From Fibrobacterota bacterium (lineage in GTDB: Bacteria; Fibrobacterota; OXYB2-FULL-49-7; JAEUSG01): a stretch of DNA of 55,259 nt. Numbering within the stretch: the stretch's first letter is position 1; every line of letters begins with the position of its first letter. Positions 1 through 55,259 of the stretch are shown one piece after another. The translations under genes and the position numbers were made by a program. The notes under the pieces are model-generated. The model was not told the DNA's origin and ran no database searches. It saw only the letters and a program-made list of their open reading frames with translations. The stretch covers positions 1-55,259 of the forward strand of contig JAEUSG010000116.1 of NCBI GenBank assembly GCA_016788315.1, written 5' to 3'.

Positions 1-104
1 CAGGGGCACACTCTGCTCCTTTTTTGATACGTTTGTTTTTGGTTCGCTATAATATAATAGTAGTTAGCCATCGAATAGTTGCAGATTTTATATTTCCTTC
101 ATCT

Positions 105-1652
105 ATGAAAACATCCAATACACAAAAATTATTCCTGTCAGGAAATGAAGCCCTAGCCCGCGGTGCGTGGGAGGCTGGACTTAAGGTCGCAGCCGCCTAT
201 CCCGGAACCCCTTCAACAGAGATTCTGGAAAATATCGGCACATATGCCGAAATTGACGCACAGTGGTCGGTTAACGAAAAAGTTGCCTATGAAGTCGCTT
301 ATGGCGCCTCAATGGCAGGTGTCCGAAGCCTTTATGCCAGTAAGCATGTCGGCCTCAATGTCGCAATGGACCCGCTCATGACCAGTGTGTACATGGGGGT
401 AAACGGCGGTTTTGTGGCTGTTGTAGCCGATGACCCCGGCCTCCACTCCTCTCAAAATGAGCAGGATACCCGCTGGACTGGAATTTACGGCAAATTACCG
501 GTTATGGAACCCTGTTCACCCCAGGAAACCTACGATTTTATTAAAGAGGCCTTTGTAATTTCTGAAAAATTCGACACACCCGTTCTTTTTAGAATAACAA
601 CCAGAACTGCTCATGCAAAAGAAGACGTAACTGTCGCATCACGAGTTGAAATTCAGGATAAGCCGCTTGCAATGGACATGCAGAAATATGTCATGGTTCC
701 CAAATTTGCAGCAGCACGGCATGTCATAGTCGAAAAACATTTGAAAGATTTAGCAAAATTCGCCGAAACCACTAAACTGAACCGCATTGATAAGGGCAAG
801 GGCAAAACCGGCTTTATTACATCTGGCGTTTCTTATCTCTACATCAAAGATTATTATCCTGACGCACCGGTTCTAAAACTTGGACTCTCCTACCCGCTTC
901 CAGAAAAGAAGATCAGGGCATTTGCAAAATCAGTTAAAGAAATTTTCGTAATTGAAGAACTTGATCCAGTTCTTGAAAATCAGCTTCTTGCTATGGGAAT
1001 AAAAATCAAAGTGCGCCACGAAAGTTTCCGACTTGGTGAACTCCGTCCCGAATACATTCCGCAGATTGTTGCCGGAAAGAAAAAGAACGATCCGCCTCTT
1101 CCAGCTCGTAAGCCGTCGCTCTGCGCCGGATGCTCTCACCACTTTGTCTACCACGTACTTAAGAAGTTCGACACATTCGTATCAGGCGATATCGGCTGTT
1201 ATACTCTTGGTGCGCTTCCTCCATATCTTTCTGTACACTCATGCATCTGCATGGGCGGCGGATTTACAATTGCAGAGGGACTCAAAAGAGGAAACCTTGC
1301 CGGTAAAAAGGTGGTCGGTGTTGTCGGAGACTCTACATTCATACACTCAGGTATTACCGGACTTATCAACGCTGCCTATAATAAATCAAAAGGCGTTCTG
1401 CTTATTCTTGACAACACTATAACAGCGATGACAGGAGGTCAGGAAAACCCTGCCTCCGGCTTCACACTTAAAGGTGAACCTGCACAAATGCTCGATTTGG
1501 CAGCTATCTGCCGTGCATGCGGTGCCGACGTTGTTGATGTTATCGATCCGACAAAACATCACGACTTTGAAGCTCTTCTCTCGAAACGGCTGAACGAAAA
1601 TAGCCTTTCGGTAATAATCGCAAGAAGCCCATGTAAACTGATAAAGAGATAA
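105..1652 (+). CDS. iorA: indolepyruvate:ferredoxin oxidoreductase alpha (TPP-binding) subunit, short form
   Basis: ORF 24..1652. The credible start is ATG 105 (MKTSNTQKLFLSGNEALARGAWEAGL), a typical 2-oxoacid:ferredoxin oxidoreductase N-terminus. Motifs seen: YPGTPSTEI, DDPGLHSSQNEQD, CAGCSHH and GDSTFIHSG (TPP domain). iorB starts 3 nt downstream. I saw no CxxCxxCxxxCP ferredoxin insert. Confidence 0.85.
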   Translation: MKTSNTQKLFLSGNEALARGAWEAGLKVAAAYPGTPSTEILENIGTYAEIDAQWSVNEKVAYEVAYGASMAGVRSLYASKHVGLNVAMDPLMTSVYMGVNGGFVAVVADDPGLHSSQNEQDTRWTGIYGKLPVMEPCSPQETYDFIKEAFVISEKFDTPVLFRITTRTAHAKEDVTVASRVEIQDKPLAMDMQKYVMVPKFAAARHVIVEKHLKDLAKFAETTKLNRIDKGKGKTGFITSGVSYLYIKDYYPDAPVLKLGLSYPLPEKKIRAFAKSVKEIFVIEELDPVLENQLLAMGIKIKVRHESFRLGELRPEYIPQIVAGKKKNDPPLPARKPSLCAGCSHHFVYHVLKKFDTFVSGDIGCYTLGALPPYLSVHSCICMGGGFTIAEGLKRGNLAGKKVVGVVGDSTFIHSGITGLINAAYNKSKGVLLILDNTITAMTGGQENPASGFTLKGEPAQMLDLAAICRACGADVVDVIDPTKHHDFEALLSKRLNENSLSVIIARSPCKLIKR

Positions 1653-1655
1653 ACT

Positions 1656-2159
1656 ATGAATAAAAAAACTTCTAAATCTGAAATAACAAACATTCTGTTC
1701 TGCGGAATCGGCGGGCAGGGTGTTCTTAAGGCTTCTGAAATTGCCGGCGATGCAGCAATGCTTGCAGGCTTTCACGCAAAAAAGAGCGAAGTTCACGGCA
1801 TGTCGCAGCGAGGGGGATCTGTTGATTCGCACCTGCGATTCGGCAAAGTGGTTTACTCCCCTCTTATATCGCCAAAGGCAGCACATTTTCTTGTTCCATT
1901 TGCCGCTGAAGAGGGTGTGCCGATGCGAAAGTTCCTTGCCAAAGATGGAGTGGATCTCACCCCTTACCTGGAAAAGGCAGCCGCTGTTATTACAGACAAA
2001 AAATTCCTTAACACCTATATGCTTGGCGTTTTGGCAGCATATGTGCCTGCAATTGCCTATGAGTACTGGGTAACAAGCCTGGGCAGAATTTTCAAGAGAG
2101 CAATTGACGAAAACATAGCAGTATTCAGGCAAGGCTTTGAGGAGGCTTCTAAAAAATGA
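1656..2159 (+). CDS. iorB: indolepyruvate:ferredoxin oxidoreductase beta subunit
   Basis: 167 aa with an N-terminal ILFCGIGGQGVLKASEIAG motif and HGMSQRGGSV, typical of the IorB / OFOR gamma-type subunit. Its end overlaps the next gene in ATGA. Confidence 0.8.
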   Translation: MNKKTSKSEITNILFCGIGGQGVLKASEIAGDAAMLAGFHAKKSEVHGMSQRGGSVDSHLRFGKVVYSPLISPKAAHFLVPFAAEEGVPMRKFLAKDGVDLTPYLEKAAAVITDKKFLNTYMLGVLAAYVPAIAYEYWVTSLGRIFKRAIDENIAVFRQGFEEASKK

Positions 2160-3454
2160 TCTTCAATGAAAAAATGGAGACCCTGTCCAGGGCTGAGATG
2201 AAAAATATCCAGTCGGAGCGGCTGGTCAAACTTGTAAAATATGTCTACGATAAATCCCCTGTATACAAGTCAAAACTTGACAAACATGGTGTAACGCCAT
2301 CAGACATCAAAACAATAGATGACATTCAGAAACTCCCATTTACAGTTAAAGAGGACATGCGTGATTATTATCCCTTCGGTCTCTTTTCAAGGGATATTAA
2401 AGAGATAAGAGAGATCCATGTTTCAAGCGGAACTACGGGTAATCCAACTGTTGTGGGATACACACAGGCTGACCTTGACTTGTGGGGTGAAGTTGTAGCC
2501 CGCTCCATAGCCTGTACCGGTGGCGTTCCAGGCGATATGATACAAATCGCATACGGATACGGCCTCTTTACCGGCGGCCTCGGGCTTCATTACGGTTCTC
2601 TGAAACTGGGACTCACTGTTCTCCCTATGAGCAGCGGCCAGACTGCTCGCCAGCTCAAACTGATGACCGACTTCAAACCGCGCATTCTTGCATGTACTCC
2701 AAGCTACTGTCTTTATATGCTTGACGAAGCACGCGACATGGGATTAGACCCGCGTAAAAGCTCCTGGGAAATCGGTATTTTCGGCGCGGAGCCCTGGAGC
2801 GATAACATGCGCGGAGAGATTGAAAAATCATGGAATATGCTTGCCACAGACATCTACGGTCTGTCCGAGATAACCGGTCCCGGCGTTTCGCAGGAGTGCC
2901 ACCACAAAAGCGGTATGCACGTATGGCACGATGTCTTCTACCCTGAGGTAATTGACTCTGATACCGGCAAACCGGTTCCTGACGGCGAGTTCGGAGAACT
3001 TGTCTTTACAACACTCACTAAAGAGGGCATTCCTCTACTTCGCTACAGAACGCGCGATATTGTAAAACTTGACTACACAACTTGCGCCTGCGGAAGAACC
3101 GCCCCAAGAATGAGCAAAGTAAAGGGGCGTACCGACGACATGATTATTATCCGCGGCATAAATGTTTTCCCCTCCCAGATTGAACATGTACTGCTTCAGG
3201 TCGAAGGTGTACAGCCACACTATCAGCTGGTTGTAGAACGGGTAGGCGGTCTTGACACTTTGGAAGTAATAGTTGAAGTTGAAGATAAAATATTCTCAGA
3301 TGAGATTAAGGTTCTGGAGAATCTCAAGACAACTATCAAACGCAAAATAGAATCTGTCCTTGGGGTTGCGGCTAAAATCAAGCTTGTTGAGCCGAAAACC
3401 ATTCAGCGTAGCGAAGGCAAGGCAAAGAGAGTAATTGACAAGAGAGCACTATAA
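2156..3454 (+). CDS. paaK: phenylacetate-CoA ligase family adenylating enzyme (copy 1)
   Basis: 432 aa with SSGTTGNPTVVGYTQADLDLW, the AMP-binding signature of PaaK-type ligases, and C-terminal GRTDDMIIIRGINVFPSQIE. Sits directly after iorAB. Confidence 0.85.
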   Translation: MIFNEKMETLSRAEMKNIQSERLVKLVKYVYDKSPVYKSKLDKHGVTPSDIKTIDDIQKLPFTVKEDMRDYYPFGLFSRDIKEIREIHVSSGTTGNPTVVGYTQADLDLWGEVVARSIACTGGVPGDMIQIAYGYGLFTGGLGLHYGSLKLGLTVLPMSSGQTARQLKLMTDFKPRILACTPSYCLYMLDEARDMGLDPRKSSWEIGIFGAEPWSDNMRGEIEKSWNMLATDIYGLSEITGPGVSQECHHKSGMHVWHDVFYPEVIDSDTGKPVPDGEFGELVFTTLTKEGIPLLRYRTRDIVKLDYTTCACGRTAPRMSKVKGRTDDMIIIRGINVFPSQIEHVLLQVEGVQPHYQLVVERVGGLDTLEVIVEVEDKIFSDEIKVLENLKTTIKRKIESVLGVAAKIKLVEPKTIQRSEGKAKRVIDKRAL

Positions 3455-3463
3455 GGAGCATAT

Positions 3464-3895
3464 ATGAAAGTTAAACAGATTTCTGTATTTCTCGAAAATA
3501 AAAAAGGGCGCCTATACGATGTATCAGCGCTTCTTGCAAAAGAATCCATCAACATACGTGCTCTCAACATAGCTGAAACTGATGATTTCGGTGTGCTGCG
3601 TATGGTTGTCGACCGCCCGGTCGAAGCCCTGTCAGCGCTGAAAAATGGCGGCTTTGTAGCAAACACAACTGATATAGTTGCAGTAGAAATAGATGATACT
3701 CCAGGCGGTCTTTCAAAAGTTCTGAAGGTGCTTTCCGATGCCGACATCAATGTTGAATACATGTACGGCTTTATCGAAAAAAGATCCAATAACGCAATTA
3801 TGGTCTTTCGGTTTGAATCTCCTGAAAAAGCTATCTCCGTGATTTCAGGTACCGGAATAAAGGTGATAAACGAAACCGAAGTAAAAGATCTGTAA
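3464..3895 (+). CDS. tandem ACT-domain (amino-acid-binding) protein (copy 1)
   Basis: 143 aa made of two ACT-like halves (ISVFLENKKGRLYDVSALLAKESINI and AVEIDDTPGGLSKVLKVLSDADINV). Sits between the two paaK copies. Confidence 0.75.
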   Translation: MKVKQISVFLENKKGRLYDVSALLAKESINIRALNIAETDDFGVLRMVVDRPVEALSALKNGGFVANTTDIVAVEIDDTPGGLSKVLKVLSDADINVEYMYGFIEKRSNNAIMVFRFESPEKAISVISGTGIKVINETEVKDL

Positions 3896-3896
3896 A

Positions 3897-5195
3897 ATGC
3901 TTAACAGAGAAATTGAAACAATAGAGAGATCTGAACTTGAAAAACTGCAACTGACGCGTTTCAGATTTACATTAAGCCAGGCATTCAAAACAGAGTTTTA
4001 TAAAAAGAGATTTTCAAGAATTGGTCTTTCCTCACCCGAAGACATACAGCAGCTTTCAGACATTAAGAAAATCCCCTTTACAACGAAAGATGACCTGCGA
4101 GAAGGGTATCCTGAAGGTTTTCTTGCTGTTCACAAAGATGAAGTAGTTAGACTACATGCAAGTTCAGGCACAACCGGTATGCCAACAGTTGTACACCACA
4201 CTAAACGTGATCTTGACAACTGGACACGTCTCTGTACACGTTCACTGATTGCAACCGGTGCAACAAAAAGCGACACATTCCAGAACATGATGACCTATGG
4301 TCTCTTTACCGGTGGTCTTGGTTTGCACTACGGAGCTGAAGCTCTTGGAATGCTTGTTATTCCTGCCGGCGCAGGCAACACAAAGCGTCAAATTCAATTG
4401 ATGCGCGACTTCAAAACTACAGTTGTTCACGCCACACCTAGCTACCTTCTGCATATGGCAGATGAAGTAGCTAAAGAGGGAATAACTCCACCGAAGCTAG
4501 GGCTAAAAAAAGCGATGATCGGTGCAGAACCACACTCTGAAAACATCAGAAAAAAGCTTGAAGATATTTTTAAGATAGATGCCTACAATTCATACGGCAT
4601 GAGCGAAATGAATGGTCCTGGTGTTGCTTTTGAATGCATTGCTAAAGATGGGATGCATCTTTGGGAAGATGCCTATTACATGGAGATCATCAATCCTGAA
4701 AGCTGCGAGAATCTTGGTGAAGACTGCGAAGGCGAACTTGTATTGACAACTCTTGAACGCGAAGCAACACCATTAATCAGATATAGAACGCGCGACCTGA
4801 CTTCAGTAATTGCAGGTCTTTGCTCCTGCGGACGCACATCCAGAAGAATCAGAAGAATAAAAGGACGCTCCGATGATATGCTTATTATCAACGGTGTAAA
4901 CCTCTTCCCGTCGCAGATTGAAGCGATCTTAATGAAGCACCCAGAAGTTGGTACAAACTATCTAATACAGATTGAGAAAAAGTCATCGCTTGATAAGATT
5001 ACAGTAAAAACTGAAATCTATCCAAAGCTTTTCTCAGGTGAGATAACCGATCTGGACCGTGTGAAGAAGGTCATACATGATGAGATAAAGTCAGCATGCC
5101 TTGTGAACGCTTCAATTGAATTCCATGAACCCGGCTCGCTCCCTGTGTCACAGGGCAAAGCGGTCCGCGTTAGCGACTTACGTAAAGAGGAATAA
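3897..5195 (+). CDS. paaK: phenylacetate-CoA ligase family adenylating enzyme (copy 2)
   Basis: 432 aa, colinear paralog of 2156..3454 (SSGTTGMPTVVHHTKRDLDNW; GRSDDMLIINGVNLFPSQIE). Confidence 0.85.
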   Translation: MLNREIETIERSELEKLQLTRFRFTLSQAFKTEFYKKRFSRIGLSSPEDIQQLSDIKKIPFTTKDDLREGYPEGFLAVHKDEVVRLHASSGTTGMPTVVHHTKRDLDNWTRLCTRSLIATGATKSDTFQNMMTYGLFTGGLGLHYGAEALGMLVIPAGAGNTKRQIQLMRDFKTTVVHATPSYLLHMADEVAKEGITPPKLGLKKAMIGAEPHSENIRKKLEDIFKIDAYNSYGMSEMNGPGVAFECIAKDGMHLWEDAYYMEIINPESCENLGEDCEGELVLTTLEREATPLIRYRTRDLTSVIAGLCSCGRTSRRIRRIKGRSDDMLIINGVNLFPSQIEAILMKHPEVGTNYLIQIEKKSSLDKITVKTEIYPKLFSGEITDLDRVKKVIHDEIKSACLVNASIEFHEPGSLPVSQGKAVRVSDLRKEE

Positions 5196-5197
5196 AA

Positions 5198-5626
5198 ATG
5201 ATACAGCAAATCAGTGTCTTTCTTGAAAACAAGCCCGGCGGGTTAAAAAAGATTATTGCGATACTTAAAATGCATAGCATTAATATCAGAGCTACTGTTA
5301 TTCATGATAGGGGCGACTTTGGAATTGTTCAGTTTCTTGTAAGCGATCCTGTAAAAGCGCAATGGTCTCTTTCTGAGGCTGGACTTGCAGCTGCTATAAA
5401 ACCTGTTATAGCAGTAATCATCAACGACGAACCGGGCTCCCTACTAGGAATAACAGAACTGCTTGACATAAATCACATCAATGTTAAGGATGCATACGGC
5501 TTTGTACTTGAACAGCGCAAAAAGGCAGTTTTCTGTATCGAAGTCGAAAAGCCGGAGGAGACAGAAGAGTTCTTAAAGACCAACGGCATAAACATGCTCA
5601 CGCCGGAAGAGCTTTACGAATTTTAA
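5198..5626 (+). CDS. tandem ACT-domain protein (copy 2)
   Basis: 142 aa, paralog of 3464..3895 (ISVFLENKPGGLKKIIAILKMHSINI; AVIINDEPGSLLGITELLDINHINV). Confidence 0.75.
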   Translation: MIQQISVFLENKPGGLKKIIAILKMHSINIRATVIHDRGDFGIVQFLVSDPVKAQWSLSEAGLAAAIKPVIAVIINDEPGSLLGITELLDINHINVKDAYGFVLEQRKKAVFCIEVEKPEETEEFLKTNGINMLTPEELYEF

Positions 5627-5627
5627 T

Positions 5628-7067
5628 TTATTCTGTTACAGTAAAAATGCGTGACTGATTACCCTTATCTGTGCGCAGCCTGAGCAGATAACGGCCCCCT
5701 GCAACACTCTTTCCTTCGTGATTTTTTCCGTTCCAGTTAAAAAGATGGCGGCCTTTTGCTGCTTTACCATACTTAAATGTAAAGACCGACCTGCCTTCAG
5801 GTGTTACAATTCCCAGATCCATCAATTCTGCATCATTGCTTAACGTAACAGTAATAACAGCGCTTCTGCTGATTGGATTTGGACCAATAGAAAGTATTGA
5901 ACCATCATAAACATTCTCCGGAATTATCTCCGAAGCAATAGGCATTTCATTCGCGCTGGAGTAAACTTCATATGCTCCAACAGAGGGAGGAACCGGTCTC
6001 GCTTTACCTAGGAGATCAGTTGGGCAGAGGCTTGCAATATTTGTCCCCTTGCCGATCAGAATAGTAGCCGATGATTTCAATCTGTAGTTGTATGAATCCG
6101 GAGCCCAGAAAAATGAAGCCTCATATGAAGTCGTTATATTTGATGTAGATATGATACCGCTTTTAACTGAACCACCCATAATGATATTGTTAATCGCCGA
6201 AATACCAGTAGAACTGTTTTGATTCTGAATACCAGCTGTCTGAATCAGGGTGTTATTAAGAAACCTGCAATTTGTTACCTTGTTGCAATGAAGTCCTACA
6301 TCAGTTATTCTGACAACAACATTATTTCTGGCAATTCCGTTAAAGGCTTCCACGGAACCGCGCCGCTGAAAATCTGATCCGGTAGTTCCTCCGCCAAATG
6401 AGAGACCGACAAAACAGTCACGTACCAGATTGTTTTCATACACCGGATATTTTCCGCCAGCTTTTAAAAAACAGGCGTAGCCCTCTGTAAGTGAATAGTT
6501 GTGCATATGACAGCCGCGAACAGTAAGATAATCCGGTCCATTTATGTTCAACATTCCAATCGCCTGATTTCTTGAACCGGCTGAACCTTCACAATTTTCA
6601 AACAGCATATAATCCTGCCAAACTGTTGAACTTTCTGGTGTGAGAACAGGGGAGCTGTTCTTAACAGATTTATCAATACATCCTACAAATGTACAATTGC
6701 GCACAATCAGGTGACCTGCTCCCGGCTTAATGTGCAGACAATGGTAGGATGGTCCGCCATCCAGCGTAAGGTTTTCCAGAACAACATACTTTTTGTCAAC
6801 CAGCATCATCTGATCACCGTAGTTTCCTGATATTGTCACGGTATTCCTGGCAGCAGCTCTGATGACTACATATCCGGCGGCTTCACTTCCGCCGCGGCTG
6901 ATTAAGAAATCTCCTCCAACTGCATATGTACCGGGAGCCAGTGTAACCGTGTCCCCTGGATTAACTGCGTTCACAGCAGTACGAAGCGTTGCAACGGTTG
7001 AAACATTGGTGTTCAGTGAAAAAATTGTAATAGACAAAAGAGTTACGGCTGCAAAAATGCTTTTCAT
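5628..7067 (-). CDS. secreted right-handed parallel beta-helix protein with T9SS C-terminal sorting domain
   Basis: Signal peptide MKSIFAAVTLLSITIFSL. Repeated short N/G-rich turns (NCTF, ENCEG, VRGCHMHN, RNNVVV, FLNNTL, AINNII) typical of the pectate-lyase fold. The C-terminus (GPNPISRSAVITV...GRYLLRLRTDKGNQSRIFTVTE) is sorting-domain-like. Confidence 0.6.
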   Translation of the reverse strand: MKSIFAAVTLLSITIFSLNTNVSTVATLRTAVNAVNPGDTVTLAPGTYAVGGDFLISRGGSEAAGYVVIRAAARNTVTISGNYGDQMMLVDKKYVVLENLTLDGGPSYHCLHIKPGAGHLIVRNCTFVGCIDKSVKNSSPVLTPESSTVWQDYMLFENCEGSAGSRNQAIGMLNINGPDYLTVRGCHMHNYSLTEGYACFLKAGGKYPVYENNLVRDCFVGLSFGGGTTGSDFQRRGSVEAFNGIARNNVVVRITDVGLHCNKVTNCRFLNNTLIQTAGIQNQNSSTGISAINNIIMGGSVKSGIISTSNITTSYEASFFWAPDSYNYRLKSSATILIGKGTNIASLCPTDLLGKARPVPPSVGAYEVYSSANEMPIASEIIPENVYDGSILSIGPNPISRSAVITVTLSNDAELMDLGIVTPEGRSVFTFKYGKAAKGRHLFNWNGKNHEGKSVAGGRYLLRLRTDKGNQSRIFTVTE

Positions 7068-7127
7068 CGATCCCCCTTAGTACAATGACATGCACTAAGA
7101 ATAGATTAATACAGGTCAAACGTCAAA

Positions 7128-8177
7128 TCAGAGTGCGCAGAAAGCGTTTACTTTCTCCCTGATTGTCTTTTCATAGCCAGGCATGCTCAGCACATCACAC
7201 TCACTGCCTAGAATGAAAGGATGACCTGTGGCAGTCATTTTTTCAATAATCTCTTTCGCCAGTTTCACAACTGCATCTAGGGAAATTTCTACGTCTGAAT
7301 AAAATTTCTTTGTCGGCATGTTTCCGTACATGACTATATCTTTGTCAACAAACGGCTCCATTTCCCAAAGCTTTACCGGACTTCCGAAAGAGAAGACATC
7401 CGGGCGTAATGCAGCAAGCTTCTGAGCCATGACTGGCCGGAGATCTCCGCAATCATGAAGAATAAGAGAAACACCATGTTTATCAAGGAGCTCCTTAACC
7501 TTTCTGTTTGGCTCAATTACATACCTGTCAAAAACATCACTGCCTTCGTCCATCTGTTTTGGGGAGAAATAGACAAGATTTGCAGCCGGTTCACAAAGGA
7601 AGATAGCCTTTGCTCCACCTGCAATTTTAATCTTCAGCGATTTCAATACAGTATTTGTAGCGATCTCCGAAATCTTTTCTACAAGAGCAACTTCTGGTGC
7701 ATCTTCTTTGGTGAGTCCATTTCCAGCGAGATATATCGGAATAATAGGGTCTGACATCATCTTGGTAAGAAGAGAGAATGGGCCTATACTCATATCTACA
7801 GGCAGAAGATCTGTCTTTGTTGCAATATAATTCAGAGAGATGAGATTAGCTTTTGTGCGCGGATGTGACTTGAAATCATGAGCTTCGATCTTTTGCCAAA
7901 CAGAATCATCAGGAAGCTCATCAAAATGAAAAGTATTCCTATTTTCAGGCGCAACACCAAGAGCATCAAGAATGGTCTCTTTTTCAATTACGAGATCCAT
8001 GATTGGAATTGCAAAGGGCAATCCGAACCTTCTGGCAGTTTCCTCTGTTACCTTACCAAGGAGGTCACCATTAAGGAGTATTTCATCATGGTTGGGTTTT
8101 TCGTGTAGAACTAAATGTGCAGCAACTGGAGCCCTTTTGCCTGTTTTGGCAAATTCGGTGAAAAACTTACGGCTCAT
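7128..8177 (-). CDS. uroporphyrinogen decarboxylase (URO-D) superfamily protein, MtaA/CmuA-like methyltransferase rather than HemE
   Basis: 349 aa of TIM-barrel URO-D-like length. A H-x-C...C zinc-type pattern (ILHDCGD, LGSECDV) resembles methylcobamide methyltransferases. It lacks the HemE N-terminal MRQAGRY-type motif. Confidence 0.55.
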   Translation of the reverse strand: MSRKFFTEFAKTGKRAPVAAHLVLHEKPNHDEILLNGDLLGKVTEETARRFGLPFAIPIMDLVIEKETILDALGVAPENRNTFHFDELPDDSVWQKIEAHDFKSHPRTKANLISLNYIATKTDLLPVDMSIGPFSLLTKMMSDPIIPIYLAGNGLTKEDAPEVALVEKISEIATNTVLKSLKIKIAGGAKAIFLCEPAANLVYFSPKQMDEGSDVFDRYVIEPNRKVKELLDKHGVSLILHDCGDLRPVMAQKLAALRPDVFSFGSPVKLWEMEPFVDKDIVMYGNMPTKKFYSDVEISLDAVVKLAKEIIEKMTATGHPFILGSECDVLSMPGYEKTIREKVNAFCAL

Positions 8178-8349
8178 CTTATAATCTCCTTCTTTTGTTA
8201 TAAAGCCAAAAAAAACTGTTCGAAAAGATAGTAATTTCGGTACTGAATGTAAAATTTATAGTTAGTTAGTAGGAAAAAGGTATTTTCACCCCTTTTCCTC
8301 TTTATGAAGATATATATTATATACTTCATAGGATATTGGAACCATATTC

Positions 8350-8363
8350 ACCGGTTAACCGGT
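8350..8363. promoter_or_regulatory. perfect 14-bp palindrome ACCGGTTAACCGGT upstream of the STAS operon (candidate operator)
   Basis: Read directly from the sequence. It ends 22 nt before the TTG start at 8386 and lies just upstream of a GGGAGG Shine-Dalgarno sequence. Confidence 0.3.
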
Positions 8364-8385
8364 TTTAGATGCGGGAGGAACGCCC

Positions 8386-9069
8386 TTGGAAGATCTGCAA
8401 ATATCAGTAAAAAAAGTTGGAAGCGCTGCTGTAGTTAAATTCTCCGGCAACTTCGATTATGATCTCGACCATGTTAATGAGGAGCTTATCGAAAAACAGC
8501 TTTCCTCCTCACCAGACGCCATTGTTCTGGATATGGAAAATGTCAAGAAGATGGCAAGTGCCTTTATTAACAGGTTGGTCAAAATTCTCAGAATTGTTGA
8601 CAAAGAAAAACGCCGTTTATACCTTCTGAACGTCTCTGATCAATCTATCAAAGTGCTTTCAATGGTTAATATCATTGGTCGCTTTTCCATACTGCATTCA
8701 GAAGCGGAACTAAAATCTCTGCATAACAGTTCATCTGCAAAAAATGAAAACCCTTCGTCAGTTCACCTATCAATCAGCAGGTCTGCAGAAGATTCAAAAC
8801 ACAGACTCTCTGTTTCAGGTTCCATAGTAGAAGGGGCAAATACCTCTCTTATTCTTGACGAAGTAAAATCTTCACTTGGTTCTGGTGCTTCGTCAATAAT
8901 TCTTGACTTAGCTAAAGTGGATTTACTTGACACAATAAGCGTCGGCATACTTCTTATGATCCAGAAAATGTGTGAAGATAAGAAGGTAACAATTAAAATA
9001 GAAAATCCGAATGAAGTTATAACTCACGTTCTGGAAATGAACGAAGTTGGACGCCTGTTCGGCTTATAA
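8386..9069 (+). CDS. double STAS-domain protein (anti-sigma-factor-antagonist-like x2 joined by a Ser-rich linker)
   Basis: 227 aa with a TTG start preceded by GGGAGG. Two SpoIIAA-like halves: VVKFSGNFD...VLDMENVKKMASAFINRL and LSVSGSIVEG...ILDLAKVDLLDTISVGIL. The linker is SSSAKNENPSSVHLSISRSAEDS. Confidence 0.6.
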   Translation: MEDLQISVKKVGSAAVVKFSGNFDYDLDHVNEELIEKQLSSSPDAIVLDMENVKKMASAFINRLVKILRIVDKEKRRLYLLNVSDQSIKVLSMVNIIGRFSILHSEAELKSLHNSSSAKNENPSSVHLSISRSAEDSKHRLSVSGSIVEGANTSLILDEVKSSLGSGASSIILDLAKVDLLDTISVGILLMIQKMCEDKKVTIKIENPNEVITHVLEMNEVGRLFGL

Positions 9070-9073
9070 AAAC

Positions 9074-10471
9074 ATGAAAATTCACTTTTGCGGTGCCGCA
9101 CAAACTGTAACAGGATCCCAGCATCACGTATCAGTTAATGGAAGATCTTTTCTCCTTGATTGCGGACTTTTTCAGGGCCGACGACAGGAGGCACTTGAAA
9201 AAAATCAGAAATTTCCCTTCGATCCTGCAGCGATGGACGCAGTTGTGCTTTCACATGCACACATGGATCACAGCGGTAACCTGCCGACACTTGTTAAAAA
9301 CGGCTTTAAAGGGCACATACACGCAACCCCTGTTACCATAGAACTATGCCGTGTTATGCTTCGCGACTCTGCACACCTTCAGATGCACGATATTGAATTC
9401 CTCAACAAAGTGCGCCGCAAACAGAATCTTGCTCCGGTTAAACCGCTATATACACCTGAAGAGGCCGAAGCTGTAATGCCGTTATTCGTTCCTCATGAAT
9501 ATGAAGAAACATTTCCTGTCACACAGGGTGTGGAGGCTACTTTTTCAGATGCCGGACATATACTCGGCTCTGCTGGTGTACTGCTTGAAGTGAATGATCG
9601 CGGCCGTTTGCTCCGCGTTGGTTTCTCCGGAGACGTGGGCCGACCTCATCTGCCTATTACAAGAGACCCTGTAGTTCTGGACGATCTTGACGCGCTTATT
9701 GTCGAAACAACATATGGCGGACGTACGCATGGATCTTTTGAAGATGTTGAAGAAGAACTCGTTCAGATTATTAAGTCAACCATGGCAACCGGCGGTAAAA
9801 TAATTATTCCAGCCTTTGCAATTGGCCGCACACAGCTTATCGTTTTCCTTCTGCATAAACTTTTCCTGGAAGATAGAATACCTGAAGTTCCGATTTTTGT
9901 TGATAGCCCATTAGCAGTTTCAGCAACTGACATCTACCGCTCACATCTTGATCTTCTGGACAGACAGGCACACAGAATCTTTCTGAATAATAAACTTGAT
10001 CCATTTTCATTCCGCAGACTCACTTACATTCAGGATAAAGATGCATCGAAGAAGCTGAATGATCTCGCTTACCCGCATATCATCATTTCTGCATCCGGCA
10101 TGTGCGAAGGCGGTAGAGTTCTCCATCATTTACGCAACTCTGTCGACAGCCAGAATACAATGCTTCTTTTTATCGGCTATGCTGCGCAGCACACACTTGC
10201 CCGTAAGATTATGGATGGTGCAAAGCACGTTAAAATTCTCGGCGAAGACCATGAAATAAAATGCAAAATCCACGTTATGGATAACTTCAGTGCGCATGCC
10301 GATCGTCACGATATTCTTTCTTATATCCGGACAACACCACCGGAAAAACTGAAACATATTTTCCTTGTACATGGTGAACAGGACAATTCCAACTCTCTTA
10401 TTGATGCGATAAGGAGCCAGGGATATCAGAATGTACAATATCCAACTTTCGATACTGTTTGTGAGATTTAA
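9074..10471 (+). CDS. beta-CASP family metallo-beta-lactamase-fold ribonuclease
   Basis: ATG 9074 (MKIHFCGAAQTVTGSQH) lies 4 nt after the STAS stop. Carries the HxHxDH motif (LSHAHMDHSGNLP) and a C-terminal beta-CASP motif (FSAHADRHDILSYI). About 465 aa. Confidence 0.8.
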   Translation: MKIHFCGAAQTVTGSQHHVSVNGRSFLLDCGLFQGRRQEALEKNQKFPFDPAAMDAVVLSHAHMDHSGNLPTLVKNGFKGHIHATPVTIELCRVMLRDSAHLQMHDIEFLNKVRRKQNLAPVKPLYTPEEAEAVMPLFVPHEYEETFPVTQGVEATFSDAGHILGSAGVLLEVNDRGRLLRVGFSGDVGRPHLPITRDPVVLDDLDALIVETTYGGRTHGSFEDVEEELVQIIKSTMATGGKIIIPAFAIGRTQLIVFLLHKLFLEDRIPEVPIFVDSPLAVSATDIYRSHLDLLDRQAHRIFLNNKLDPFSFRRLTYIQDKDASKKLNDLAYPHIIISASGMCEGGRVLHHLRNSVDSQNTMLLFIGYAAQHTLARKIMDGAKHVKILGEDHEIKCKIHVMDNFSAHADRHDILSYIRTTPPEKLKHIFLVHGEQDNSNSLIDAIRSQGYQNVQYPTFDTVCEI

Positions 10472-10474
10472 AAA

Positions 10475-10813
10475 ATGCTGAGCAAAAGATCGTCTATCGG
10501 AAAATTCTGCGTTGTAGCAATTAGCGATGAATTCACTGTCGTTTCTGACCTTCAGGAACTTGACATATTTATCGATGGGCTAATTCTTAAAGAGATCAAT
10601 TTCATAGCTGTCAGATTTGAGAAAATATCCTACATATACTCCGGTGCTCTTGCAATTCTTGTAAAAAATGCAAAAAAGCTAAAAGAACGCGGCGGAGAAA
10701 TTGTTCTTCTAGAACCCAACCGCGATGTTGATGACATTATGAAGATCACAAATCTACATAATGCTATACGCATGTTCCACACAGAAGACGAACTGCGCGG
10801 GGTTCAGAACTAA
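10475..10813 (+). CDS. single STAS-domain protein (anti-sigma-factor-antagonist-like)
   Basis: 112 aa. The ATG lies 3 nt after the RNase stop. SpoIIAA-like pattern VRFEKISYIYSGALAILV...GGEIVLLEP...MFHTEDEL. Confidence 0.6.
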   Translation: MLSKRSSIGKFCVVAISDEFTVVSDLQELDIFIDGLILKEINFIAVRFEKISYIYSGALAILVKNAKKLKERGGEIVLLEPNRDVDDIMKITNLHNAIRMFHTEDELRGVQN

Positions 10814-10824
10814 GTTTTTCAATT

Positions 10825-11478
10825 CTAAACCAACAAGTTAACAATTTGCTCAGGCGTTACACTGTTAAGGTTTTTATAAATCAAATCAGCTTCAGGAAGA
10901 GCCTCTTTTGTTCCTATGCCTACAGCTTTCATTCCCGCTGTATGTGCAGCCGTAATTCCTGAATAGGCATCTTCAAAGACAACACACTGTTCAGGCGGTA
11001 CATTGAGCTTATTGGCTGCAAGCAGAAAAAGATCGGGTGCGGGCTTTGCATTTGGTACATCCGCGCCGCAGACGATTGAATCAAACAGATCATTTGCTTC
11101 CAGCCGTTCGATTATTTCAGCAGCATTTTTGCTTGACGAACCAATAGCGGTTTTAAAACCGTCATGTCGGCTTTGAGTCAGAAATTCTCTCATTCCCGGA
11201 AGCATATCATTCCGGGTCAGTTTTTTCAGGAAGCTCCTGTAGAGGTCGTTTTTCTTATTCATAAGACTCTTGAACTGATCTGGAGGGAGCACCTTGCCGG
11301 ATAAAAGTCGCTTAAAAGATTCCTCTCTGGAAACTCCTTTAAGCTCCTCATTTTTATGCCTGTCGAAAGGCACATTAAGCTCATCAGCTATGGTTTTCCA
11401 TGCTTGAAAGTGATATTCAGCCGTATCAGTGACAACTCCGTCCAAATCAAATATGAATGCTTTTTTCTGGTTTTTCAT
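10825..11478 (-). CDS. pgmB: beta-phosphoglucomutase (HAD superfamily)
   Basis: Credible start at the internal ATG (MKNQKKAFIFDLDGVVTDTAEYHFQAW). HAD motif I DxDGV. Divergent from the GH65 phosphorylase that generates beta-glucose-1-phosphate. Confidence 0.8.
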   Translation of the reverse strand: MKNQKKAFIFDLDGVVTDTAEYHFQAWKTIADELNVPFDRHKNEELKGVSREESFKRLLSGKVLPPDQFKSLMNKKNDLYRSFLKKLTRNDMLPGMREFLTQSRHDGFKTAIGSSSKNAAEIIERLEANDLFDSIVCGADVPNAKPAPDLFLLAANKLNVPPEQCVVFEDAYSGITAAHTAGMKAVGIGTKEALPEADLIYKNLNSVTPEQIVNLLV

Positions 11479-11568
11479 AATAATAAAATATATTATTTTC
11501 ATTAAAGATTCGAAATGTTTCATTAAATAAAACAAAGAGCTGTTTTAAATATTCAGGAGCCAATCATT

Positions 11569-13806
11569 ATGAATAACTGGATTCTTCGTGAAGATGGTTT
11601 TGATGTAAAGAAAAATCTCGCATACGAAGGGCTATTTACACAGGGCAGCGGCTATCTTCATTTACGTGGCTCTTTGGAAGAGCACCTGTCTGAAACTCCG
11701 CAGAACCAAACTTACATGCGAAATGCCGGGAATGTAACGGTTGAGGTATTTAAGAAACTCAAAGCCAAGTGGGGTGCCTTTATTCCCGGCATCTACGGAA
11801 AACATCCAGTTTTTGTTTCTCAGCTTATCAATCTACCCTGGTTTGCGGGCATTTCAATTGAGGCCGACGGCGAATCTCTCGACATGGAGAAATGTTCTAT
11901 TTTAAACTACAGCCGCATTCTCAATTTGAAAAACGGCGAACTTACAAGAACATTTGAGTGGAAGACAGCCAAAGGAGTAACACTAAAGATTTCATTTACC
12001 CGATTCATTAGCAGTTCCCGTAAAAAATTATGCTGCCAAAAAGTAAACATATCTGCTGACAAAAGCTGCTCTCTTAAAATATCAGGCGGAATTGATGCAG
12101 ATGTCAGAACAAGCGGACATGACCACTTTGCCTCTGTTGCTCTTGATCTGAAGAGCGCGAATTCCGTTCATTGCATTGTGAAGAGTGATATTGGCGATAC
12201 AGTAAATATTCTCACGCAGTTTTCCGGAGTCGATGCGAAATGGAATTATATTGCGGGCGAAAAGAATGGTGAACTCGTTTCGAACTTCTCACTTACTCCA
12301 GGCAAGGAACTCTGCATAGAAAAAAGGACTGCTCTCACAACATCAAGGGACCTGGAAAAAGAGGATGAAGCAGCAATTTTAAATTCAGCTGTCGCTTTAA
12401 GTTATTCTGCACTGCTGAATGAGAGTGCCCAAGAATGGGAGAAACGTTGGAACTGCTCTGATGTTCAGATTGATGGGGACGACAATGGTCAAATAGCCCT
12501 ACGGGCTTCAATATATCATCTGCTCCGCTGTCATGTTCCCGGTGACAAGCGTGTAACCATTGATGCCAAAGGATATGCCGGCGATGCCTATTTCGGCCAC
12601 TTTTTCTGGGATACTGAGATGTATCTACTCCCTTTTTATTTATACACCGATCCGGAGCGGGCAAAGACATTTACAGATTTCAGAATTCATGCTCTTCCGG
12701 CAGCAATGAAGTACGCAGAAAAAATGGGATACAGAGGCGCCCGTTTTCCGTGGGAATCTGACAGTAACGGCGATGAATGCTGCGCCCGCGGCAACTGGCA
12801 GTATGGAGATCATGAGATTCATATTACAGGCGATGTTGCATATGGAATAGCTCATTATGCAGCTGCTTTGGGAAATGATGGATATCTGAAAAAGGAGGCA
12901 GCTACTCTCCTTGTTGAAAGCGCCCGCTACTGGCTTGACAGAATAGATTGGCGTGAGGGCGACAATTACCCGAGCATACTCGGAGTGATGGGGCCTGATG
13001 AATACACACCTATAAGTAATAATAACAGCTATACAAACCGAATGGCTGCACTCAATCTTTCACTTGCCGCAAAATTTGGTAAAGAGGGCGGTGCAACCGA
13101 AAAAGAGTGCGCTGAATTTGATCGGGCGGCAAAACTTCTGCCAATACCACGAATCAGCAAAACACTTGTTTCACAATGTGAAGACTTTGAAAAGCTGGCA
13201 GATCCGCAGTTTGATAAATTATGGAAAAACAGAAAAAAAGCTTTTGCTGCGCAGGTGTCTCAGGAAAGGCTTTACAGAACACGCTGCTCAAAGCAGGCTG
13301 ACGTTCTTATGCTGATGGTGCTCTTCCCCAATGAGTTTACAAAGGATGAATTACAAGCTGCATGGGATTATTACGTTCCATACTGTACACATGATTCTTC
13401 ACTCTCTCCCGGTGCACATGCACTCACTGCGCTTAAACTTGGCCTTTTAGATGAAGCCTGGAAATTCTGGGAAGCTACCGGAGGGCTTGATCTCGACATA
13501 GACCATGGCGGAGCGGAACAGGGAATTCATATCGCCAACTGCGGCTCTACCTGGATGGTTGCCGTTAACGGCTTTGGTGGACTTAAGAGCGCAATGGATA
13601 CAGATACACTTACACTAAATCCAGTGCTGCCGGAAAAATGGAAGAGACTATCCTTTTCTCTTGTCTGGAAAGGCACAAAGGTAAAGGTTGATATTACAAA
13701 GGACGCTGTTTCAATAACAAATATTGACAACAATACGATCTTAGTTGAAGTTTTTGGCAAACTTCAAGAGATCGGTCCAAAATCACATCAGAGATTTTTA
13801 CAATAA
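11569..13806 (+). CDS. GH65 family glycoside phosphorylase (maltose/kojibiose/nigerose/trehalose phosphorylase type)
   Basis: 745 aa. N-terminal W.L....F.......EGLFTQGSGYLHLRGSLEE and HEIHITGDVAYG around the expected catalytic Glu. Paired with pgmB. Confidence 0.85.
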   Translation: MNNWILREDGFDVKKNLAYEGLFTQGSGYLHLRGSLEEHLSETPQNQTYMRNAGNVTVEVFKKLKAKWGAFIPGIYGKHPVFVSQLINLPWFAGISIEADGESLDMEKCSILNYSRILNLKNGELTRTFEWKTAKGVTLKISFTRFISSSRKKLCCQKVNISADKSCSLKISGGIDADVRTSGHDHFASVALDLKSANSVHCIVKSDIGDTVNILTQFSGVDAKWNYIAGEKNGELVSNFSLTPGKELCIEKRTALTTSRDLEKEDEAAILNSAVALSYSALLNESAQEWEKRWNCSDVQIDGDDNGQIALRASIYHLLRCHVPGDKRVTIDAKGYAGDAYFGHFFWDTEMYLLPFYLYTDPERAKTFTDFRIHALPAAMKYAEKMGYRGARFPWESDSNGDECCARGNWQYGDHEIHITGDVAYGIAHYAAALGNDGYLKKEAATLLVESARYWLDRIDWREGDNYPSILGVMGPDEYTPISNNNSYTNRMAALNLSLAAKFGKEGGATEKECAEFDRAAKLLPIPRISKTLVSQCEDFEKLADPQFDKLWKNRKKAFAAQVSQERLYRTRCSKQADVLMLMVLFPNEFTKDELQAAWDYYVPYCTHDSSLSPGAHALTALKLGLLDEAWKFWEATGGLDLDIDHGGAEQGIHIANCGSTWMVAVNGFGGLKSAMDTDTLTLNPVLPEKWKRLSFSLVWKGTKVKVDITKDAVSITNIDNNTILVEVFGKLQEIGPKSHQRFLQ

Positions 13807-13824
13807 TTTGATAGTTTAATACAA

Positions 13825-13854
13825 ACTCATATTAGTAAAATGAGTATAGTTTTT
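13825..13854 (+). terminator. weak hairpin plus T-run after the GH65 gene
   Basis: ACTCAT (13825-13830) pairs with ATGAGT (13840-13845), followed by ATAG and TTTTT. The stem is only 6 bp. Confidence 0.3.
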
Positions 13855-13891
13855 AATGTGACCGGCATTGCCAGCAAAGGACACATTAATA

Positions 13892-16162
13892 ATGAAATCA
13901 AAATATGGTTTTTCTGAAAACGGCCGCCGCTGCACAATCATACATAGCAACAAATCATTGGTCTGTGCTGATGGCTATCTGCATAATGACACTCTGTATT
14001 TTCAAGCGGATCAGAGCGGAAAAGTAACAGCACATTTCAATCAACCTGAACACACAAAATATTCAGGAAATTTCAGATGTTTCTATATTCGTGATGATGT
14101 TAGTGGCAAGTTTTGGAGCGTCCAAAATCATGAGTTTTCAGTCGGCCTTGATGATTTACGCTGGTCACGGATGGATAATGGAATCGATACATCACTTAAT
14201 GTGTTTATACCCCGTGAAGATAATGTTGAATGCTGGAATACTAAAGTTAGAAATTGCTCATCAAAAATCAGAAGGCTTTCTATTTTCAGCTGCTTTCCTA
14301 TCGGATCACCAAGCCCCGCATATCAGCGAGGAGAATTTAATCCGAAGCTTAACGGGATTGTTCTATCCCATTTTCCAGGCCACAGTGATGCCGATGAATA
14401 TTATGAACTGCGAAAAAAGAACAATTTAACATTTTGTTTAGCTGATAAAAAGCCTATGTCAACAGAATGTAATGAGCAAATATTCATTGGTCACGGCGGA
14501 TACAGTTCTCCTGAAGCGCTATACAAACCTAAATTATCTGATCTGCCATGCTATATGGATTCCTGCACCGCTGTAATGCAGTTCTCTTTAACTATAAAAC
14601 CAGGGCATTGTACACAAATAAAATTTCTTTTCGGCCCTGCTATTAATATTTCCCAAATTAGTAAGATACGTAAGAAATATTTCAGTCCGACCGGATTCAC
14701 CAGGGCTTTTGATAAAGTAGAAGCATTCAGAAAAGAACATGAATCAACAATTACTGTAGAAACTCCTGATATTGATTTCAACCACTTCATTAATCACTGG
14801 CTGCCTAAACAGACTATTTACTGCGGTTACAATCAGAGAATGAGCCTAGCCCCCTGTGTCAGGAACTGTTTACAGGACGCTATGGGACTTGTTTATACGG
14901 CTCCGGAAAAAGCACGGGAGCTCTTTCTAAAAACATTTGCCGAACAAAATAGTGATGGTTCTCTATGGATGTCTGTGATGTTGGCTCCACTTAAACTTGA
15001 CGCTGGATTTGCTGCAAAACACAGGGATAAAAACGTATGGGCTCCTTTTGCTCTTCACTACTATCTGACAGAAACCGGGGATTGGTCACTACTTAAAGAA
15101 AAGGTTACATTCAAAGATAAGAGCAAATTGTCGGCATCTATTTTTGATCATGTCTGTTTAGGCCTTGACTGGTTGATTCAGGACAGATCAAAGCGTGGTT
15201 TGAATCTTTTAGGTGAAGGTGACTGGTGCGATCCGTTAAACATGGCTGGAATAGGAATGAAAGGCGAATCAGTGTGGCTTAGTCAAGCTGTTGTACACGC
15301 ACTAACCACTTGGGCCGATGTTGCTGATTGGGTAGAGCAAAAATCTATTGCTCAAAGATATCGCCGGGAAGCAGAGAAACTAAAGAGTAGGATTAATAGA
15401 TTTGCCTGGGATGGGAAATGGTACGCGGCAGGCTTCAAAGATGATGGAAAAGCATTTGGTATTAAGCAGGAACGCGAAGGCAAAGTATGGCTAAATGCTC
15501 AAAGCTGGGCTTTAATAAGCGGTATTGCAACCGGAGAAAGAGAAAAGAAAACGGTTGAGAGTGTTTCAAAATATCTTCAAACATCATATGGTCCAGCAGT
15601 TCTTGCTCCTGCCTACACATCAATGCGTGAAGACATAGGACGTGTTACAATTAAGGTTCCTGGAACAAACGAGAATGGTTCTGTATATTGTCATGCAGCA
15701 AGTTTTTATGCTTATGCTCTTTTTATTTTACGCCGCACAGATGATGCATTTAAAACGCTTCGTGCTTTGTTACCCACTGATAATGAAAATCAGTTACCAC
15801 TTTACATTCCTAACATGTTCCGAGGTCCGGCAGCCGGCTGGACTGTCGGCAGAAGCAGCCACTATCCCGGTACCGGAACTGCTGCATGGTTTTACCGGCT
15901 TGCTATTGATCGTCTGTTCGGAGTTCGTGCCGATTTCGACACTCTCATAATAGACCCACAGCTTCCATCATGCTGGACTTCTGCAAGTATATCCCGGATT
16001 TTCCGAGGAGCATTATATGATGTGCATATACGAAGAAGTAAAAGCGTCAATAAACTGAAAGTTATTTTAAATGGGAAATGTATTTCTGACAGACGCATCC
16101 CCATGCAGCCATTAGGAACTAGACATAAAATTGAAGCAATCATACCTATGAGAAACAATTAA
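13892..16162 (+). CDS. GH94-like glycoside phosphorylase (cellobiose/chitobiose/laminaribiose phosphorylase superfamily)
   Basis: ORF 13868..16162 with a TTG start; ATG 13892 is preferred (MKSKYGFSENGRRCTI, like the CBP N-terminus). LLGEGDWCDPLNMAG resembles the GDWND catalytic-loop motif. The (alpha/alpha)6 part is Trp-rich. No signal peptide. Confidence 0.55.
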   Translation: MKSKYGFSENGRRCTIIHSNKSLVCADGYLHNDTLYFQADQSGKVTAHFNQPEHTKYSGNFRCFYIRDDVSGKFWSVQNHEFSVGLDDLRWSRMDNGIDTSLNVFIPREDNVECWNTKVRNCSSKIRRLSIFSCFPIGSPSPAYQRGEFNPKLNGIVLSHFPGHSDADEYYELRKKNNLTFCLADKKPMSTECNEQIFIGHGGYSSPEALYKPKLSDLPCYMDSCTAVMQFSLTIKPGHCTQIKFLFGPAINISQISKIRKKYFSPTGFTRAFDKVEAFRKEHESTITVETPDIDFNHFINHWLPKQTIYCGYNQRMSLAPCVRNCLQDAMGLVYTAPEKARELFLKTFAEQNSDGSLWMSVMLAPLKLDAGFAAKHRDKNVWAPFALHYYLTETGDWSLLKEKVTFKDKSKLSASIFDHVCLGLDWLIQDRSKRGLNLLGEGDWCDPLNMAGIGMKGESVWLSQAVVHALTTWADVADWVEQKSIAQRYRREAEKLKSRINRFAWDGKWYAAGFKDDGKAFGIKQEREGKVWLNAQSWALISGIATGEREKKTVESVSKYLQTSYGPAVLAPAYTSMREDIGRVTIKVPGTNENGSVYCHAASFYAYALFILRRTDDAFKTLRALLPTDNENQLPLYIPNMFRGPAAGWTVGRSSHYPGTGTAAWFYRLAIDRLFGVRADFDTLIIDPQLPSCWTSASISRIFRGALYDVHIRRSKSVNKLKVILNGKCISDRRIPMQPLGTRHKIEAIIPMRNN

Positions 16163-16175
16163 AAAAAGGTCAAAG

Positions 16176-17975
16176 ATGAAACTATTCAATTCAATGGACT
16201 ATGTTTCAGTCGGAATTTACATCTTTGTTTTTATCATGATAGGATGGTGGTTCACCCGTCTTAAAATGGATTCTGATACCTTTTTTTCATCAAGTAAACA
16301 ATTGCCTGGATGGCTGGCCGGAATTTCATATTTCATGTCGGGATATTCGGCCAACATTTTCACTGCCGGTGTCGCAGCTTATGTAATGGTTGGAATAGCA
16401 CCCCTATATTCTGCTATATCCTCAACAATTGCCGGAGCTTTATTTGCGTACATATGGGCGGCAAAATGGTGGCATAACAGCGGCACCGATTCGGTACCTG
16501 AGTACTTCAACAAAATATATGGAAAAATTGCACACAAGTTTCTGCTTGGTTCAAACCTGCCTGCTCTGATTCTCGGTGATGCAATAAGATTTTACATTAG
16601 TGGAATTCTTGTTGCCACTGTAACGGGAATGCCATTTTTTATGAGCCTGATGATAACCTCTGTGCTACTGTTTGCATACCTTGTAAGCGGTGGTCTGTGG
16701 GGCTCCATCATCACAGACACTGTTCAGTGTTTTGTATTATTTCTCCTTTTAATTATGATGCTGGTTTTAAGTCTGGCCAAAATTGGCGGACTCGATGCCC
16801 TGATAGCTGGTTTTCCTGAAGGACATACAATGGCTTTCCCCGGAGGCGGATTTTCTTTCTTCCAGGGTGCAACAGCTGCAGAGAGTTGGTGCATCTCCTC
16901 CTTTGTAGTTGGAATCCTGCTGATAGGACCGATGAACGACAGCACAATCTGGATGTGTGTACAGCGGTATACCTCATCAAAAAACATCAAAGAGACCAGA
17001 AAAGTACCTCTTTACTACGTTGGACTTACAATTCCCATGCTAATAATGATTGCTATTCCGGCTATAGCTGCAAGAATTTTTATTCCGGAAATTGCAACCT
17101 CGTGGACAAGTGCAGAAATGGCATATATAACTGCCGCAAAAATACTGTTGCCGCATGGAATACTTGCGCTGCTGATAACAGGCATATTGTCTGCAAACCT
17201 ATCTACCCTATCAAGTAATGCAGTAATATATTCACAGACAATTTCAAACGATATATACAGGAGCTATTTAAACCCGACTGCCGATTCAAAAAAGATGCTG
17301 GTAGTCGGCCGGATAATAATGGGTTCATGCATAGTCTTCTGCATGGCTCTCGCATTGCTTGTCCCAAAAGTCGGCGGCATATTGTGGAGCAATATGCTCT
17401 TAGGTTCAATCGTGGCCCCAGCAATGGGAGCGCCTGTATTCATTTCTCTGTTCTACAAAAAAACACCTGGTTGGGGCGTTGTCGTATCATGTGTTGCAGG
17501 AATGATAACCGGAACTATTCTGAATTTTGCATGCAAACTAGGGTTTACAGATATGGAAATTGCTTTCTGGATTCGAGGTGTTGTTCCATTTATGGTGGTT
17601 CTATTGGGCATGCTAATAACAGGTGTGCTGTTTCCTCCAACAGGAGAAAAGAAAAAGGAAATAGATAAGATGTCATATTGTATGAAATATGGCGCAGATG
17701 CAGTGTACAAAGAAGGTGAAGTTTCCCCTCAGCAGGAATGCAAAAAGGAAATATTACCACCCTCCTTTTTTCCTGTGAATGCTATGGTTGGTGTGCCGCT
17801 TATTATTTTTGGAATTCAAACAACTTTCTCGGTGCAGATGGATACTGATTTCGGAAGCATAATTTACATAACCGGAATGTTATTATCAGCAGCTTTACTT
17901 GTCTTTGGCATTTCACTTATTAGAAGCAATCAGATAAAAAAAAGAGAATACTTCAAGAGCACCGGTCACTACTGA
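16176..17975 (+). CDS. sodium:solute symporter (SSF) family transporter with C-terminal extension
   Basis: 599 aa, more than 12 predicted hydrophobic helices, SSF-like spacing. Starts 13 nt after the phosphorylase gene. Confidence 0.65.
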   Translation: MKLFNSMDYVSVGIYIFVFIMIGWWFTRLKMDSDTFFSSSKQLPGWLAGISYFMSGYSANIFTAGVAAYVMVGIAPLYSAISSTIAGALFAYIWAAKWWHNSGTDSVPEYFNKIYGKIAHKFLLGSNLPALILGDAIRFYISGILVATVTGMPFFMSLMITSVLLFAYLVSGGLWGSIITDTVQCFVLFLLLIMMLVLSLAKIGGLDALIAGFPEGHTMAFPGGGFSFFQGATAAESWCISSFVVGILLIGPMNDSTIWMCVQRYTSSKNIKETRKVPLYYVGLTIPMLIMIAIPAIAARIFIPEIATSWTSAEMAYITAAKILLPHGILALLITGILSANLSTLSSNAVIYSQTISNDIYRSYLNPTADSKKMLVVGRIIMGSCIVFCMALALLVPKVGGILWSNMLLGSIVAPAMGAPVFISLFYKKTPGWGVVVSCVAGMITGTILNFACKLGFTDMEIAFWIRGVVPFMVVLLGMLITGVLFPPTGEKKKEIDKMSYCMKYGADAVYKEGEVSPQQECKKEILPPSFFPVNAMVGVPLIIFGIQTTFSVQMDTDFGSIIYITGMLLSAALLVFGISLIRSNQIKKREYFKSTGHY

Positions 17976-17988
17976 GTACGAATTTTTT

Positions 17989-19176
17989 TTAGCATTCTGA
18001 GGATGAATACTCCTGGCAATGAAATCCAGCCAGCTGCAGCCACAATAAAACACCATAAGCTGTATCCCTCGCATGAATGATATCTCTGCCTAAACCAAAA
18101 TTACTTTCGCCATAAACGCCACCTGAAACCCAACGATCTGTACTAATTGCATTCTGGAGAGTCAGTGTATATTCGCCGGCCAATAATAATCTCCTTTTCA
18201 GTTCTTCTGTAGGCAATACTTCTATTCCGGTTTCTGCTTGAAATTCGAGTAAATCCAACATTTCCAATGCTGTAACAAAAGTACCTCCGTAACCCGGAAA
18301 TGCACCTGAGCTGCTTTGCCGATCCCATTCCGCCATCATTCTTTTTCTGTATAGTTCCAGATATCTTTTTTCTTTAAAGAGCCGGTATCCTACAAGAAGT
18401 ATCACATTTGCAAAATCATCGTTACCAATGGAAATGACACAGTCCCCGTGAAAAGTATATGCGGTATCATTACCTGGATCATTAGCACATATTTTCTCAA
18501 AAACATCCAGAATCTTTAATATGCAGTCTTTCCATTCATCTTTTTTTGTTAACTTATAAAGCTGCCAATATAGAAGTGCACCTGCTGCCTGCCAATCCCC
18601 CCGCTTCTTACTTGTTCCTTCACCCTTATCCAGAAGGAAATCATCCCACGGATAACCGTCAGGATCTGAACCATGCGTCGTATACCATTGCGCAAACCGT
18701 ATTGCCATATCAAGCCATCTCTTCTCCCCTGTTTCTTTATACAGAGAGATGCAGGTCATTGCTCCGGTAGCGCCATCACGGGGTGCACTGTACGCATCTC
18801 CCGGAAAAAATTCATGAAATCCGCCATATGCTTTTTCCCATTCCGGGACGGTACAATGGAGTGTAGCGAGATATTTTGAGGCAAGCATGGCTGATTCCAG
18901 ATACTGTTTAGCATTTACAAGAGGAGCTTTACTTAGGTTTATCAAAGAGAATAGTGATATACCATGTATCCAGACTGCCGCAGGAACTATAAGGGCTGAT
19001 GGTAGATTGCATTTTTCCAGATATCTGCCTTTATCAGCACTGTCAAGTGTTCTTACAACACCCCATGGCCGTTCAACAGTATTCTGTGTATTACTTAGCC
19101 AATTTCCGGCCTGTCTGGCGGCATTCAGATATCTTGCCTGCTCTTCATTTGTTAAAAGTGTTTGAAAGTTGAACAC
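17989..19176 (-). CDS. cytoplasmic Trp-rich protein, probable (alpha/alpha)6-barrel fold, function unknown
   Basis: 395 aa uninterrupted ORF with no signal peptide. Periodic aromatic or G-W motifs (AGNWL, FAQWY, AGALLYWQLY, GVLLWLQLAG) recall AGE/GH-like toroids. This is a fold guess only. Confidence 0.35.
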   Translation of the reverse strand: MFNFQTLLTNEEQARYLNAARQAGNWLSNTQNTVERPWGVVRTLDSADKGRYLEKCNLPSALIVPAAVWIHGISLFSLINLSKAPLVNAKQYLESAMLASKYLATLHCTVPEWEKAYGGFHEFFPGDAYSAPRDGATGAMTCISLYKETGEKRWLDMAIRFAQWYTTHGSDPDGYPWDDFLLDKGEGTSKKRGDWQAAGALLYWQLYKLTKKDEWKDCILKILDVFEKICANDPGNDTAYTFHGDCVISIGNDDFANVILLVGYRLFKEKRYLELYRKRMMAEWDRQSSSGAFPGYGGTFVTALEMLDLLEFQAETGIEVLPTEELKRRLLLAGEYTLTLQNAISTDRWVSGGVYGESNFGLGRDIIHARDTAYGVLLWLQLAGFHCQEYSSSEC

Positions 19177-19281
19177 AATATTTTCCTTTTCAAATTGAAT
19201 TGTTCCACCAAATAATACACTTAAAAAACAAAAAACGCCCTTTTTTGATAAGAGATTACAATAATTTGACTGATTTTTACA

Positions 19282-19296
19282 AATGATCAGATCATT
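19282..19296. promoter_or_regulatory. perfect 7-1-7 palindrome AATGATC-A-GATCATT upstream of the Kelch-like gene
   Basis: Read directly from the sequence. It ends 54 nt before ATG 19351, in the divergent intergenic region. Confidence 0.25.
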
Positions 19297-19350
19297 AACA
19301 GATTACTTTATATTCCGTAGATACATATCCTCAATAATCAGGAGCAGAAA

Positions 19351-22263
19351 ATGGTCAAAAACATCACATTTATTTTAATTGTCTTTTCCCTGGCGATTTT
19401 AACTTACGGCCAAACTAATCAATGGGTCAAAGTTGACAGTTCATCAACCGGCGGTGTTTTAGCTGCACCGGTTTATGCCGCATCAGCCAATGGGTTTATT
19501 TATTGGGGTTTTCGTGCAGCCACATCGGCCTCTTCGCCGGATTATGATGTTCAGAAGTTCAATGCCGCAACAGGACTTTGGAGTAACGAGTACGGCGTAC
19601 CTCCTCAACCACAGGTTACCCGCTATCCTACTGAAACGAATTTCCCATATTATTTGGAATTCGCTTTGAGTTCCGGTAAGCTTCGCCCAGTACCGCCATG
19701 CCCCAACCGCCCTGGCTGGCTTGCTTATCAAGCCTGCTATGTACCTGACTCAGGAAAAGTCTTCTATTACTGGGGAGAAAAAACATTCACTTACGATCCT
19801 ATTGCACAGAAGTTTGACAGCATCAAAACAGACACTGCTGGAAAATTCATAAATACTCCTCCATGTCTTAGCCTTGGTACACTCACCTGGGATCCAATAA
19901 ACCACGAAGTTGTGCTTTTCGGCGGAGGCTATCTGCCGCACGGAGGTAAAGGATTTGACCCCGACTGGGATCCTTCAGCTACCTGGGTATTTAGTTTTTC
20001 CACACGTCAGTGGAGAAAACTTGCGGCAACTCCTCTCCTTTTCCAAAATGCTTTCGCGGTTCTCGATTCATTCCGCCGTATCGAACGCAGATTATGGGCT
20101 GATGCGGGTCAGCACTATATGCAGCATGCTGAAATTAATCCAACCAACACACAAACTCTGCTTGCTTCGCGAACAGCTGATTTAGCCGCTTCACTTACCG
20201 CATATGGTTCAACTTTAAGTCAGGGAATCGGCTATGTCCGTCAGCAAACAGACAGTGCCGCAGCCTGTCTAAACCGGGCAGCTCTTTATTTGAGCCAGTC
20301 ATCGACACAAATCACTGCCAGTCAATTTAGTGATGCCTACCTGGGTACTCTTGACTCTGCGCAATCTCAAATTGTTCGTGCCATGGATTATATGCGCACT
20401 TCTCCTGAACCGCGTTATTACAGCCGTATGGTCTATGCAGGTAATGGCAAAATCATGCTCTTTGGCGGAACGGGTGACAAGACTTCATTATTTGACACAT
20501 GGGTTTATGATTGTGCAACCCGCTCCTGGGAACACAGATATCCGCTAACATATCCGAAAGGTTTAATAGGTGGAATATCATGCATGGATTATGATAGCCG
20601 TAATGAAGTTTGCGTGCTGGTTGACGGAAATGGTAATGTCTGGACCTATTCCGTATCTGCCAATCAGTGGAAGAAATGGAATATCCCGGCTTTAGCTTCC
20701 AACTTACGAGAATGGAACGATTTTAATTTCCTTGATTATGATAGTGTCAACGGAATTCATGTTATGACATCAACAAACGATGGTAATAATAACGGAGCCA
20801 ATCCGCGGATGACATTGACCTTGAAATTGGATCTGTCATCTGCCTCAGAGGTCTCGGTTACTTCCAATGCAGCACCTGCCTATCGTTCAACAGTCTGGCC
20901 TTCATTCAGAGCATCACTTTCCAACAGGCAAAATGTCACAGCATGGAAAACCTTTATAGACACGATGCCTAAAAACAAGATTGTTGACATCACAGGATAC
21001 ATGCCCTATCTGTGTACTGAACGGGCCTACGGCACCGGCACCTACGATACTGACCGCGATCAGCTTATTCTCTGGGGCGGCGGCCATTCTGCCTACATGG
21101 GCAGCGAGGTGTCGCAATACGACATCACAACAAACCGCTGGTATGAATCCTATGCTCCCGACTATCCTGCTCCGCCGTTCGGTGCACCTGACGGTGACGG
21201 ATGGAATAATTTCTCCGGCAACCCGGGTTCAGCACACAGCTACGCCTATTTAGGATATGATTCACGATTCAGTAAGGTGATGCTTGGAACCCGCTATTTC
21301 AACCCCGATACACGCGAATGGGAGAGCGGACGTGATTATACTGGAATACCAGGCGGGGTTCCATCGATCATTACCTCTGCCAATAAATCGCTCGGTGCTG
21401 TTGGATTTCGTGGATACCATTCCACGCATCCTTACATAGGCGTTTACATAATGAGTGATACTGCTTCAAAAATATGGCGTGAGTATCCTGCACGTTTAAA
21501 TGGTACAACAACAGAGCAATTCAAAGGTGCCTATGATACACATCGCAACAGAGTAATATTCTATGGCGTTAAGAGCGGCTCCAATACCCGGTATGATGAA
21601 ACCTGGGCATTTAGTTTAACAGATTCATCCTGGAAACAGCTTAACCCTGCTGTTTACGATTTGGCAGGCGCCGTTCAGACAACATCCATTATGCCGGATA
21701 AAGGCACATGGAACATTGCATACGATACACTCAATGACGCGGTGGGAATGTTCGGAGCAATGGGCGACGGCGGTGATTTTTGGTTGTATGACTGTAAAGC
21801 TAATTTTTGGCGCAAAGTCGGCGCTTTTTCAGGAACATCCGGTACTTTGTCTGTTGGCTATTCACTTAAAAGACAGATGTTTGTAATGTGCTATTACCGC
21901 TCACATCACTGGGGTACCGACCCTACAGGTATTGCCTATTTCAAATACGACCCATCACTTCTGACACCGCTTGCAACTGAAGCAGAGAGTCAACCTGATA
22001 ATCTGAAGGATGGTCTTGCCTGTTCACCAAACCCTTTTAATCCGGAATTACGCATCATATATAAAGTATCCAAACCGTCTGAAGTAACTTTATCTATCTA
22101 CAATATCAATGGCAGAACAATTGCCACTATGCCACAGGGAAAGGTAGATGCAGGGCAGCATTCAATCGTACTTAACGGTAAAAAACTAAGTTCAGGCGTT
22201 TACACTATACGCATGCAAATGGCAGGAAAAACATTTATAAAATCAGTTATGCTTGTGAGATAA
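19351..22263 (+). CDS. secreted Kelch-like beta-propeller protein with T9SS C-terminal sorting domain (paralog A)
   Basis: AGGAG RBS and signal peptide MVKNITFILIVFSLAILTYG. Kelch-like blades (VVLFGGGY...TWVFSFSTRQWRKL; KIMLFGGTGD...DTWVYDCATRSWEH; QLILWGGGHS...QYDITTNRWYES). The C-terminus reads CSPNPFNPELRIIYKV...GVYTIRMQMAGKTFIKSVMLVR. Confidence 0.65.
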   Translation: MVKNITFILIVFSLAILTYGQTNQWVKVDSSSTGGVLAAPVYAASANGFIYWGFRAATSASSPDYDVQKFNAATGLWSNEYGVPPQPQVTRYPTETNFPYYLEFALSSGKLRPVPPCPNRPGWLAYQACYVPDSGKVFYYWGEKTFTYDPIAQKFDSIKTDTAGKFINTPPCLSLGTLTWDPINHEVVLFGGGYLPHGGKGFDPDWDPSATWVFSFSTRQWRKLAATPLLFQNAFAVLDSFRRIERRLWADAGQHYMQHAEINPTNTQTLLASRTADLAASLTAYGSTLSQGIGYVRQQTDSAAACLNRAALYLSQSSTQITASQFSDAYLGTLDSAQSQIVRAMDYMRTSPEPRYYSRMVYAGNGKIMLFGGTGDKTSLFDTWVYDCATRSWEHRYPLTYPKGLIGGISCMDYDSRNEVCVLVDGNGNVWTYSVSANQWKKWNIPALASNLREWNDFNFLDYDSVNGIHVMTSTNDGNNNGANPRMTLTLKLDLSSASEVSVTSNAAPAYRSTVWPSFRASLSNRQNVTAWKTFIDTMPKNKIVDITGYMPYLCTERAYGTGTYDTDRDQLILWGGGHSAYMGSEVSQYDITTNRWYESYAPDYPAPPFGAPDGDGWNNFSGNPGSAHSYAYLGYDSRFSKVMLGTRYFNPDTREWESGRDYTGIPGGVPSIITSANKSLGAVGFRGYHSTHPYIGVYIMSDTASKIWREYPARLNGTTTEQFKGAYDTHRNRVIFYGVKSGSNTRYDETWAFSLTDSSWKQLNPAVYDLAGAVQTTSIMPDKGTWNIAYDTLNDAVGMFGAMGDGGDFWLYDCKANFWRKVGAFSGTSGTLSVGYSLKRQMFVMCYYRSHHWGTDPTGIAYFKYDPSLLTPLATEAESQPDNLKDGLACSPNPFNPELRIIYKVSKPSEVTLSIYNINGRTIATMPQGKVDAGQHSIVLNGKKLSSGVYTIRMQMAGKTFIKSVMLVR

Positions 22264-23133
22264 TCTGAACTGTTTGGGGGTAATACCGGTCAACTGCTTA
22301 AAAGTTTTTGAGAAGTGACTTTCGTCGTAAAAACCTGTTTCTCCTATAATGGATTTTATTTGAGCGCCCTTCAGCAGGAGAGATTTTGCACTCTCTATCC
22401 TCATGATAGTAAGAGTCTGCATGGGACTCTCTCCAGTCTCTTTTTTGTATTGCCTGTAAAGGGTTGGCGTGCTGAGTTTAAACTTATTCGCCAGATCGTC
22501 TATTGCATGTTGAGCAGGCAAATTGGCCAGAAAAAAAGATCTTACCTGTTCTGCCAAACTTGCCTCCTCTTTTATTACACCCCTTGGTTCCGGCAGAGAC
22601 CAGATTCCGTCAGACGGCGCTGCAGCAGATGAAGACAGCAATAAATCAATAAGTGAGAATAAAGAGGACATTACCTTCAGAAATCCGCCCTCCTGGTTCT
22701 TTCCTCCGGTTTCCGCCATGCCAACAATCATTTTTCTAACCGCATCTGTGCTGGCAGCTGAAAAACATGCAAAACCGGTATTAGCTCCTATCAGCTTTTT
22801 TAACCCTGCAATCTCTCCTCCCATAAAATCAATATAGATATAGCGTGCCGGAGTTCCAGCGTTTGGAAAGTTTTCCCAGAATGGTGTTTTAGGCGGTATC
22901 AGCCATACAGTTCCAGGACTATTCTTATGCCATGGATTTCGAGGACTTTTAAATTTGTAATAACCGCAATCCGTTATTGAATAGGTAATAGACCAGTAGG
23001 GATGACATATTTTTTTCTCCATTTGATCCGAAAAAAAGGTGGTGCAATAATAGGCACTAAGAACCCTTGGGAAAAACTGGATGTAACTGCGCTTTAACTC
23101 AAAATTGTGCCCAAAAAGGCGATATTTTTCCAT
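22243..23133 (-). CDS. AraC/XylS family transcriptional regulator (cytoplasmic, cupin-like N-domain)
   Basis: C-terminal double HTH (LANKFKLSTPTLYRQYKKETGESPMQ...GFYDESHFSKTFKQLTGITPKQFR). Its 3' end overlaps the convergent Kelch gene by 21 nt. Confidence 0.8.
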   Translation of the reverse strand: MEKYRLFGHNFELKRSYIQFFPRVLSAYYCTTFFSDQMEKKICHPYWSITYSITDCGYYKFKSPRNPWHKNSPGTVWLIPPKTPFWENFPNAGTPARYIYIDFMGGEIAGLKKLIGANTGFACFSAASTDAVRKMIVGMAETGGKNQEGGFLKVMSSLFSLIDLLLSSSAAAPSDGIWSLPEPRGVIKEEASLAEQVRSFFLANLPAQHAIDDLANKFKLSTPTLYRQYKKETGESPMQTLTIMRIESAKSLLLKGAQIKSIIGETGFYDESHFSKTFKQLTGITPKQFRLSHKHN

Positions 23134-23166
23134 AGTATATAAACAAATCTACAATATATTGATAGG

Positions 23167-23217
23167 AATATACAAATTGTAATATACACCATAAGACTAT
23201 ATTTAAAAGCATATACA
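23167..23217. promoter_or_regulatory. three direct copies of ATATACA in the araC / GH16 divergent promoter
   Basis: AATATACA at 23167-23174 and 23181-23188 (14-bp phasing), and ATATACA at 23211-23217 next to the GH16 RBS. Confidence 0.3.
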
Positions 23218-23226
23218 GGAGGAATT

Positions 23227-24801
23227 ATGCTCAAGTTTCATCACATTTCAATAGTATTATACTTAACAGCTTTTCTGTATTCATTGCCGACAGTAATCAG
23301 TTCCAACTATGAATTAAAATGGCAGGATGAATTTGACGGTTCAGCATTCGATACAACAAAATGGGATTACAGGTTACTCGGTCCAAGGAGAATAGCGGTT
23401 CAAGTAAAAGAAGCTGTAAAAACTGATGGTGCCGGTCATCTATTTATAACTGCATCAAAAGTTGGTACCGAATATCACACAGGAATGATCTCCTCTTTCG
23501 GTAAATATGAAACAACCTACGGATATTTCGAATGTCGTGCCAAATTGGGTCGTGCATCGGGCCCATGGTCCGCTTTCTGGATAAGCGATACCTCTGTAAA
23601 ACATGACGACATTGATTACACCAAAAATGGAACCGAAATCGATATATATGAGTACTTTCAGTACAAAAAAGACCAGGTTCAGCATAATCTCCATTGGGGA
23701 GGATACACGACTCTGCACCAGACAGTTGGTCATACAAGGACACAAAATAATCTAGATACAGGCTGGCACACATTCGGTGTTGAATGGACTGAAACTGCAT
23801 ATAAGTTTTATGTAGATGATGTTTTATCCTGGACTACAACATCCGCAATTTCTCCTATTTCTGAATACATGATTTTAAGTGTAGAAATGGATAGCTGGTC
23901 TGGCTTAATACCTTCACAGCTGCCGGATACAACATTCTGGGATTATGTAAGAGTTTACAAAAGAAAGGATACTCTCTCTATTGATACTCTTACGACGATA
24001 CCTCCATCTGACACAGACCACGTACGCTGGTTGAAACCTGCTGCCGATGGTTCTGTTCGTGGTGGCTCATATGCAACTGTTAATTATGGAGCTGTTGGCC
24101 TTTACGTAAAGGGTTCGCCTGATGTTGGCTATGCAAGAGAGACTTATCTACGTTTTGACTTGAGCGGGATTCCTTTCAGTAAACTTGCCTCTGCAAAATT
24201 AAACATGAACTTATTCAGCACCGATTTAATCTCTCCGTTAACTTTTCATGCGTATTCTGTGCAGGAAAACAGCTGGACCGAAATGGGATTAAACTGGAAT
24301 AATAAGCCGCCCTTACGCAAATCTATTGCTTCTGCTATTATTGATACGCCTATAAATCAATATAATTCCTGGGATTTAACCACGTTTGTAGATTCTGTTT
24401 TCAACAGCAGCAAAATATTTACTATTTGCATTCGCGATACATCAAAGATTGATAGACTGGCTATATTTCGCAGTCGTGAATCAGCAGGTGGTTATCCCTA
24501 TTTGGAACTTATTTCTGACGCTGCCCATGTTTCTTCATCAAAACCTTTTCGTGAACAAACGCAATCACCTCTATTAAAAGCTGCACCAAACCCATTTACT
24601 GAAACGGTCAGCATTCAGTTATCAAATCTATATAAAGCGCGTATTGAAATTTTCAATTCTAATGGGAAATGTGTATCACATTGTACAACTAACAATGGCA
24701 AATATGACTGGAATGCCTCTAACATGCCAGCTGGGGTATACTTAGTCAGAGCGGGGTCAGGATCAGCAATGACAGTAAAGAAATTGTTATTGACCAGATA
24801 A
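23227..24801 (+). CDS. secreted GH16 family glycoside hydrolase with DNRLRE-like domain and T9SS sorting domain
   Basis: Signal peptide present. LKWQDEFDG...KWDY and the GH16 catalytic E-x-D-x-x-E motif in GTEIDIYEY. The middle domain (NYGAVGLYVKG...ETYLRFDLSGIPFSKLASAKLNMNL) is DNRLRE-like. The C-terminus reads AAPNPFTETVSIQL...GVYLVRAGSGSAMTVKKLLLTR. Confidence 0.8.
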   Translation: MLKFHHISIVLYLTAFLYSLPTVISSNYELKWQDEFDGSAFDTTKWDYRLLGPRRIAVQVKEAVKTDGAGHLFITASKVGTEYHTGMISSFGKYETTYGYFECRAKLGRASGPWSAFWISDTSVKHDDIDYTKNGTEIDIYEYFQYKKDQVQHNLHWGGYTTLHQTVGHTRTQNNLDTGWHTFGVEWTETAYKFYVDDVLSWTTTSAISPISEYMILSVEMDSWSGLIPSQLPDTTFWDYVRVYKRKDTLSIDTLTTIPPSDTDHVRWLKPAADGSVRGGSYATVNYGAVGLYVKGSPDVGYARETYLRFDLSGIPFSKLASAKLNMNLFSTDLISPLTFHAYSVQENSWTEMGLNWNNKPPLRKSIASAIIDTPINQYNSWDLTTFVDSVFNSSKIFTICIRDTSKIDRLAIFRSRESAGGYPYLELISDAAHVSSSKPFREQTQSPLLKAAPNPFTETVSIQLSNLYKARIEIFNSNGKCVSHCTTNNGKYDWNASNMPAGVYLVRAGSGSAMTVKKLLLTR

Positions 24802-24808
24802 AATCCAA

Positions 24809-27346
24809 TTATCTGGTCTTAATAATTCTTCTTGTTAAAGCTGTATTACCGGACACTATTTTCGCAAAATAGATTCCTGAAGGTAATATGACACCTTCTC
24901 TATCCCTTCCATCCCAAGAGACATTATACACTCCACTCTTTTTCTCACTATGATCAAGCGTTTTTACAATTCTTCCTTTTAAATCATAAAGTGCTATTGA
25001 GACAAGTCCATCTTTTACCAAAGAATACTTCAGAGAAATTTCTGACACAAAAGGATTTGGCATGACATTCAATGAAAATGCAATCGGTGATTTTGAATTT
25101 ACTTCTGTAACTACACCAGGCTCAGAGCTGTATCTGAAAGCATATGTAGGTTGCCCTTTGCTTGAACCTATAAAAACTTTATGCCTTCTGTCAAATGCAA
25201 AATGTTCACCCATGCCTGGTGTTGCGCTATCCAGCTGCATCAGAGTCCATGTTCTGGTGCGAACTGTGTATGCATAGGTTTTTCCGTCTCCAACCGCCAA
25301 AATCACATTATTAAATGGATCATATGCTATTGTTGCTCGGGTATTTGCATTAAGAGCATACCCTACCGGATATGGCAATGTATCCCAAACACCTGCAGAA
25401 TTTACAGTACGAAACTTCAGTGCCGCTTTATCAATCATGGCCAATACTCCAAGACTGTCTATGAAATCTCCATAGGTATATCTAACTGGTGTTGTTGCAG
25501 CAGTAAATGGATTTGTTGTTGTGCTCAAAACCCACGAGAGGTCTGTTGTCGAAAATGTTCTAAGATTGTTGCTGTAGTTAGGCAGAAAAAGCGCCTTCTT
25601 TGTTACCGGATCAAGTCCGCATGATACACCATATGCTACGCCGTAAGTTGGACTTGAGACATACTCGAACTTATCCTTAAACGGTACATACTTCCACATG
25701 CCAACTCCGCCTGTCCAGTCAATTGGAATTGTTGCAGCCAGATAATTTCCGGCAGTACCGCTTGCAAACCAGATACAGCTGTTATCCGGATCTCCAATGT
25801 AATATCTGGTGCATCCGTTCTCCGGTCTAGGTGATCCGCAAGGGTCGGTCGGGCGAATTGCAAACCATCTTTCAATTGCAGGATCGTAAGCAACGAGGTC
25901 ATTGCCGTAGCCGCTGGCAAAGGTTGTCCCGGAATTTCCGCATCCGCCGAACTTGACAAGATAACCGCTGGTCGGATCATATTTCAAAGGAATTTCATCT
26001 CCTCCGATACTCTTTCCTGCTAATTTCACCCACTTATTATACTGTAAAGTAAGAAGCTTCTGGTTTGGAGGATATTTTTTAAAAACTGAATCCGTTGGCG
26101 TCACTGCCGGTAACGGCGGCAGTGCAGGCAGACTTAAACTGCTCATAACCGGTGAACCTGCCGGCTGAAATCTTAATGCCCAAACACCATAGGCAGGTGA
26201 AGAAACAACAAGGGTTCTATTTGAAACATCAAAATCTGAGGCCTGAATAAAGACGAGACGTCCATTCTTTGCACCTGGATAAAAAGGGGTGAGATTCGTT
26301 GTCGGGCTGCCTTTCAGAAGCGGAATTACAGGTTTGCCGACATTACTAAGCGGTGTCCATTGACCAGTTGACAGATCGAGTGTCCATGTATCTTCAAGTA
26401 CTGCACCACCGCCGCGATAGGCATATCCGTATGTTCCTTTTACCCCGCCTGTTCCGCCATGAATGACTATAAGATGACTAACAGGATCATAAACTACTGC
26501 TGCACCTACACGCATCGGCGGATTAAGAGTAGAATTCAGTTTTGTCCATGTGTTAGTTGCATAATTATATGTCCATGTTTCAGCCTTCTCACAGTTTAAA
26601 CTATCCTTTGCTACTGAATGCGTATCACGCACCATGTAAACTGTCAGACCAAAATGAGTCGCATGAACAAATGGAGCTGCAAAAGAAGCACTTTTCGGAG
26701 AACCGGGAGTGGATTTGCTCTCCCACGCATTGGTATTTGGGTTGTAGATTTTAGTGGCATCGCGGTTTGTCATGTAGTCCCATGATCCATCATAAGCCGG
26801 AGCACGCACAATACGATCATTGGTAGAATCATAAACAATTGGTGTCTGGTTTCCAATCGGACAGCCTGTAGAATTCATTTTTGTAAATTCATTTGTTGCA
26901 GGATCAAATTTCCACATATCGCTATACAGTCCGTTGTTGTACTGTGCAGCTGTTCCGCTTCCGCCGAACATCCAGATAACCTTTCGCTTGCTGTCATATG
27001 CCATACTCCACCATGGACCGGCGCCGGGTCGATTTGTTGGAGAAGGCCAGGAATAATCGGGAGCCTTAAGCATTGACCATTTTCTTTGGATTAAACTGAA
27101 AGAATAAAGGTCATTACTTTCAGTAGGAGAATATCCGCCATATCGATAGAACTTCGAAGAATCAGGAAAGTAACACATATACGCACCCTGGCCAGGTTCC
27201 GCTTCCCTTCCATAAGGATCTGCTGGTATTTCAGCAATTTTTGTCCAGACATTTACAGGTAGATCAAGAGTCCCTGTTACAGGTTCCGGATTCCAAGCTA
27301 CAACAAATGAGAAAGCTAGCATCATTATAAATACTGCATTTACCAT
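24809..27346 (-). CDS. secreted Kelch-like beta-propeller protein with T9SS sorting domain (paralog B)
   Basis: Signal peptide MVNAVFIMMLAFSFVVA. Blades KVIWMFGGSG...DMWKFDPATNEFTKM and LIVIHGGTGG...DTWTLDLSTGQWTPL. The C-terminus reads VMPNPFVSEISLKY...GIYFAKIVSGNTALTRRIIKTR. Confidence 0.6.
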   Translation of the reverse strand: MVNAVFIMMLAFSFVVAWNPEPVTGTLDLPVNVWTKIAEIPADPYGREAEPGQGAYMCYFPDSSKFYRYGGYSPTESNDLYSFSLIQRKWSMLKAPDYSWPSPTNRPGAGPWWSMAYDSKRKVIWMFGGSGTAAQYNNGLYSDMWKFDPATNEFTKMNSTGCPIGNQTPIVYDSTNDRIVRAPAYDGSWDYMTNRDATKIYNPNTNAWESKSTPGSPKSASFAAPFVHATHFGLTVYMVRDTHSVAKDSLNCEKAETWTYNYATNTWTKLNSTLNPPMRVGAAVVYDPVSHLIVIHGGTGGVKGTYGYAYRGGGAVLEDTWTLDLSTGQWTPLSNVGKPVIPLLKGSPTTNLTPFYPGAKNGRLVFIQASDFDVSNRTLVVSSPAYGVWALRFQPAGSPVMSSLSLPALPPLPAVTPTDSVFKKYPPNQKLLTLQYNKWVKLAGKSIGGDEIPLKYDPTSGYLVKFGGCGNSGTTFASGYGNDLVAYDPAIERWFAIRPTDPCGSPRPENGCTRYYIGDPDNSCIWFASGTAGNYLAATIPIDWTGGVGMWKYVPFKDKFEYVSSPTYGVAYGVSCGLDPVTKKALFLPNYSNNLRTFSTTDLSWVLSTTTNPFTAATTPVRYTYGDFIDSLGVLAMIDKAALKFRTVNSAGVWDTLPYPVGYALNANTRATIAYDPFNNVILAVGDGKTYAYTVRTRTWTLMQLDSATPGMGEHFAFDRRHKVFIGSSKGQPTYAFRYSSEPGVVTEVNSKSPIAFSLNVMPNPFVSEISLKYSLVKDGLVSIALYDLKGRIVKTLDHSEKKSGVYNVSWDGRDREGVILPSGIYFAKIVSGNTALTRRIIKTR

Positions 27347-27435
27347 ATAATCCCCTTTTTTTATTAAAATCGATATTATTATAGTAATGATAGTCTAATC
27401 AATGATGTTTCGCAACTATTCCTATACTACTAGTA

Positions 27436-30400
27436 TTATTTCATCAAAGTTATTCTTCGAAAAAAGAGCTTTCCGTTTATCTGTGCGCCTATTACATATA
27501 TACCGCTGCTAAACTTGAAAGCATCCCACACGACTACCCCCTTTGATGAAACTCTGCTTGTGAGATCAGCAACCTTACGTCCTTTCACATCAAATATACC
27601 AACACTTGAAGCCTGCTGTGACCAACCTTTAATGCTGATAGAAATTGAAGGGTTAAAGGGGTTTGGTGATACGCAGATTTCTTTGGGCAATTTACTGTTA
27701 TCAAAACCATATTCAACTTCTACAGAAAGCGTATCCTGTTCAACAGAATTGTCGCGAATTGCCTTCAAGGAAAAGTTATATGTTTTTGCTGGATTAAGTC
27801 CCTCAACAGTAAAACTTGTTGAACTGCTTAGTGGTCCTTTGGATGGTTCATTTGCTGCCCAGAAGTTTACATTTGCAGTTGTATCAAATTCATATGTCCT
27901 TGATATTCTATTAAAGTTAAGATTAGGTACTATATTATTTTCAGAATACTTCAGGATATAACGAGTTACCCCTCCTGTTGGCCGGTTCCAATTTAATGTC
28001 CAGCTGCCATTTCCATTGTTTACTGTGTTCAATACGGGATAGGATACTTGTAATGAATCCTTGCGATTATAATCGTAAATAAATCTCAACATTGACAATT
28101 TATTAAAGTACTCGTCGCAATTTGTTGCATTGTAAACATGATAATACAGTCTTTTACCTGTCTCAAGAAATTGGGTATCACCTGTTTCTTCGAAGGCAAA
28201 TGCCTGCAGGAATGTTGCATCACTTGAGTAGGTGGCATTTGATGTATCTGTCTGGACAGAATCAATATTATAATCGTAGAAAGTACCGTAGCTACCTGGA
28301 CGGCGAACAAACTGTTCCTTCTCATTAAAGTAAGCAAGCCCTAAAAGGCGGTCACGAAGTTTGTGCAGCATAGCGGTTGAATCTGAAAACAGCGCAGGGA
28401 GCATAGAATAAACAAGTCCTGAATTTTCTGCATGTTTCTCTAATGTAAAAAAAGAGTGAACAATTCGAGAACCAGTGGCTGATGCTGCAGCCTTGGCACT
28501 CCAGAATCCTCGTTTTAAATCCCAACCAGGCTTTGTATGATCGGCATCTGATGCGTTTGGATAAATAAGATTCTGCAAGACAAATTGAAGAAATGATCTT
28601 TCAATAGAATCGGGAGGTGTTATGAAATTTCCTGCCACAACATCACGCATATCATAGGTATACACCCTTTCATAACCGACTGAATTACCGGCTAAGAGAT
28701 TCTTTTTAGCCTCCCATCGGTGATGTTTACGGTGATTTACCATATCACGCCAATTCTCTTTAACTCTTTCATCTCCGGTGAGGTAATACCACGGTATGAT
28801 TCCGAGCCAGTGAGGATGCTCTCCTTCAAAATACATCTTGTAGCCCATACCAATACCGTTGGCAGTATTGGAACCTGAAAGAGGGAGTGAGACATTAATA
28901 TTTCCACTTAGAGCCGAGAGTTCAAAATCCCACGCATGCTGTATCGGGTAGTCACACATTCCATTAATCCACCCTTCCGCGAGAAGCCAAAGTCCGCCCC
29001 AACCTGTCTGCAAAGCACGAAGTATCGCAGCATCCGCGTGCATCATGTTTCCATCAGGCCCTCCGCCGGAACTTGCAGCTATCCGACAAGGGCCGATTTT
29101 TGAGAAGCCGGTATTCCATATGGGATTTACGCTTTCACTTGCATTAAATGGTCTGAAATTGGTCACTCCACCATGAACGCTCAAAAAGTTTTTCATCTCG
29201 GCAAAGTCCGGTAACCTCTTTTCTCCGAGATAAGCTCCGGTTCTGCGATATCGATCAAAGTCAACTAGTGCAAAAAGGGGATAATCAGCCTGGTGTGAAA
29301 GATCTGCAGCCGAAACTGAGCTGCCGAATGTCAGCAAAAACTCTCGTGTTTCATGAGCATAAAATGAAAATTTTACAGCAGAATCGCGATCGTTTGATAT
29401 GAATGCTATGTCGAAAGTTCCATCTGTACCGAGTTTAAAACCGCCGGCCCACCAGCCGGAAAGCTGCTTATATACAGCTGCAATTCTTTTACCGTTAGAT
29501 GTCAATTCAGCCTTTCCGTCTGAATAATCGGCAGAATCACTCCAGTCATGAAGCACTGTATTACCCTTCTTAACACGATACCCTTTTCCAACACCCCAAC
29601 GACTTGCATACGATTGATAGCCTCTGTCCCTGAAAAATGAGTAGCCCTGAACCATTGATATCGGCTCTGTTATATTGCCGTTAATGACACCATCCGTGCC
29701 TGATAGAGAAAATGTGGGTGAAACAGTTAGTCCAGTTTTTAAAGACCAGTGCAATCCCTGAACAGAAACAGGCGCTGTTTGAGCACGCAAATCATTTTTA
29801 AGTGTTAAAATTGATCTAATAGTGGGAGATCCTTTTACAAAATGGAGGCGCAATGAATAACGCATACAAACTGAATCTGATCCTGCCCGTTGAAACACTC
29901 CTCGAATAAGAATACAGGTACGATATGGGCCGTTTTCTTCAATCACAGCACTACAGGAGTCCTCATCTGCATTCGAACTCCAACTATGTCCATTAGCCGT
30001 AAGGTTCAGCCCTCCGACATTTCCTGCTTCAATATAACTCACACCGTCAACTGTAAGCTGTTCAATAATATTCACCGGCTTTTTCAATATGGTGGCTGAT
30101 AAGACACCTGTTGACAAAGCTATTACCGATCCGTTATCCGCAGCCAATGTGGCTGATGACTGGCCGTTTCCATTAACAAGGTGATATACAGCCGTATCAG
30201 ATGCTGAAACTGTTGCCGGAAAGTCTGCAAGCAGCCAGCGGATATTGCCTGAAGGATAGCGTTCAAGTACACGAAATTGATACACTGAAAGGTTTTGTAT
30301 TGCTATTTGATTTGTTGATGATATACCCTCTTTATCCATAAGTGGAATGCCAAGTTTTACCGGTTCATTTGTACGGTTCCAGCCTGAAATAATGTTTGCC

Positions 30401-30483
30401 GGCAAAGCCTCTCTTACTTTAATCGGTATATCAATAGCGTATATTAACGACTGCAGCGAAAGTAACAAGGCTACAATTCTCAT
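27436..30483 (-). CDS. large secreted protein, PcRGLX(PL26)-like N-terminal domain, FN3-like module, T9SS sorting domain (paralog A)
   Basis: Credible start at the internal ATG (MRIVALLLSLQSLIYA). The N-domain pattern IPIKVRE...PVKLGIPL...FRVLERYPSGNIRWLLADF matches my recollection of the first domain of exo-rhamnogalacturonan-lyase-like proteins. The C-terminus reads VSPNPFNPSISISI...GIYVIGAQINGKLFFRRITLMK. Confidence 0.45.
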   Translation of the reverse strand: MRIVALLLSLQSLIYAIDIPIKVREALPANIISGWNRTNEPVKLGIPLMDKEGISSTNQIAIQNLSVYQFRVLERYPSGNIRWLLADFPATVSASDTAVYHLVNGNGQSSATLAADNGSVIALSTGVLSATILKKPVNIIEQLTVDGVSYIEAGNVGGLNLTANGHSWSSNADEDSCSAVIEENGPYRTCILIRGVFQRAGSDSVCMRYSLRLHFVKGSPTIRSILTLKNDLRAQTAPVSVQGLHWSLKTGLTVSPTFSLSGTDGVINGNITEPISMVQGYSFFRDRGYQSYASRWGVGKGYRVKKGNTVLHDWSDSADYSDGKAELTSNGKRIAAVYKQLSGWWAGGFKLGTDGTFDIAFISNDRDSAVKFSFYAHETREFLLTFGSSVSAADLSHQADYPLFALVDFDRYRRTGAYLGEKRLPDFAEMKNFLSVHGGVTNFRPFNASESVNPIWNTGFSKIGPCRIAASSGGGPDGNMMHADAAILRALQTGWGGLWLLAEGWINGMCDYPIQHAWDFELSALSGNINVSLPLSGSNTANGIGMGYKMYFEGEHPHWLGIIPWYYLTGDERVKENWRDMVNHRKHHRWEAKKNLLAGNSVGYERVYTYDMRDVVAGNFITPPDSIERSFLQFVLQNLIYPNASDADHTKPGWDLKRGFWSAKAAASATGSRIVHSFFTLEKHAENSGLVYSMLPALFSDSTAMLHKLRDRLLGLAYFNEKEQFVRRPGSYGTFYDYNIDSVQTDTSNATYSSDATFLQAFAFEETGDTQFLETGKRLYYHVYNATNCDEYFNKLSMLRFIYDYNRKDSLQVSYPVLNTVNNGNGSWTLNWNRPTGGVTRYILKYSENNIVPNLNFNRISRTYEFDTTANVNFWAANEPSKGPLSSSTSFTVEGLNPAKTYNFSLKAIRDNSVEQDTLSVEVEYGFDNSKLPKEICVSPNPFNPSISISIKGWSQQASSVGIFDVKGRKVADLTSRVSSKGVVVWDAFKFSSGIYVIGAQINGKLFFRRITLMK

Positions 30484-30666
30484 GGGCAATTCCTTTGAAT
30501 ATTGTGATGTGTAATCAAAATATCTAGACAAACCAAAAGAAAACAAGCTTAGATGTTTAATGCCATCTTATTTTCACTTTGATAAATAACGAAATAGGTT
30601 GAAAAGCACTTTAAACCATAGTTAATTTAATGACCAGAACTTCATTTCCAGAGAAAGGACTACAAT

Positions 30667-31857
30667 ATGAAAATTCTAATTGCCGATAAAGTCTCTCCTG
30701 CAATGGTTTCAGCACTTGAAAAACTCGGGTCAAAGGTGACTCTAAAACCAGAACTTTCTGAGGAGACCCTTCCTGGTGCAGTTGCAGACACAGAGATCCT
30801 GATAGTCCGCTCTACAAAGGTTAAGGCGGCAACTATAGAAGCTGCACCGAATCTTTCCCTGATCATCAGAGCTGGTGCCGGCGTGAACACAATTGATATT
30901 GCAAAAGCGAGTGAACGCGGTGTTTGTGTTGCAAACTGTCCAGGCAAAAACAATGATGCCGTTGCAGAGCTGGCGCTCGGTTTACTCATTTCAGCGGATC
31001 GCAGAATACCGGATGCAACTTCCGAACTTCGAAATGGAAAGTGGAACAAGAAGGAATTCGGTAAAGCTCGCGGACTTAAAGGTCGAACTCTCGGAATTAT
31101 CGGCCTCGGTAGCATCGGGTTTGCGCTTGCAGAAAAGGCAAAAGGTCTCGACATGAAGGTTGCTGCATGGTCAAGAAGTTTTACTCCTGAAAAGGCGGAG
31201 GAACTTGACATACAATTCTGTGCAACACTAACCGACCTTGCCAAAACTTCTGACGCAGTGAGTGTTCATGTCGCTGCTTCTAAAGGAACAGCTGGACTCA
31301 TAGGTGCAGAATTTTTCGGTGCAATGAAGAAGAATGCTATTTTTGTAAACACTTCCAGGGGTGAAGTTGTAGTAACCAACGAACTGAAAAAAGCGATCAA
31401 AGAAAAAGGGATACGCGCCGCTCTTGATGTATTTGAAAATGAACCTACAGCAGCAGAAGCTGCATTTGCTGACACAGATCTTGCTGCTTTAGTTTCAGCT
31501 GCAGCACCTCATATCGGTGCATCAACAGATCAGGCTGAAGAGGCAATTGCCGATGAAACTGTACGCATTGTAAAAATCTACTCCGAAACAGGTACCCCAA
31601 TCAATTCTGTAAACTTCAGGAAAAAATCATCCGGCACAACCCTTGTTGTACGCCACTTCAACAAAGTGGGTGTTCTTGCCGGCATACTTGATCTGCTTCG
31701 GGAAGAGGGGATCAATATTGAAGAAATGGCCAATACTATTTTCGAAGGCGAAGCAGCGGCATCATGTTCACTGAGTCTTGACAGACCGCCATCCGAAAAA
31801 CTTCTAGCCGCAATTAGAAAAGGAACAAATGTAATTCAGGCCTCTCTGAAAAGCTAG
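30667..31857 (+). CDS. serA: D-3-phosphoglycerate dehydrogenase with C-terminal ACT domain
   Basis: 396 aa. The 2-hydroxyacid dehydrogenase NAD motif GIIGLGSIGFALA, plus RGEVV and PHIGAST. C-terminal ACT-like region (LVVRHFNKVGVLAGILDLLREEGINI). Confidence 0.85.
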   Translation: MKILIADKVSPAMVSALEKLGSKVTLKPELSEETLPGAVADTEILIVRSTKVKAATIEAAPNLSLIIRAGAGVNTIDIAKASERGVCVANCPGKNNDAVAELALGLLISADRRIPDATSELRNGKWNKKEFGKARGLKGRTLGIIGLGSIGFALAEKAKGLDMKVAAWSRSFTPEKAEELDIQFCATLTDLAKTSDAVSVHVAASKGTAGLIGAEFFGAMKKNAIFVNTSRGEVVVTNELKKAIKEKGIRAALDVFENEPTAAEAAFADTDLAALVSAAAPHIGASTDQAEEAIADETVRIVKIYSETGTPINSVNFRKKSSGTTLVVRHFNKVGVLAGILDLLREEGINIEEMANTIFEGEAAASCSLSLDRPPSEKLLAAIRKGTNVIQASLKS

Positions 31858-31864
31858 TGATATT

Positions 31865-33427
31865 ATGTTTAACATCATTTTTGGAAATTGTGAAGTAATA
31901 GATGGATCCGGAGCAAAAAGTTTTATAGCTGATGTCGGTATAACTGATGATAAAATATCTGCTATAGGAAATCTGTCCAGTATTGAGGCATTAAAAAGGC
32001 TTGATCTTTCGGGCAAGGCTATAGCGCCTGGTTTTGTAAATGTTCACGGCCATTCAGATGGCTGGCTTATTAAAAAGAGAAACTTCACTGTCCAGACATC
32101 ACAAGGGTACACGACTGAACTTTTAATGACCGACGGCTTCTCTTACGCTCCTGTGAATCCATCAACATTACCGGAATTCATCCACTATTTGCGGACTATA
32201 AACGGGCTTGAACTCTCTGATTATTCCGGCTGGGAAACAATCACTGATTACATGAAGCTTGTGGACAAAAAAACTTCACAGAATACATTAGCTCAAATCC
32301 CTTACTCTAATCTCCGTGTTATAGCAGATGGATTTTCAGATAAAGCATTGTCTTCAAATCAGCGTTCTGCCATAAGAAAGATTGTAGAAACTGAGATGGC
32401 AAACGGAGCTGTCGGTTTGTCAACAGGCCTTGATTATGCAGCTCAATGTTTTGCAACCACCGAAGATCTAATAGATGCCTGTCTTCCGTTCTCAGGTTCA
32501 AAGGCGCTCTATATAACACACATGAGATATGCTATAGGACGGCTTGAGGCACTCAAGGAAGCAGTTGAAATAGGGAAAAAAGCCAAAGTTGGTGTACATA
32601 TATCCCATTTCATGGGCAGAACCCCTGAAGAGTCCGAGGTACTTATTGACTATGTGAACAAGGTTGCTGTTAATGAAGTCGATTTCTCATTCGACTCTAT
32701 ACCATATACGTCATCATGTACACTTCTCGGCGCTCAGCTTCCTCTGGAAGCGTGGACAGAAGGCTCAATTGCCGCACTGAATAAGCTTAAAGAACCGGCA
32801 GTACAGAAAATACTCGATGAAAAGATCAAGCTTCTCCCTCTCGATCGCTTCTACATTGCATGGATACCCGGAGATTCACACACACATCTCTTCGGAAAAA
32901 CACTTGCTGAATATATCGTCTCAGTTAATAAAAGTCCTCTCGATGCAGTAACAGATTTACTGCTTGAAACTAACCTTTCTGTTCTATGTGTAAATAGGTA
33001 TGTTGACGACACAGCAGTATTCCCGTTTCTCGCTCATGATAAATTCATGCTCGGTAGCGACGGCATCTGGCAGCCCGGAGGCTTTCTTCACCCGCGAACT
33101 CTCGGCAGTACAGGAAGACTTTTGGGCAGCTGCGTAAAAAAGTTCAACCTCTTTTCTATGGAAAAAGCTGTTCAGAAAATGACCGACATACCATGCAGAA
33201 AATTCGGTATTCATAACAGAGGACTGATTAAGGAAAACTACTTTGCAGATTTGGTGATTTTCAATCCTAAGACTGTAACCGAGAGGGCTGGTTTTGACAA
33301 CCCCCTCGACAGTACTGTCGGCATTGAATCTGTATATGTAAATGGCATTGAAATAGTCTCTAACGGGCAGGATGTTTTAAAGCCGGAGACCACACCACCC
33401 GGTCGCTATCTTAAATTCCAGCCCTAG
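31865..33427 (+). CDS. N-acyl-D-amino-acid deacylase (D-aminoacylase) family amidohydrolase
   Basis: 520 aa. N-terminus VIDGSGAKSFIADVGITDDKISAIGNL...APGFVNVHGHSD (metal-binding HxH). Starts 7 nt after serA. Confidence 0.7.
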   Translation: MFNIIFGNCEVIDGSGAKSFIADVGITDDKISAIGNLSSIEALKRLDLSGKAIAPGFVNVHGHSDGWLIKKRNFTVQTSQGYTTELLMTDGFSYAPVNPSTLPEFIHYLRTINGLELSDYSGWETITDYMKLVDKKTSQNTLAQIPYSNLRVIADGFSDKALSSNQRSAIRKIVETEMANGAVGLSTGLDYAAQCFATTEDLIDACLPFSGSKALYITHMRYAIGRLEALKEAVEIGKKAKVGVHISHFMGRTPEESEVLIDYVNKVAVNEVDFSFDSIPYTSSCTLLGAQLPLEAWTEGSIAALNKLKEPAVQKILDEKIKLLPLDRFYIAWIPGDSHTHLFGKTLAEYIVSVNKSPLDAVTDLLLETNLSVLCVNRYVDDTAVFPFLAHDKFMLGSDGIWQPGGFLHPRTLGSTGRLLGSCVKKFNLFSMEKAVQKMTDIPCRKFGIHNRGLIKENYFADLVIFNPKTVTERAGFDNPLDSTVGIESVYVNGIEIVSNGQDVLKPETTPPGRYLKFQP

Positions 33428-33431
33428 TAGG

Positions 33432-36335
33432 CTATCGTATCTTTAATAACCTGGTCTCAAGTCGCTTTCCCTCGTAATCCATCTTTACGAGATATACACC
33501 TGCGGCAACAACATTACCGTTTCTGTGACGACCATTCCATTTGAATGAGTTGTGTCCCTGTCCAGCTGCTGTCACTATATGGCTGACAATTTCACGACCT
33601 GCTAAATCAAATATTCCAATCTTTACAACACCTCTCATTCCGGTTACAAAATTAATTGTACTGGAAGAGCTGAAAGGGTTTGGAGCGGCGGACAACATCA
33701 CCTGTTTCGAATTAGTAGCTTTAATATATGCATTGACATGTCCGTAATCTGCACCGTTCATGTTATCGCATGCGAAATTCTTTTTCATACGAACCATACC
33801 TGTATTTACAAAGTCAGCAACATAAATGTAATCATCTGTTGCATCGACACTGTTTGGCCAGGACAACGGTACCTTTGTTGCCTTGTCCCACTGGCCTTCT
33901 ATAGCAAGCCAGTCATCGATATTACCATATGTTCCGAAACGTAATATTTCATTTCCCTCATTATCCATTACATGCACACCCTGTGCAAGCGTATTCGGAT
34001 AATAAATGCGTCCATAAGGATCAACACCAAATCTGGCGCCTATACCGTTGGCATCTGCACCAAACTTTCCAAAGCCCACTCCATATTTCTTTTCAGGAGC
34101 AATTCGTGCATTTGTAAACAGAGCACCTGCACTATCAATATTACCTGTTGCCTTGTACTTATATATGTCGCCCATTATACTTTTATACGCTTCATCATTT
34201 TCAAAACCAGCTGGAATTGAATCAGGTATCTTTCCGAACGAGTTTCCTATATAGATATTTCCCTGCAAATCAGTTCTGACGCATGAAGCCCGCTGTCCAA
34301 CACTGTCAAGGCCAATTTTCTTTGGTGTTCCTGTAACCGGATCAACATAGTGGTACTGAAGCCACAGGTTCTGATAATTTCTGTTCCAGCCGTTTATCGC
34401 GACGACTCCGCCATCCGGAGTTGGCCAAACACCTCTGTCTCTATATAATGATCCTGGCACCTCATTGGTCTGCATCGTATCGCTGACTCGGCAGCTGCCG
34501 CTTTGCGCCGCTACAAAACCATGATAATGGTTGTCCAGGTCCAGCTTAAAAACGACCTCATTATCACTGGATGGCATTAATAATGCAACTACCAATGAGC
34601 GGTTTTTTGCATCAATACCGAAATCTGATGTGACAATTTGTCTGGTCCCTATTCCATATGCCCAATTTGAGTGAGTAGCAGAGGCAACATCAAGAGAACA
34701 TTTTTCATATACCGGATTATCCCAGTTTGTCAGCTTGAAAAAATCTCCCGAACCGGATGCAATGAATACAGCTTCAGTTTTAGGATCAACAGCCATCCTC
34801 TGAAATCCGAGAAACCGCTGTTTCTTTCCTGAATTATAGAAATCCTTAACAACTTCAAGGTTTGCGCCATTTTCTTTAAAGACTATTGCACCAATGTCCT
34901 TAAATGCAATCCAGATTCTTTTAGATGTTCCTGTACCATTTATAATAAGATAAGTACGATCACGACCAAGTGTCGCTACTTTAACATCACAAATAGGAAT
35001 GGTAATAGAAGGAGCGTTGTCTGTTCGCCAGTTGTCAATTCTATATAGCTTTATATTTCCCGGGCTACCGAAATAGCCATATCTGGAGGCCACATACAGA
35101 GCACCAGTTTCAGAATCATATGTAATAGCATCGGGGTACATTAATGAAATTGTGCGAATTACTGTGGCATTTGAATCCAGAATCATAACCTGATTATTAT
35201 AGCGGTTACAGACAAAAACATGACCGCTGTCATCAATGGCTGTACCATGAACAGCTGTATATGACTTATTACCACCTGCTCCGGAATTCGTTGACACCGT
35301 TCCAAGAGAAAACCATTTAACAGGCGTTCTCGTTGCTGTATCCACTTTCCAGATATTACCCTCTGTCCAGAATGCTGTATCTATTCTGCAGAATCCGCTA
35401 AGATAAAAATGAGACTTATCTTTTGTATATGTTATGAAGATTGGACCCATAACTTTTCGTGGACTTCCAATATCAAATACAATTCGTGGATTTTCTGTAA
35501 TCCTGCCCTTTACCTGATTTGCAGCAATAGGATCGATAGAACCATCTGTATTAAATCTCAAAAGTTCAAATGTAGATGCATTGGCTATTGTCAATTTTGA
35601 ACTATCAAGAGTCGGGACCATTATTGGACATGGACCGAAATCTGGCATGGCATTAATTGCATTTTTTGAGTACATTGGCCAGGTAAATCTGTAAAACGAG
35701 GCATTGACTTTAGGTGAGTATGTTCCGTCCTGCTTAAAGTTTACACCCCAACCGGAAATCTTATTCTGCGCCATTCCTGATGGATATGGGAAAACCATAC
35801 GCACATAATTTCCATCCCTGTCATATTTTCTGACGGTGTAAACTCCCATTTGATTATTCGTTCCATACATATACACAGATCCGTCAGGTTTCGCATCCAA
35901 CCCGGCTACTGCCCAGATATGATGGTCACCGCCAACCATTTCCTTTGAGAAGAAAGCATATGGATCACCACCGACAATTCTGTCAATCTTTGTTGTCATT
36001 CCGACTCTTACCCGGACGTTCAGATTAGCGGTATTAACCACAAGTTGTCTATAATCATCTTTGCCATCCCATATAAGAGTCTGTGATAGTGTGGATGCGG
36101 ATAAAGGAGATGGTGTTTTCGCAATACCGATTCTTCCAGCTGCAAGATGTCTGATTATAGATTTTGTTACAGTATCAATTATTGCTACTTCGACATCGGA
36201 AGGTTCGTTAATTTCAAATGTAATGTTCCACGAACTGCCATTTTTTTCAAAAACAGGTTTTCGTACAAAACTTGGAACAGCAATTACGCTTGTTAGAACT
36301 GCGAACAGGAAAAGTACTGAAAATTTGTATCTCAT
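33432..36335 (-). CDS. secreted NHL-repeat beta-propeller protein with N-terminal Ig-like module and T9SS sorting domain (paralog A)
   Basis: Signal peptide MRYKFSVLFLFAVLTSVIA. NHL-like blades (GHVFVCNRYNNQVMILDSNATVIRTI; DYIYVADFVNTGMVRMKKNF). The C-terminus reads AAPNPFSSSSTINF...GVYLVKMDYEGKRLETRLLKIR. Confidence 0.65.
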   Translation of the reverse strand: MRYKFSVLFLFAVLTSVIAVPSFVRKPVFEKNGSSWNITFEINEPSDVEVAIIDTVTKSIIRHLAAGRIGIAKTPSPLSASTLSQTLIWDGKDDYRQLVVNTANLNVRVRVGMTTKIDRIVGGDPYAFFSKEMVGGDHHIWAVAGLDAKPDGSVYMYGTNNQMGVYTVRKYDRDGNYVRMVFPYPSGMAQNKISGWGVNFKQDGTYSPKVNASFYRFTWPMYSKNAINAMPDFGPCPIMVPTLDSSKLTIANASTFELLRFNTDGSIDPIAANQVKGRITENPRIVFDIGSPRKVMGPIFITYTKDKSHFYLSGFCRIDTAFWTEGNIWKVDTATRTPVKWFSLGTVSTNSGAGGNKSYTAVHGTAIDDSGHVFVCNRYNNQVMILDSNATVIRTISLMYPDAITYDSETGALYVASRYGYFGSPGNIKLYRIDNWRTDNAPSITIPICDVKVATLGRDRTYLIINGTGTSKRIWIAFKDIGAIVFKENGANLEVVKDFYNSGKKQRFLGFQRMAVDPKTEAVFIASGSGDFFKLTNWDNPVYEKCSLDVASATHSNWAYGIGTRQIVTSDFGIDAKNRSLVVALLMPSSDNEVVFKLDLDNHYHGFVAAQSGSCRVSDTMQTNEVPGSLYRDRGVWPTPDGGVVAINGWNRNYQNLWLQYHYVDPVTGTPKKIGLDSVGQRASCVRTDLQGNIYIGNSFGKIPDSIPAGFENDEAYKSIMGDIYKYKATGNIDSAGALFTNARIAPEKKYGVGFGKFGADANGIGARFGVDPYGRIYYPNTLAQGVHVMDNEGNEILRFGTYGNIDDWLAIEGQWDKATKVPLSWPNSVDATDDYIYVADFVNTGMVRMKKNFACDNMNGADYGHVNAYIKATNSKQVMLSAAPNPFSSSSTINFVTGMRGVVKIGIFDLAGREIVSHIVTAAGQGHNSFKWNGRHRNGNVVAAGVYLVKMDYEGKRLETRLLKIR

Positions 36336-36468
36336 ATTGTCTCCTAAATTAAGATGACTTAACCCATAGACAACCTGGATAGCAACAATCGTTCCTAAAT
36401 ATAAACCTTAAAATTTGAAGAAAAAGCGCAACCAATCTCTAAAAAACAACAAGTTAACGTATACTAAT

Positions 36469-36822
36469 TTAAAGTATTATCACTCTCTTTTTATGAATCT
36501 TTCCACTTATGTCCAACTTAACGAAATATACACCAGCCGCCAATTTAGCACCATTACCTGAAAGGGCGTTCCATTTGAAAGAGTGCAGACCGCTTGTTAA
36601 ACAGCCATCATGAAGTACTGCTGAAAGCTTTCCTCTCATATCGTAAACCTTTACCGTTTCTCTGCTGTTTTTCTCAATATTGAACTGAACTGTGCTGGTT
36701 ACTGAAGATGGATTTGGATATACTTCAAGGATGCTGTTTCCATTTCCAGATGATTTAAATGTTTTGTATACATTAGTATAAGTGAACGCGGAAAACGAAA
36801 ATAATAAGAGAAAGTTTGGAAC
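36469..36822 (-). pseudogene. orphan T9SS C-terminal sorting domain remnant with no usable start codon
   Basis: My translation of the minus strand reads (TGA)VPNFLLLFSFSAFTYTNVYKTFKSSGNGNSILEVYPNPSSVTSTVQFNIEKNSRETVKVYDMRGKLSAVLHDGCLTSGLHSFKWNALSGNGAKLAAGVYFVKLDISGKIHKKRVIIL(TAA). The only ATG is inside the domain, and no GTG or TTG lies upstream in frame. It is absent from the ORF track. Confidence 0.6.
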
Positions 36823-36913
36823 TCAAGAATGAGTGTTGACTTTAGAGCCTTTTTAGGTTAGTTTGTTGAGAAAACAAATATTGCCGTTTTAGGCGCTTAA
36901 AAAGGGGGTTGGT

Positions 36914-39900
36914 ATGCGGATTCTGTCAGCGTTGCTGGTTTTGATTTTTTCTGCAACAGCTTTACACGCTGCACTTAAAATTCCACTCACCGTGAAAGAT
37001 GGCGCTTCCGCCGGAAATATTACCCAGTATCCGGTTAAGGTTGGTGTCCCCCTGCCGATGGGAACCTATGATAACACCGCGAACTTCCGGGTCGTGGATG
37101 CTTCGGGCAACACGGTTCCAGCCCAGTTTGATGTTCTTGCCCGCTGGTGGCCGCGCAACACATCCATCCGTTTTGTTCTCGTTCAGTTTCTTACAGATGT
37201 CAACAGCGGTTCACGCAGCCGCTACTTTTTACAGGATGATGGTTCCGGCAACGCTGCAACAGGTGTACAGATAAGTGAAGATGCCGCCCGCTACTCGGTC
37301 AATGCTGGTAAAGTCCAGTTTGAAGTAAAAAAGAACAGCTTCAATATTATTGACCGGCTATGGTATGATGTCAACAACAACGGAACTTTCGAAACTGCTG
37401 AAGAGATGCTCAAATCGGGCCAGGGAAATGGTGCGGCACTTACTGATACATTAGGGAATGTGACCTGTGATACAGCTAAAACCGGTCTCAAGTTCACAAT
37501 GGAGGAATCGGGGCCGGTTCGCATGGTTCTCAAAGTGGAAAGTCCGACCGATACAGCACAGAACGGCTGGGGTTTCATTGTGCGTATACAGGCCTATTAC
37601 AATCAGCCGTTTGTGGTACTCGATTATTATCTGAAGAATTCAGCTTATGGTGCTACCGGTCACCATCTCAGTTACTCAAAATTTGCACTGGTGAACAATC
37701 TCTCCTCCCTGGGGAGTGCGACGGTTCGTGCGGGCGGCGCTCTCGCGGATAATGCCGGTGCCTACGAAGCTGCTCTGGGCAGTTCCGCAGTTACAGATGT
37801 GGCCACAGCATGGTCAACCTATACAGTCAACGGAAGCGTCAAGAGCGGTATTGCTGCAGGATATGTTGACCTTTCTGACAATGTTAAGGGAATGATGGCT
37901 GTTGTCCGGAAATTCTCTTATCTCTGGCCCACGGGTCTTGAAGTAACCGCAGACAAAAAGATTAATGTCAATCTCTGGCCGCAGGGTTCGCACCGGATGC
38001 TTGATGAAACGCGACGTTCCCATCAGGTGCTCCTCTATTTCCATCCGGGAAGTGCAACACAGGCAGACCTGTTCAAACAGGCGAAAATTTTCCAGCAGTA
38101 TCCGGTACCGGTGCTCCAGCCCACCTGGTACGCGCAGACTCATGCCTTCAGTGACTGGGGCGGGGTCGGGTTTCCTTCAGACACCACCTGGAATGAAGCG
38201 CTCTATAATCCGCCGACATCATATGCAGGTACGGGAAACAGCCTGGCAACGGGCTGGTGGAACTGGGGCGGTTCACCAGGACGGCGCAACAGCTCCGGCG
38301 GCGGCGGCTGGCCCGGATACCTTGATGATTATGTGTCGTGCGGCAGTCCGGCCTATTTTTATCACGCCGATGATGTGGCCCGTCACACAGCAGAAATGAG
38401 GCCCATGTGGATGGATAATTTCCAGTACGGCACCGATAACCGGCTGGTCAAGATAGAATATCCGCCGGCATGCGGTCTACGCGCTCCTAATGCCGGTCTC
38501 GATTCTACAACCTGGACATCATGGGATTATGAACACATCTGGATTTATGAAATCCTTCAGTACTATTTCATGTCAGGAGAACGGTTCTGTCAGGATTATC
38601 TGAAGATGCAGGCTGATTTTACTATGCTATCAAATTGGGATCTCTCCATTGCCGATACTATGAAGCCGCCCTATTACCATGATTTTACCAGAAGCCACGG
38701 ACAATCCATCCGAACTGCAGTGGATGCCTACAAGGCCACAGGCGAAGAGCGGTATCTTAAAATTATCAAGGCGTATGCGCAGTACTTTGTAGATAATGCA
38801 AAATCACCATATGGAATATTCTGTCTGAAACCTTTCATGTCCTCTTTTATTTCGTCAAGCGGATTTGATATTTACTTCCTGCTGCCGGAGAATACCTCTG
38901 AAGAGCGTATCCTTAAAGAGCGGTTTCTGCGGGTGCTTCAGAGCGCAGGTAATGGTGCTGTTTATTGGGGCGGCAACAATACAGCCAGCTGTCCCAAAGC
39001 ATGGGGACAGGCCTATCAATACCGTGCAGACTCGGTCTATGTAAGGCCAACACCATCCGGTATCGAAGGTGAGTTCTACTATGTCTCATATTATATGAAC
39101 CATCTGGGACTCTCCTATTTCCTCTTCGGCGATACAGTTTATCGCAGTCTTATCGGGCGCAGTAATCCGAATGGAGCCGTCCTAAATCCGCCACAGAGTT
39201 TCATGGCGGCACCTGTCGGTTCTGCACCGGCAAACTACTATAGGGGAGCGAGTGCCGCCTGGTATAATCCGGAACAGAAAAAATCGGTGATGCCTCCCCG
39301 CATAACTACGCTCAAAGCTGTCTCAAGCCATGACCGCGTTGTTGCGCTGCAATGGACATCCGTGGGCGGCGATGCGTACAAACTCTGCTGGTCGAACAAG
39401 CCTATTGTCAACAAGCTTGGACGGGTGGCGCCGCTTGACAGCGGGGATATCTATTTACCATATCCCGATACGGTCAAGGCCTTCACAAATATTTATCGGG
39501 CCATACCTCTTGATATTACCGGCAAGCCGAAGACCAGCGGGCAGACAGAGCTGTTTACAACCGCAACATTGCCGGATTCTCTGATTGGGAAAAAGGTTTA
39601 TTTCATTCTGCAGGCAGTGAATATCGCTTCTGATGTCGACCAGTGCCGCGGTGCCATCTCCAATCTTGACAGCATTGTTCTTGATAGTGCAAAGGGAACT
39701 TTCGGTCCGGCGGACTCTACAGTGTTTCCGAGAACGGTACGCAGTGTTTACACCATGAACAGCGGTGAACTCATGGTAGTTCTTAACAATCCGGTTACCG
39801 GCGGCAGTGCGCTTACCTGGGGTGTCGCTCTTGCACACGCTGCAAAGGGTACTCAACTCACAATCAGTTCTGTGGAACTGGATACGAACTGCAAAACCCT

Positions 39901-40780
39901 CCTCCGCATCAGAACCAGCGGTATGGTCGAAGGGCAGTATTATCGTCTGATGCTTGACAGCGCACAGACTCCATGGACCTTTGTTGCCAATTTCAGACCC
40001 AACATATTTTCGACCCGTAAAATCCATTTCGGCAACAACTATCATGGCAACGGCTGGGAAGTGGGTCACAGGTGGGATGGCGACATCGGCTATAACATGG
40101 TTGCCTGGGATGCTGTGAGCTGGTACGATTGGGATCCGGCTACGATTACAGATTCTTCCACACGCGGCTGTATCGGACTGGGATACAGCGCACCTTACGG
40201 CACGGAATGGCTCAAAGTCGTGGTCAGCCGTGAAGTACGGGATTATCTGTTCAGCGCATATGTGCGGGCCGATTCTCCCCGTAAGCTGCAGGTCGAAGAT
40301 ACCATGATGTGGAACAGCCGGCCTTCGGCTGGAGGAGTGGTTCGAACGGACAGTATTCCCCTTTTGGTGAAAGATGGCTGTGTTGACATGGTCTGGCAGC
40401 ATCTGACCAATATTCAGGTAATTCCGGTGTTCAAGTACTTCAAGAGCGTCAACTTCAAACCGATTGCTGTGGAAAAGAGTTCTAATGAAGGGGCAGATAA
40501 TTCATTTATTGTAAACTACCCCAATCCCTTTAATCCGGAAACACGGATAAGTTTTGCACTAGGCCGCGGGATCTCGCTAGCTCAGGCGCACCTCGTTATT
40601 TATGATGTGTCCGGCCGGATAGTTCAGCAGTTCACACCTGCTGTCCGCAGTGGACAGGTATGCACAGTGCTCTGGAATGGCCATTCTCAGAATGGAAAAT
40701 CCGTTGCCAACGGCATTTACTATGCACGCCTGAATGCAGGTTCCAAAGTGCTGATTCGGAAACTGGTTTTTATGAAATAG
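36914..40780 (+). CDS. very large secreted protein, PcRGLX(PL26)-like N-terminal domain, T9SS sorting domain (paralog B, high-GC)
   Basis: Signal peptide MRILSALLVLIFSATALHA. The N-domain LKIPLTVKDG...PVKVGVPLPMG...FRVVDASGNTVPAQFDVLARWWPRNTSIRFVLVQF is colinear with 27436..30483. The C-terminus reads NYPNPFNPETRISF...GIYYARLNAGSKVLIRKLVFMK. GC content is clearly higher than in neighbouring genes. Confidence 0.45.
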   Translation: MRILSALLVLIFSATALHAALKIPLTVKDGASAGNITQYPVKVGVPLPMGTYDNTANFRVVDASGNTVPAQFDVLARWWPRNTSIRFVLVQFLTDVNSGSRSRYFLQDDGSGNAATGVQISEDAARYSVNAGKVQFEVKKNSFNIIDRLWYDVNNNGTFETAEEMLKSGQGNGAALTDTLGNVTCDTAKTGLKFTMEESGPVRMVLKVESPTDTAQNGWGFIVRIQAYYNQPFVVLDYYLKNSAYGATGHHLSYSKFALVNNLSSLGSATVRAGGALADNAGAYEAALGSSAVTDVATAWSTYTVNGSVKSGIAAGYVDLSDNVKGMMAVVRKFSYLWPTGLEVTADKKINVNLWPQGSHRMLDETRRSHQVLLYFHPGSATQADLFKQAKIFQQYPVPVLQPTWYAQTHAFSDWGGVGFPSDTTWNEALYNPPTSYAGTGNSLATGWWNWGGSPGRRNSSGGGGWPGYLDDYVSCGSPAYFYHADDVARHTAEMRPMWMDNFQYGTDNRLVKIEYPPACGLRAPNAGLDSTTWTSWDYEHIWIYEILQYYFMSGERFCQDYLKMQADFTMLSNWDLSIADTMKPPYYHDFTRSHGQSIRTAVDAYKATGEERYLKIIKAYAQYFVDNAKSPYGIFCLKPFMSSFISSSGFDIYFLLPENTSEERILKERFLRVLQSAGNGAVYWGGNNTASCPKAWGQAYQYRADSVYVRPTPSGIEGEFYYVSYYMNHLGLSYFLFGDTVYRSLIGRSNPNGAVLNPPQSFMAAPVGSAPANYYRGASAAWYNPEQKKSVMPPRITTLKAVSSHDRVVALQWTSVGGDAYKLCWSNKPIVNKLGRVAPLDSGDIYLPYPDTVKAFTNIYRAIPLDITGKPKTSGQTELFTTATLPDSLIGKKVYFILQAVNIASDVDQCRGAISNLDSIVLDSAKGTFGPADSTVFPRTVRSVYTMNSGELMVVLNNPVTGGSALTWGVALAHAAKGTQLTISSVELDTNCKTLLRIRTSGMVEGQYYRLMLDSAQTPWTFVANFRPNIFSTRKIHFGNNYHGNGWEVGHRWDGDIGYNMVAWDAVSWYDWDPATITDSSTRGCIGLGYSAPYGTEWLKVVVSREVRDYLFSAYVRADSPRKLQVEDTMMWNSRPSAGGVVRTDSIPLLVKDGCVDMVWQHLTNIQVIPVFKYFKSVNFKPIAVEKSSNEGADNSFIVNYPNPFNPETRISFALGRGISLAQAHLVIYDVSGRIVQQFTPAVRSGQVCTVLWNGHSQNGKSVANGIYYARLNAGSKVLIRKLVFMK

Positions 40781-40812
40781 ACTTTAGACAAAGAATCTAA
40801 ATAAACTGGAAT

Positions 40813-40857
40813 GCACTTCAATCCACCACCCTTTGCAGGAGAGGTGGATTGAAGTGC
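40813..40857. terminator. 15-bp perfect inverted repeat (bidirectional hairpin) between convergent genes
   Basis: GCACTTCAATCCACC (40813-40827), a 15-nt loop, then GGTGGATTGAAGTGC (40843-40857). There is no clear U-tract on either strand. Confidence 0.5.
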
Positions 40858-40890
40858 CTATCTATGCAAGCTGTGAAATTAATACAAAAC

Positions 40891-43776
40891 TTATTTTGCA
40901 AGTATCATCCTTGCAGCAACAACTCTGCTTTTTTGAGTTACCTTGCATATGTAAACCCCTGCTGACATAGGAATATTTACGTCATCTCTTCCATTCCATA
41001 TGAACTTATGTAAACCATTACCATAAATGCCATCTGCCAACACTCTAACAACTCTTCCTTCTAGATTGTAAATCGTTACATTAAGTCTGTCAGATACACT
41101 TTTACCGGAAATCATTACAGAAATCGTCGAAGCGGGATTAAATGGATTTGGAGAAACCTGGATGCTATAATCATCAATATTTACATTTTCATAAAACCCC
41201 TCAGATGCTGTTTGTGATGTAGTGAAATCGGGACAATTATCAAGCATGTAATTCATTCGTACTCTGATAATCCTGACATTGATATCATCGGACACATATA
41301 CACAATTGTCTGATGCAGCCGCTGCCATGGGCATGAACATTGGAATGCGTGACCCATCACCTTTACTGTCAGAATTTCCATACTCTCCAAATTCCATTAT
41401 CAGGTTATTTGCATTATCTACAACACGAACTTTTCCTGAAATACCGTTCGGCACAAAGAGACGGCCATAAGCATCGACATCAAAACGGGGGCTGCGGCAG
41501 ATACAGGCATTACCCGGGTCTTCACTAAATGGTGCGATACCTGCCTTCGTGTAAACTGATACTGCATTATTGACAGTAGTAGAAGTAAACCCTCCTGTTA
41601 AACTAGATGATAAATCAAATTTGGCGATTACACCTGTTGCAGCACGGTATATAGCATCCGAGATAAAATCTGAAGGCACATCCATTTCAGAAGTAAAGCA
41701 GCGGCCTCCTGCAGCATAAATATTCCCTTTGCGATCAAACTGTACTCCTGCACTCGTATTTAGTTTGGTAGATAGTACAGTATCCTTAATCAGACTGCCT
41801 GTGGAATCATAAAGTGCATATGTACGACGATCCAGAAATAACATTCTACCATCATTACTTACTGCAAAACCTTTTGTCCCGATACCTCCATATGCTGCGC
41901 CCTGAATGTAGGTGTCATTGCTTATGTTGTCTGCAAGAATATTGGTCCCTTTTGCAACATAGTTGGCTGGTTCATGGAGATGATTCAAAGTGTACCGTGC
42001 AATTTTATAGCCGGTTTGTGTATAAAGAAGACCATTAAAACCTATCTGAACTTCGGCAGCAGTCAGTTTCTGACCAGAAGAAGTGGAACAAATTGACATA
42101 AATGGATTATTCCAGTTTTCTACTTTAAAGAGTCCATGAAAATTATTTGTCACGACGACCTGATCGGTTGCTGCATCAGCATCCATTCGTGTAAGATATC
42201 CGCTCCAGGCGTCTCTATATTGAGTACCGCCTGTATATGCAGAATCCTGAAAACGGCTTATCAAAGTGAAATTAGCACCATCGTCACGGACACCCCAAAT
42301 TCCCTGATTATTTAAGCCATATCCAAGATTACCGGACAACCAAACAACAGGTTTATCAGAAGCCTGGTTTACAACCAAATAACTTTTTGCCCCGGCGGTA
42401 AAGGAAAATGTTGCCATAACTGTTGGCGAATTTCCCCGCCAGTCAGAAATCTTTTTAAGTACAGTTGGCAAATTCAGTCTTCGTGCAACAAGATAAATTT
42501 CACCTGTTTTTCTGTTAACAGCTATGTTATCTGGAGACATCTGCGGAATGGCCTTTATAAAATTTCCGGTTGTATCATATATACCGATACAATTACGGAC
42601 TCGGTCACAAATAAATATATGACCGCTGTCGTCTGTTGTCACCCCGTTAATTGCGGCATCAGGCCCGACTCCAGGAAATCCAGTACGATTAGATGCAAGT
42701 AGTGAATCTTTTGATATTGTAATTATGGATGTAGTTTTACCTGTAGCGAGATCAACTTTATAAACCTGCCCGTCACGCCAGGAACTGAAAGTATCAACAT
42801 AACCTGTTCCCCATCCGTTACTTCCTCCGGTACTAACCCAGCCATAGATACCGCTAATAAGCACAGATTTATGGTCGGGAAACCATGTCATATACAATGG
42901 TCCGCTATAGAGCGGTGCTAACGCTGGTGATTTTATAAGACTTCCTCTATTGTTGATAACTGAATTCAGAGAGATATCAAGTGCACCGTTGAATACACGA
43001 CTGAATAATCCAACATTATTTACACGACTGTACTTGAAAGCCAATACCCGTCCATCAATTACTTCTGGGAGCATGAAACCAGAGAATCTGTTTAGAGTCA
43101 AAGCACCGGCACGATAGGCAAGATCGGCTAAAGTAGAAGTGCGATAGCGATAACCACCATCATTCAGAAACATTATCTCATAAGGTACCAATGCAGCACG
43201 ATCCATGCCGGATGGAAAAGGCATTATAGTCTTTTTGTAAGCACCACTTGCGCCATCGTAAGCTCGCATTGAGATGACACTACCTACTGTACCTGTTCCA
43301 AGTACATAAAGAGTGCCGTTTGAATCAACAGAGAGACCAAAAAAATTCTCTGACTCATTAGCAGAAGCACCAAACCAGTAATTGCTGCTTTTTTGAATAC
43401 CTCGCTCCATTAGTTTGTCAGCCATTCCTCCATAAAGTGGATGCATATCAGCTCGTACACGGGCACCCAGACCGGCTATTCCAATTACATTAATACCATC
43501 ATCATTCAGACCATCCCATTCAACGCTTTGTTGAAGCGAATTTTGCGCAAACGGAGCAGGTGCATTTGCTCCAAGCCTTCCCGCACAAAGATGTCTGACA
43601 ACTTTTCTATTAATTGTATCAACAATAGAGACCTCTACATCGGTATATTCCGATAAAGTAAAATCGACATATTTTTTTCCATTATCAGACCTGAAACCAG
43701 GCCCAGATACAAAATTCGGAATGGCACATGTGATAGCAGAGATGAACAAAACTAAACTTTTGAGAAGGGTACACAT
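40891..43776 (-). CDS. secreted NHL-repeat beta-propeller protein with N-terminal Ig-like module and T9SS sorting domain (paralog B)
   Basis: Credible start at the internal ATG (MCTLLKSLVLFISAITCA). Colinear with 33432..36335 (EYTDVEVSIVDTINRKVVRHLCAGRLG vs EPSDVEVAIIDTVTKSIIRHLAAGRIG; GHIFICDRVRNCIGIYDTTGNFIKAI). The C-terminus reads VSPNPFNPASTISV...GVYICKVTQKSRVVAARMILAK. Confidence 0.65.
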   Translation of the reverse strand: MCTLLKSLVLFISAITCAIPNFVSGPGFRSDNGKKYVDFTLSEYTDVEVSIVDTINRKVVRHLCAGRLGANAPAPFAQNSLQQSVEWDGLNDDGINVIGIAGLGARVRADMHPLYGGMADKLMERGIQKSSNYWFGASANESENFFGLSVDSNGTLYVLGTGTVGSVISMRAYDGASGAYKKTIMPFPSGMDRAALVPYEIMFLNDGGYRYRTSTLADLAYRAGALTLNRFSGFMLPEVIDGRVLAFKYSRVNNVGLFSRVFNGALDISLNSVINNRGSLIKSPALAPLYSGPLYMTWFPDHKSVLISGIYGWVSTGGSNGWGTGYVDTFSSWRDGQVYKVDLATGKTTSIITISKDSLLASNRTGFPGVGPDAAINGVTTDDSGHIFICDRVRNCIGIYDTTGNFIKAIPQMSPDNIAVNRKTGEIYLVARRLNLPTVLKKISDWRGNSPTVMATFSFTAGAKSYLVVNQASDKPVVWLSGNLGYGLNNQGIWGVRDDGANFTLISRFQDSAYTGGTQYRDAWSGYLTRMDADAATDQVVVTNNFHGLFKVENWNNPFMSICSTSSGQKLTAAEVQIGFNGLLYTQTGYKIARYTLNHLHEPANYVAKGTNILADNISNDTYIQGAAYGGIGTKGFAVSNDGRMLFLDRRTYALYDSTGSLIKDTVLSTKLNTSAGVQFDRKGNIYAAGGRCFTSEMDVPSDFISDAIYRAATGVIAKFDLSSSLTGGFTSTTVNNAVSVYTKAGIAPFSEDPGNACICRSPRFDVDAYGRLFVPNGISGKVRVVDNANNLIMEFGEYGNSDSKGDGSRIPMFMPMAAAASDNCVYVSDDINVRIIRVRMNYMLDNCPDFTTSQTASEGFYENVNIDDYSIQVSPNPFNPASTISVMISGKSVSDRLNVTIYNLEGRVVRVLADGIYGNGLHKFIWNGRDDVNIPMSAGVYICKVTQKSRVVAARMILAK

Positions 43777-43888
43777 AAACGGCTCCTTTTTTTTGTAAAC
43801 ACTCTTGTAACAACAGGTGACCAATAGATATCTCTAAGCAAAAATAAAGGCAGGCAATATTAACCAAATCTCTGGAAAACCACAGTAA

Positions 43889-43935
43889 CTGTCTGGTAGA
43901 ATTGCATATTTTTGTGTCGTTTTACTACCATACAG
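43889..43935. promoter_or_regulatory. imperfect inverted repeat CTGTCTGGTAG / CTACCATACAG (10 of 11) in a divergent promoter
   Basis: Arms at 43889-43899 and 43925-43935, 25 bp apart. The element ends 46 nt upstream of ATG 43982 of the membrane AraC gene. Confidence 0.2.
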
Positions 43936-43981
43936 TGTACAGAAACTTGAAAAATGAGATAATTAACTATATTTGGTGGAT

Positions 43982-45244
43982 ATGCACAATTATATGCGCC
44001 CTGTTTTGGGATACTTACTATTCTTTTCGGTTTTGTCTATTTTTGCAACAACATCACCAGAAAAGCCGCAACCTCTGGCTGTAAATGCAGTTTCAGTACC
44101 TGTCACAATAAATGGTTTTTTAAATGAATGGGGTGACTTTAAAAGGACCTATGAACGGGTGTACCTGGAGGATCCCTATATCACCAGAGCAGCATCGGAC
44201 CGAAATAAGGTGTGGTGTCGGCTTTTATGGGATCGTCACTACCTTTACATAGCATTCAAGGTTGAGGATTCACGACTTTTGGCCCGTACTCTGAATAATG
44301 ACGACTACATATTGAACGACGATGGAATTGAACTGTTCATCGACAAAAAAGATGATACATCTGCGACATGGAGTCCTGATGTCTATCACATCTTACTCGG
44401 TCTGAATAATAATCTGATGCAAAAACAGGGAATCGTTCCAGTTCCAGGTAATGGTAAGATCCAGCAAACAGTTATACATAATATTGACATAAAAAGTTTT
44501 GTCCGTGTGTCTGGCACTGTAAACAATAACAACGATATCGATTCAGGTTATCAGGCCGAAATAGCCATTGCATGGAAGAGTCTTGGTGTCAATTCTTGTA
44601 ACGGTTTTTCATTCCGTTTTAATTTTGCAATTAATGAATGGGACTCTTTATACATAGATACAACCGGTTCAGACAAGTTCACTGTTTATTACCACTATGC
44701 AGGCAATTGGGTGGAACCTCATGCCAACGTTCCTGCAAACTGGCAATCATTCATTCTTGAAGGAGGAGCTACTGTTTCGAAAGATGACAGTGGTTCCTCG
44801 AAAGCAAGTTTCGGCAAACTGCTTATTCCAGCTCTTTTCCTTTTGGCTCTGATTATTATATCCTCCATTTACTTTTTTGTATTACGTCGCCGTTCACAGG
44901 CCATAAGCAGTAAGCTGCGTAGTGAAATCGAATTTAAACTTAAGTCATATATCGACGAAAACTTCCGGAAAAAAGTATTACTTGAGGATTTTTGCAATCA
45001 GTATAATCTAGGTTTGCGCCAAGTCCAGCGCTGGCTGAAAAATGACCTCAACACAACATTTAATGAAATGTTGACAAAAAAGAAAATGAGCGAAGCCAAA
45101 CAGCAGCTTGAAATGACAGACAAGACCGTCTCAGAGATCTGTTTCGACCTCGGCTATAACGATACAAGCTACTTTACAAAGGTCTTCAGAGGCGCTTACG
45201 GTATAGCACCAACCGACATACGAAAAGCTGCAAGAAAGGGATAG
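43982..45244 (+). CDS. membrane-tethered AraC-family regulator: CBM9/DOMON-like ectodomain - single TM - cytoplasmic AraC HTH
   Basis: ORF begins at TTG 43973; ATG 43982 is preferred. N-terminal signal or anchor VLGYLLFFSVLSIFA. Ectodomain INGFLNEWGDF...VWCRLLWDRHYLYIAFKVEDS...DDGIELFIDKKDD is CBM9-like. TM helix LLIPALFLLALIIISSIYFFVL is followed by RRRSQ. C-terminal HTH reads VSEICFDLGYNDTSYFTKVFRGAYGIAPTDIRK. Confidence 0.7.
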   Translation: MHNYMRPVLGYLLFFSVLSIFATTSPEKPQPLAVNAVSVPVTINGFLNEWGDFKRTYERVYLEDPYITRAASDRNKVWCRLLWDRHYLYIAFKVEDSRLLARTLNNDDYILNDDGIELFIDKKDDTSATWSPDVYHILLGLNNNLMQKQGIVPVPGNGKIQQTVIHNIDIKSFVRVSGTVNNNNDIDSGYQAEIAIAWKSLGVNSCNGFSFRFNFAINEWDSLYIDTTGSDKFTVYYHYAGNWVEPHANVPANWQSFILEGGATVSKDDSGSSKASFGKLLIPALFLLALIIISSIYFFVLRRRSQAISSKLRSEIEFKLKSYIDENFRKKVLLEDFCNQYNLGLRQVQRWLKNDLNTTFNEMLTKKKMSEAKQQLEMTDKTVSEICFDLGYNDTSYFTKVFRGAYGIAPTDIRKAARKG

Positions 45245-45253
45245 CTTACGAAT

Positions 45254-45271
45254 ATAGCTGGTAGCAGCTAT
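45254..45271. terminator. small hairpin ATAGCTG-GTAG-CAGCTAT between convergent genes
   Basis: 7-bp perfect stem with a 4-nt loop, read directly. It overlaps the stop codon of the minus-strand ORF. Confidence 0.3.
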
Positions 45272-46050
45272 CTAACCATCGTAAGCTTCTTTACAATACT
45301 CTTTCCTGAGTATTCTGCCTTTACGAAATATACTCCTGTTGATGATGTTTTCCCTTTTGTATCCTTTCCACTCCAGACAATGCCTTTTGCAGCTGCGCCA
45401 ACAGTTGTATTTTCTGTGTACACCACTCTACCATCCGATGATATTACCGAAAGTCTGATTGCTTTTTGCGGATCTGTACCATAGGCAGCTCCAGTAAATT
45501 TGATAGTTACCATCGGATTGAATGGATTCGGCGCTGCTGTCAACGAAGAGCCGTTTATATATTCGCCGTCTAATACAGGATCTTCTGTGGACTCAGTATA
45601 TGTCCAGTCGATAATCGGATTTTTCCTGTAGTTACTCTTATTGTTAAGATAGAATAGATAGGGCTGAAAGACCGTCATATCATATTTTCCGCCGAAGCCG
45701 TGATCCCATTGTCTGAAAATTCCATTCTTTCCATCCATTGCGAAAGTGTTCATCTTTCTTTCAAACACTGTGTCGCCCGTGAAATAGAACAGTCGCGCAA
45801 GTTCTCCCGGTATTCTGAAATTGCTGGCCGTTGTTGTTGATGGTGAGGTAGTGTCGGCATATCCCCAGCCGTGATAAAGAATATTGCATTTAGGACTGAA
45901 AACAGAATCCTTGAAACATGTAACCCTTCTTGTAAAGTAATTGTTCAAGCTGTCATTCCAGAAGTTTTCAGAATACTCAATCCAGATATTTGCTGATGCT
46001 GACTCAATTGGAACGGCTGACAGTATCGTTTGCGGCGATGCATTTATCAT
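45268..46050 (-). CDS. leaderless ORF carrying a T9SS sorting domain (probably a 5'-truncated cargo gene)
   Basis: 260 aa. The C-terminus reads AAPNPFNPMVTIKF...GVYFVKAEYSGKSIVKKLTMVR. The N-terminus MINASPQTILSAVPIES is not a signal peptide. The first 110 nt overlap the opposite-strand ORF 45941..48262. Confidence 0.45.
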   Translation of the reverse strand: MINASPQTILSAVPIESASANIWIEYSENFWNDSLNNYFTRRVTCFKDSVFSPKCNILYHGWGYADTTSPSTTTASNFRIPGELARLFYFTGDTVFERKMNTFAMDGKNGIFRQWDHGFGGKYDMTVFQPYLFYLNNKSNYRKNPIIDWTYTESTEDPVLDGEYINGSSLTAAPNPFNPMVTIKFTGAAYGTDPQKAIRLSVISSDGRVVYTENTTVGAAAKGIVWSGKDTKGKTSSTGVYFVKAEYSGKSIVKKLTMVR

Positions 46051-48262
46051 AAGCGGACAGTCAAATTCAATTACGGTTCGTCCCTATCCTGAGTTATCCG
46101 ATTCTGTAAATGAGTGGATACGCTCATATGGCAATGCGCCTGGAGTCAGCTGGAATGGATGGGGTTTGGCACAGGGACACAACATGTCAACTGGGGCTAA
46201 ACAGGGGCCCTCTATCGGCGCATGGGGTTGGTACATGGCAAATGGTCTGGTCTGGAAATACAAAGTTCCCGTTTGCATTATAAATGGAGGTTCCGGCGGA
46301 ACAGAAATAAAATCCCACTTAAGAAACAGCAACAACCCATTTGATTCATATTCCTTATATTCTAACCACCTCTCCCGCACTACCAATTCAGGGCTAAGAG
46401 GCGGAATCAAAGCAGTAATATGGCATCAGGGCGAATCCGATTCAGACGTTTCACGATACCCGCTCTATGCAGCACGCCTCGATTCGCTCTACCATTCATG
46501 GAAAATGGATTACCCTGCTCTAAAACATATTTACATCTTCCAAATCCGGCCTGGTTGCGGTGGCCTTCGTGGTGCTGAAATACGTGAAATTCAGCGCACC
46601 TTCCCGGGGAGCCGGACCGATATTCATGTAATGTCAACTAATGGTCTGACAGGCCACAGCTACCAGAATGATTTCTGCCACTACGAAGGTACGGGATATC
46701 GCCAGATGGCATCCTGGATTCGTGCATTGCTTGAGCGGGATTTCTATGGTTCTGCGGATACTTTAGCTATTGAACCGCCTGACGTGGTTTCCGCTTACCA
46801 CACATCGCTGCTCAGGAACCAGATTGCAGTGGAATTTACACAACCTGTCAACTGGAATGGAGCCTTAACAACCAGAAACTGGTTTCATTCCATAAAAAGC
46901 GCTTTTCAGGTTGACAGCAGTTCCGCCAATGTCAAATCTGTTTCATGGGACAGTGTAAACAGCCGGATATTGGTTAACTTGACTAAATCACTTTCTGCAA
47001 CTCGCATCTCCTATCTTCCGGAGCTGTACTATCCTGATACAAACATCACTTACGAAGGGCCCTGGCTTGTAAATTCACGTGGCGTCGGTGCGCTGGCTTT
47101 CCTCCAATTTCCAGTAACCCTTCCTGATTCGGTTCGTGATACCACACAGATTTTTGCCGATACAGCTACACCCGATTCGTTAAGTCTCACTGCCTCTTCA
47201 TTGCTGTTGCTGCCTGGAGATTCTATCCGTCCAGATGTAGTTGGATACTTCAATGGACTCCGCCGACCTGTAATAACTGGACTTTCTTGGATTTCAAAAT
47301 CAGTTGGCACAGTAACTGTTTCGTCTGAAGGTTTACTTAAAGGTGTGACTGAAGGTGGACCTGTTGCAGTAATTGTTGGCAAAAAAGGGGTTTATGATAC
47401 TGTAAACGTAACAGTAAAAAGCAGACCGTCAATTCTCAAACGCATTAATTTTGAAGACCAAAACCAGCCGGTACTTCCGGATTGGATTACAGAGAATTGG
47501 GGACGCTATTCAGCATCTCGTGGCTTTGGATGGGACTCCTTTCCAGGCGCAGGACACGCTTATCACGGCGCAACTATAGGCCCCTGGGTTGTTCGTACCT
47601 ATGTAGCTCTCGGAACAGGAAACTATGGTAACGAAAAGAATGCCTGGGCCCGCTACCGGATTCAGGTACCTGCTGGTGATTATGTTCTGCGCATAGGAAT
47701 GGGAACGCAATTATGGATGGGCATAGGCGGACGCACCCGCGATATTGCTGTGCACAATGGAGACACTCTGGTGAATAAAGATTTTGGATATTGTTCTGTT
47801 CACACAATGCGGATTACTGTAAATGGTGACAGCGGTCTTAAACTCAATATTTTTGGTGCAATCAACTACATTGTACTAATCTCAGGAGAATTTGAGCAAT
47901 ATGTCAACTTATTTGCAAATGACAGCACAGGCGGAGAAACTCCTCCTTCTTTACCATATACAACTGGTGAAATTGATGGCGCGTCTGATGAATTCGGATT
48001 TAAGGGCAATTCACCAAACCCATTCAATCCCTCAACATCTATCCGGTTTAATTTACCAACTCATGTAAATTCTGTTTACACTATCTGTGATGTTCAGGGC
48101 AGAGAAATATTCAGAACCGCGGTCTCTCATGCTGGTGCACACGTTATCTTCTGGAATGGAAACGATATGAAAGGACAAAGGGTAGCATCAGGATTATATG
48201 TAGGACGCTTACAAACAAGTAATGGGTATAAAAAAGAGCACCGTCTAATTATGCTGAAATAG
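45941..48262 (+). CDS. SASA (sialate O-acetylesterase-like, SGNH-type) carbohydrate esterase with Big_2-like and lectin-like modules and T9SS sorting domain; leaderless
   Basis: TTG start immediately after an in-frame TAA. FIISGQSNS, GGSGGTEI and AVIWHQGESD are SASA/DUF303 motifs. Big_2-like VSSEGLLKGVTEGGPVAVIVGKKGVYDTVNVTV. The C-terminus reads NSPNPFNPSTSIRF...GLYVGRLQTSNGYKKEHRLIMLK. No signal peptide. Confidence 0.6.
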   Translation: MFKLSFQKFSEYSIQIFADADSIGTADSIVCGDAFIISGQSNSITVRPYPELSDSVNEWIRSYGNAPGVSWNGWGLAQGHNMSTGAKQGPSIGAWGWYMANGLVWKYKVPVCIINGGSGGTEIKSHLRNSNNPFDSYSLYSNHLSRTTNSGLRGGIKAVIWHQGESDSDVSRYPLYAARLDSLYHSWKMDYPALKHIYIFQIRPGCGGLRGAEIREIQRTFPGSRTDIHVMSTNGLTGHSYQNDFCHYEGTGYRQMASWIRALLERDFYGSADTLAIEPPDVVSAYHTSLLRNQIAVEFTQPVNWNGALTTRNWFHSIKSAFQVDSSSANVKSVSWDSVNSRILVNLTKSLSATRISYLPELYYPDTNITYEGPWLVNSRGVGALAFLQFPVTLPDSVRDTTQIFADTATPDSLSLTASSLLLLPGDSIRPDVVGYFNGLRRPVITGLSWISKSVGTVTVSSEGLLKGVTEGGPVAVIVGKKGVYDTVNVTVKSRPSILKRINFEDQNQPVLPDWITENWGRYSASRGFGWDSFPGAGHAYHGATIGPWVVRTYVALGTGNYGNEKNAWARYRIQVPAGDYVLRIGMGTQLWMGIGGRTRDIAVHNGDTLVNKDFGYCSVHTMRITVNGDSGLKLNIFGAINYIVLISGEFEQYVNLFANDSTGGETPPSLPYTTGEIDGASDEFGFKGNSPNPFNPSTSIRFNLPTHVNSVYTICDVQGREIFRTAVSHAGAHVIFWNGNDMKGQRVASGLYVGRLQTSNGYKKEHRLIMLK

Positions 48263-48293
48263 CTGTTTCAAGGTTTAACGAAACAGCTTTTTA
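48261..48293 (+). terminator. Rho-independent terminator
   Basis: AGCTGTTTC (48261-48269), a 10-nt loop, then GAAACAGCT (48280-48288) followed by TTTT. It begins at the last base of the stop codon of the esterase gene. Confidence 0.7.
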
Positions 48294-48438
48294 TATGTCA
48301 TTTTATTACATAATAAATCATAATAAATACTCTGTGTCGATACATAAATGCCTAATAACAAAGAAAATAACAGGCTATTAATTGGTACAGTTTTTGCGCA
48401 ATAAACCAAAATTGCATACATAATGATTCATTAAAGGA

Positions 48439-51351
48439 GTGATTTTGAAGTTGAAATACTTAGCACTTTTAGCATTTTACCTTTTGACAGATTGTTCCAA
48501 TCCGGTCTCGAAAGAAAAAGAAGCGATTCCACCAGCCCCACCAGAAACTCCGAACCAATTTTCGGGACATACCGGTATAAAGGAAAACACACTCACCTGG
48601 TCTAACAGCACTGATTCTCTTTCTTACAATCTTTACTGGTCCACTGAGGATTCTGTCTCAATAGAAACTGCGAAAAAAGTGAGTGGTGTGACCTCCCCTT
48701 TCAAACACACTGCTTTGGATTTTCGTTCCACATACGCTTATGTACTCACTGCTGTTAATCAAATTGGCGAATCACAGCCAACAACCATAGTTAGATTGAA
48801 ACCTCTCATTCCCCCGCCTGTCAATCCAAAAACCACTCCCGGGAAATCGCAAATCACACTGACCTGGAATCCAGTTGCAGGTGCCTCAGGGTACCGGGTT
48901 TACTGGTCTAACATACCGGGAGTCACTCCAACAACGGGTTCTCGAATTTCGAGTACTACATCTGCATTGGTCCATACCTCTCTGGACTATCGACTGACCT
49001 ACTATTACATCATCACCACATTAGACAGCACACGCGAATCAGCCCCCTCCACAGAAATTATTGGACAGACCGTCCTACCTCAGCCTCAAGGGTTCACCGC
49101 TACCCCTGGTGTGGGTCAAATTACCCTCCAATGCGACACATTGCCCGGTGCAACACAGTACAACATCTACTGGTCAAATACACAAGGCGTTACCCCGATA
49201 ACCGGAAAGAAAATGACTTCATCCCTGCCAAACATCATCCATTCATCACTCAACTACTTACTCACCTACTACTATATCATCACTGCAGCTGATAGTGGTC
49301 GGGAGTCCGAGCCTCTCCCTGAAATTAGCCTCCACCCAGATTTGCCGGCCCCACGATTGGGAGGGAGTATTTCGGAACCGGGCAAAATTACCTTGCGATG
49401 GGATTCTATTCCAGGAGCAACGGCCTATAACATCTATTGGTCCACCAGCAAAGGTGTTACGCAGGCTACAGGTAATAAACTCACCAGCAAAATACCCACT
49501 CTCACCCATACCGGACTCGATTACAGAGCAACTTATTATTACATTGTCACATTCAGTACAGATAACCGTGAATCTCCACCGTCGTCTGAAACCGTTGCAC
49601 GGACCGCGCTTCCAACTCCGACAGGTGTCAAAGCCTCGTCAGGACTTGGTACCATTACTTTACAATGCGACTCACTTCCGGGCATTACCCAATACAACAT
49701 TTATTGGTCGAATTCACCTGGCGTAACGAAGGCAAATGGTAAAGTAATAAGCAGCACAGAACCCAAAATTACCCTGAGTAAACTCAACTACACCCTGACT
49801 TATTATTACATCATCACAACCCTGGAAGGGGGCCGGGAGTCCGTCCCCTGTGCAGAGATTAATGCTCGCCCTGAAATGCCTTCTCCTACAGGGGGAAAAG
49901 CCCTTCCAGGAACGGGAACAAACACCCTGCAGTGGGACGCTGTCAGCGGAGTCACGCACTATAACATCTACTGGTCTACAACCCCCGGCGTAACTAAGCA
50001 AACAGGCACCAAGCTGACATGCACAGGAACTCAATTCATACACACTGGGCTGAATTATCAACTAACCTATTATTACATCATTACAGCAGCAGACATTAAT
50101 CGTGAATCCGCTCCCAGTAATGAATTCCATTCAACACCAACCATCAGCAGTCCGGAAAACATAAGGCTCTCAGCAGTTGATAATCGGGCAATTTTGACTT
50201 GGAAAAACGTACCAGGTGCTGAGCAATACGACATATACCGGACCGCAGCCAATTCCACACCATTCATACGAATTCAAAATGTCAACAGCCCATGTACATT
50301 GACAAGTCTGGATACTGGACTTTATTCCTTTCAGGTTAGAGCACTCCGTTCGTTTGATGCATCTGTCCCAGACACCACACTGAGCTGCCGTATAAATGGC
50401 TTCATATTTGAACTGGAGGGAGACCACTATGTGGTTAAAGGGCACAATGGAACAGACACCATTCTCTCCATTCCCAATAAATATGCAGGAAAACCTGTAA
50501 CAACCATTGGAGAGCAAGCATTCTCTAATAAGATGCAATATAAACGTCTTTACATTCCTGAAGGCATCACGACAATAAGGATGATGGCTTTTTACTCCTG
50601 CTCTTTATTAACGGGTCCACTTATTCTCCCCTCAACAGTGAGTGCAATAGGGCCATTAGCCTTTACAGATTGCAACCATCTGGACAGCTCTCTTGTGCTC
50701 CCTGCTTCTCTCACTGAAATTCCTCAAAGCGCCTTTTTACGATGCACCCGTCTGAAAGGCCCGCTCGTGCTGCCGCCGTCGCTGGTAACGATTGGCAGTG
50801 GAGCCTTTGCAAACGATAGCCTTTTGCAGGGAAATATTCAATTTCCATCAACGCTCCGTTCCATAGGAGCCAATGCTTTTGGAAACTGTAAGAGCTTGAC
50901 GGGGTCACTACTTTTCCCGGATAGCCTAAAGAGCATTGGGGGTTGGGCGTTCTATGAGTGCAGCGGACTTACCGGGTCATTGGTTTTACCTCATGGATTA
51001 AGTGTAATTAATCAATACACCTTTACTGGATGCAGAAACATGACCGGAGGATTCGCAGTACCTGAAGGTGTTACCTTTATCGACATATCTGCATTCGTTC
51101 AAATGAACCAGATTACCGGGCCTATTATTTTTCCTGCAAGTTTGAAGCAAATGGGTGCCTGTGTGATTTATAATGAGAAGAGCTTGCAATCAGTGATTTT
51201 CAGAAACCCTGTACCCATTGCAGATATAACGAGTTGCCTCTTCAGTTCGTGTCCTTCAATGAAAACCATAAAAGTTCCGGCCTCCGCCTTGGATGCATAT
51301 AAAACCGCACCGATCTGGAAAAATTGGGCCCACCTCATGATTGCTGAATAA
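48439..51351 (+). CDS. lipoprotein with seven FN3-like repeats fused to BspA-type leucine-rich repeats
   Basis: The ORF starts at GTG 48439, but AAAGGAG abuts it, so TTG 48445 or 48451 is the more likely start. Lipobox-like LLTDC. Seven repeats carry ...Y.(I/V)YWS...GVT...TYYYII(T)...RES.P. The C-terminal half is LRR_5-like (AF..C..L.G.L.LP.S...IG..AF). Confidence 0.7.
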   Translation: MILKLKYLALLAFYLLTDCSNPVSKEKEAIPPAPPETPNQFSGHTGIKENTLTWSNSTDSLSYNLYWSTEDSVSIETAKKVSGVTSPFKHTALDFRSTYAYVLTAVNQIGESQPTTIVRLKPLIPPPVNPKTTPGKSQITLTWNPVAGASGYRVYWSNIPGVTPTTGSRISSTTSALVHTSLDYRLTYYYIITTLDSTRESAPSTEIIGQTVLPQPQGFTATPGVGQITLQCDTLPGATQYNIYWSNTQGVTPITGKKMTSSLPNIIHSSLNYLLTYYYIITAADSGRESEPLPEISLHPDLPAPRLGGSISEPGKITLRWDSIPGATAYNIYWSTSKGVTQATGNKLTSKIPTLTHTGLDYRATYYYIVTFSTDNRESPPSSETVARTALPTPTGVKASSGLGTITLQCDSLPGITQYNIYWSNSPGVTKANGKVISSTEPKITLSKLNYTLTYYYIITTLEGGRESVPCAEINARPEMPSPTGGKALPGTGTNTLQWDAVSGVTHYNIYWSTTPGVTKQTGTKLTCTGTQFIHTGLNYQLTYYYIITAADINRESAPSNEFHSTPTISSPENIRLSAVDNRAILTWKNVPGAEQYDIYRTAANSTPFIRIQNVNSPCTLTSLDTGLYSFQVRALRSFDASVPDTTLSCRINGFIFELEGDHYVVKGHNGTDTILSIPNKYAGKPVTTIGEQAFSNKMQYKRLYIPEGITTIRMMAFYSCSLLTGPLILPSTVSAIGPLAFTDCNHLDSSLVLPASLTEIPQSAFLRCTRLKGPLVLPPSLVTIGSGAFANDSLLQGNIQFPSTLRSIGANAFGNCKSLTGSLLFPDSLKSIGGWAFYECSGLTGSLVLPHGLSVINQYTFTGCRNMTGGFAVPEGVTFIDISAFVQMNQITGPIIFPASLKQMGACVIYNEKSLQSVIFRNPVPIADITSCLFSSCPSMKTIKVPASALDAYKTAPIWKNWAHLMIAE
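48556..50358 (+). repeat. in-frame tandem array, 7 units of exactly 89 codons (267 bp)
   Basis: The conserved Tyr of the (I/V/L)YW(S) motif falls at residues 66, 155, 244, 333, 422, 511 and 600 (IYR in the last unit), a constant 89-aa step. Units 3+4 resemble units 5+6 more than they resemble each other (TLQCD..LPG.TQYNIYWSN / YNIYWST..GVT..TG.KLT...HTGL.Y). Confidence 0.8.
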
Positions 51352-51392
51352 TAAGTTGACATATAAACAATTAATCTTAAAGGAACAGATTT

Positions 51393-52310
51393 ATGGAATC
51401 TCTTAAAGAATTTTTAAATCAACACCAATGGTCCGATACAACCGTTGAAACAGAAGAGGGCGATATTTCCGCCGTCTTTTTCGATTGGAAGAAACTGCCA
51501 GCTGAAGACAAGGCTGACCTCTTTGAATATTTCACCAACGAAGATACTCAGAAAAAAATTGAAAAGGGCGAATGGCTTCCAATTGCTGTGCTTGACATGT
51601 ATTATGGCATGGACAGCTTTGCAGAGATGAATAACAAAGGTATTCTTGTAGTTGTCCAAAAGGACAGCGAATACAAACCTGGTACGGTTCTATGGTTTTG
51701 CCAAGATAACGATGAGCCCGTTCAGGAGTTAGCGGAATCGTTAGATGCCTTAAAAGTAAAGAACTTAAAAGAAGAAAAAGAAGAAAAGGTTACAGCCAAT
51801 GATAGTCCCGACTCTCATTTGGAACCGCCCTACAAGGAACTCTGGGACAGTTCTATTGAAAAAAGCATAAAAAAAGATCTCGATGGTGCTATCGCTGACC
51901 TCAAGATTATTATGAAGGAACTTCCAGGAAACATTGCAGTTCTCAAAGCTCTCGCACAAGTCAGCGAAATGAAAAGCGAGTTTGATACCGCTTTGGAATA
52001 TGTGAATAAAGCGCTGAGCTTTAAACCCAATGACTTCTCTTTACTAAAAACAAAAGGGGAGATTTTAATCAGCTTAAAACATTATGATGGGGCTATAGAA
52101 CTTTCACAAGCGATGGAAAAAATAGCGCGTGACGACGACGACGATTCAGACCTCGGAAAAGCGTTAGCGCTTCGTGGTATTGCACTTGTGAAAACTGGGA
52201 AAACAAAGGAAGCGAAGCCATTAATCGAGGAGGCTGAAGAAAAAGGCTCCTTTCTTTCCATGACTTTTTCTGATTACGACTGGGCAAAAGAGGAAGTTGA
52301 AAAAGTTTAA
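51393..52310 (+). CDS. cytoplasmic protein, N-terminal SUKH(SMI1/KNR4)-like region (weak) plus C-terminal TPR repeats
   Basis: 305 aa with no signal peptide and an acidic linker (KEEKEEK). TPR-like ALKALAQVSEMKSEFDTALEYVNKALSFKPNDFSLLKTKGEILISLKHYDGAIEL. The N-terminal assignment is speculative. Confidence 0.4.
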   Translation: MESLKEFLNQHQWSDTTVETEEGDISAVFFDWKKLPAEDKADLFEYFTNEDTQKKIEKGEWLPIAVLDMYYGMDSFAEMNNKGILVVVQKDSEYKPGTVLWFCQDNDEPVQELAESLDALKVKNLKEEKEEKVTANDSPDSHLEPPYKELWDSSIEKSIKKDLDGAIADLKIIMKELPGNIAVLKALAQVSEMKSEFDTALEYVNKALSFKPNDFSLLKTKGEILISLKHYDGAIELSQAMEKIARDDDDDSDLGKALALRGIALVKTGKTKEAKPLIEEAEEKGSFLSMTFSDYDWAKEEVEKV

Positions 52311-53564
52311 ATGAGTAAATCGACAGAAGCTGCAATTAATTTTTTAATGAAGGGTGAATGGGATCTTTGCCTGGCTGAGATTTCCAATCAACGGTCGGGA
52401 GAAGGAGATTGTTGGGAGTATTGGTGGATAGAAGCACGCATTCTTCGTTTACGCGATAACAATCCAGTCACCGCTTTTGAGAAAATCGATTACAGTCTGA
52501 GTGTTTTTGGTTACAATTTTTATTTACTTGATTCGGGACTCTCCTATTTGAACCTTTCTGGTAAGTACGCGGAAGTGGTGGTATTCTGGAGAAAATATCG
52601 GGAACATTGGTTGTGCAACCAAACAAACCCGACCCAGATTGCAGTGCATCTTTTACACGCCTACTCCCTGCTTAAGCGTCCCTTTGATGGACTTGAAGAA
52701 ATAAAAAGCATGGGGCTTCTTGTTAGTGTAGCAAATGATTGGTCAATCTCAGCTACGAATGATGCTTATTATTTTAATGTCAGCTGTCTTTATGCACAGA
52801 TTGGCGATGTACGGCAGATGCTTGAATATGCGCAGGCTGCACTGGCAATAAAAGATAAGATGGTTCAGTATCTTACAGATGAAAGCTTCGCATCTATGCG
52901 CACCAAAACCATTTTTGCTGACTTTATTGAATATAACAATAACAAATTTAACACCTATTTATGTCTGCAAAAAAACAATCATCGGGTTGAAGTTTTCACT
53001 CGTGCCAACAGCTTTTATTCACTGATGGTAGTTGAATGTACCGATGGTGTGTATCAGCTTAAGAAGTGGGAACGGACCGAATCAGCTGTGACGGAAGACA
53101 ATCAATTTTCTTCTCATGCAGACCTTTTGATGTATCGTAATGCATTCGTTGAAAATCTTCTATCACAGGGTTATGCTTCCGCTGATTACCCTTATGCCGC
53201 TGAATGGATTACAACGCTTAGGGATGTTTTTATTGGTTGTGCATCTTCCCGTGGCATTTCAGAGAATATGAAACCGGTCTTTACGCTTGAATGGGATTAT
53301 GTTTATGAAGATTTAAAGCCGGAAGTTCACCCGTTAACAAGAAGCTATTATTTTTACGGTGATTTTGGTGAAGACGACCATATCGGATTTCTACCTATAA
53401 TCCCTACTCTGGATTGGTTTAAGGAAATTATTCTGAAGAGCATCGAGGGCGTAACGCTAATTTTAGAAAATGCCCGGTTGGAATGCGCACACTCTGAACA
53501 TGATTCGGGGGATGAATTTTCTTTTCTTTATCCCAATGATGATCAGAAAGAAATCGTAGCATGA
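52311..53564 (+). CDS. cytoplasmic hypothetical protein, helical-repeat N-half, weak WGR-like segment
   Basis: 417 aa. The ATG directly abuts the upstream TAA. The segment NSFYSLMVVECTDGVYQLKKWERTESAVTEDNQFSSHADLLMYRNAFVENLLSQGY loosely fits the FY...W(G)R...F.S...A...F......GY WGR pattern. Confidence 0.35.
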   Translation: MSKSTEAAINFLMKGEWDLCLAEISNQRSGEGDCWEYWWIEARILRLRDNNPVTAFEKIDYSLSVFGYNFYLLDSGLSYLNLSGKYAEVVVFWRKYREHWLCNQTNPTQIAVHLLHAYSLLKRPFDGLEEIKSMGLLVSVANDWSISATNDAYYFNVSCLYAQIGDVRQMLEYAQAALAIKDKMVQYLTDESFASMRTKTIFADFIEYNNNKFNTYLCLQKNNHRVEVFTRANSFYSLMVVECTDGVYQLKKWERTESAVTEDNQFSSHADLLMYRNAFVENLLSQGYASADYPYAAEWITTLRDVFIGCASSRGISENMKPVFTLEWDYVYEDLKPEVHPLTRSYYFYGDFGEDDHIGFLPIIPTLDWFKEIILKSIEGVTLILENARLECAHSEHDSGDEFSFLYPNDDQKEIVA

Positions 53565-54142
53565 AGTTCTTTATTCTTGACTGTAATGAACCGCTTTCGG
53601 TCAACAGCGAGGCGATGATGGAAATTCATAACACCTTTCGTGTTGGAGGCATACGACTGTGGTCGTCTGGCAAGGGTCACGACAAACCGGTGCCGACACC
53701 CATTGAAATCCCTTTCGATACTTTTCGAGAATACTCTGGTGCACCGATTGAGTTTTTAGATGTTGGAATTCCGATTATGTCACTTAGGATGGCTAATGCG
53801 TTACTTGATGCGGGTGTAAATAATATTGAATTTTACGATGCCTCTCTTGTTAATAAGCAAAGTGGAAAAACTTTCCATTATAAGGCTTTTAATATTATTG
53901 GTTTGGTTTCAGCGGCAGACCTTAAGCGATCGGCATGGCATAGTTTAGATGGGGATGTACAGCACACGGTTTCTTTTGAACGATTGATACTTGACGAATC
54001 ATTATCCGAAAGGCTCGATATATTTCGTCTTGCTGAAAATGTAAAGGCGATAATTGTGAGTGAACGAATTAAACATATTCTTTTATCAAAAGGCATTAAT
54101 ACGCTGAAATTTATATCGCCTGAACAATGGACGATGGTTTAA
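53561..54142 (+). CDS. Imm11/DUF1629-like predicted immunity protein (paralog 1)
   Basis: 193 aa with an ATGA overlap upstream. YKAFNIIGLVSAADLKRS and the C-terminal IFRLAENVKAIIVSERIKHILLSKGINTLKFISPEQW match my recollection of the Imm11 family architecture. Confidence 0.55.
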   Translation: MKFFILDCNEPLSVNSEAMMEIHNTFRVGGIRLWSSGKGHDKPVPTPIEIPFDTFREYSGAPIEFLDVGIPIMSLRMANALLDAGVNNIEFYDASLVNKQSGKTFHYKAFNIIGLVSAADLKRSAWHSLDGDVQHTVSFERLILDESLSERLDIFRLAENVKAIIVSERIKHILLSKGINTLKFISPEQWTMV

Positions 54143-54172
54143 ATAGACAGCATCCTTAAAGTTGGAGATGAT

Positions 54173-54751
54173 TTGATAAAGACTAAGTATTATATGCTGG
54201 AATGCATCGCACCGGAAGCGTGGGACGATGTTGCGTTAGTTGAGGGCATTGCACCTCCGGTCGGAGAAATTTCATGGCGATTGGGGAGTCGTTTTATCAA
54301 TCCACCCCGAGAGCCGGTAGTGGTGAATCTGCATCCGGAATACGGTGTTCAGATTAAAGAACTGCGCAATGTTGATGCGCTGTTGATGACCCGCCGTTTG
54401 CATGAAGCATTTGTCGAGGCAGGAGTTTCCAATCTTGACACTTATTCAGCAATTATACGCCATCCGTCCAGAAATTTTGAAACCTCTGATTATGTTGTCT
54501 GTAATCTTGTCGGCATTGTTGCCACAGCAAATCTTAAAAATCTTTTCGTAAACGGGTCTTCCACGCACGGAATAAATGATATTGACATCAACCCCATTGT
54601 CATTGATGATGAGAGTGTAGGCGAACTCTTGATGTTTCGCCTGAAAGAAAACAGCAGTGCCGTTGTTGTGCATGAATCCGTTAAAGCGGCACTTCTTTCA
54701 AAGGGGTTTAGCATGTTAACATTTGTTTCACCCGAAGAGTGGCTTGGGTAA
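54173..54751 (+). CDS. Imm11/DUF1629-like predicted immunity protein (paralog 2)
   Basis: 192 aa, colinear with paralog 1 (YVVCNLVGIVATANLKN; MFRLKENSSAVVVHESVKAALLSKGFSMLTFVSPEEW). Confidence 0.55.
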   Translation: MIKTKYYMLECIAPEAWDDVALVEGIAPPVGEISWRLGSRFINPPREPVVVNLHPEYGVQIKELRNVDALLMTRRLHEAFVEAGVSNLDTYSAIIRHPSRNFETSDYVVCNLVGIVATANLKNLFVNGSSTHGINDIDINPIVIDDESVGELLMFRLKENSSAVVVHESVKAALLSKGFSMLTFVSPEEWLG

Positions 54752-54754
54752 AGT

Positions 54755-55259
54755 ATGCAACCATGTACTATTAATTCAACAAACTACTTCGTCATGGTGT
54801 GCGAGGGAAAACACCCCATTACGCCAATCCGTGTTTGCCCACACATCTCCGGCTGGATGCTGGGGCGTGTCGTCGAACCGCCAGCAAAACTGCCGCTGCA
54901 TTACGAGTTGAACTCAAGACACCCGGGCAACCCGAAGGCAATGTACGACGAAAAATCGGTGCCGATCATGCACGACTCGGTTCGTGCCGTGCTGGAATGG
55001 GTTGGCGTTTCCAATATACAGTATTTCGATGCGGTGCTCAGCAACCCGCTCAGCGGGGAGATTCGACACGACTACAAAGCATTCAATATTGTTGGATTGG
55101 TCGCTTGCGCAGACATTACCGCGTCGCAGACGATGGGCATCTCGTCGTCAAGGGTGGGCGATACAGATTTCCACGGCCTCGTGATCGACGAAACCAAAAC
55201 TGACGGTACGCTGTTGTTCCGCCTCGCCGAAAACATCAGCGCGATCGTTGTGCATAAGA
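54755..55259 (+). CDS. Imm11/DUF1629-like predicted immunity protein (paralog 3, partial, high-GC)
   Basis: Not in the ORF track because it has no stop inside the window. My translation from ATG 54755 reads MQPCTINSTNYFVMVCEGKHPITPIRVCPHISGWMLGRVVEPPAKLPLHYELNSRHPGNPKAMYDEKSVPIMHDSVRAVLEWVGVSNIQYFDAVLSNPLSGEIRHDYKAFNIVGLVACADITASQTMGISSSRVGDTDFHGLVIDETKTDGTLLFRLAENISAIVVHK... It shares YKAFNI(I/V)GLV..AD and LFRLAEN..AIVV with paralog 1. Confidence 0.55.
   Translation, partial: MQPCTINSTNYFVMVCEGKHPITPIRVCPHISGWMLGRVVEPPAKLPLHYELNSRHPGNPKAMYDEKSVPIMHDSVRAVLEWVGVSNIQYFDAVLSNPLSGEIRHDYKAFNIVGLVACADITASQTMGISSSRVGDTDFHGLVIDETKTDGTLLFRLAENISAIVVHK

Follow-up and report, generated by a model that had tools for sequence, protein, structure and literature searches.

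A predicted one-component transmembrane regulator joins a CBM9/DOMON-like domain to an AraC-type DNA-binding domain beside a T9SS cargo gene

The window analyzed here is a 55,259-nt stretch of DNA from a Fibrobacterota bacterium, in which a regulator gene and a gene for a secreted protein are transcribed divergently. The locus raises the question of whether one short polypeptide could bind a ligand outside the cytoplasm and act directly on neighboring genes within it. The reading frame of the regulator spans 43973-45244 on the plus strand and offers two candidate start codons in the ORF list, ATGs at 43982 and 43994, which give 420 and 416 aa, respectively. The public gene call (P0001) is 100% identical, starts at 43994 and comprises 416 aa. 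The gene and its predicted parts are as follows:

43982-45244, plus strand: CBM9-like/TM/AraC regulator gene (ORF list, sequence and Pfam; stop codon at 45242-45244)
43994-44047, plus strand: signal-peptide-like leader, MRPVLGYLLFFSVLSIFA (hydropathy peak; AlphaFold helix 2-18)
44069-44767, plus strand: predicted extracytoplasmic CBM9/DOMON-like beta-sandwich, P0001 residues ~26-258 (Pfam, profile and Foldseek)
44768-44818, plus strand: Ser/Gly/Asp/Lys-rich linker of ~17 residues between ectodomain and membrane, predicted to be disordered (pLDDT)
44819-44884, plus strand: predicted single TM helix, LLIPALFLLALIIISSIYFFVL (Kyte-Doolittle 19-mer peak of 2.63)
44885-44914, plus strand: basic juxtamembrane stretch RRRSQAISSK, a predicted cytoplasmic stop-transfer signal (K/R count)
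44915-45241, plus strand: predicted cytoplasmic AraC/XylS-type DNA-binding domain with two HTH motifs (HTH_18, HTH_AraC, PDB and Foldseek)

Pfam assigns CBM9_1 (PF06452) to residues 73-220 with an E value of 3.6e-12 and a score of 47 bits (cut-off, 23.4), and both HTH_18 (E = 2.2e-18) and HTH_AraC (E = 1e-9) exceed their cut-offs. The regulator has no Pfam match to kinase, receiver, cupin/AraC_binding or Trans_reg_C domains, and a domain search returned no HisKA, HATPase_c or Response_reg at E <= 0.1. The N-terminal cytoplasmic cupin of classical AraC, which serves ligand binding and dimerization, is absent, and an exported CBM9-like domain is present instead. Membership of the AraC/XylS family does not need an N-terminal ligand domain, as MarA and SoxS illustrate, and the regulator carries the C-terminal double HTH of ~100 residues (HTH_18 plus HTH_AraC) that marks the family. 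It also falls within the definition of a transmembrane transcription regulator (TTR), under which a single polypeptide carries a DNA-binding domain and one or more TM segments (PMC10269533). The sequence strongly supports a predicted architecture of a leader, a CBM9/DOMON-like domain of ~235 aa, a linker, one TM helix and a complete AraC double HTH. Pfam and hydropathy bear out the four-part order (leader, CBM9-like domain, TM, AraC) given in the first-pass annotation, along with its statement that kinase, receiver and cupin domains are missing. The motifs it quoted are all present: INGFLNEWGDF, VWCRLLWDRHYLYIAFKVEDS, DDGIELFIDKKDD and YQAEIAIAW in the ectodomain, and LLIPALFLLALIIISSIYFFVL followed by RRRSQ farther along the ORF. 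The regulator gene appeared in none of the RNA runs searched. Its DNA occurs in a bioreactor metagenome. The SerA homologue of the window has a mixed set of best named matches (Fibrobacterota, Propionivibrio and Treponema), each at ~66%.

The regulator is not unique, and its predicted architecture is that of a sizeable family. We searched exhaustively through representatives clustered at 50% identity and examined the best 150, at least 95 of which have the CBM9/TM/AraC architecture. Eighty-nine of the 150 combine a leader, a domain of ~250 aa, a TM segment and a tail of ~120-170 aa, and six further members have longer linkers. HTH_18 is found in all 89 of these relatives and CBM9_1 in 85. Those members whose taxon could be assigned belong to Fibrobacterota, Bacteroidota and Acidobacteriota, and the best-scoring taxon-labelled relative among those checked (P0010) comes from a Fibrobacterota MAG. 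Other searches were less productive: the regulator sequence alone retrieved one true relative, P0002; the 89-sequence alignment yielded 8,000 scored candidates dominated by HTH proteins, with four matches returned; and a profile search of genome contigs (A3 alignment) gave only unrelated AraC or CBM9 fragments. The source databases annotate family members only generically. The family is an uncharacterised variant of an already known kind of protein, the AraC-type transmembrane regulators.

We assessed membrane topology by hydropathy, a positive-inside count and conservation across the 89 relatives. A Kyte-Doolittle scan finds exactly two hydrophobic segments in the regulator, residues 5-26 and 280-301. 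The leader has one basic residue, a 14-residue hydrophobic core, Ala at position -1 and no lipobox Cys. The TM helix, which includes a Pro and a Ser-Ser pair, lies within an unbroken helix spanning residues 273-323 of the AlphaFold model, and five K/R residues occur within 15 residues past it, compared with three before it. Between the TM segment and the first helix of the DNA-binding domain lie only ~14 residues, and the alignment to the AraT domain begins at P0001 residue 312. On the outer side, the sole segment with a pLDDT below 50 in the alignment-based model is P0001 residues 264-273, in the linker. The same pattern recurs among the 89 relatives, in which the equivalent TM segment sits 116-170 residues ahead of the C terminus, a hydrophobic N-terminal leader is found in 75, and K/R residues average 4.5 after the TM segment versus 2.4 before it, with the C-terminal side more basic in 76. 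Most of the leaderless relatives resemble truncated or mis-started gene calls. A predicted type I topology, with the sensor domain N-out and the DNA-binding domain C-in, is supported by these sequence features, and the out-to-in orientation proposed earlier holds, as a prediction, in the regulator and its relatives. The accompanying description of the sensor as extracellular went too far: T9SS cargo implies a diderm cell, and the domain would therefore face the periplasm.

The DNA-binding domain is closely related to characterized structures. PDB sequence matches include 6swi, 3mkl, Rns and SoxS, the domain also matches MarA and RamA, and the top Foldseek matches are GadX, AraT and Rns. Against 3mkl, Foldseek gave a TM(target) of 0.87-0.89 and an rmsd of 1.4 Å; the seven-helix domain, modeled with a pLDDT of 96-98, superposes on GadX with an rmsd of 1.4 Å. 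[quoted passage not shown]

For the ectodomain, a single-sequence AlphaFold prediction was uninformative (pLDDT 39.6), and the model was built instead from the alignment of the 89 relatives (pLDDT 89.2). Most of the ectodomain exceeds a pLDDT of 90, with lower confidence in region 216-250. Its best PDB match by Foldseek is TmCBM9-2 (1i82; E = 1.9e-11, TM(target) 0.75), with further matches to 7nwn, 4jpq, 7b04_C and 2ivf_C, and the family profile aligns to 1i82 with an E value of 2.5e-20 over chain residues 12-111 and 125-187 of 189. The Pfam gathering score and this kinship to TmCBM9-2 in fold and sequence place the domain in the CBM9_1 family. The HMM and Foldseek searches agree with the CBM9/DOMON-like sensor fold originally suggested, and neither of the two outcomes named at the time as contrary to it, a cytoplasmic N-domain or an unrelated fold, appeared in the Pfam, Foldseek or profile searches.

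The features of a sugar-binding site are only partly kept. The regulator shares the patterns W-D...LY.A..V.D and D..E.FID with TmCBM9-2 (1i82) and CkCBM9.3 (7nwn), which, unlike its sensor, are modules appended to GH10 enzymes (xylanases), and it retains the equivalent of their Glu77, as do 80 of the 89 relatives with the regulator included. The aromatic sugar clamp, Trp71/Trp175 in TmCBM9-2 and Tyr89/Trp191 in CkCBM9.3 (PMC8280721), is replaced in the regulator by Leu107 and Ala244 in alignments to both 1i82 and 7nwn. Nor is it kept in the closest relatives (P0002, P0009-P0013 and P0159); across the family, the two clamp columns are aromatic in 65/89 and 59/89 members, about two-thirds. CkCBM9.1 does not have either clamp aromatic and has no clear ligand (PMC8280721). 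Because the clamp residues align to Leu107 and Ala244, we can only infer glycan binding, and the direct glycan sensing claimed in the first-pass annotation was overstated. In the model, YYHY..W at residues 232-239 could conceivably form a shifted aromatic platform, within the lower-confidence region 216-250. The most conserved ectodomain motif, R..GT.N.N.D.DSGY..E, sits in an insertion of ~25 residues that carries the family's conserved GT.N...D.D.GY and is missing from TmCBM9-2. The fold also matches the haem-binding DOMON subunits NxrC (7b04_C) and ethylbenzene dehydrogenase gamma (2ivf_C). We rejected a haem-binding DOMON domain because ligand residues are not conserved: no Met, His or Lys column that could supply axial haem ligands reaches 90% conservation among the 89 relatives.

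The genes and DNA next to the regulator point to possible targets:

40891-43776, minus strand: candidate target gene, whose 961-aa secreted product ends in a T9SS sorting domain and has weak NHL matches (TIGR04183 and Pfam)
43777-43981, no strand: divergent intergenic region, presumed promoter/operator (gene coordinates)
43888-43936, no strand: imperfect inverted repeat ACTGTCTGGTAG / CTACCATACAGT, candidate operator (arms 43888-43899 and 43925-43936)

The product of the divergent gene scores 31.4 bits for TIGR04183 against a cut-off of 23, which identifies it as T9SS type A cargo, and also matches FlgD_ig/Por_Secre_tail; its NHL match (Pfam E = 0.039) falls below the cut-off. Of its earlier description as a divergent NHL cargo gene, the divergence and the sorting domain stand, and the NHL label is weak. 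A full-length paralogue, 26% identical, lies at 33432-36335. In the intergenic region, matches to sigma-70-like promoters are no more frequent than in shuffled sequence. The imperfect inverted repeat reported there is real (11/12 arm positions complementary, 25-nt spacer) but only marginally unusual: an equally good one arises in 4.4% of shuffled sequences and in 3.3% of native 205-nt segments drawn at random. Across the rest of the window, its half-site shows no enrichment (4 matches versus 2.7 expected). Spaced inverted repeats also lie upstream of several relatives, with no common sequence.

Across 12 family loci, the window included, the divergent neighbor encodes a secreted or outer-membrane protein in eight, and none of the 12 shows a conserved partner gene that is co-transcribed with the regulator. 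One pectate-lyase-like T9SS cargo recurs as the divergent neighbor in three Bacteroidota loci, with 60-62% identity between loci and a match to PDB 9buj at E = 2.5e-19; the regulators there are only 40-45% identical. Other loci contain four GH172 genes together with CBM6/35 proteins, beta-helix proteins or TonB-dependent receptors. The regulator's clade and the Bacteroidota clade have no conserved target in common: the NHL-like neighbor in the window is unrelated to the lyase-like partner and shows no homology to the partners of relatives except in the sorting domain. Glycan-active genes abound in the window (PcRGLX-like, SASA esterase, GH16+CBM96, GH65 and GH94). Because T9SS cargo genes are very dense in it, adjacency to one is weak evidence here, also for the suggestion in the first-pass annotation that the regulator might stand in for HTCS or SusR-type regulators at this T9SS locus. 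The recurrent, mostly divergent secreted or outer-membrane neighbors of the family fit a local regulatory role.

We propose, with about an even chance of being right, that the protein is a one-component, type I transmembrane regulator through which periplasmic ligand binding controls adjacent secreted-protein genes from the membrane. The leader would export the ~235-residue CBM9/DOMON-like beta-sandwich into the periplasm, and the flexible linker of ~17 residues and the single TM helix would hold the protein in the inner membrane, where the TM helix would continue almost directly into helix 1 of the AraC domain at the cytoplasmic face. The periplasmic domain would bind a small ligand or a piece of polymer, the likeliest candidate being a carbohydrate that has come off a polysaccharide or been imported along with one. 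Judged from model geometry, in which the outer linker is disordered and a short, rigid helix forms the inner connection, the likeliest signal would be that the ligand alters the way in which the TM and juxtamembrane helices self-associate. Such oligomerization would place two AraC domains on operator half-sites of nearby promoters, and the protein would not leave the membrane; the targets would be adjacent secreted-protein genes, foremost the divergent T9SS cargo gene at 40891-43776.

One alternative is that the reading frame is fortuitous, a pseudogene or a fusion created by assembly. The sequence does derive from a metagenome assembly, and its close homologues are few (P0002, 50% identical, and the partial P0159, 43%). 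The frame is nevertheless intact over 420 codons, three Pfam domains in it score above threshold, the domain order recurs in 95 or more independent cluster representatives, the model is confident across domain boundaries, and 85% of sampled words recurred with the same contig sequence in an independent run. We rejected an artefact on the grounds of the Pfam domains, the family-wide architecture and the confident model, and regard it as having a negligible chance of being true. A less remote concern is what the ectodomain binds. It could be a diverged DOMON-type module that recognizes a non-glycan ligand, such as a lipid or other envelope component, a metal, a cofactor or a periplasmic protein (for example, T9SS cargo not yet secreted), or it could be a mere anchor, with the protein reporting the state of the envelope or of secretion. 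The non-aromatic clamp positions of the regulator, their variability in its closest clade, the placement of the most conserved motif in an insertion foreign to TmCBM9-2, the kinship to NxrC and ethylbenzene dehydrogenase gamma, and non-CAZyme neighbors (NHL-like, beta-lactamase-fold and Peptidase_S74 proteins) all lean that way. Haem ligation is opposed by the lack of a near-invariant Met, His or Lys column, and glycan recognition is favored by the clamp aromatics that some two-thirds of the family keep at both positions, by the widely retained Glu77 equivalent and by recurrent polysaccharide-lyase-like, GH172, CBM6/35 and TonB-dependent receptor neighbors. On balance, we consider a non-glycan role improbable.

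The same architecture could also signal by regulated proteolysis. A ligand, or mechanical pull on a polymer-bound ectodomain, would expose the linker to a site-1 protease, after which an intramembrane protease would cut the TM helix and free the AraC domain of ~120 residues as a soluble, MarA/SoxS-like monomer. This scheme resembles that of the CBM-bearing RsgI anti-sigma factors, which use extracytoplasmic CBMs, autoproteolysis and RseP cleavage (PMC10328401 and PMC12203970), except that the released part would be the transcription factor itself. The disordered, Ser/Gly-rich outer linker and the Pro and Ser-Ser within the TM helix would suit cleavage; the short span between membrane and DNA-binding domain would make DNA binding at the membrane sterically tight; and AraC domains of this size can act alone, as the matches to SoxS, MarA and RamA indicate. 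Against it, numerous transmembrane regulators already characterized, among them ToxR, CadC, TfoS and ChiS, bind DNA from the membrane (PMC10269533 and PMC11856585), the regulator contains no autoproteolytic (SEAL-like) domain and the 12 loci contain no linked protease gene. No sequence feature specifically predicts cleavage, and we judge this route unlikely.

Regulation from the membrane, the reading we prefer, can be compared with several known systems. ToxR-like proteins (ToxR, TcpP, CadC and VtrA) have an N-terminal OmpR/PhoB winged helix, a C-terminal periplasmic domain and no signal peptide. The regulator reverses this order, with a leader, a predicted type I topology and an AraC-type DNA-binding domain, and no gene for a ToxS/TcpH/VtrC-like partner lies beside it. 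The label 'ToxR-like' given to it earlier is an analogy only, since DNA-binding family and membrane orientation differ and Trans_reg_C is lacking. TfoS of Vibrio cholerae is far larger than the regulator, with a big periplasmic domain unrelated to CBM9 and degenerate kinase-like and receiver-like cytoplasmic modules; its DNA-binding domain is reportedly AraC-type, according to descriptions from 2014. Both proteins are membrane-bound regulators. TfoS reacts to a product of polysaccharide breakdown and activates a promoter directly from the membrane, and at native levels it needs ChiS to recruit its promoter (PMC11856585). In the census of Demey et al. (2023), HTH_18 is the commonest DNA-binding domain of TTRs (16,725/50,302, 33%), TTRs are enriched in Bacteroidota, and the non-DNA-binding domains listed include CBM9_1, which three TTRs carry (PMC10269533). 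Like the TTRs counted there, the regulator unites a DNA-binding domain with one or more TM segments in a single protein; the census tabulates domains, and CBM9-AraC proteins are neither discussed nor tested in it (PMC10269533). Many of its HTH_18 TTRs are hybrid two-component proteins, whereas the regulator has no kinase or receiver.

Two further systems offer parallels in sensing. In HTCS and SusR-type regulators of Bacteroides, a glycan-sensing domain in the periplasm is joined to a membrane anchor and a cytoplasmic HTH, and the targets are adjacent polysaccharide-utilization genes, a layout that the regulator would share if, as we infer, it senses glycans, and HTCS output is likewise AraC-type. 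In contrast to an HTCS of ~1,300 aa, the 416-aa regulator dispenses with HisKA, HATPase and Response_reg, and its sensor is a CBM9/DOMON beta-sandwich rather than the Reg_prop/Y_Y_Y propeller or periplasmic-binding-protein fold of HTCS/SusR sensors. Clostridial RsgI, which reports polysaccharides and switches on secreted enzyme genes (PMC10328401 and PMC6852018), is also a single-pass protein with a CBM-type domain outside the cytoplasm, and the regulator may resemble it in polysaccharide sensing. RsgI differs in having an N-terminal cytoplasmic anti-sigma domain that acts through autoproteolysis, RseP and SigI, where the regulator has a C-terminal transcription factor, and it occurs in monoderm Firmicutes.

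Taken more broadly, CBM9/DOMON-TM-AraC proteins might be widespread one-protein periplasmic glycan sensors, found in Fibrobacterota-like bacteria, Bacteroidota and Acidobacteriota, that directly switch on an adjacent gene for a secreted polysaccharide-degrading enzyme (often T9SS-exported) or a TonB-dependent importer; we put this forward tentatively, as somewhat less probable than its opposite. The gain would be a new variant of sensor domain, not a new principle, because the wide occurrence of membrane-tethered AraC regulators is already established and the regulator itself does not have the canonical sugar clamp. Little is known of how T9SS-secreted enzymes are regulated when they lie outside classical Sus-type loci, above all in lineages that are Fibrobacterota-like or come from bioreactors and are uncultured, and the pairing of regulator and pectate-lyase-like cargo in Bacteroidota provides a concrete candidate regulator and target for the family. 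With a binding module, one helix and a DNA-binding domain in 416 residues, the protein is about the simplest transmembrane signaling device, a modular sensor that would be easy to dissect and attractive as a biosensor part. If the broader proposal is true, the family would add a further type of glycan-sensing regulator alongside HTCS, SusR-like and ECF-sigma/anti-sigma systems, one in which variable clamp residues would tune specificity.

The regulator ORF contains ATG codons at 43982, the start chosen in the first-pass annotation, and at 43994, from which the 416-aa public gene call, P0001, is read. The sequence motifs quoted in that annotation are all found in the protein, and its proposed architecture of a sensor domain, a transmembrane (TM) helix and an AraC domain is borne out by Pfam and by a hydropathy scan, which detects exactly two hydrophobic segments. 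No Pfam family other than CBM9_1, HTH_18 and HTH_AraC exceeds its curated cut-off. The reported absence of two-component modules thus holds, and identity as a hybrid two-component system (HTCS) is ruled out, the regulator having neither kinase nor receiver. Many NCBIfam AraC-family equivalogs match the C-terminal ~100 residues, but only partially and far under their cut-offs, so no named AraC regulator is its orthologue.

Features of the regulator
43973-45244, + strand: regulator ORF (ORF list)
N terminus: short leader, its 14-residue core preceded by a single Arg, with Ala at -1 and no Cys (hydropathy)
Residues 28-256: beta-sandwich (AlphaFold model)
P0001 residues 73-220: CBM9_1 (Pfam, E 3.6e-12, above curated cut-off)
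Residues 264-273: disordered stretch (AlphaFold model)
Residues 273-323: continuous helix running from the TM segment through a basic juxtamembrane turn into helix 1 of the DNA-binding domain (AlphaFold model)
Residues 280-301: strong TM helix of 22 residues, then RRRSQ (hydropathy)
After residue 323: rest of the seven-helix AraC domain (AlphaFold model, pLDDT 96-98)
HTH_18 (Pfam, E 2.2e-18) and HTH_AraC (Pfam, E 1e-9), both above curated cut-offs

A word-indexed search with the regulator returned one true relative only, P0002 (50% identity, N-terminally truncated). Searching 1.84 billion cluster representatives with HMMER yielded 433 proteins at E <= 1e-10; 89 of the best 150 share the regulator's layout, with the TM helix 116-170 residues ahead of the C terminus, and six further members among these 150, confirmed by Pfam, have longer cytoplasmic linkers. 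The family is larger than had been supposed in the first-pass annotation. In an alignment of the 89 (A1), Pfam finds HTH_18 in every sequence, CBM9_1 in 85 and an extra N-terminal Big_7 Ig domain in 5. Their source names are 'helix-turn-helix domain-containing protein', 'AraC-like DNA-binding protein' and, once, 'msmR1', and the labels of their metagenome-assembled genomes (MAGs) read Fibrobacterota, Bacteroidota and Saprospiraceae, with one contig labelled Acidobacteriota UBA4820. Full-text literature searches for CBM9 or DOMON plus AraC returned no description of this arrangement. The CBM9-TM-AraC architecture is thus a real, sizeable and uncharacterised family.

A sub-group close to the window protein (P0009, P0011, P0012, P0013 and others; 507-537 aa) carries an extra ~130-residue N-terminal domain ahead of the CBM9-like domain, and its members would be two-domain ectodomain variants. 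The second-closest relative, P0159 (NCBI; 43% identity, C-terminally truncated within the AraC domain), is binned in a MAG labelled Methanoregulaceae archaeon; because its contig is only 2,535 bp long, a binning error is more likely than an archaeal family member.

A single-sequence AlphaFold model was useless and was replaced by one built on A1 (mean pLDDT 89.2). The top Foldseek match in the PDB is the cellobiose-bound xylanase module TmCBM9-2 (1i82; E 1.9e-11, target TM-score 0.75), followed by CkCBM9.3 (7nwn, 7nwo) and a putative carbohydrate-binding protein of Bacteroides uniformis (4jpq). Two haem subunits of the DOMON type, NxrC (7b04_C) and ethylbenzene dehydrogenase gamma (2ivf_C), come lower in the ranking. 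At the sequence level, a profile built from 14 ectodomains also matches 1i82 (E 2.5e-20), covering nearly the whole module. Both routes lead to 1i82 and support the CBM9/DOMON-like assignment over an unrelated fold. The C-terminal domain superposes at 1.2-1.9 Å on GadX, AraT and other AraC DNA-binding domains.

A hydrophobic N-terminal leader is present in 75 of the 89 relatives, and most of the others seem to be metagenomic gene calls that are truncated or begin at the wrong codon. Among the 15 residues on either side of the TM helix, K/R number 2.4 on average on the N-side versus 4.5 on the C-side, which is the more basic in 76/89. AraC domains function in the cytoplasm only, and CBM9-type modules are exported domains. 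Indirect but consistent, these features place the beta-sandwich on the outer side of the membrane and the HTH in the cytoplasm, with a cleaved or an uncleaved leader alike, in line with the out-to-in topology first proposed and not with a cytoplasmic N-terminal domain. Because neighbouring genes encode type 9 secretion (T9SS) sorting domains, the organism is a diderm, so the sensor, earlier described as extracellular, would face the periplasm and not the medium.

The regulator is divergent from a cargo gene, as the first-pass annotation had it. The product of that gene has 961 aa and a type A sorting domain of the T9SS, but the NHL character given to this cargo comes from weak matches. On its other side it is convergent with the gene for a 260-aa T9SS cargo (45268-46050). 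Such adjacency proves little in a window crowded with genes for T9SS cargo and for glycan-active proteins: a SASA-type esterase, two PcRGLX-like proteins, a GH16+CBM96 protein, Kelch and NHL propellers, and GH65 and GH94 phosphorylases. Eleven further loci, from relatives, were examined together with the window. In 8 of these 12 loci, the window included, the divergent neighbour encodes a secreted or outer-membrane protein (five T9SS cargos, one Peptidase_S74 protein, one 1,062-aa beta-helix protein and one TonB-dependent receptor). Outside these eight, locus L009 has four GH172 genes and CBM6/35 proteins, and the Acidobacteriota locus L016 a TonB-dependent receptor. In none of the 12 is the regulator accompanied by a conserved small gene for a ToxS/TcpH/VtrC-type partner. 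The strongest case comes from three Bacteroidota/Saprospiraceae loci that share the same ~565-aa T9SS cargo as divergent partner, 60-62% identical across loci (locus coordinates):

L008 8216-9928, - strand: ~565-aa T9SS cargo
L011 8225-9895, - strand: ~565-aa T9SS cargo
L018 3592-5289, - strand: ~565-aa T9SS cargo

Its N-terminal domain is pectate-lyase-like (PDB 9buj, 'pectate lyase', E 2.5e-19; also VexL, 6fi2), where precomputed Pfam gives the sorting domain only. The three regulators are mutually only 40-45% identical, and retention of the pair despite such divergence is good evidence for a regulator-target relationship in this clade. No homology was found between this partner and the window's NHL-like neighbour.

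The shared promoter does contain the inverted repeat described earlier:

43888-43899 and 43925-43936: inverted repeat arms, 11/12 complementary

Shuffled sequences give a repeat of equal quality in 4.4% of cases, and random native windows do so in 3.3%. The rest of the window shows no enrichment of the half-site, and no close relative has an intact upstream region. Spaced inverted repeats also lie upstream of several relatives (L011 9897-9961, L013 5355-5415, L014 1331-1397 and L017 7823-7867; arms 12-23 nt, spacers 19-29 nt), with no sequence in common among them or with that of the window. The window's repeat is a candidate operator and nothing more.

Several other features of these loci were recorded. 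Two genes from the L008 regulator, in a Saprospiraceae genome, a 747-aa protein (11783-14026, -) combines CBM9_1 with DUF5916, so the sensor-type module recurs in a second, non-regulatory protein of that locus. The window has a second AraC-family regulator (22243-23133, -; 296 aa), which lacks a TM segment and has an N-terminal domain that matches no Pfam family; it is divergent from a gene encoding GH16, CBM96 and a T9SS sorting domain (23227-24801, +). Of the window's AraC regulators, one is thus soluble and one membrane-tethered, and both are divergent from a T9SS cargo gene. The NHL-like cargo (40891-43776, -) has a full-length paralogue (33432-36335, -; 26% identity, E 3e-81), and with the two PcRGLX-like (rhamnogalacturonan-lyase-like) T9SS cargo genes (27436-30546, -; 36914-40780, +) the region looks like a duplicated cassette of secreted propeller and lyase-like proteins. 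Consecutive genes at 11569-17975 (+) encode a GH65 phosphorylase, a GH94 enzyme of the cellobiose/chitobiose-phosphorylase type and a sodium:solute symporter; they lie upstream of the T9SS cargo region and look like a cytoplasmic module for disaccharide phosphorolysis. With its mechanically listed start (TTG 45941), the ORF for the SASA-esterase/T9SS cargo overlaps, at 45941-46050, the 5' end of the 260-aa cargo gene on the opposite strand. Its real start probably lies further downstream, in which case the two genes would form one more divergent pair. A 970-aa protein (48439-51351, +) has many fibronectin-III-like repeats ('YNIYWS...TYYYIIT' units) and then BspA-type leucine-rich repeats, with no T9SS sorting domain detected. 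At 51393-54751 (+), genes for a TPR protein and for a 417-aa protein without Pfam match precede two tandem genes of the Imm11 immunity family; a polymorphic-toxin/immunity cluster may once have stood here, with these genes as its remnant.

In characterised CBM9s the reducing-end sugar sits between two aromatics (Trp71/Trp175 in TmCBM9-2, Tyr89/Trp191 in CkCBM9.3), and CkCBM9.1, which has neither, has no clear ligand (PMC8280721). Clamp columns set from HMMER alignments to 1i82 and 7nwn fall three residues ahead of the invariant Asp in the DD.IE motif and three ahead of the conserved Pro in the P..W motif. They are aromatic in 65/89 and 59/89 family members, and the Glu77 equivalent is retained in 80/89. 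In the window protein they are Leu107 and Ala244, so that the canonical sugar clamp is missing; they also vary in its closest relatives (P0002, P0009-P0013 and P0159). The most conserved ectodomain motif, R..GT.N.N.D.DSGY..E, lies within a ~25-residue insertion missing from TmCBM9-2. Because an aromatic-rich stretch (YYHY..W, residues 232-239) adjoins the second clamp position in a lower-confidence region of the model, an alternative platform is possible there. The glycan-sensor proposal thus keeps its CBM9-like fold but loses the canonical clamp; carbohydrate binding by this particular protein is what we infer, and the second competing reading, in which the ectodomain would sense a non-glycan signal, seems unlikely. 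A haem-binding DOMON domain is argued against by the absence of any near-invariant Met, His or Lys column among the 89 relatives.

According to sequence and model together, the exported CBM9/DOMON-like domain is joined by a floppy outer linker to a single TM helix, and the AraC domain sits ~14 residues off the membrane on a helix continuous with that TM helix. We propose that a periplasmic ligand, probably carbohydrate-derived, would alter self-association of the TM and juxtamembrane helices and hence operator-site occupancy in neighbouring promoters, with the regulator remaining membrane-bound throughout, like ToxR, CadC, ChiS and TfoS. The main competing explanation, release of the AraC domain by proteolysis, is analogous to CBM-bearing RsgI anti-sigma factors and would suit the disordered outer linker and the very short tether between TM helix and AraC domain, but with no linked protease in the 12 loci and no autoproteolytic domain we consider it improbable.

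On operational grounds the regulator belongs with the transmembrane transcription regulators. In a 2023 census of 50,302 such proteins, HTH_18 was the commonest DNA-binding domain (33%), Bacteroidota were enriched, and CBM9_1 appeared in 3 proteins, without comment (PMC10269533). Membership of the ToxR family is ruled out by the wrong DNA-binding fold and the opposite orientation, which leaves 'ToxR-like' as an analogy. Functionally the regulator resembles polysaccharide sensors of the SusR/HTCS and TfoS types, and it shares with RsgI a CBM as its outside module. The initial observation is confirmed and its interpretation borne out in part: the architecture, the topology and the fold stand, whereas 'ToxR-like', 'extracellular' and 'glycan' are analogy or inference. 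The window protein is an uncharacterised form of an already known regulator class, within a sizeable family.

Follow-up and report, generated by a model that had tools for sequence, protein, structure and literature searches.

Does the 3' end of this contig carry immunity genes that have parted from their toxins, and do the genes packed in front of them belong to the same functional unit? The window (i.e., the whole stretch of DNA that was analyzed; 55,259 nt) is the entire contig. Near its end, five plus-strand ORFs follow the gene for a surface lipoprotein with FN3 repeats and BspA-type LRR_5 repeats (48439 to 51351, plus strand; Pfam LRR_5, 164.9 bits; fn3, 52.9 bits). They are ORF1 (51393 to 52310; 305 aa), ORF2 (52311 to 53564; 417 aa), ORF3 (53561 to 54142; 193 aa), ORF4 (54173 to 54751; 192 aa; TTG start codon with GGAG 5 nt upstream), and ORF5 (54755 to beyond 55259; at least 168 aa), which runs off the 3' end and loses its C terminus there. 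Our ORF map agrees with the successive gaps of 41, 0, −4, 30, and 3 nt given in an initial annotation of this DNA. ORF2 starts right after the TAA stop codon of ORF1 and in the same frame, while its own stop codon overlaps the start of ORF3 (ATGA). The five ORFs are leaderless, as previously described: the translations show no hydrophobic signal-peptide segment in any N terminus. A terminator-like site was sought on the plus strand between 51351 and 51393, and none was found. Given the 41-nt gap and the lack of such a site, the lipoprotein gene may be cotranscribed with ORF1 to ORF5. It is upstream context only and lies outside the immunity function; the idea that the LRR lipoprotein acts as an effector gained no support.

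ORF3, ORF4, and ORF5 encode Imm11 paralogs. The Imm11/DUF1629 assignment of the initial annotation proved to be correct on the basis of both a Pfam match and a profile match to a solved structure. The Pfam model PF07791 (Imm11, formerly DUF1629; 194 positions) has a gathering threshold of 22.1 bits. ORF3 matched model positions 42 to 190 with 33.1 bits, and ORF4 matched positions 45 to 189 with 21.9 bits (i.e., 0.2 bits under the cutoff). ORF5, cut by the contig end, had no match to PF07791, yet it is a clear paralog by BLASTP. A profile built from the three window ORFs and 17 relatives matched 187 of the 215 residues of PDB entry 6A4C_A (E = 2e-15). The three-way paralogy is real (BLASTP E values of 2e-24, 8e-23, and 5e-18; 28 to 33% identity among the three proteins), with ORF3 matching ORF4 at 2e-24 (33% identity) and ORF5 at 8e-23. 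The shared motifs noted at the outset, N(I/L)(I/V)G(L/I)V and FRL.EN..A, correspond to invariant or near-invariant columns in the 20-sequence family alignment. The protein of the 6A4C structure, MXAN_0049, binds and neutralizes the AHH nuclease MXAN_0050 (PMC12077181). By homology, ORF3 is predicted to act in the cytoplasm as an inhibitor of an AHH-family DNase toxin.

The closest relatives of the three genes are linked to toxins in distant phyla, namely in Betaproteobacteria and Gemmatimonadota. ORF3 is 62% identical to an Imm11 gene of Niveibacterium and 54% identical to a gene from a JGI metagenome, both of which lie directly downstream of an AHH nuclease gene. Across its whole length, ORF4 shares 43% identity with an AHH-linked Imm11 from a metagenome-assembled genome (MAG) of the Gemmatimonadota. 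The ORF5 protein shares 78% identity with the product of an Imm11 gene located right after an AHH toxin gene in a MAG of Uliginosibacterium. ORF3, ORF4, and ORF5 are far less like one another (28 to 33%) than each is like its toxin-linked relative (62, 43, and 78%, respectively). For ORF5, the similarity extends to the DNA level (80.5% identity over 476 nt to the betaproteobacterial Uliginosibacterium gene), and its GC3 is 66%, compared with a window mean of 40% (standard deviation, 5). ORF5 thus appears to have come from a high-GC donor in the recent past. The DNA similarity begins about 27 nt inside ORF5, at position 54782, and thus no donor-type toxin came with it. Since the junction lies 500 nt from the contig end and the composition is foreign, it is conceivable that ORF5 is a product of chimeric assembly.

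We searched the window for toxins with two AHH profiles, the second of which was iterated on 54 AHH toxins; neither detected an AHH toxin in any ORF of at least 60 aa, although HNH, SHH, and novel toxins would escape these profiles. A Pfam search of 26 window proteins, a set that does not include the three genes at 43973 to 48262, confirmed the earlier remark that the window lacks a toxin module: no domain of the nuclease, deaminase, Rhs, or PAAR toxin type was present. A toxin gene is normally located upstream of Imm11 (PMC12077181). Accordingly, 51 of the 77 Imm11 loci that we surveyed in species-representative genomes contained an AHH toxin, mostly immediately upstream and on the same strand. 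The corresponding slots in the window are occupied by ORF2, ORF3, and ORF4, all of which are non-toxin genes. A position immediately 3' of an AHH, HNH, or SHH nuclease gene, which the nearest relatives occupy and the window genes do not, defines cognate pairs rather than the Imm11 protein family. Toxin-less Imm11 arrays also occur elsewhere (L110, with eight copies; L083, with three; and L060, L081, L090, L112, L119, and L123).

We therefore conclude, with good but not full confidence, that the contig ends in a toxin-less homogeneous polyimmunity array, i.e., three divergent Imm11 genes that each derive from a different AHH-nuclease/Imm11 pair and that were each acquired without the toxin. There is good support for regarding these Imm11 genes as orphans acquired by horizontal transfer, given by their nearest relatives (which directly follow AHH toxin genes in distant phyla), by the non-toxin genes in the toxin slots, and by the transfer signature of ORF5. 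By homology to MXAN_0049/MXAN_0050, the cytoplasmic Imm11 proteins of approximately 190 aa would bind and block AHH (HNH/EndoVII-fold) DNase effectors that neighboring bacteria deliver into the cell. The three specificities, which share only 28 to 33% identity, would allow resistance to a wider range of toxins. The array was probably built stepwise via horizontal transfer, with ORF5 as a probable recent arrival from a high-GC, betaproteobacterium-like source. The two upstream genes, which encode cytoplasmic repeat proteins, share the orientation of the array and are closely packed with it. ORF2, whose rare family recurs beside Imm11 genes, would most simply add another repeat-based protein to the array, with a role in immunity or in toxin binding. 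Since the contig ends inside ORF5, it is possible that a toxin gene lies downstream or elsewhere in the genome. An alternative builds on this truncation: the Imm11 genes might be cognate, the organism making its own AHH-type toxins from genes past the contig end or at another site. The array would then protect cells from their own toxins and those of their kin, as in kin discrimination by Myxococcus. In some M. xanthus toxin loci, the cognate imm11 gene is indeed followed by one or two more (PMC12077181), and an AHH toxin was present in 7 of the 15 multicopy Imm11 loci in our survey. However, the toxin precedes the first Imm11 gene in toxin-linked loci, whereas the genes in front of the window copies are ORF2, ORF3, and ORF4; the three window genes come from three different foreign lineages; and 55 kb passes without a detectable AHH toxin. 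We regard the cognate explanation as unlikely.

The two preceding genes were originally described as combining TPR or helical repeats with weak SUKH-like and WGR-like segments. The TPR repeats were confirmed. ORF1 consists of an N-terminal orphan domain (residues ~1 to 135) and TPR repeats (~150 to 290), the latter matching TPR_2 and TPR_19 above their cutoffs (33.1 bits) as well as TPR_14. Among 5.8 billion clustered proteins, its sole relative was a TPR-only match, and a profile comparison with the ORF2 family (hhalign) showed likeness in the TPR part only. For ORF2, the repeats are supported only by structure (whole-protein Foldseek matches to TPR proteins and MamA) and by an NCBIfam TPR_END_plus match of 30.5 bits, i.e., below the 32-bit cutoff. 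No SUKH-clan Pfam match was obtained for ORF1 or ORF2, either with whole proteins (E ≤ 1) or with separated domains (E ≤ 10), which leaves the SUKH-like segment unsupported. ORF1 had no WGR match in Pfam at an E value of ≤10, and neither ORF2 nor the nine family members had one at the same cutoff; what remains in ORF2 is only a resemblance at the fold level, the WGR-type fold being a small antiparallel sheet with a helix after it. The AlphaFold2 (AF2) model of the ORF2 C-terminal half aligned with 2RA8 over 81 columns (rmsd, 2.1; Foldseek E = 0.03) and with a phage "WGR domain containing protein" (probability, 0.97; TM score relative to the target, 0.75). The N-terminal domain of 2RA8 is presumably a WGR domain. 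The term "immunity-protein-like," as applied to ORF1 and ORF2, is an interpretation and not a family assignment.

ORF2 belongs to a rare unnamed family. A full HMMER search of 1.84 billion representatives yielded about 10 full-length relatives (18 to 28% identity), and AF2 models reached pLDDT values of 81 and 80.5. The protein comprises a TPR-like solenoid (residues 1 to 210), a WGR-like sheet plus helix (215 to 285), and a C-terminal alpha/beta domain (296 to 407) with the invariant residues E327, W328, R344, Y346, and P365 and the motif EHD.G.EF (396 to 403). The C-terminal half had no Pfam match in any of nine members, and the module formed by the WGR-like segment and the C-terminal SEHDxGxEF motif corresponds to no Pfam, NCBIfam, or PADLOC model. 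Members in RefSeq are named only "ankyrin repeat domain-containing protein," and the longer relatives contain both ankyrin and TPR repeats.

Genes of the ORF2 family directly adjoin Imm11 in four of nine independent loci (the window, L007, L008, and L011), and the adjoining Imm11 genes belong to different Imm11 lineages, which indicates that the associations are independent. It is possible, although less likely than not, that ORF2 represents an undescribed family (ankyrin and/or TPR repeats, a WGR-like segment, and a C-terminal alpha/beta domain with the pattern EW...R.Y...P...EHD.G.EF) whose members may be functional partners of Imm11, either as enzymes that Imm11 controls or as a new kind of repeat protein that confers immunity to effectors of the AHH type or others. 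If so, the window would contain a mixed immunity operon of an uncatalogued type. It is also possible, although we would not favor it, that ORF1 and ORF2, as unrelated scaffold proteins, owe their place beside the array to chance packing, leaving the three Imm11 genes as the only functional unit. This explanation fits the scarcity of ORF1 relatives (one TPR match), the five of nine ORF2-family loci that are situated amid housekeeping-type neighbors and have no Imm11 within 10 kb, and the absence of ORF2-family genes from all of the 77 surveyed Imm11 loci. It does not readily account for the repeated direct adjacency to a family as rare as Imm11, for the different lineages of the adjoining genes, or for the 0-nt and −4-nt junctions, which argue for coexpression.

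A third explanation, which we consider improbable, casts ORF2 as a new toxin or enzyme with a catalytic C-terminal domain (conserved E, H, and D) and ORF3 as its immunity or antitoxin partner, the 4-nt overlap coupling the two genes. Because of the overlap, ORF2 does occupy the very position expected of a toxin gene, the extreme C terminus holds invariant polar residues (E327, R344, Y346, EHD at 396 to 398, and E402), the preceding WGR-like subdomain of the model would suit nucleic acid binding, and the family recurs beside Imm11. However, the gene orientation differs among loci (divergent from Imm11 in L007 and L008, and with Imm11 upstream in L011), and the Imm11-free surroundings of the five other members would be intolerable for a lethal toxin. 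ORF2 has no secretion or trafficking domain, comparisons of its C-terminal domain with nuclease folds and with Pfam and PADLOC models gave no match, and conservation spans the whole protein instead of leaving a polymorphic C terminus. Moreover, the closest relatives of ORF3 are paired with AHH toxins and not with ORF2-like proteins.

Returning to the toxin-less array, its closest known counterparts include the AHH-Imm11 pairs, exemplified by MXAN_0050/MXAN_0049 of Myxococcus xanthus (PF14412/PF07791; PDB 6A4C). The window genes share with them the immunity family, the size of approximately 190 aa, the lack of a signal peptide, and, through their nearest relatives, the AHH linkage. They differ in that none of the three copies has an AHH toxin gene in front of it, in that neutralization is here predicted by homology, and in that the host is not a myxobacterium but a member of a lineage bearing T9SS cargo. 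The T9SS attribution made initially was borne out by cargo proteins with Por_Secre_tail and FlgD_ig C-terminal domains. The array also resembles the AID and rAID-1 clusters of gut Bacteroidales (Ross et al., bioRxiv 10.1101/471110), which are orphan immunity arrays whose closest relatives are toxin paired in other organisms, and it likewise bears signs of stepwise horizontal acquisition. Of the orphan immunity island proposed earlier, the orphan and horizontally acquired Imm11 genes stand, on the evidence of their AHH-linked relatives and the ORF5 transfer signature, while no sign of an AID-type mobile island was found: up to the contig 3' end, where the view stops, the window shows neither a mobile element or recombinase nor a tRNA gene or repeats between genes, and the genes on the flank have metabolic or T9SS-cargo functions (Pfam). 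In addition, the family is Imm11, with predicted protection against AHH toxins, in contrast to the T6SS immunities of the Bacteroidales.

Repeat-based immunity proteins offer a parallel for ORF2. AHH toxins were listed with Imm-ank among their immunity types (Zhang et al. 2012, PMC3482391), and the longer ORF2-family relatives, with their ankyrin and TPR repeats, recall Imm-Ank and the TPR or ankyrin repeats fused to immunity domains in that study; ORF2 itself differs in having no ankyrin repeats and in carrying the unmodeled WGR-like/SEHDxGxEF module. The same survey (Zhang, de Souza, Anantharaman, Iyer, and Aravind) counted Imm11 as one of the families in which homogeneous polyimmunity loci are prominent. 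The window array conforms to this type in its three consecutive same-strand Imm11 genes, separated by 30 and 3 nt, without a linked toxin; it differs in being small (three copies in view, cut at the contig end) and in being preceded by two repeat proteins that are absent from the 2012 catalogue. Since such loci have been known since 2012 across many phyla and public toxin-less arrays reach eight copies, the array is a known kind of "orphan immunity" locus whose novelty was overrated in the initial annotation. The one fresh feature of the locus is ORF2, a rare uncharacterized repeat protein that recurs beside Imm11 genes.

The FN3/LRR_5 lipoprotein gene (48439 to 51351, + strand) directly precedes a run of five genes on the same strand, namely, ORF1 (51393 to 52310; 305 aa), ORF2 (52311 to 53564; 417 aa), ORF3 (53561 to 54142; 193 aa), ORF4 (54173 to 54751; 192 aa; TTG start with GGAG before it), and ORF5 (54755 to beyond 55259; at least 168 aa), which runs off the contig end. 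The successive gaps from the lipoprotein gene through ORF5 are 41, 0, -4, 30, and 3 nt. No terminator-like site was found in the interval between the lipoprotein gene and ORF1, and a signal peptide is absent from all five proteins. On our ORF map, the initial annotation was accurate in the order, strand, and spacing of these genes and in the lack of a terminator and of leader sequences. The window is the entire contig, and the sequence 3' of ORF5 lies outside it. A 19-nt AT-rich inverted repeat (48290 to 48308 and 51349 to 51367; 89% complementary) flanks the lipoprotein gene, with one arm located 5' of the start and the other across the stop codon; it may be due to chance or represent a regulatory or insertion signature.

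ORF3 matched the Pfam family Imm11 (PF07791, formerly DUF1629) at 33.1 bits (cutoff, 22.1), and ORF4 scored 21.9 bits against the same cutoff. The truncated ORF5 had no PF07791 match, yet it paired with ORF3 (E = 8e-23) and ORF4 (E = 5e-18). The invariant columns of the family, among which fall the motifs previously picked out by eye, were seen in an alignment of 20 sequences; used as a profile, this alignment retrieved MXAN_0049 of Myxococcus xanthus (PDB 6A4C; E = 2e-15). The Pfam score of ORF3, the paralogy of ORF5, and the profile match to 6A4C confirm the earlier assignment to Imm11/DUF1629. No other record of the ORF3 sequence was found. MXAN_0049 binds and neutralizes the nuclease MXAN_0050, and the corresponding genes belong to the Imm11 (PF07791) and AHH/EndoVII (PF14412) families, respectively (PMC12077181). 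In DK1622, the immunity gene is always downstream of the toxin gene, and one or two additional imm11 copies are present in some cases (PMC12077181). Imm11 was paired with Tox-AHH, Tox-HNH, and Tox-SHH by Zhang et al. (2012), who also listed it as one of those from which prominent homogeneous polyimmunity loci are built (PMC3482391).

We scanned 77 Imm11 loci from species-representative genomes with an AHH profile that was seeded from the toxins beside the relatives of ORF3 and iterated to 54 sequences. An AHH toxin was detected in 51 loci, mostly immediately upstream of Imm11 and on the same strand, while 26 loci carried none. Single-Imm11 loci accounted for 44 of the former and 18 of the latter, and loci with two or more Imm11 genes accounted for 7 and 8, respectively. 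The toxin-less arrays include those of a Hahella genome (L083; three copies) and of Spirochaetes bacterium SZUA-423 (L110; 941 to 9091), the latter being the largest among the surveyed loci (i.e., eight Imm11 ORFs in approximately 8 kb, where no AHH toxin was detected). The same iterated profile found no AHH toxin across the window, in line with the earlier statement that no toxin gene is present. ORF3, ORF4, and ORF5 lie in a common frame without extra stops between them, and single-stop, one-frame Imm11 runs also occur in L110 (941 to 2704) and in another array (L061; 6566 to 8353); such runs could reflect in-register duplication or the fission/fusion of polyimmunity proteins. In a Spirochaetota MAG (A2.bin.24), Imm11 genes are spread over at least three contigs (L011, L094, and L123). 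At a further locus (L003, 3216 to 10579; Logan SRR26835472), three clustered Imm11 genes adjoin a 1,657-aa N6-methyltransferase/SNF2-helicase gene and an Endonuc-like_C protein, so that these immunity genes look as if they sit within a defense island.

The mutual identity of ORF3, ORF4, and ORF5 is only 28 to 33%, and each is closer to a toxin-linked Imm11 gene elsewhere than to the other two, i.e., to genes of Niveibacterium (ORF3; 62% identical), a Gemmatimonadota MAG (ORF4; 43%), and a Uliginosibacterium MAG of the Betaproteobacteria (ORF5; 78%). The AHH toxin genes beside these three relatives are located at 9140 to 9985 (L001), approximately 7071 to 7967 (L056), and 5936 to 6904 (L066), respectively. 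The G+C content of ORF5 is 53%, and its GC3 is 66%, compared with a GC3 of 40 ± 5% for the window. At the nucleotide sequence level, ORF5 is 80.5% identical to the Uliginosibacterium gene over 476 nt (L066; 6923 to 7398), with the similarity starting approximately 27 nt inside the gene, at 54782; no part of the donor-type toxin gene is present. This pattern suggests that ORF5 crossed phyla recently as an immunity gene unaccompanied by its toxin; a chimeric join is conceivable at its contig-end position. In a plasmid collection, ORF5 had only weak matches and ORF2 had none. Given the foreign relatives, the composition of ORF5, and the lack of a toxin, the best reading is that horizontal transfer brought ORF3 to ORF5 together as orphan immunity genes, which we consider likely. 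The earlier proposal of orphan, acquired immunity genes thus stands, with the closest relatives being toxin linked in other phyla and no AHH toxin in the window. Cross-protection has been reported at 46% identity (PMC12077181, commentary); since the three copies are so much less similar to one another, they probably cover different toxins.

The two upstream genes differ from this array. ORF1 contains significant TPR repeats (Pfam), while its N-terminal domain (approximately 135 aa) matched neither a Pfam model nor, in hhalign, the ORF2 family; a word-indexed protein search returned only ORF1 itself and a TPR-only match. The TPR repeats noted previously in the upstream ORFs are real in ORF1 and, at the level of the predicted structure (AF2 model and Foldseek), in the solenoid of ORF2. 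The N-terminal domain of ORF1 matches nothing, and the proposed SUKH-like segment has no support. A single TAA is all that lies between ORF1 and ORF2, which are in the same frame, as a 0-nt gap implies by definition. Reading them as one gene split by a stop is possible but not supported: the N-terminal regions of the long ORF2 relatives show no homology to ORF1, and the family includes a free-standing 383-aa version (P0031).

For ORF2, the word-indexed search returned only the query. A full search with HMMER (1.84 billion representatives) yielded approximately 10 full-length relatives (18 to 28% identity), most of which are 640 to 790 aa long and consist of ankyrin repeats, TPR repeats, and the ORF2-like module, in that order; two are named "ankyrin repeat domain-containing protein" in RefSeq. 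A metagenome scan for further loci of the family added one locus only. AF2 models of ORF2 (pLDDT, 81 and 80.5) comprise three parts. Residues 1 to 210 form a TPR-like solenoid with Foldseek matches to TPR and MamA structures. Residues 215 to 285 form a four-stranded sheet with a helix, which Foldseek aligned with a WGR-domain protein of a phage (probability, 0.97) and with the N-terminal portion of 2RA8 (81 columns; rmsd, 2.1), so the WGR-like segment suggested earlier amounts to a resemblance in fold only. Residues 296 to 407 form a C-terminal alpha/beta domain with invariant residues in the alignment (i.e., E327, W328, R344, Y346, P365, and E396-H397-D398-x-G400-x-E402-F403) and no match in PDB (by sequence or by Foldseek), BFVD, Pfam, NCBIfam, or PADLOC. 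Its alpha-beta-beta-beta-alpha-beta-beta order is reminiscent of a restriction-endonuclease-like fold, but no such match was returned. None of the five proteins had a PADLOC match, which does not favor a role in antiphage defense.

Nine distinct ORF2-family loci were compared (the window, L007, L008, L009, L010 [identical to L013], L011, L012, L014, and L015). An Imm11 gene is the immediate neighbor in four of them: downstream of ORF2 with a 4-nt overlap in the window; upstream in the same direction at a distance of 78 nt in L011 (Spirochaetota), with two further copies nearby; and divergent from the ORF2-family gene in L007 and in L008, the latter with two further copies approximately 7 kb away. 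These Imm11 genes belong to different lineages, and the adjacency therefore arose more than once. Imm11 being a rare family, we infer that adjacency in 4 of 9 loci is very unlikely to be due to chance. In the other five loci, the gene is solitary among unrelated neighbors, and none of the 77 surveyed Imm11 loci contains an ORF2-family gene. The family could be read as a toxin partnered by Imm11, but a lone toxin would not be tolerated in five genomes, and the divergent arrangement is not normal for toxin-immunity pairs. An AHH/HNH toxin in particular is rejected: BLASTP against the toxin of L004, a comparison locus, and the AHH profiles were null, and ORF2 ends approximately 10 residues past the conserved hairpin, a tail too short to accommodate a beta-beta-alpha metal finger. 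A protein of the immunity or toxin-binding type fits better, since the family is sporadic, solitary or located beside immunity genes, repeat rich, and cytoplasmic.

An ORF2-family gene also adjoins a BspA-like leucine-rich-repeat surface protein in Cellulophaga baltica (L012, 7275 to 8573; DUF285), as in the window (LRR_5); with two cases only, this may be coincidence. In L011, three ORFs without a Pfam match (223 to 1902, 2699 to 3484, and 3543 to 4256; 559, 261, and 237 aa) precede a broken and an intact Imm11 gene and could encode unrecognized toxins or more immunity proteins.

The host lineage is poorly sampled. For an RNase-J-like protein, a set of 185,579 species representatives contained no close relative. 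The window encodes many T9SS-type C-terminal domains, which point to the FCB group, unlike the GH94 phosphorylase gene (13868 to 16162), whose best relatives (60 to 63% identity) come from MAGs of Victivallales, Kiritimatiellae, and Planctomycetota. The stretch encoding a 1,288-aa protein with such a domain (36914 to 40780) has a G+C content of approximately 51%, compared with 43% for the window, and could likewise be of foreign origin.

At the sequence level, the locus offers a clean case of defensive "immunity hoarding" outside gut Bacteroidales and myxobacteria: an uncultivated bacterium bearing T9SS cargo carries three predicted anti-DNase-effector immunity genes, the closest relatives of which are found in Proteobacteria and Gemmatimonadota. 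It lends support to a picture in which orphan immunity arrays serve environmental communities as a general defense that is traded horizontally. The core of the initial annotation (i.e., an orphan Imm11 array) is retained, while its SUKH component was overstated and its novelty was rated too high; the array brings no new principle. What is new is confined to one lead, the association of Imm11 with the ORF2 family, which is rare, unnamed, well modeled, and adjacent to Imm11 at four independent loci, making it a candidate new immunity-associated component. In logic, the array is like the clusters termed AID by Ross et al., although neither mobile elements nor recombinases, the hallmarks of those clusters, were seen here. 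It belongs to a known kind, being an Imm11 homogeneous polyimmunity locus as understood by Zhang et al. (2012).
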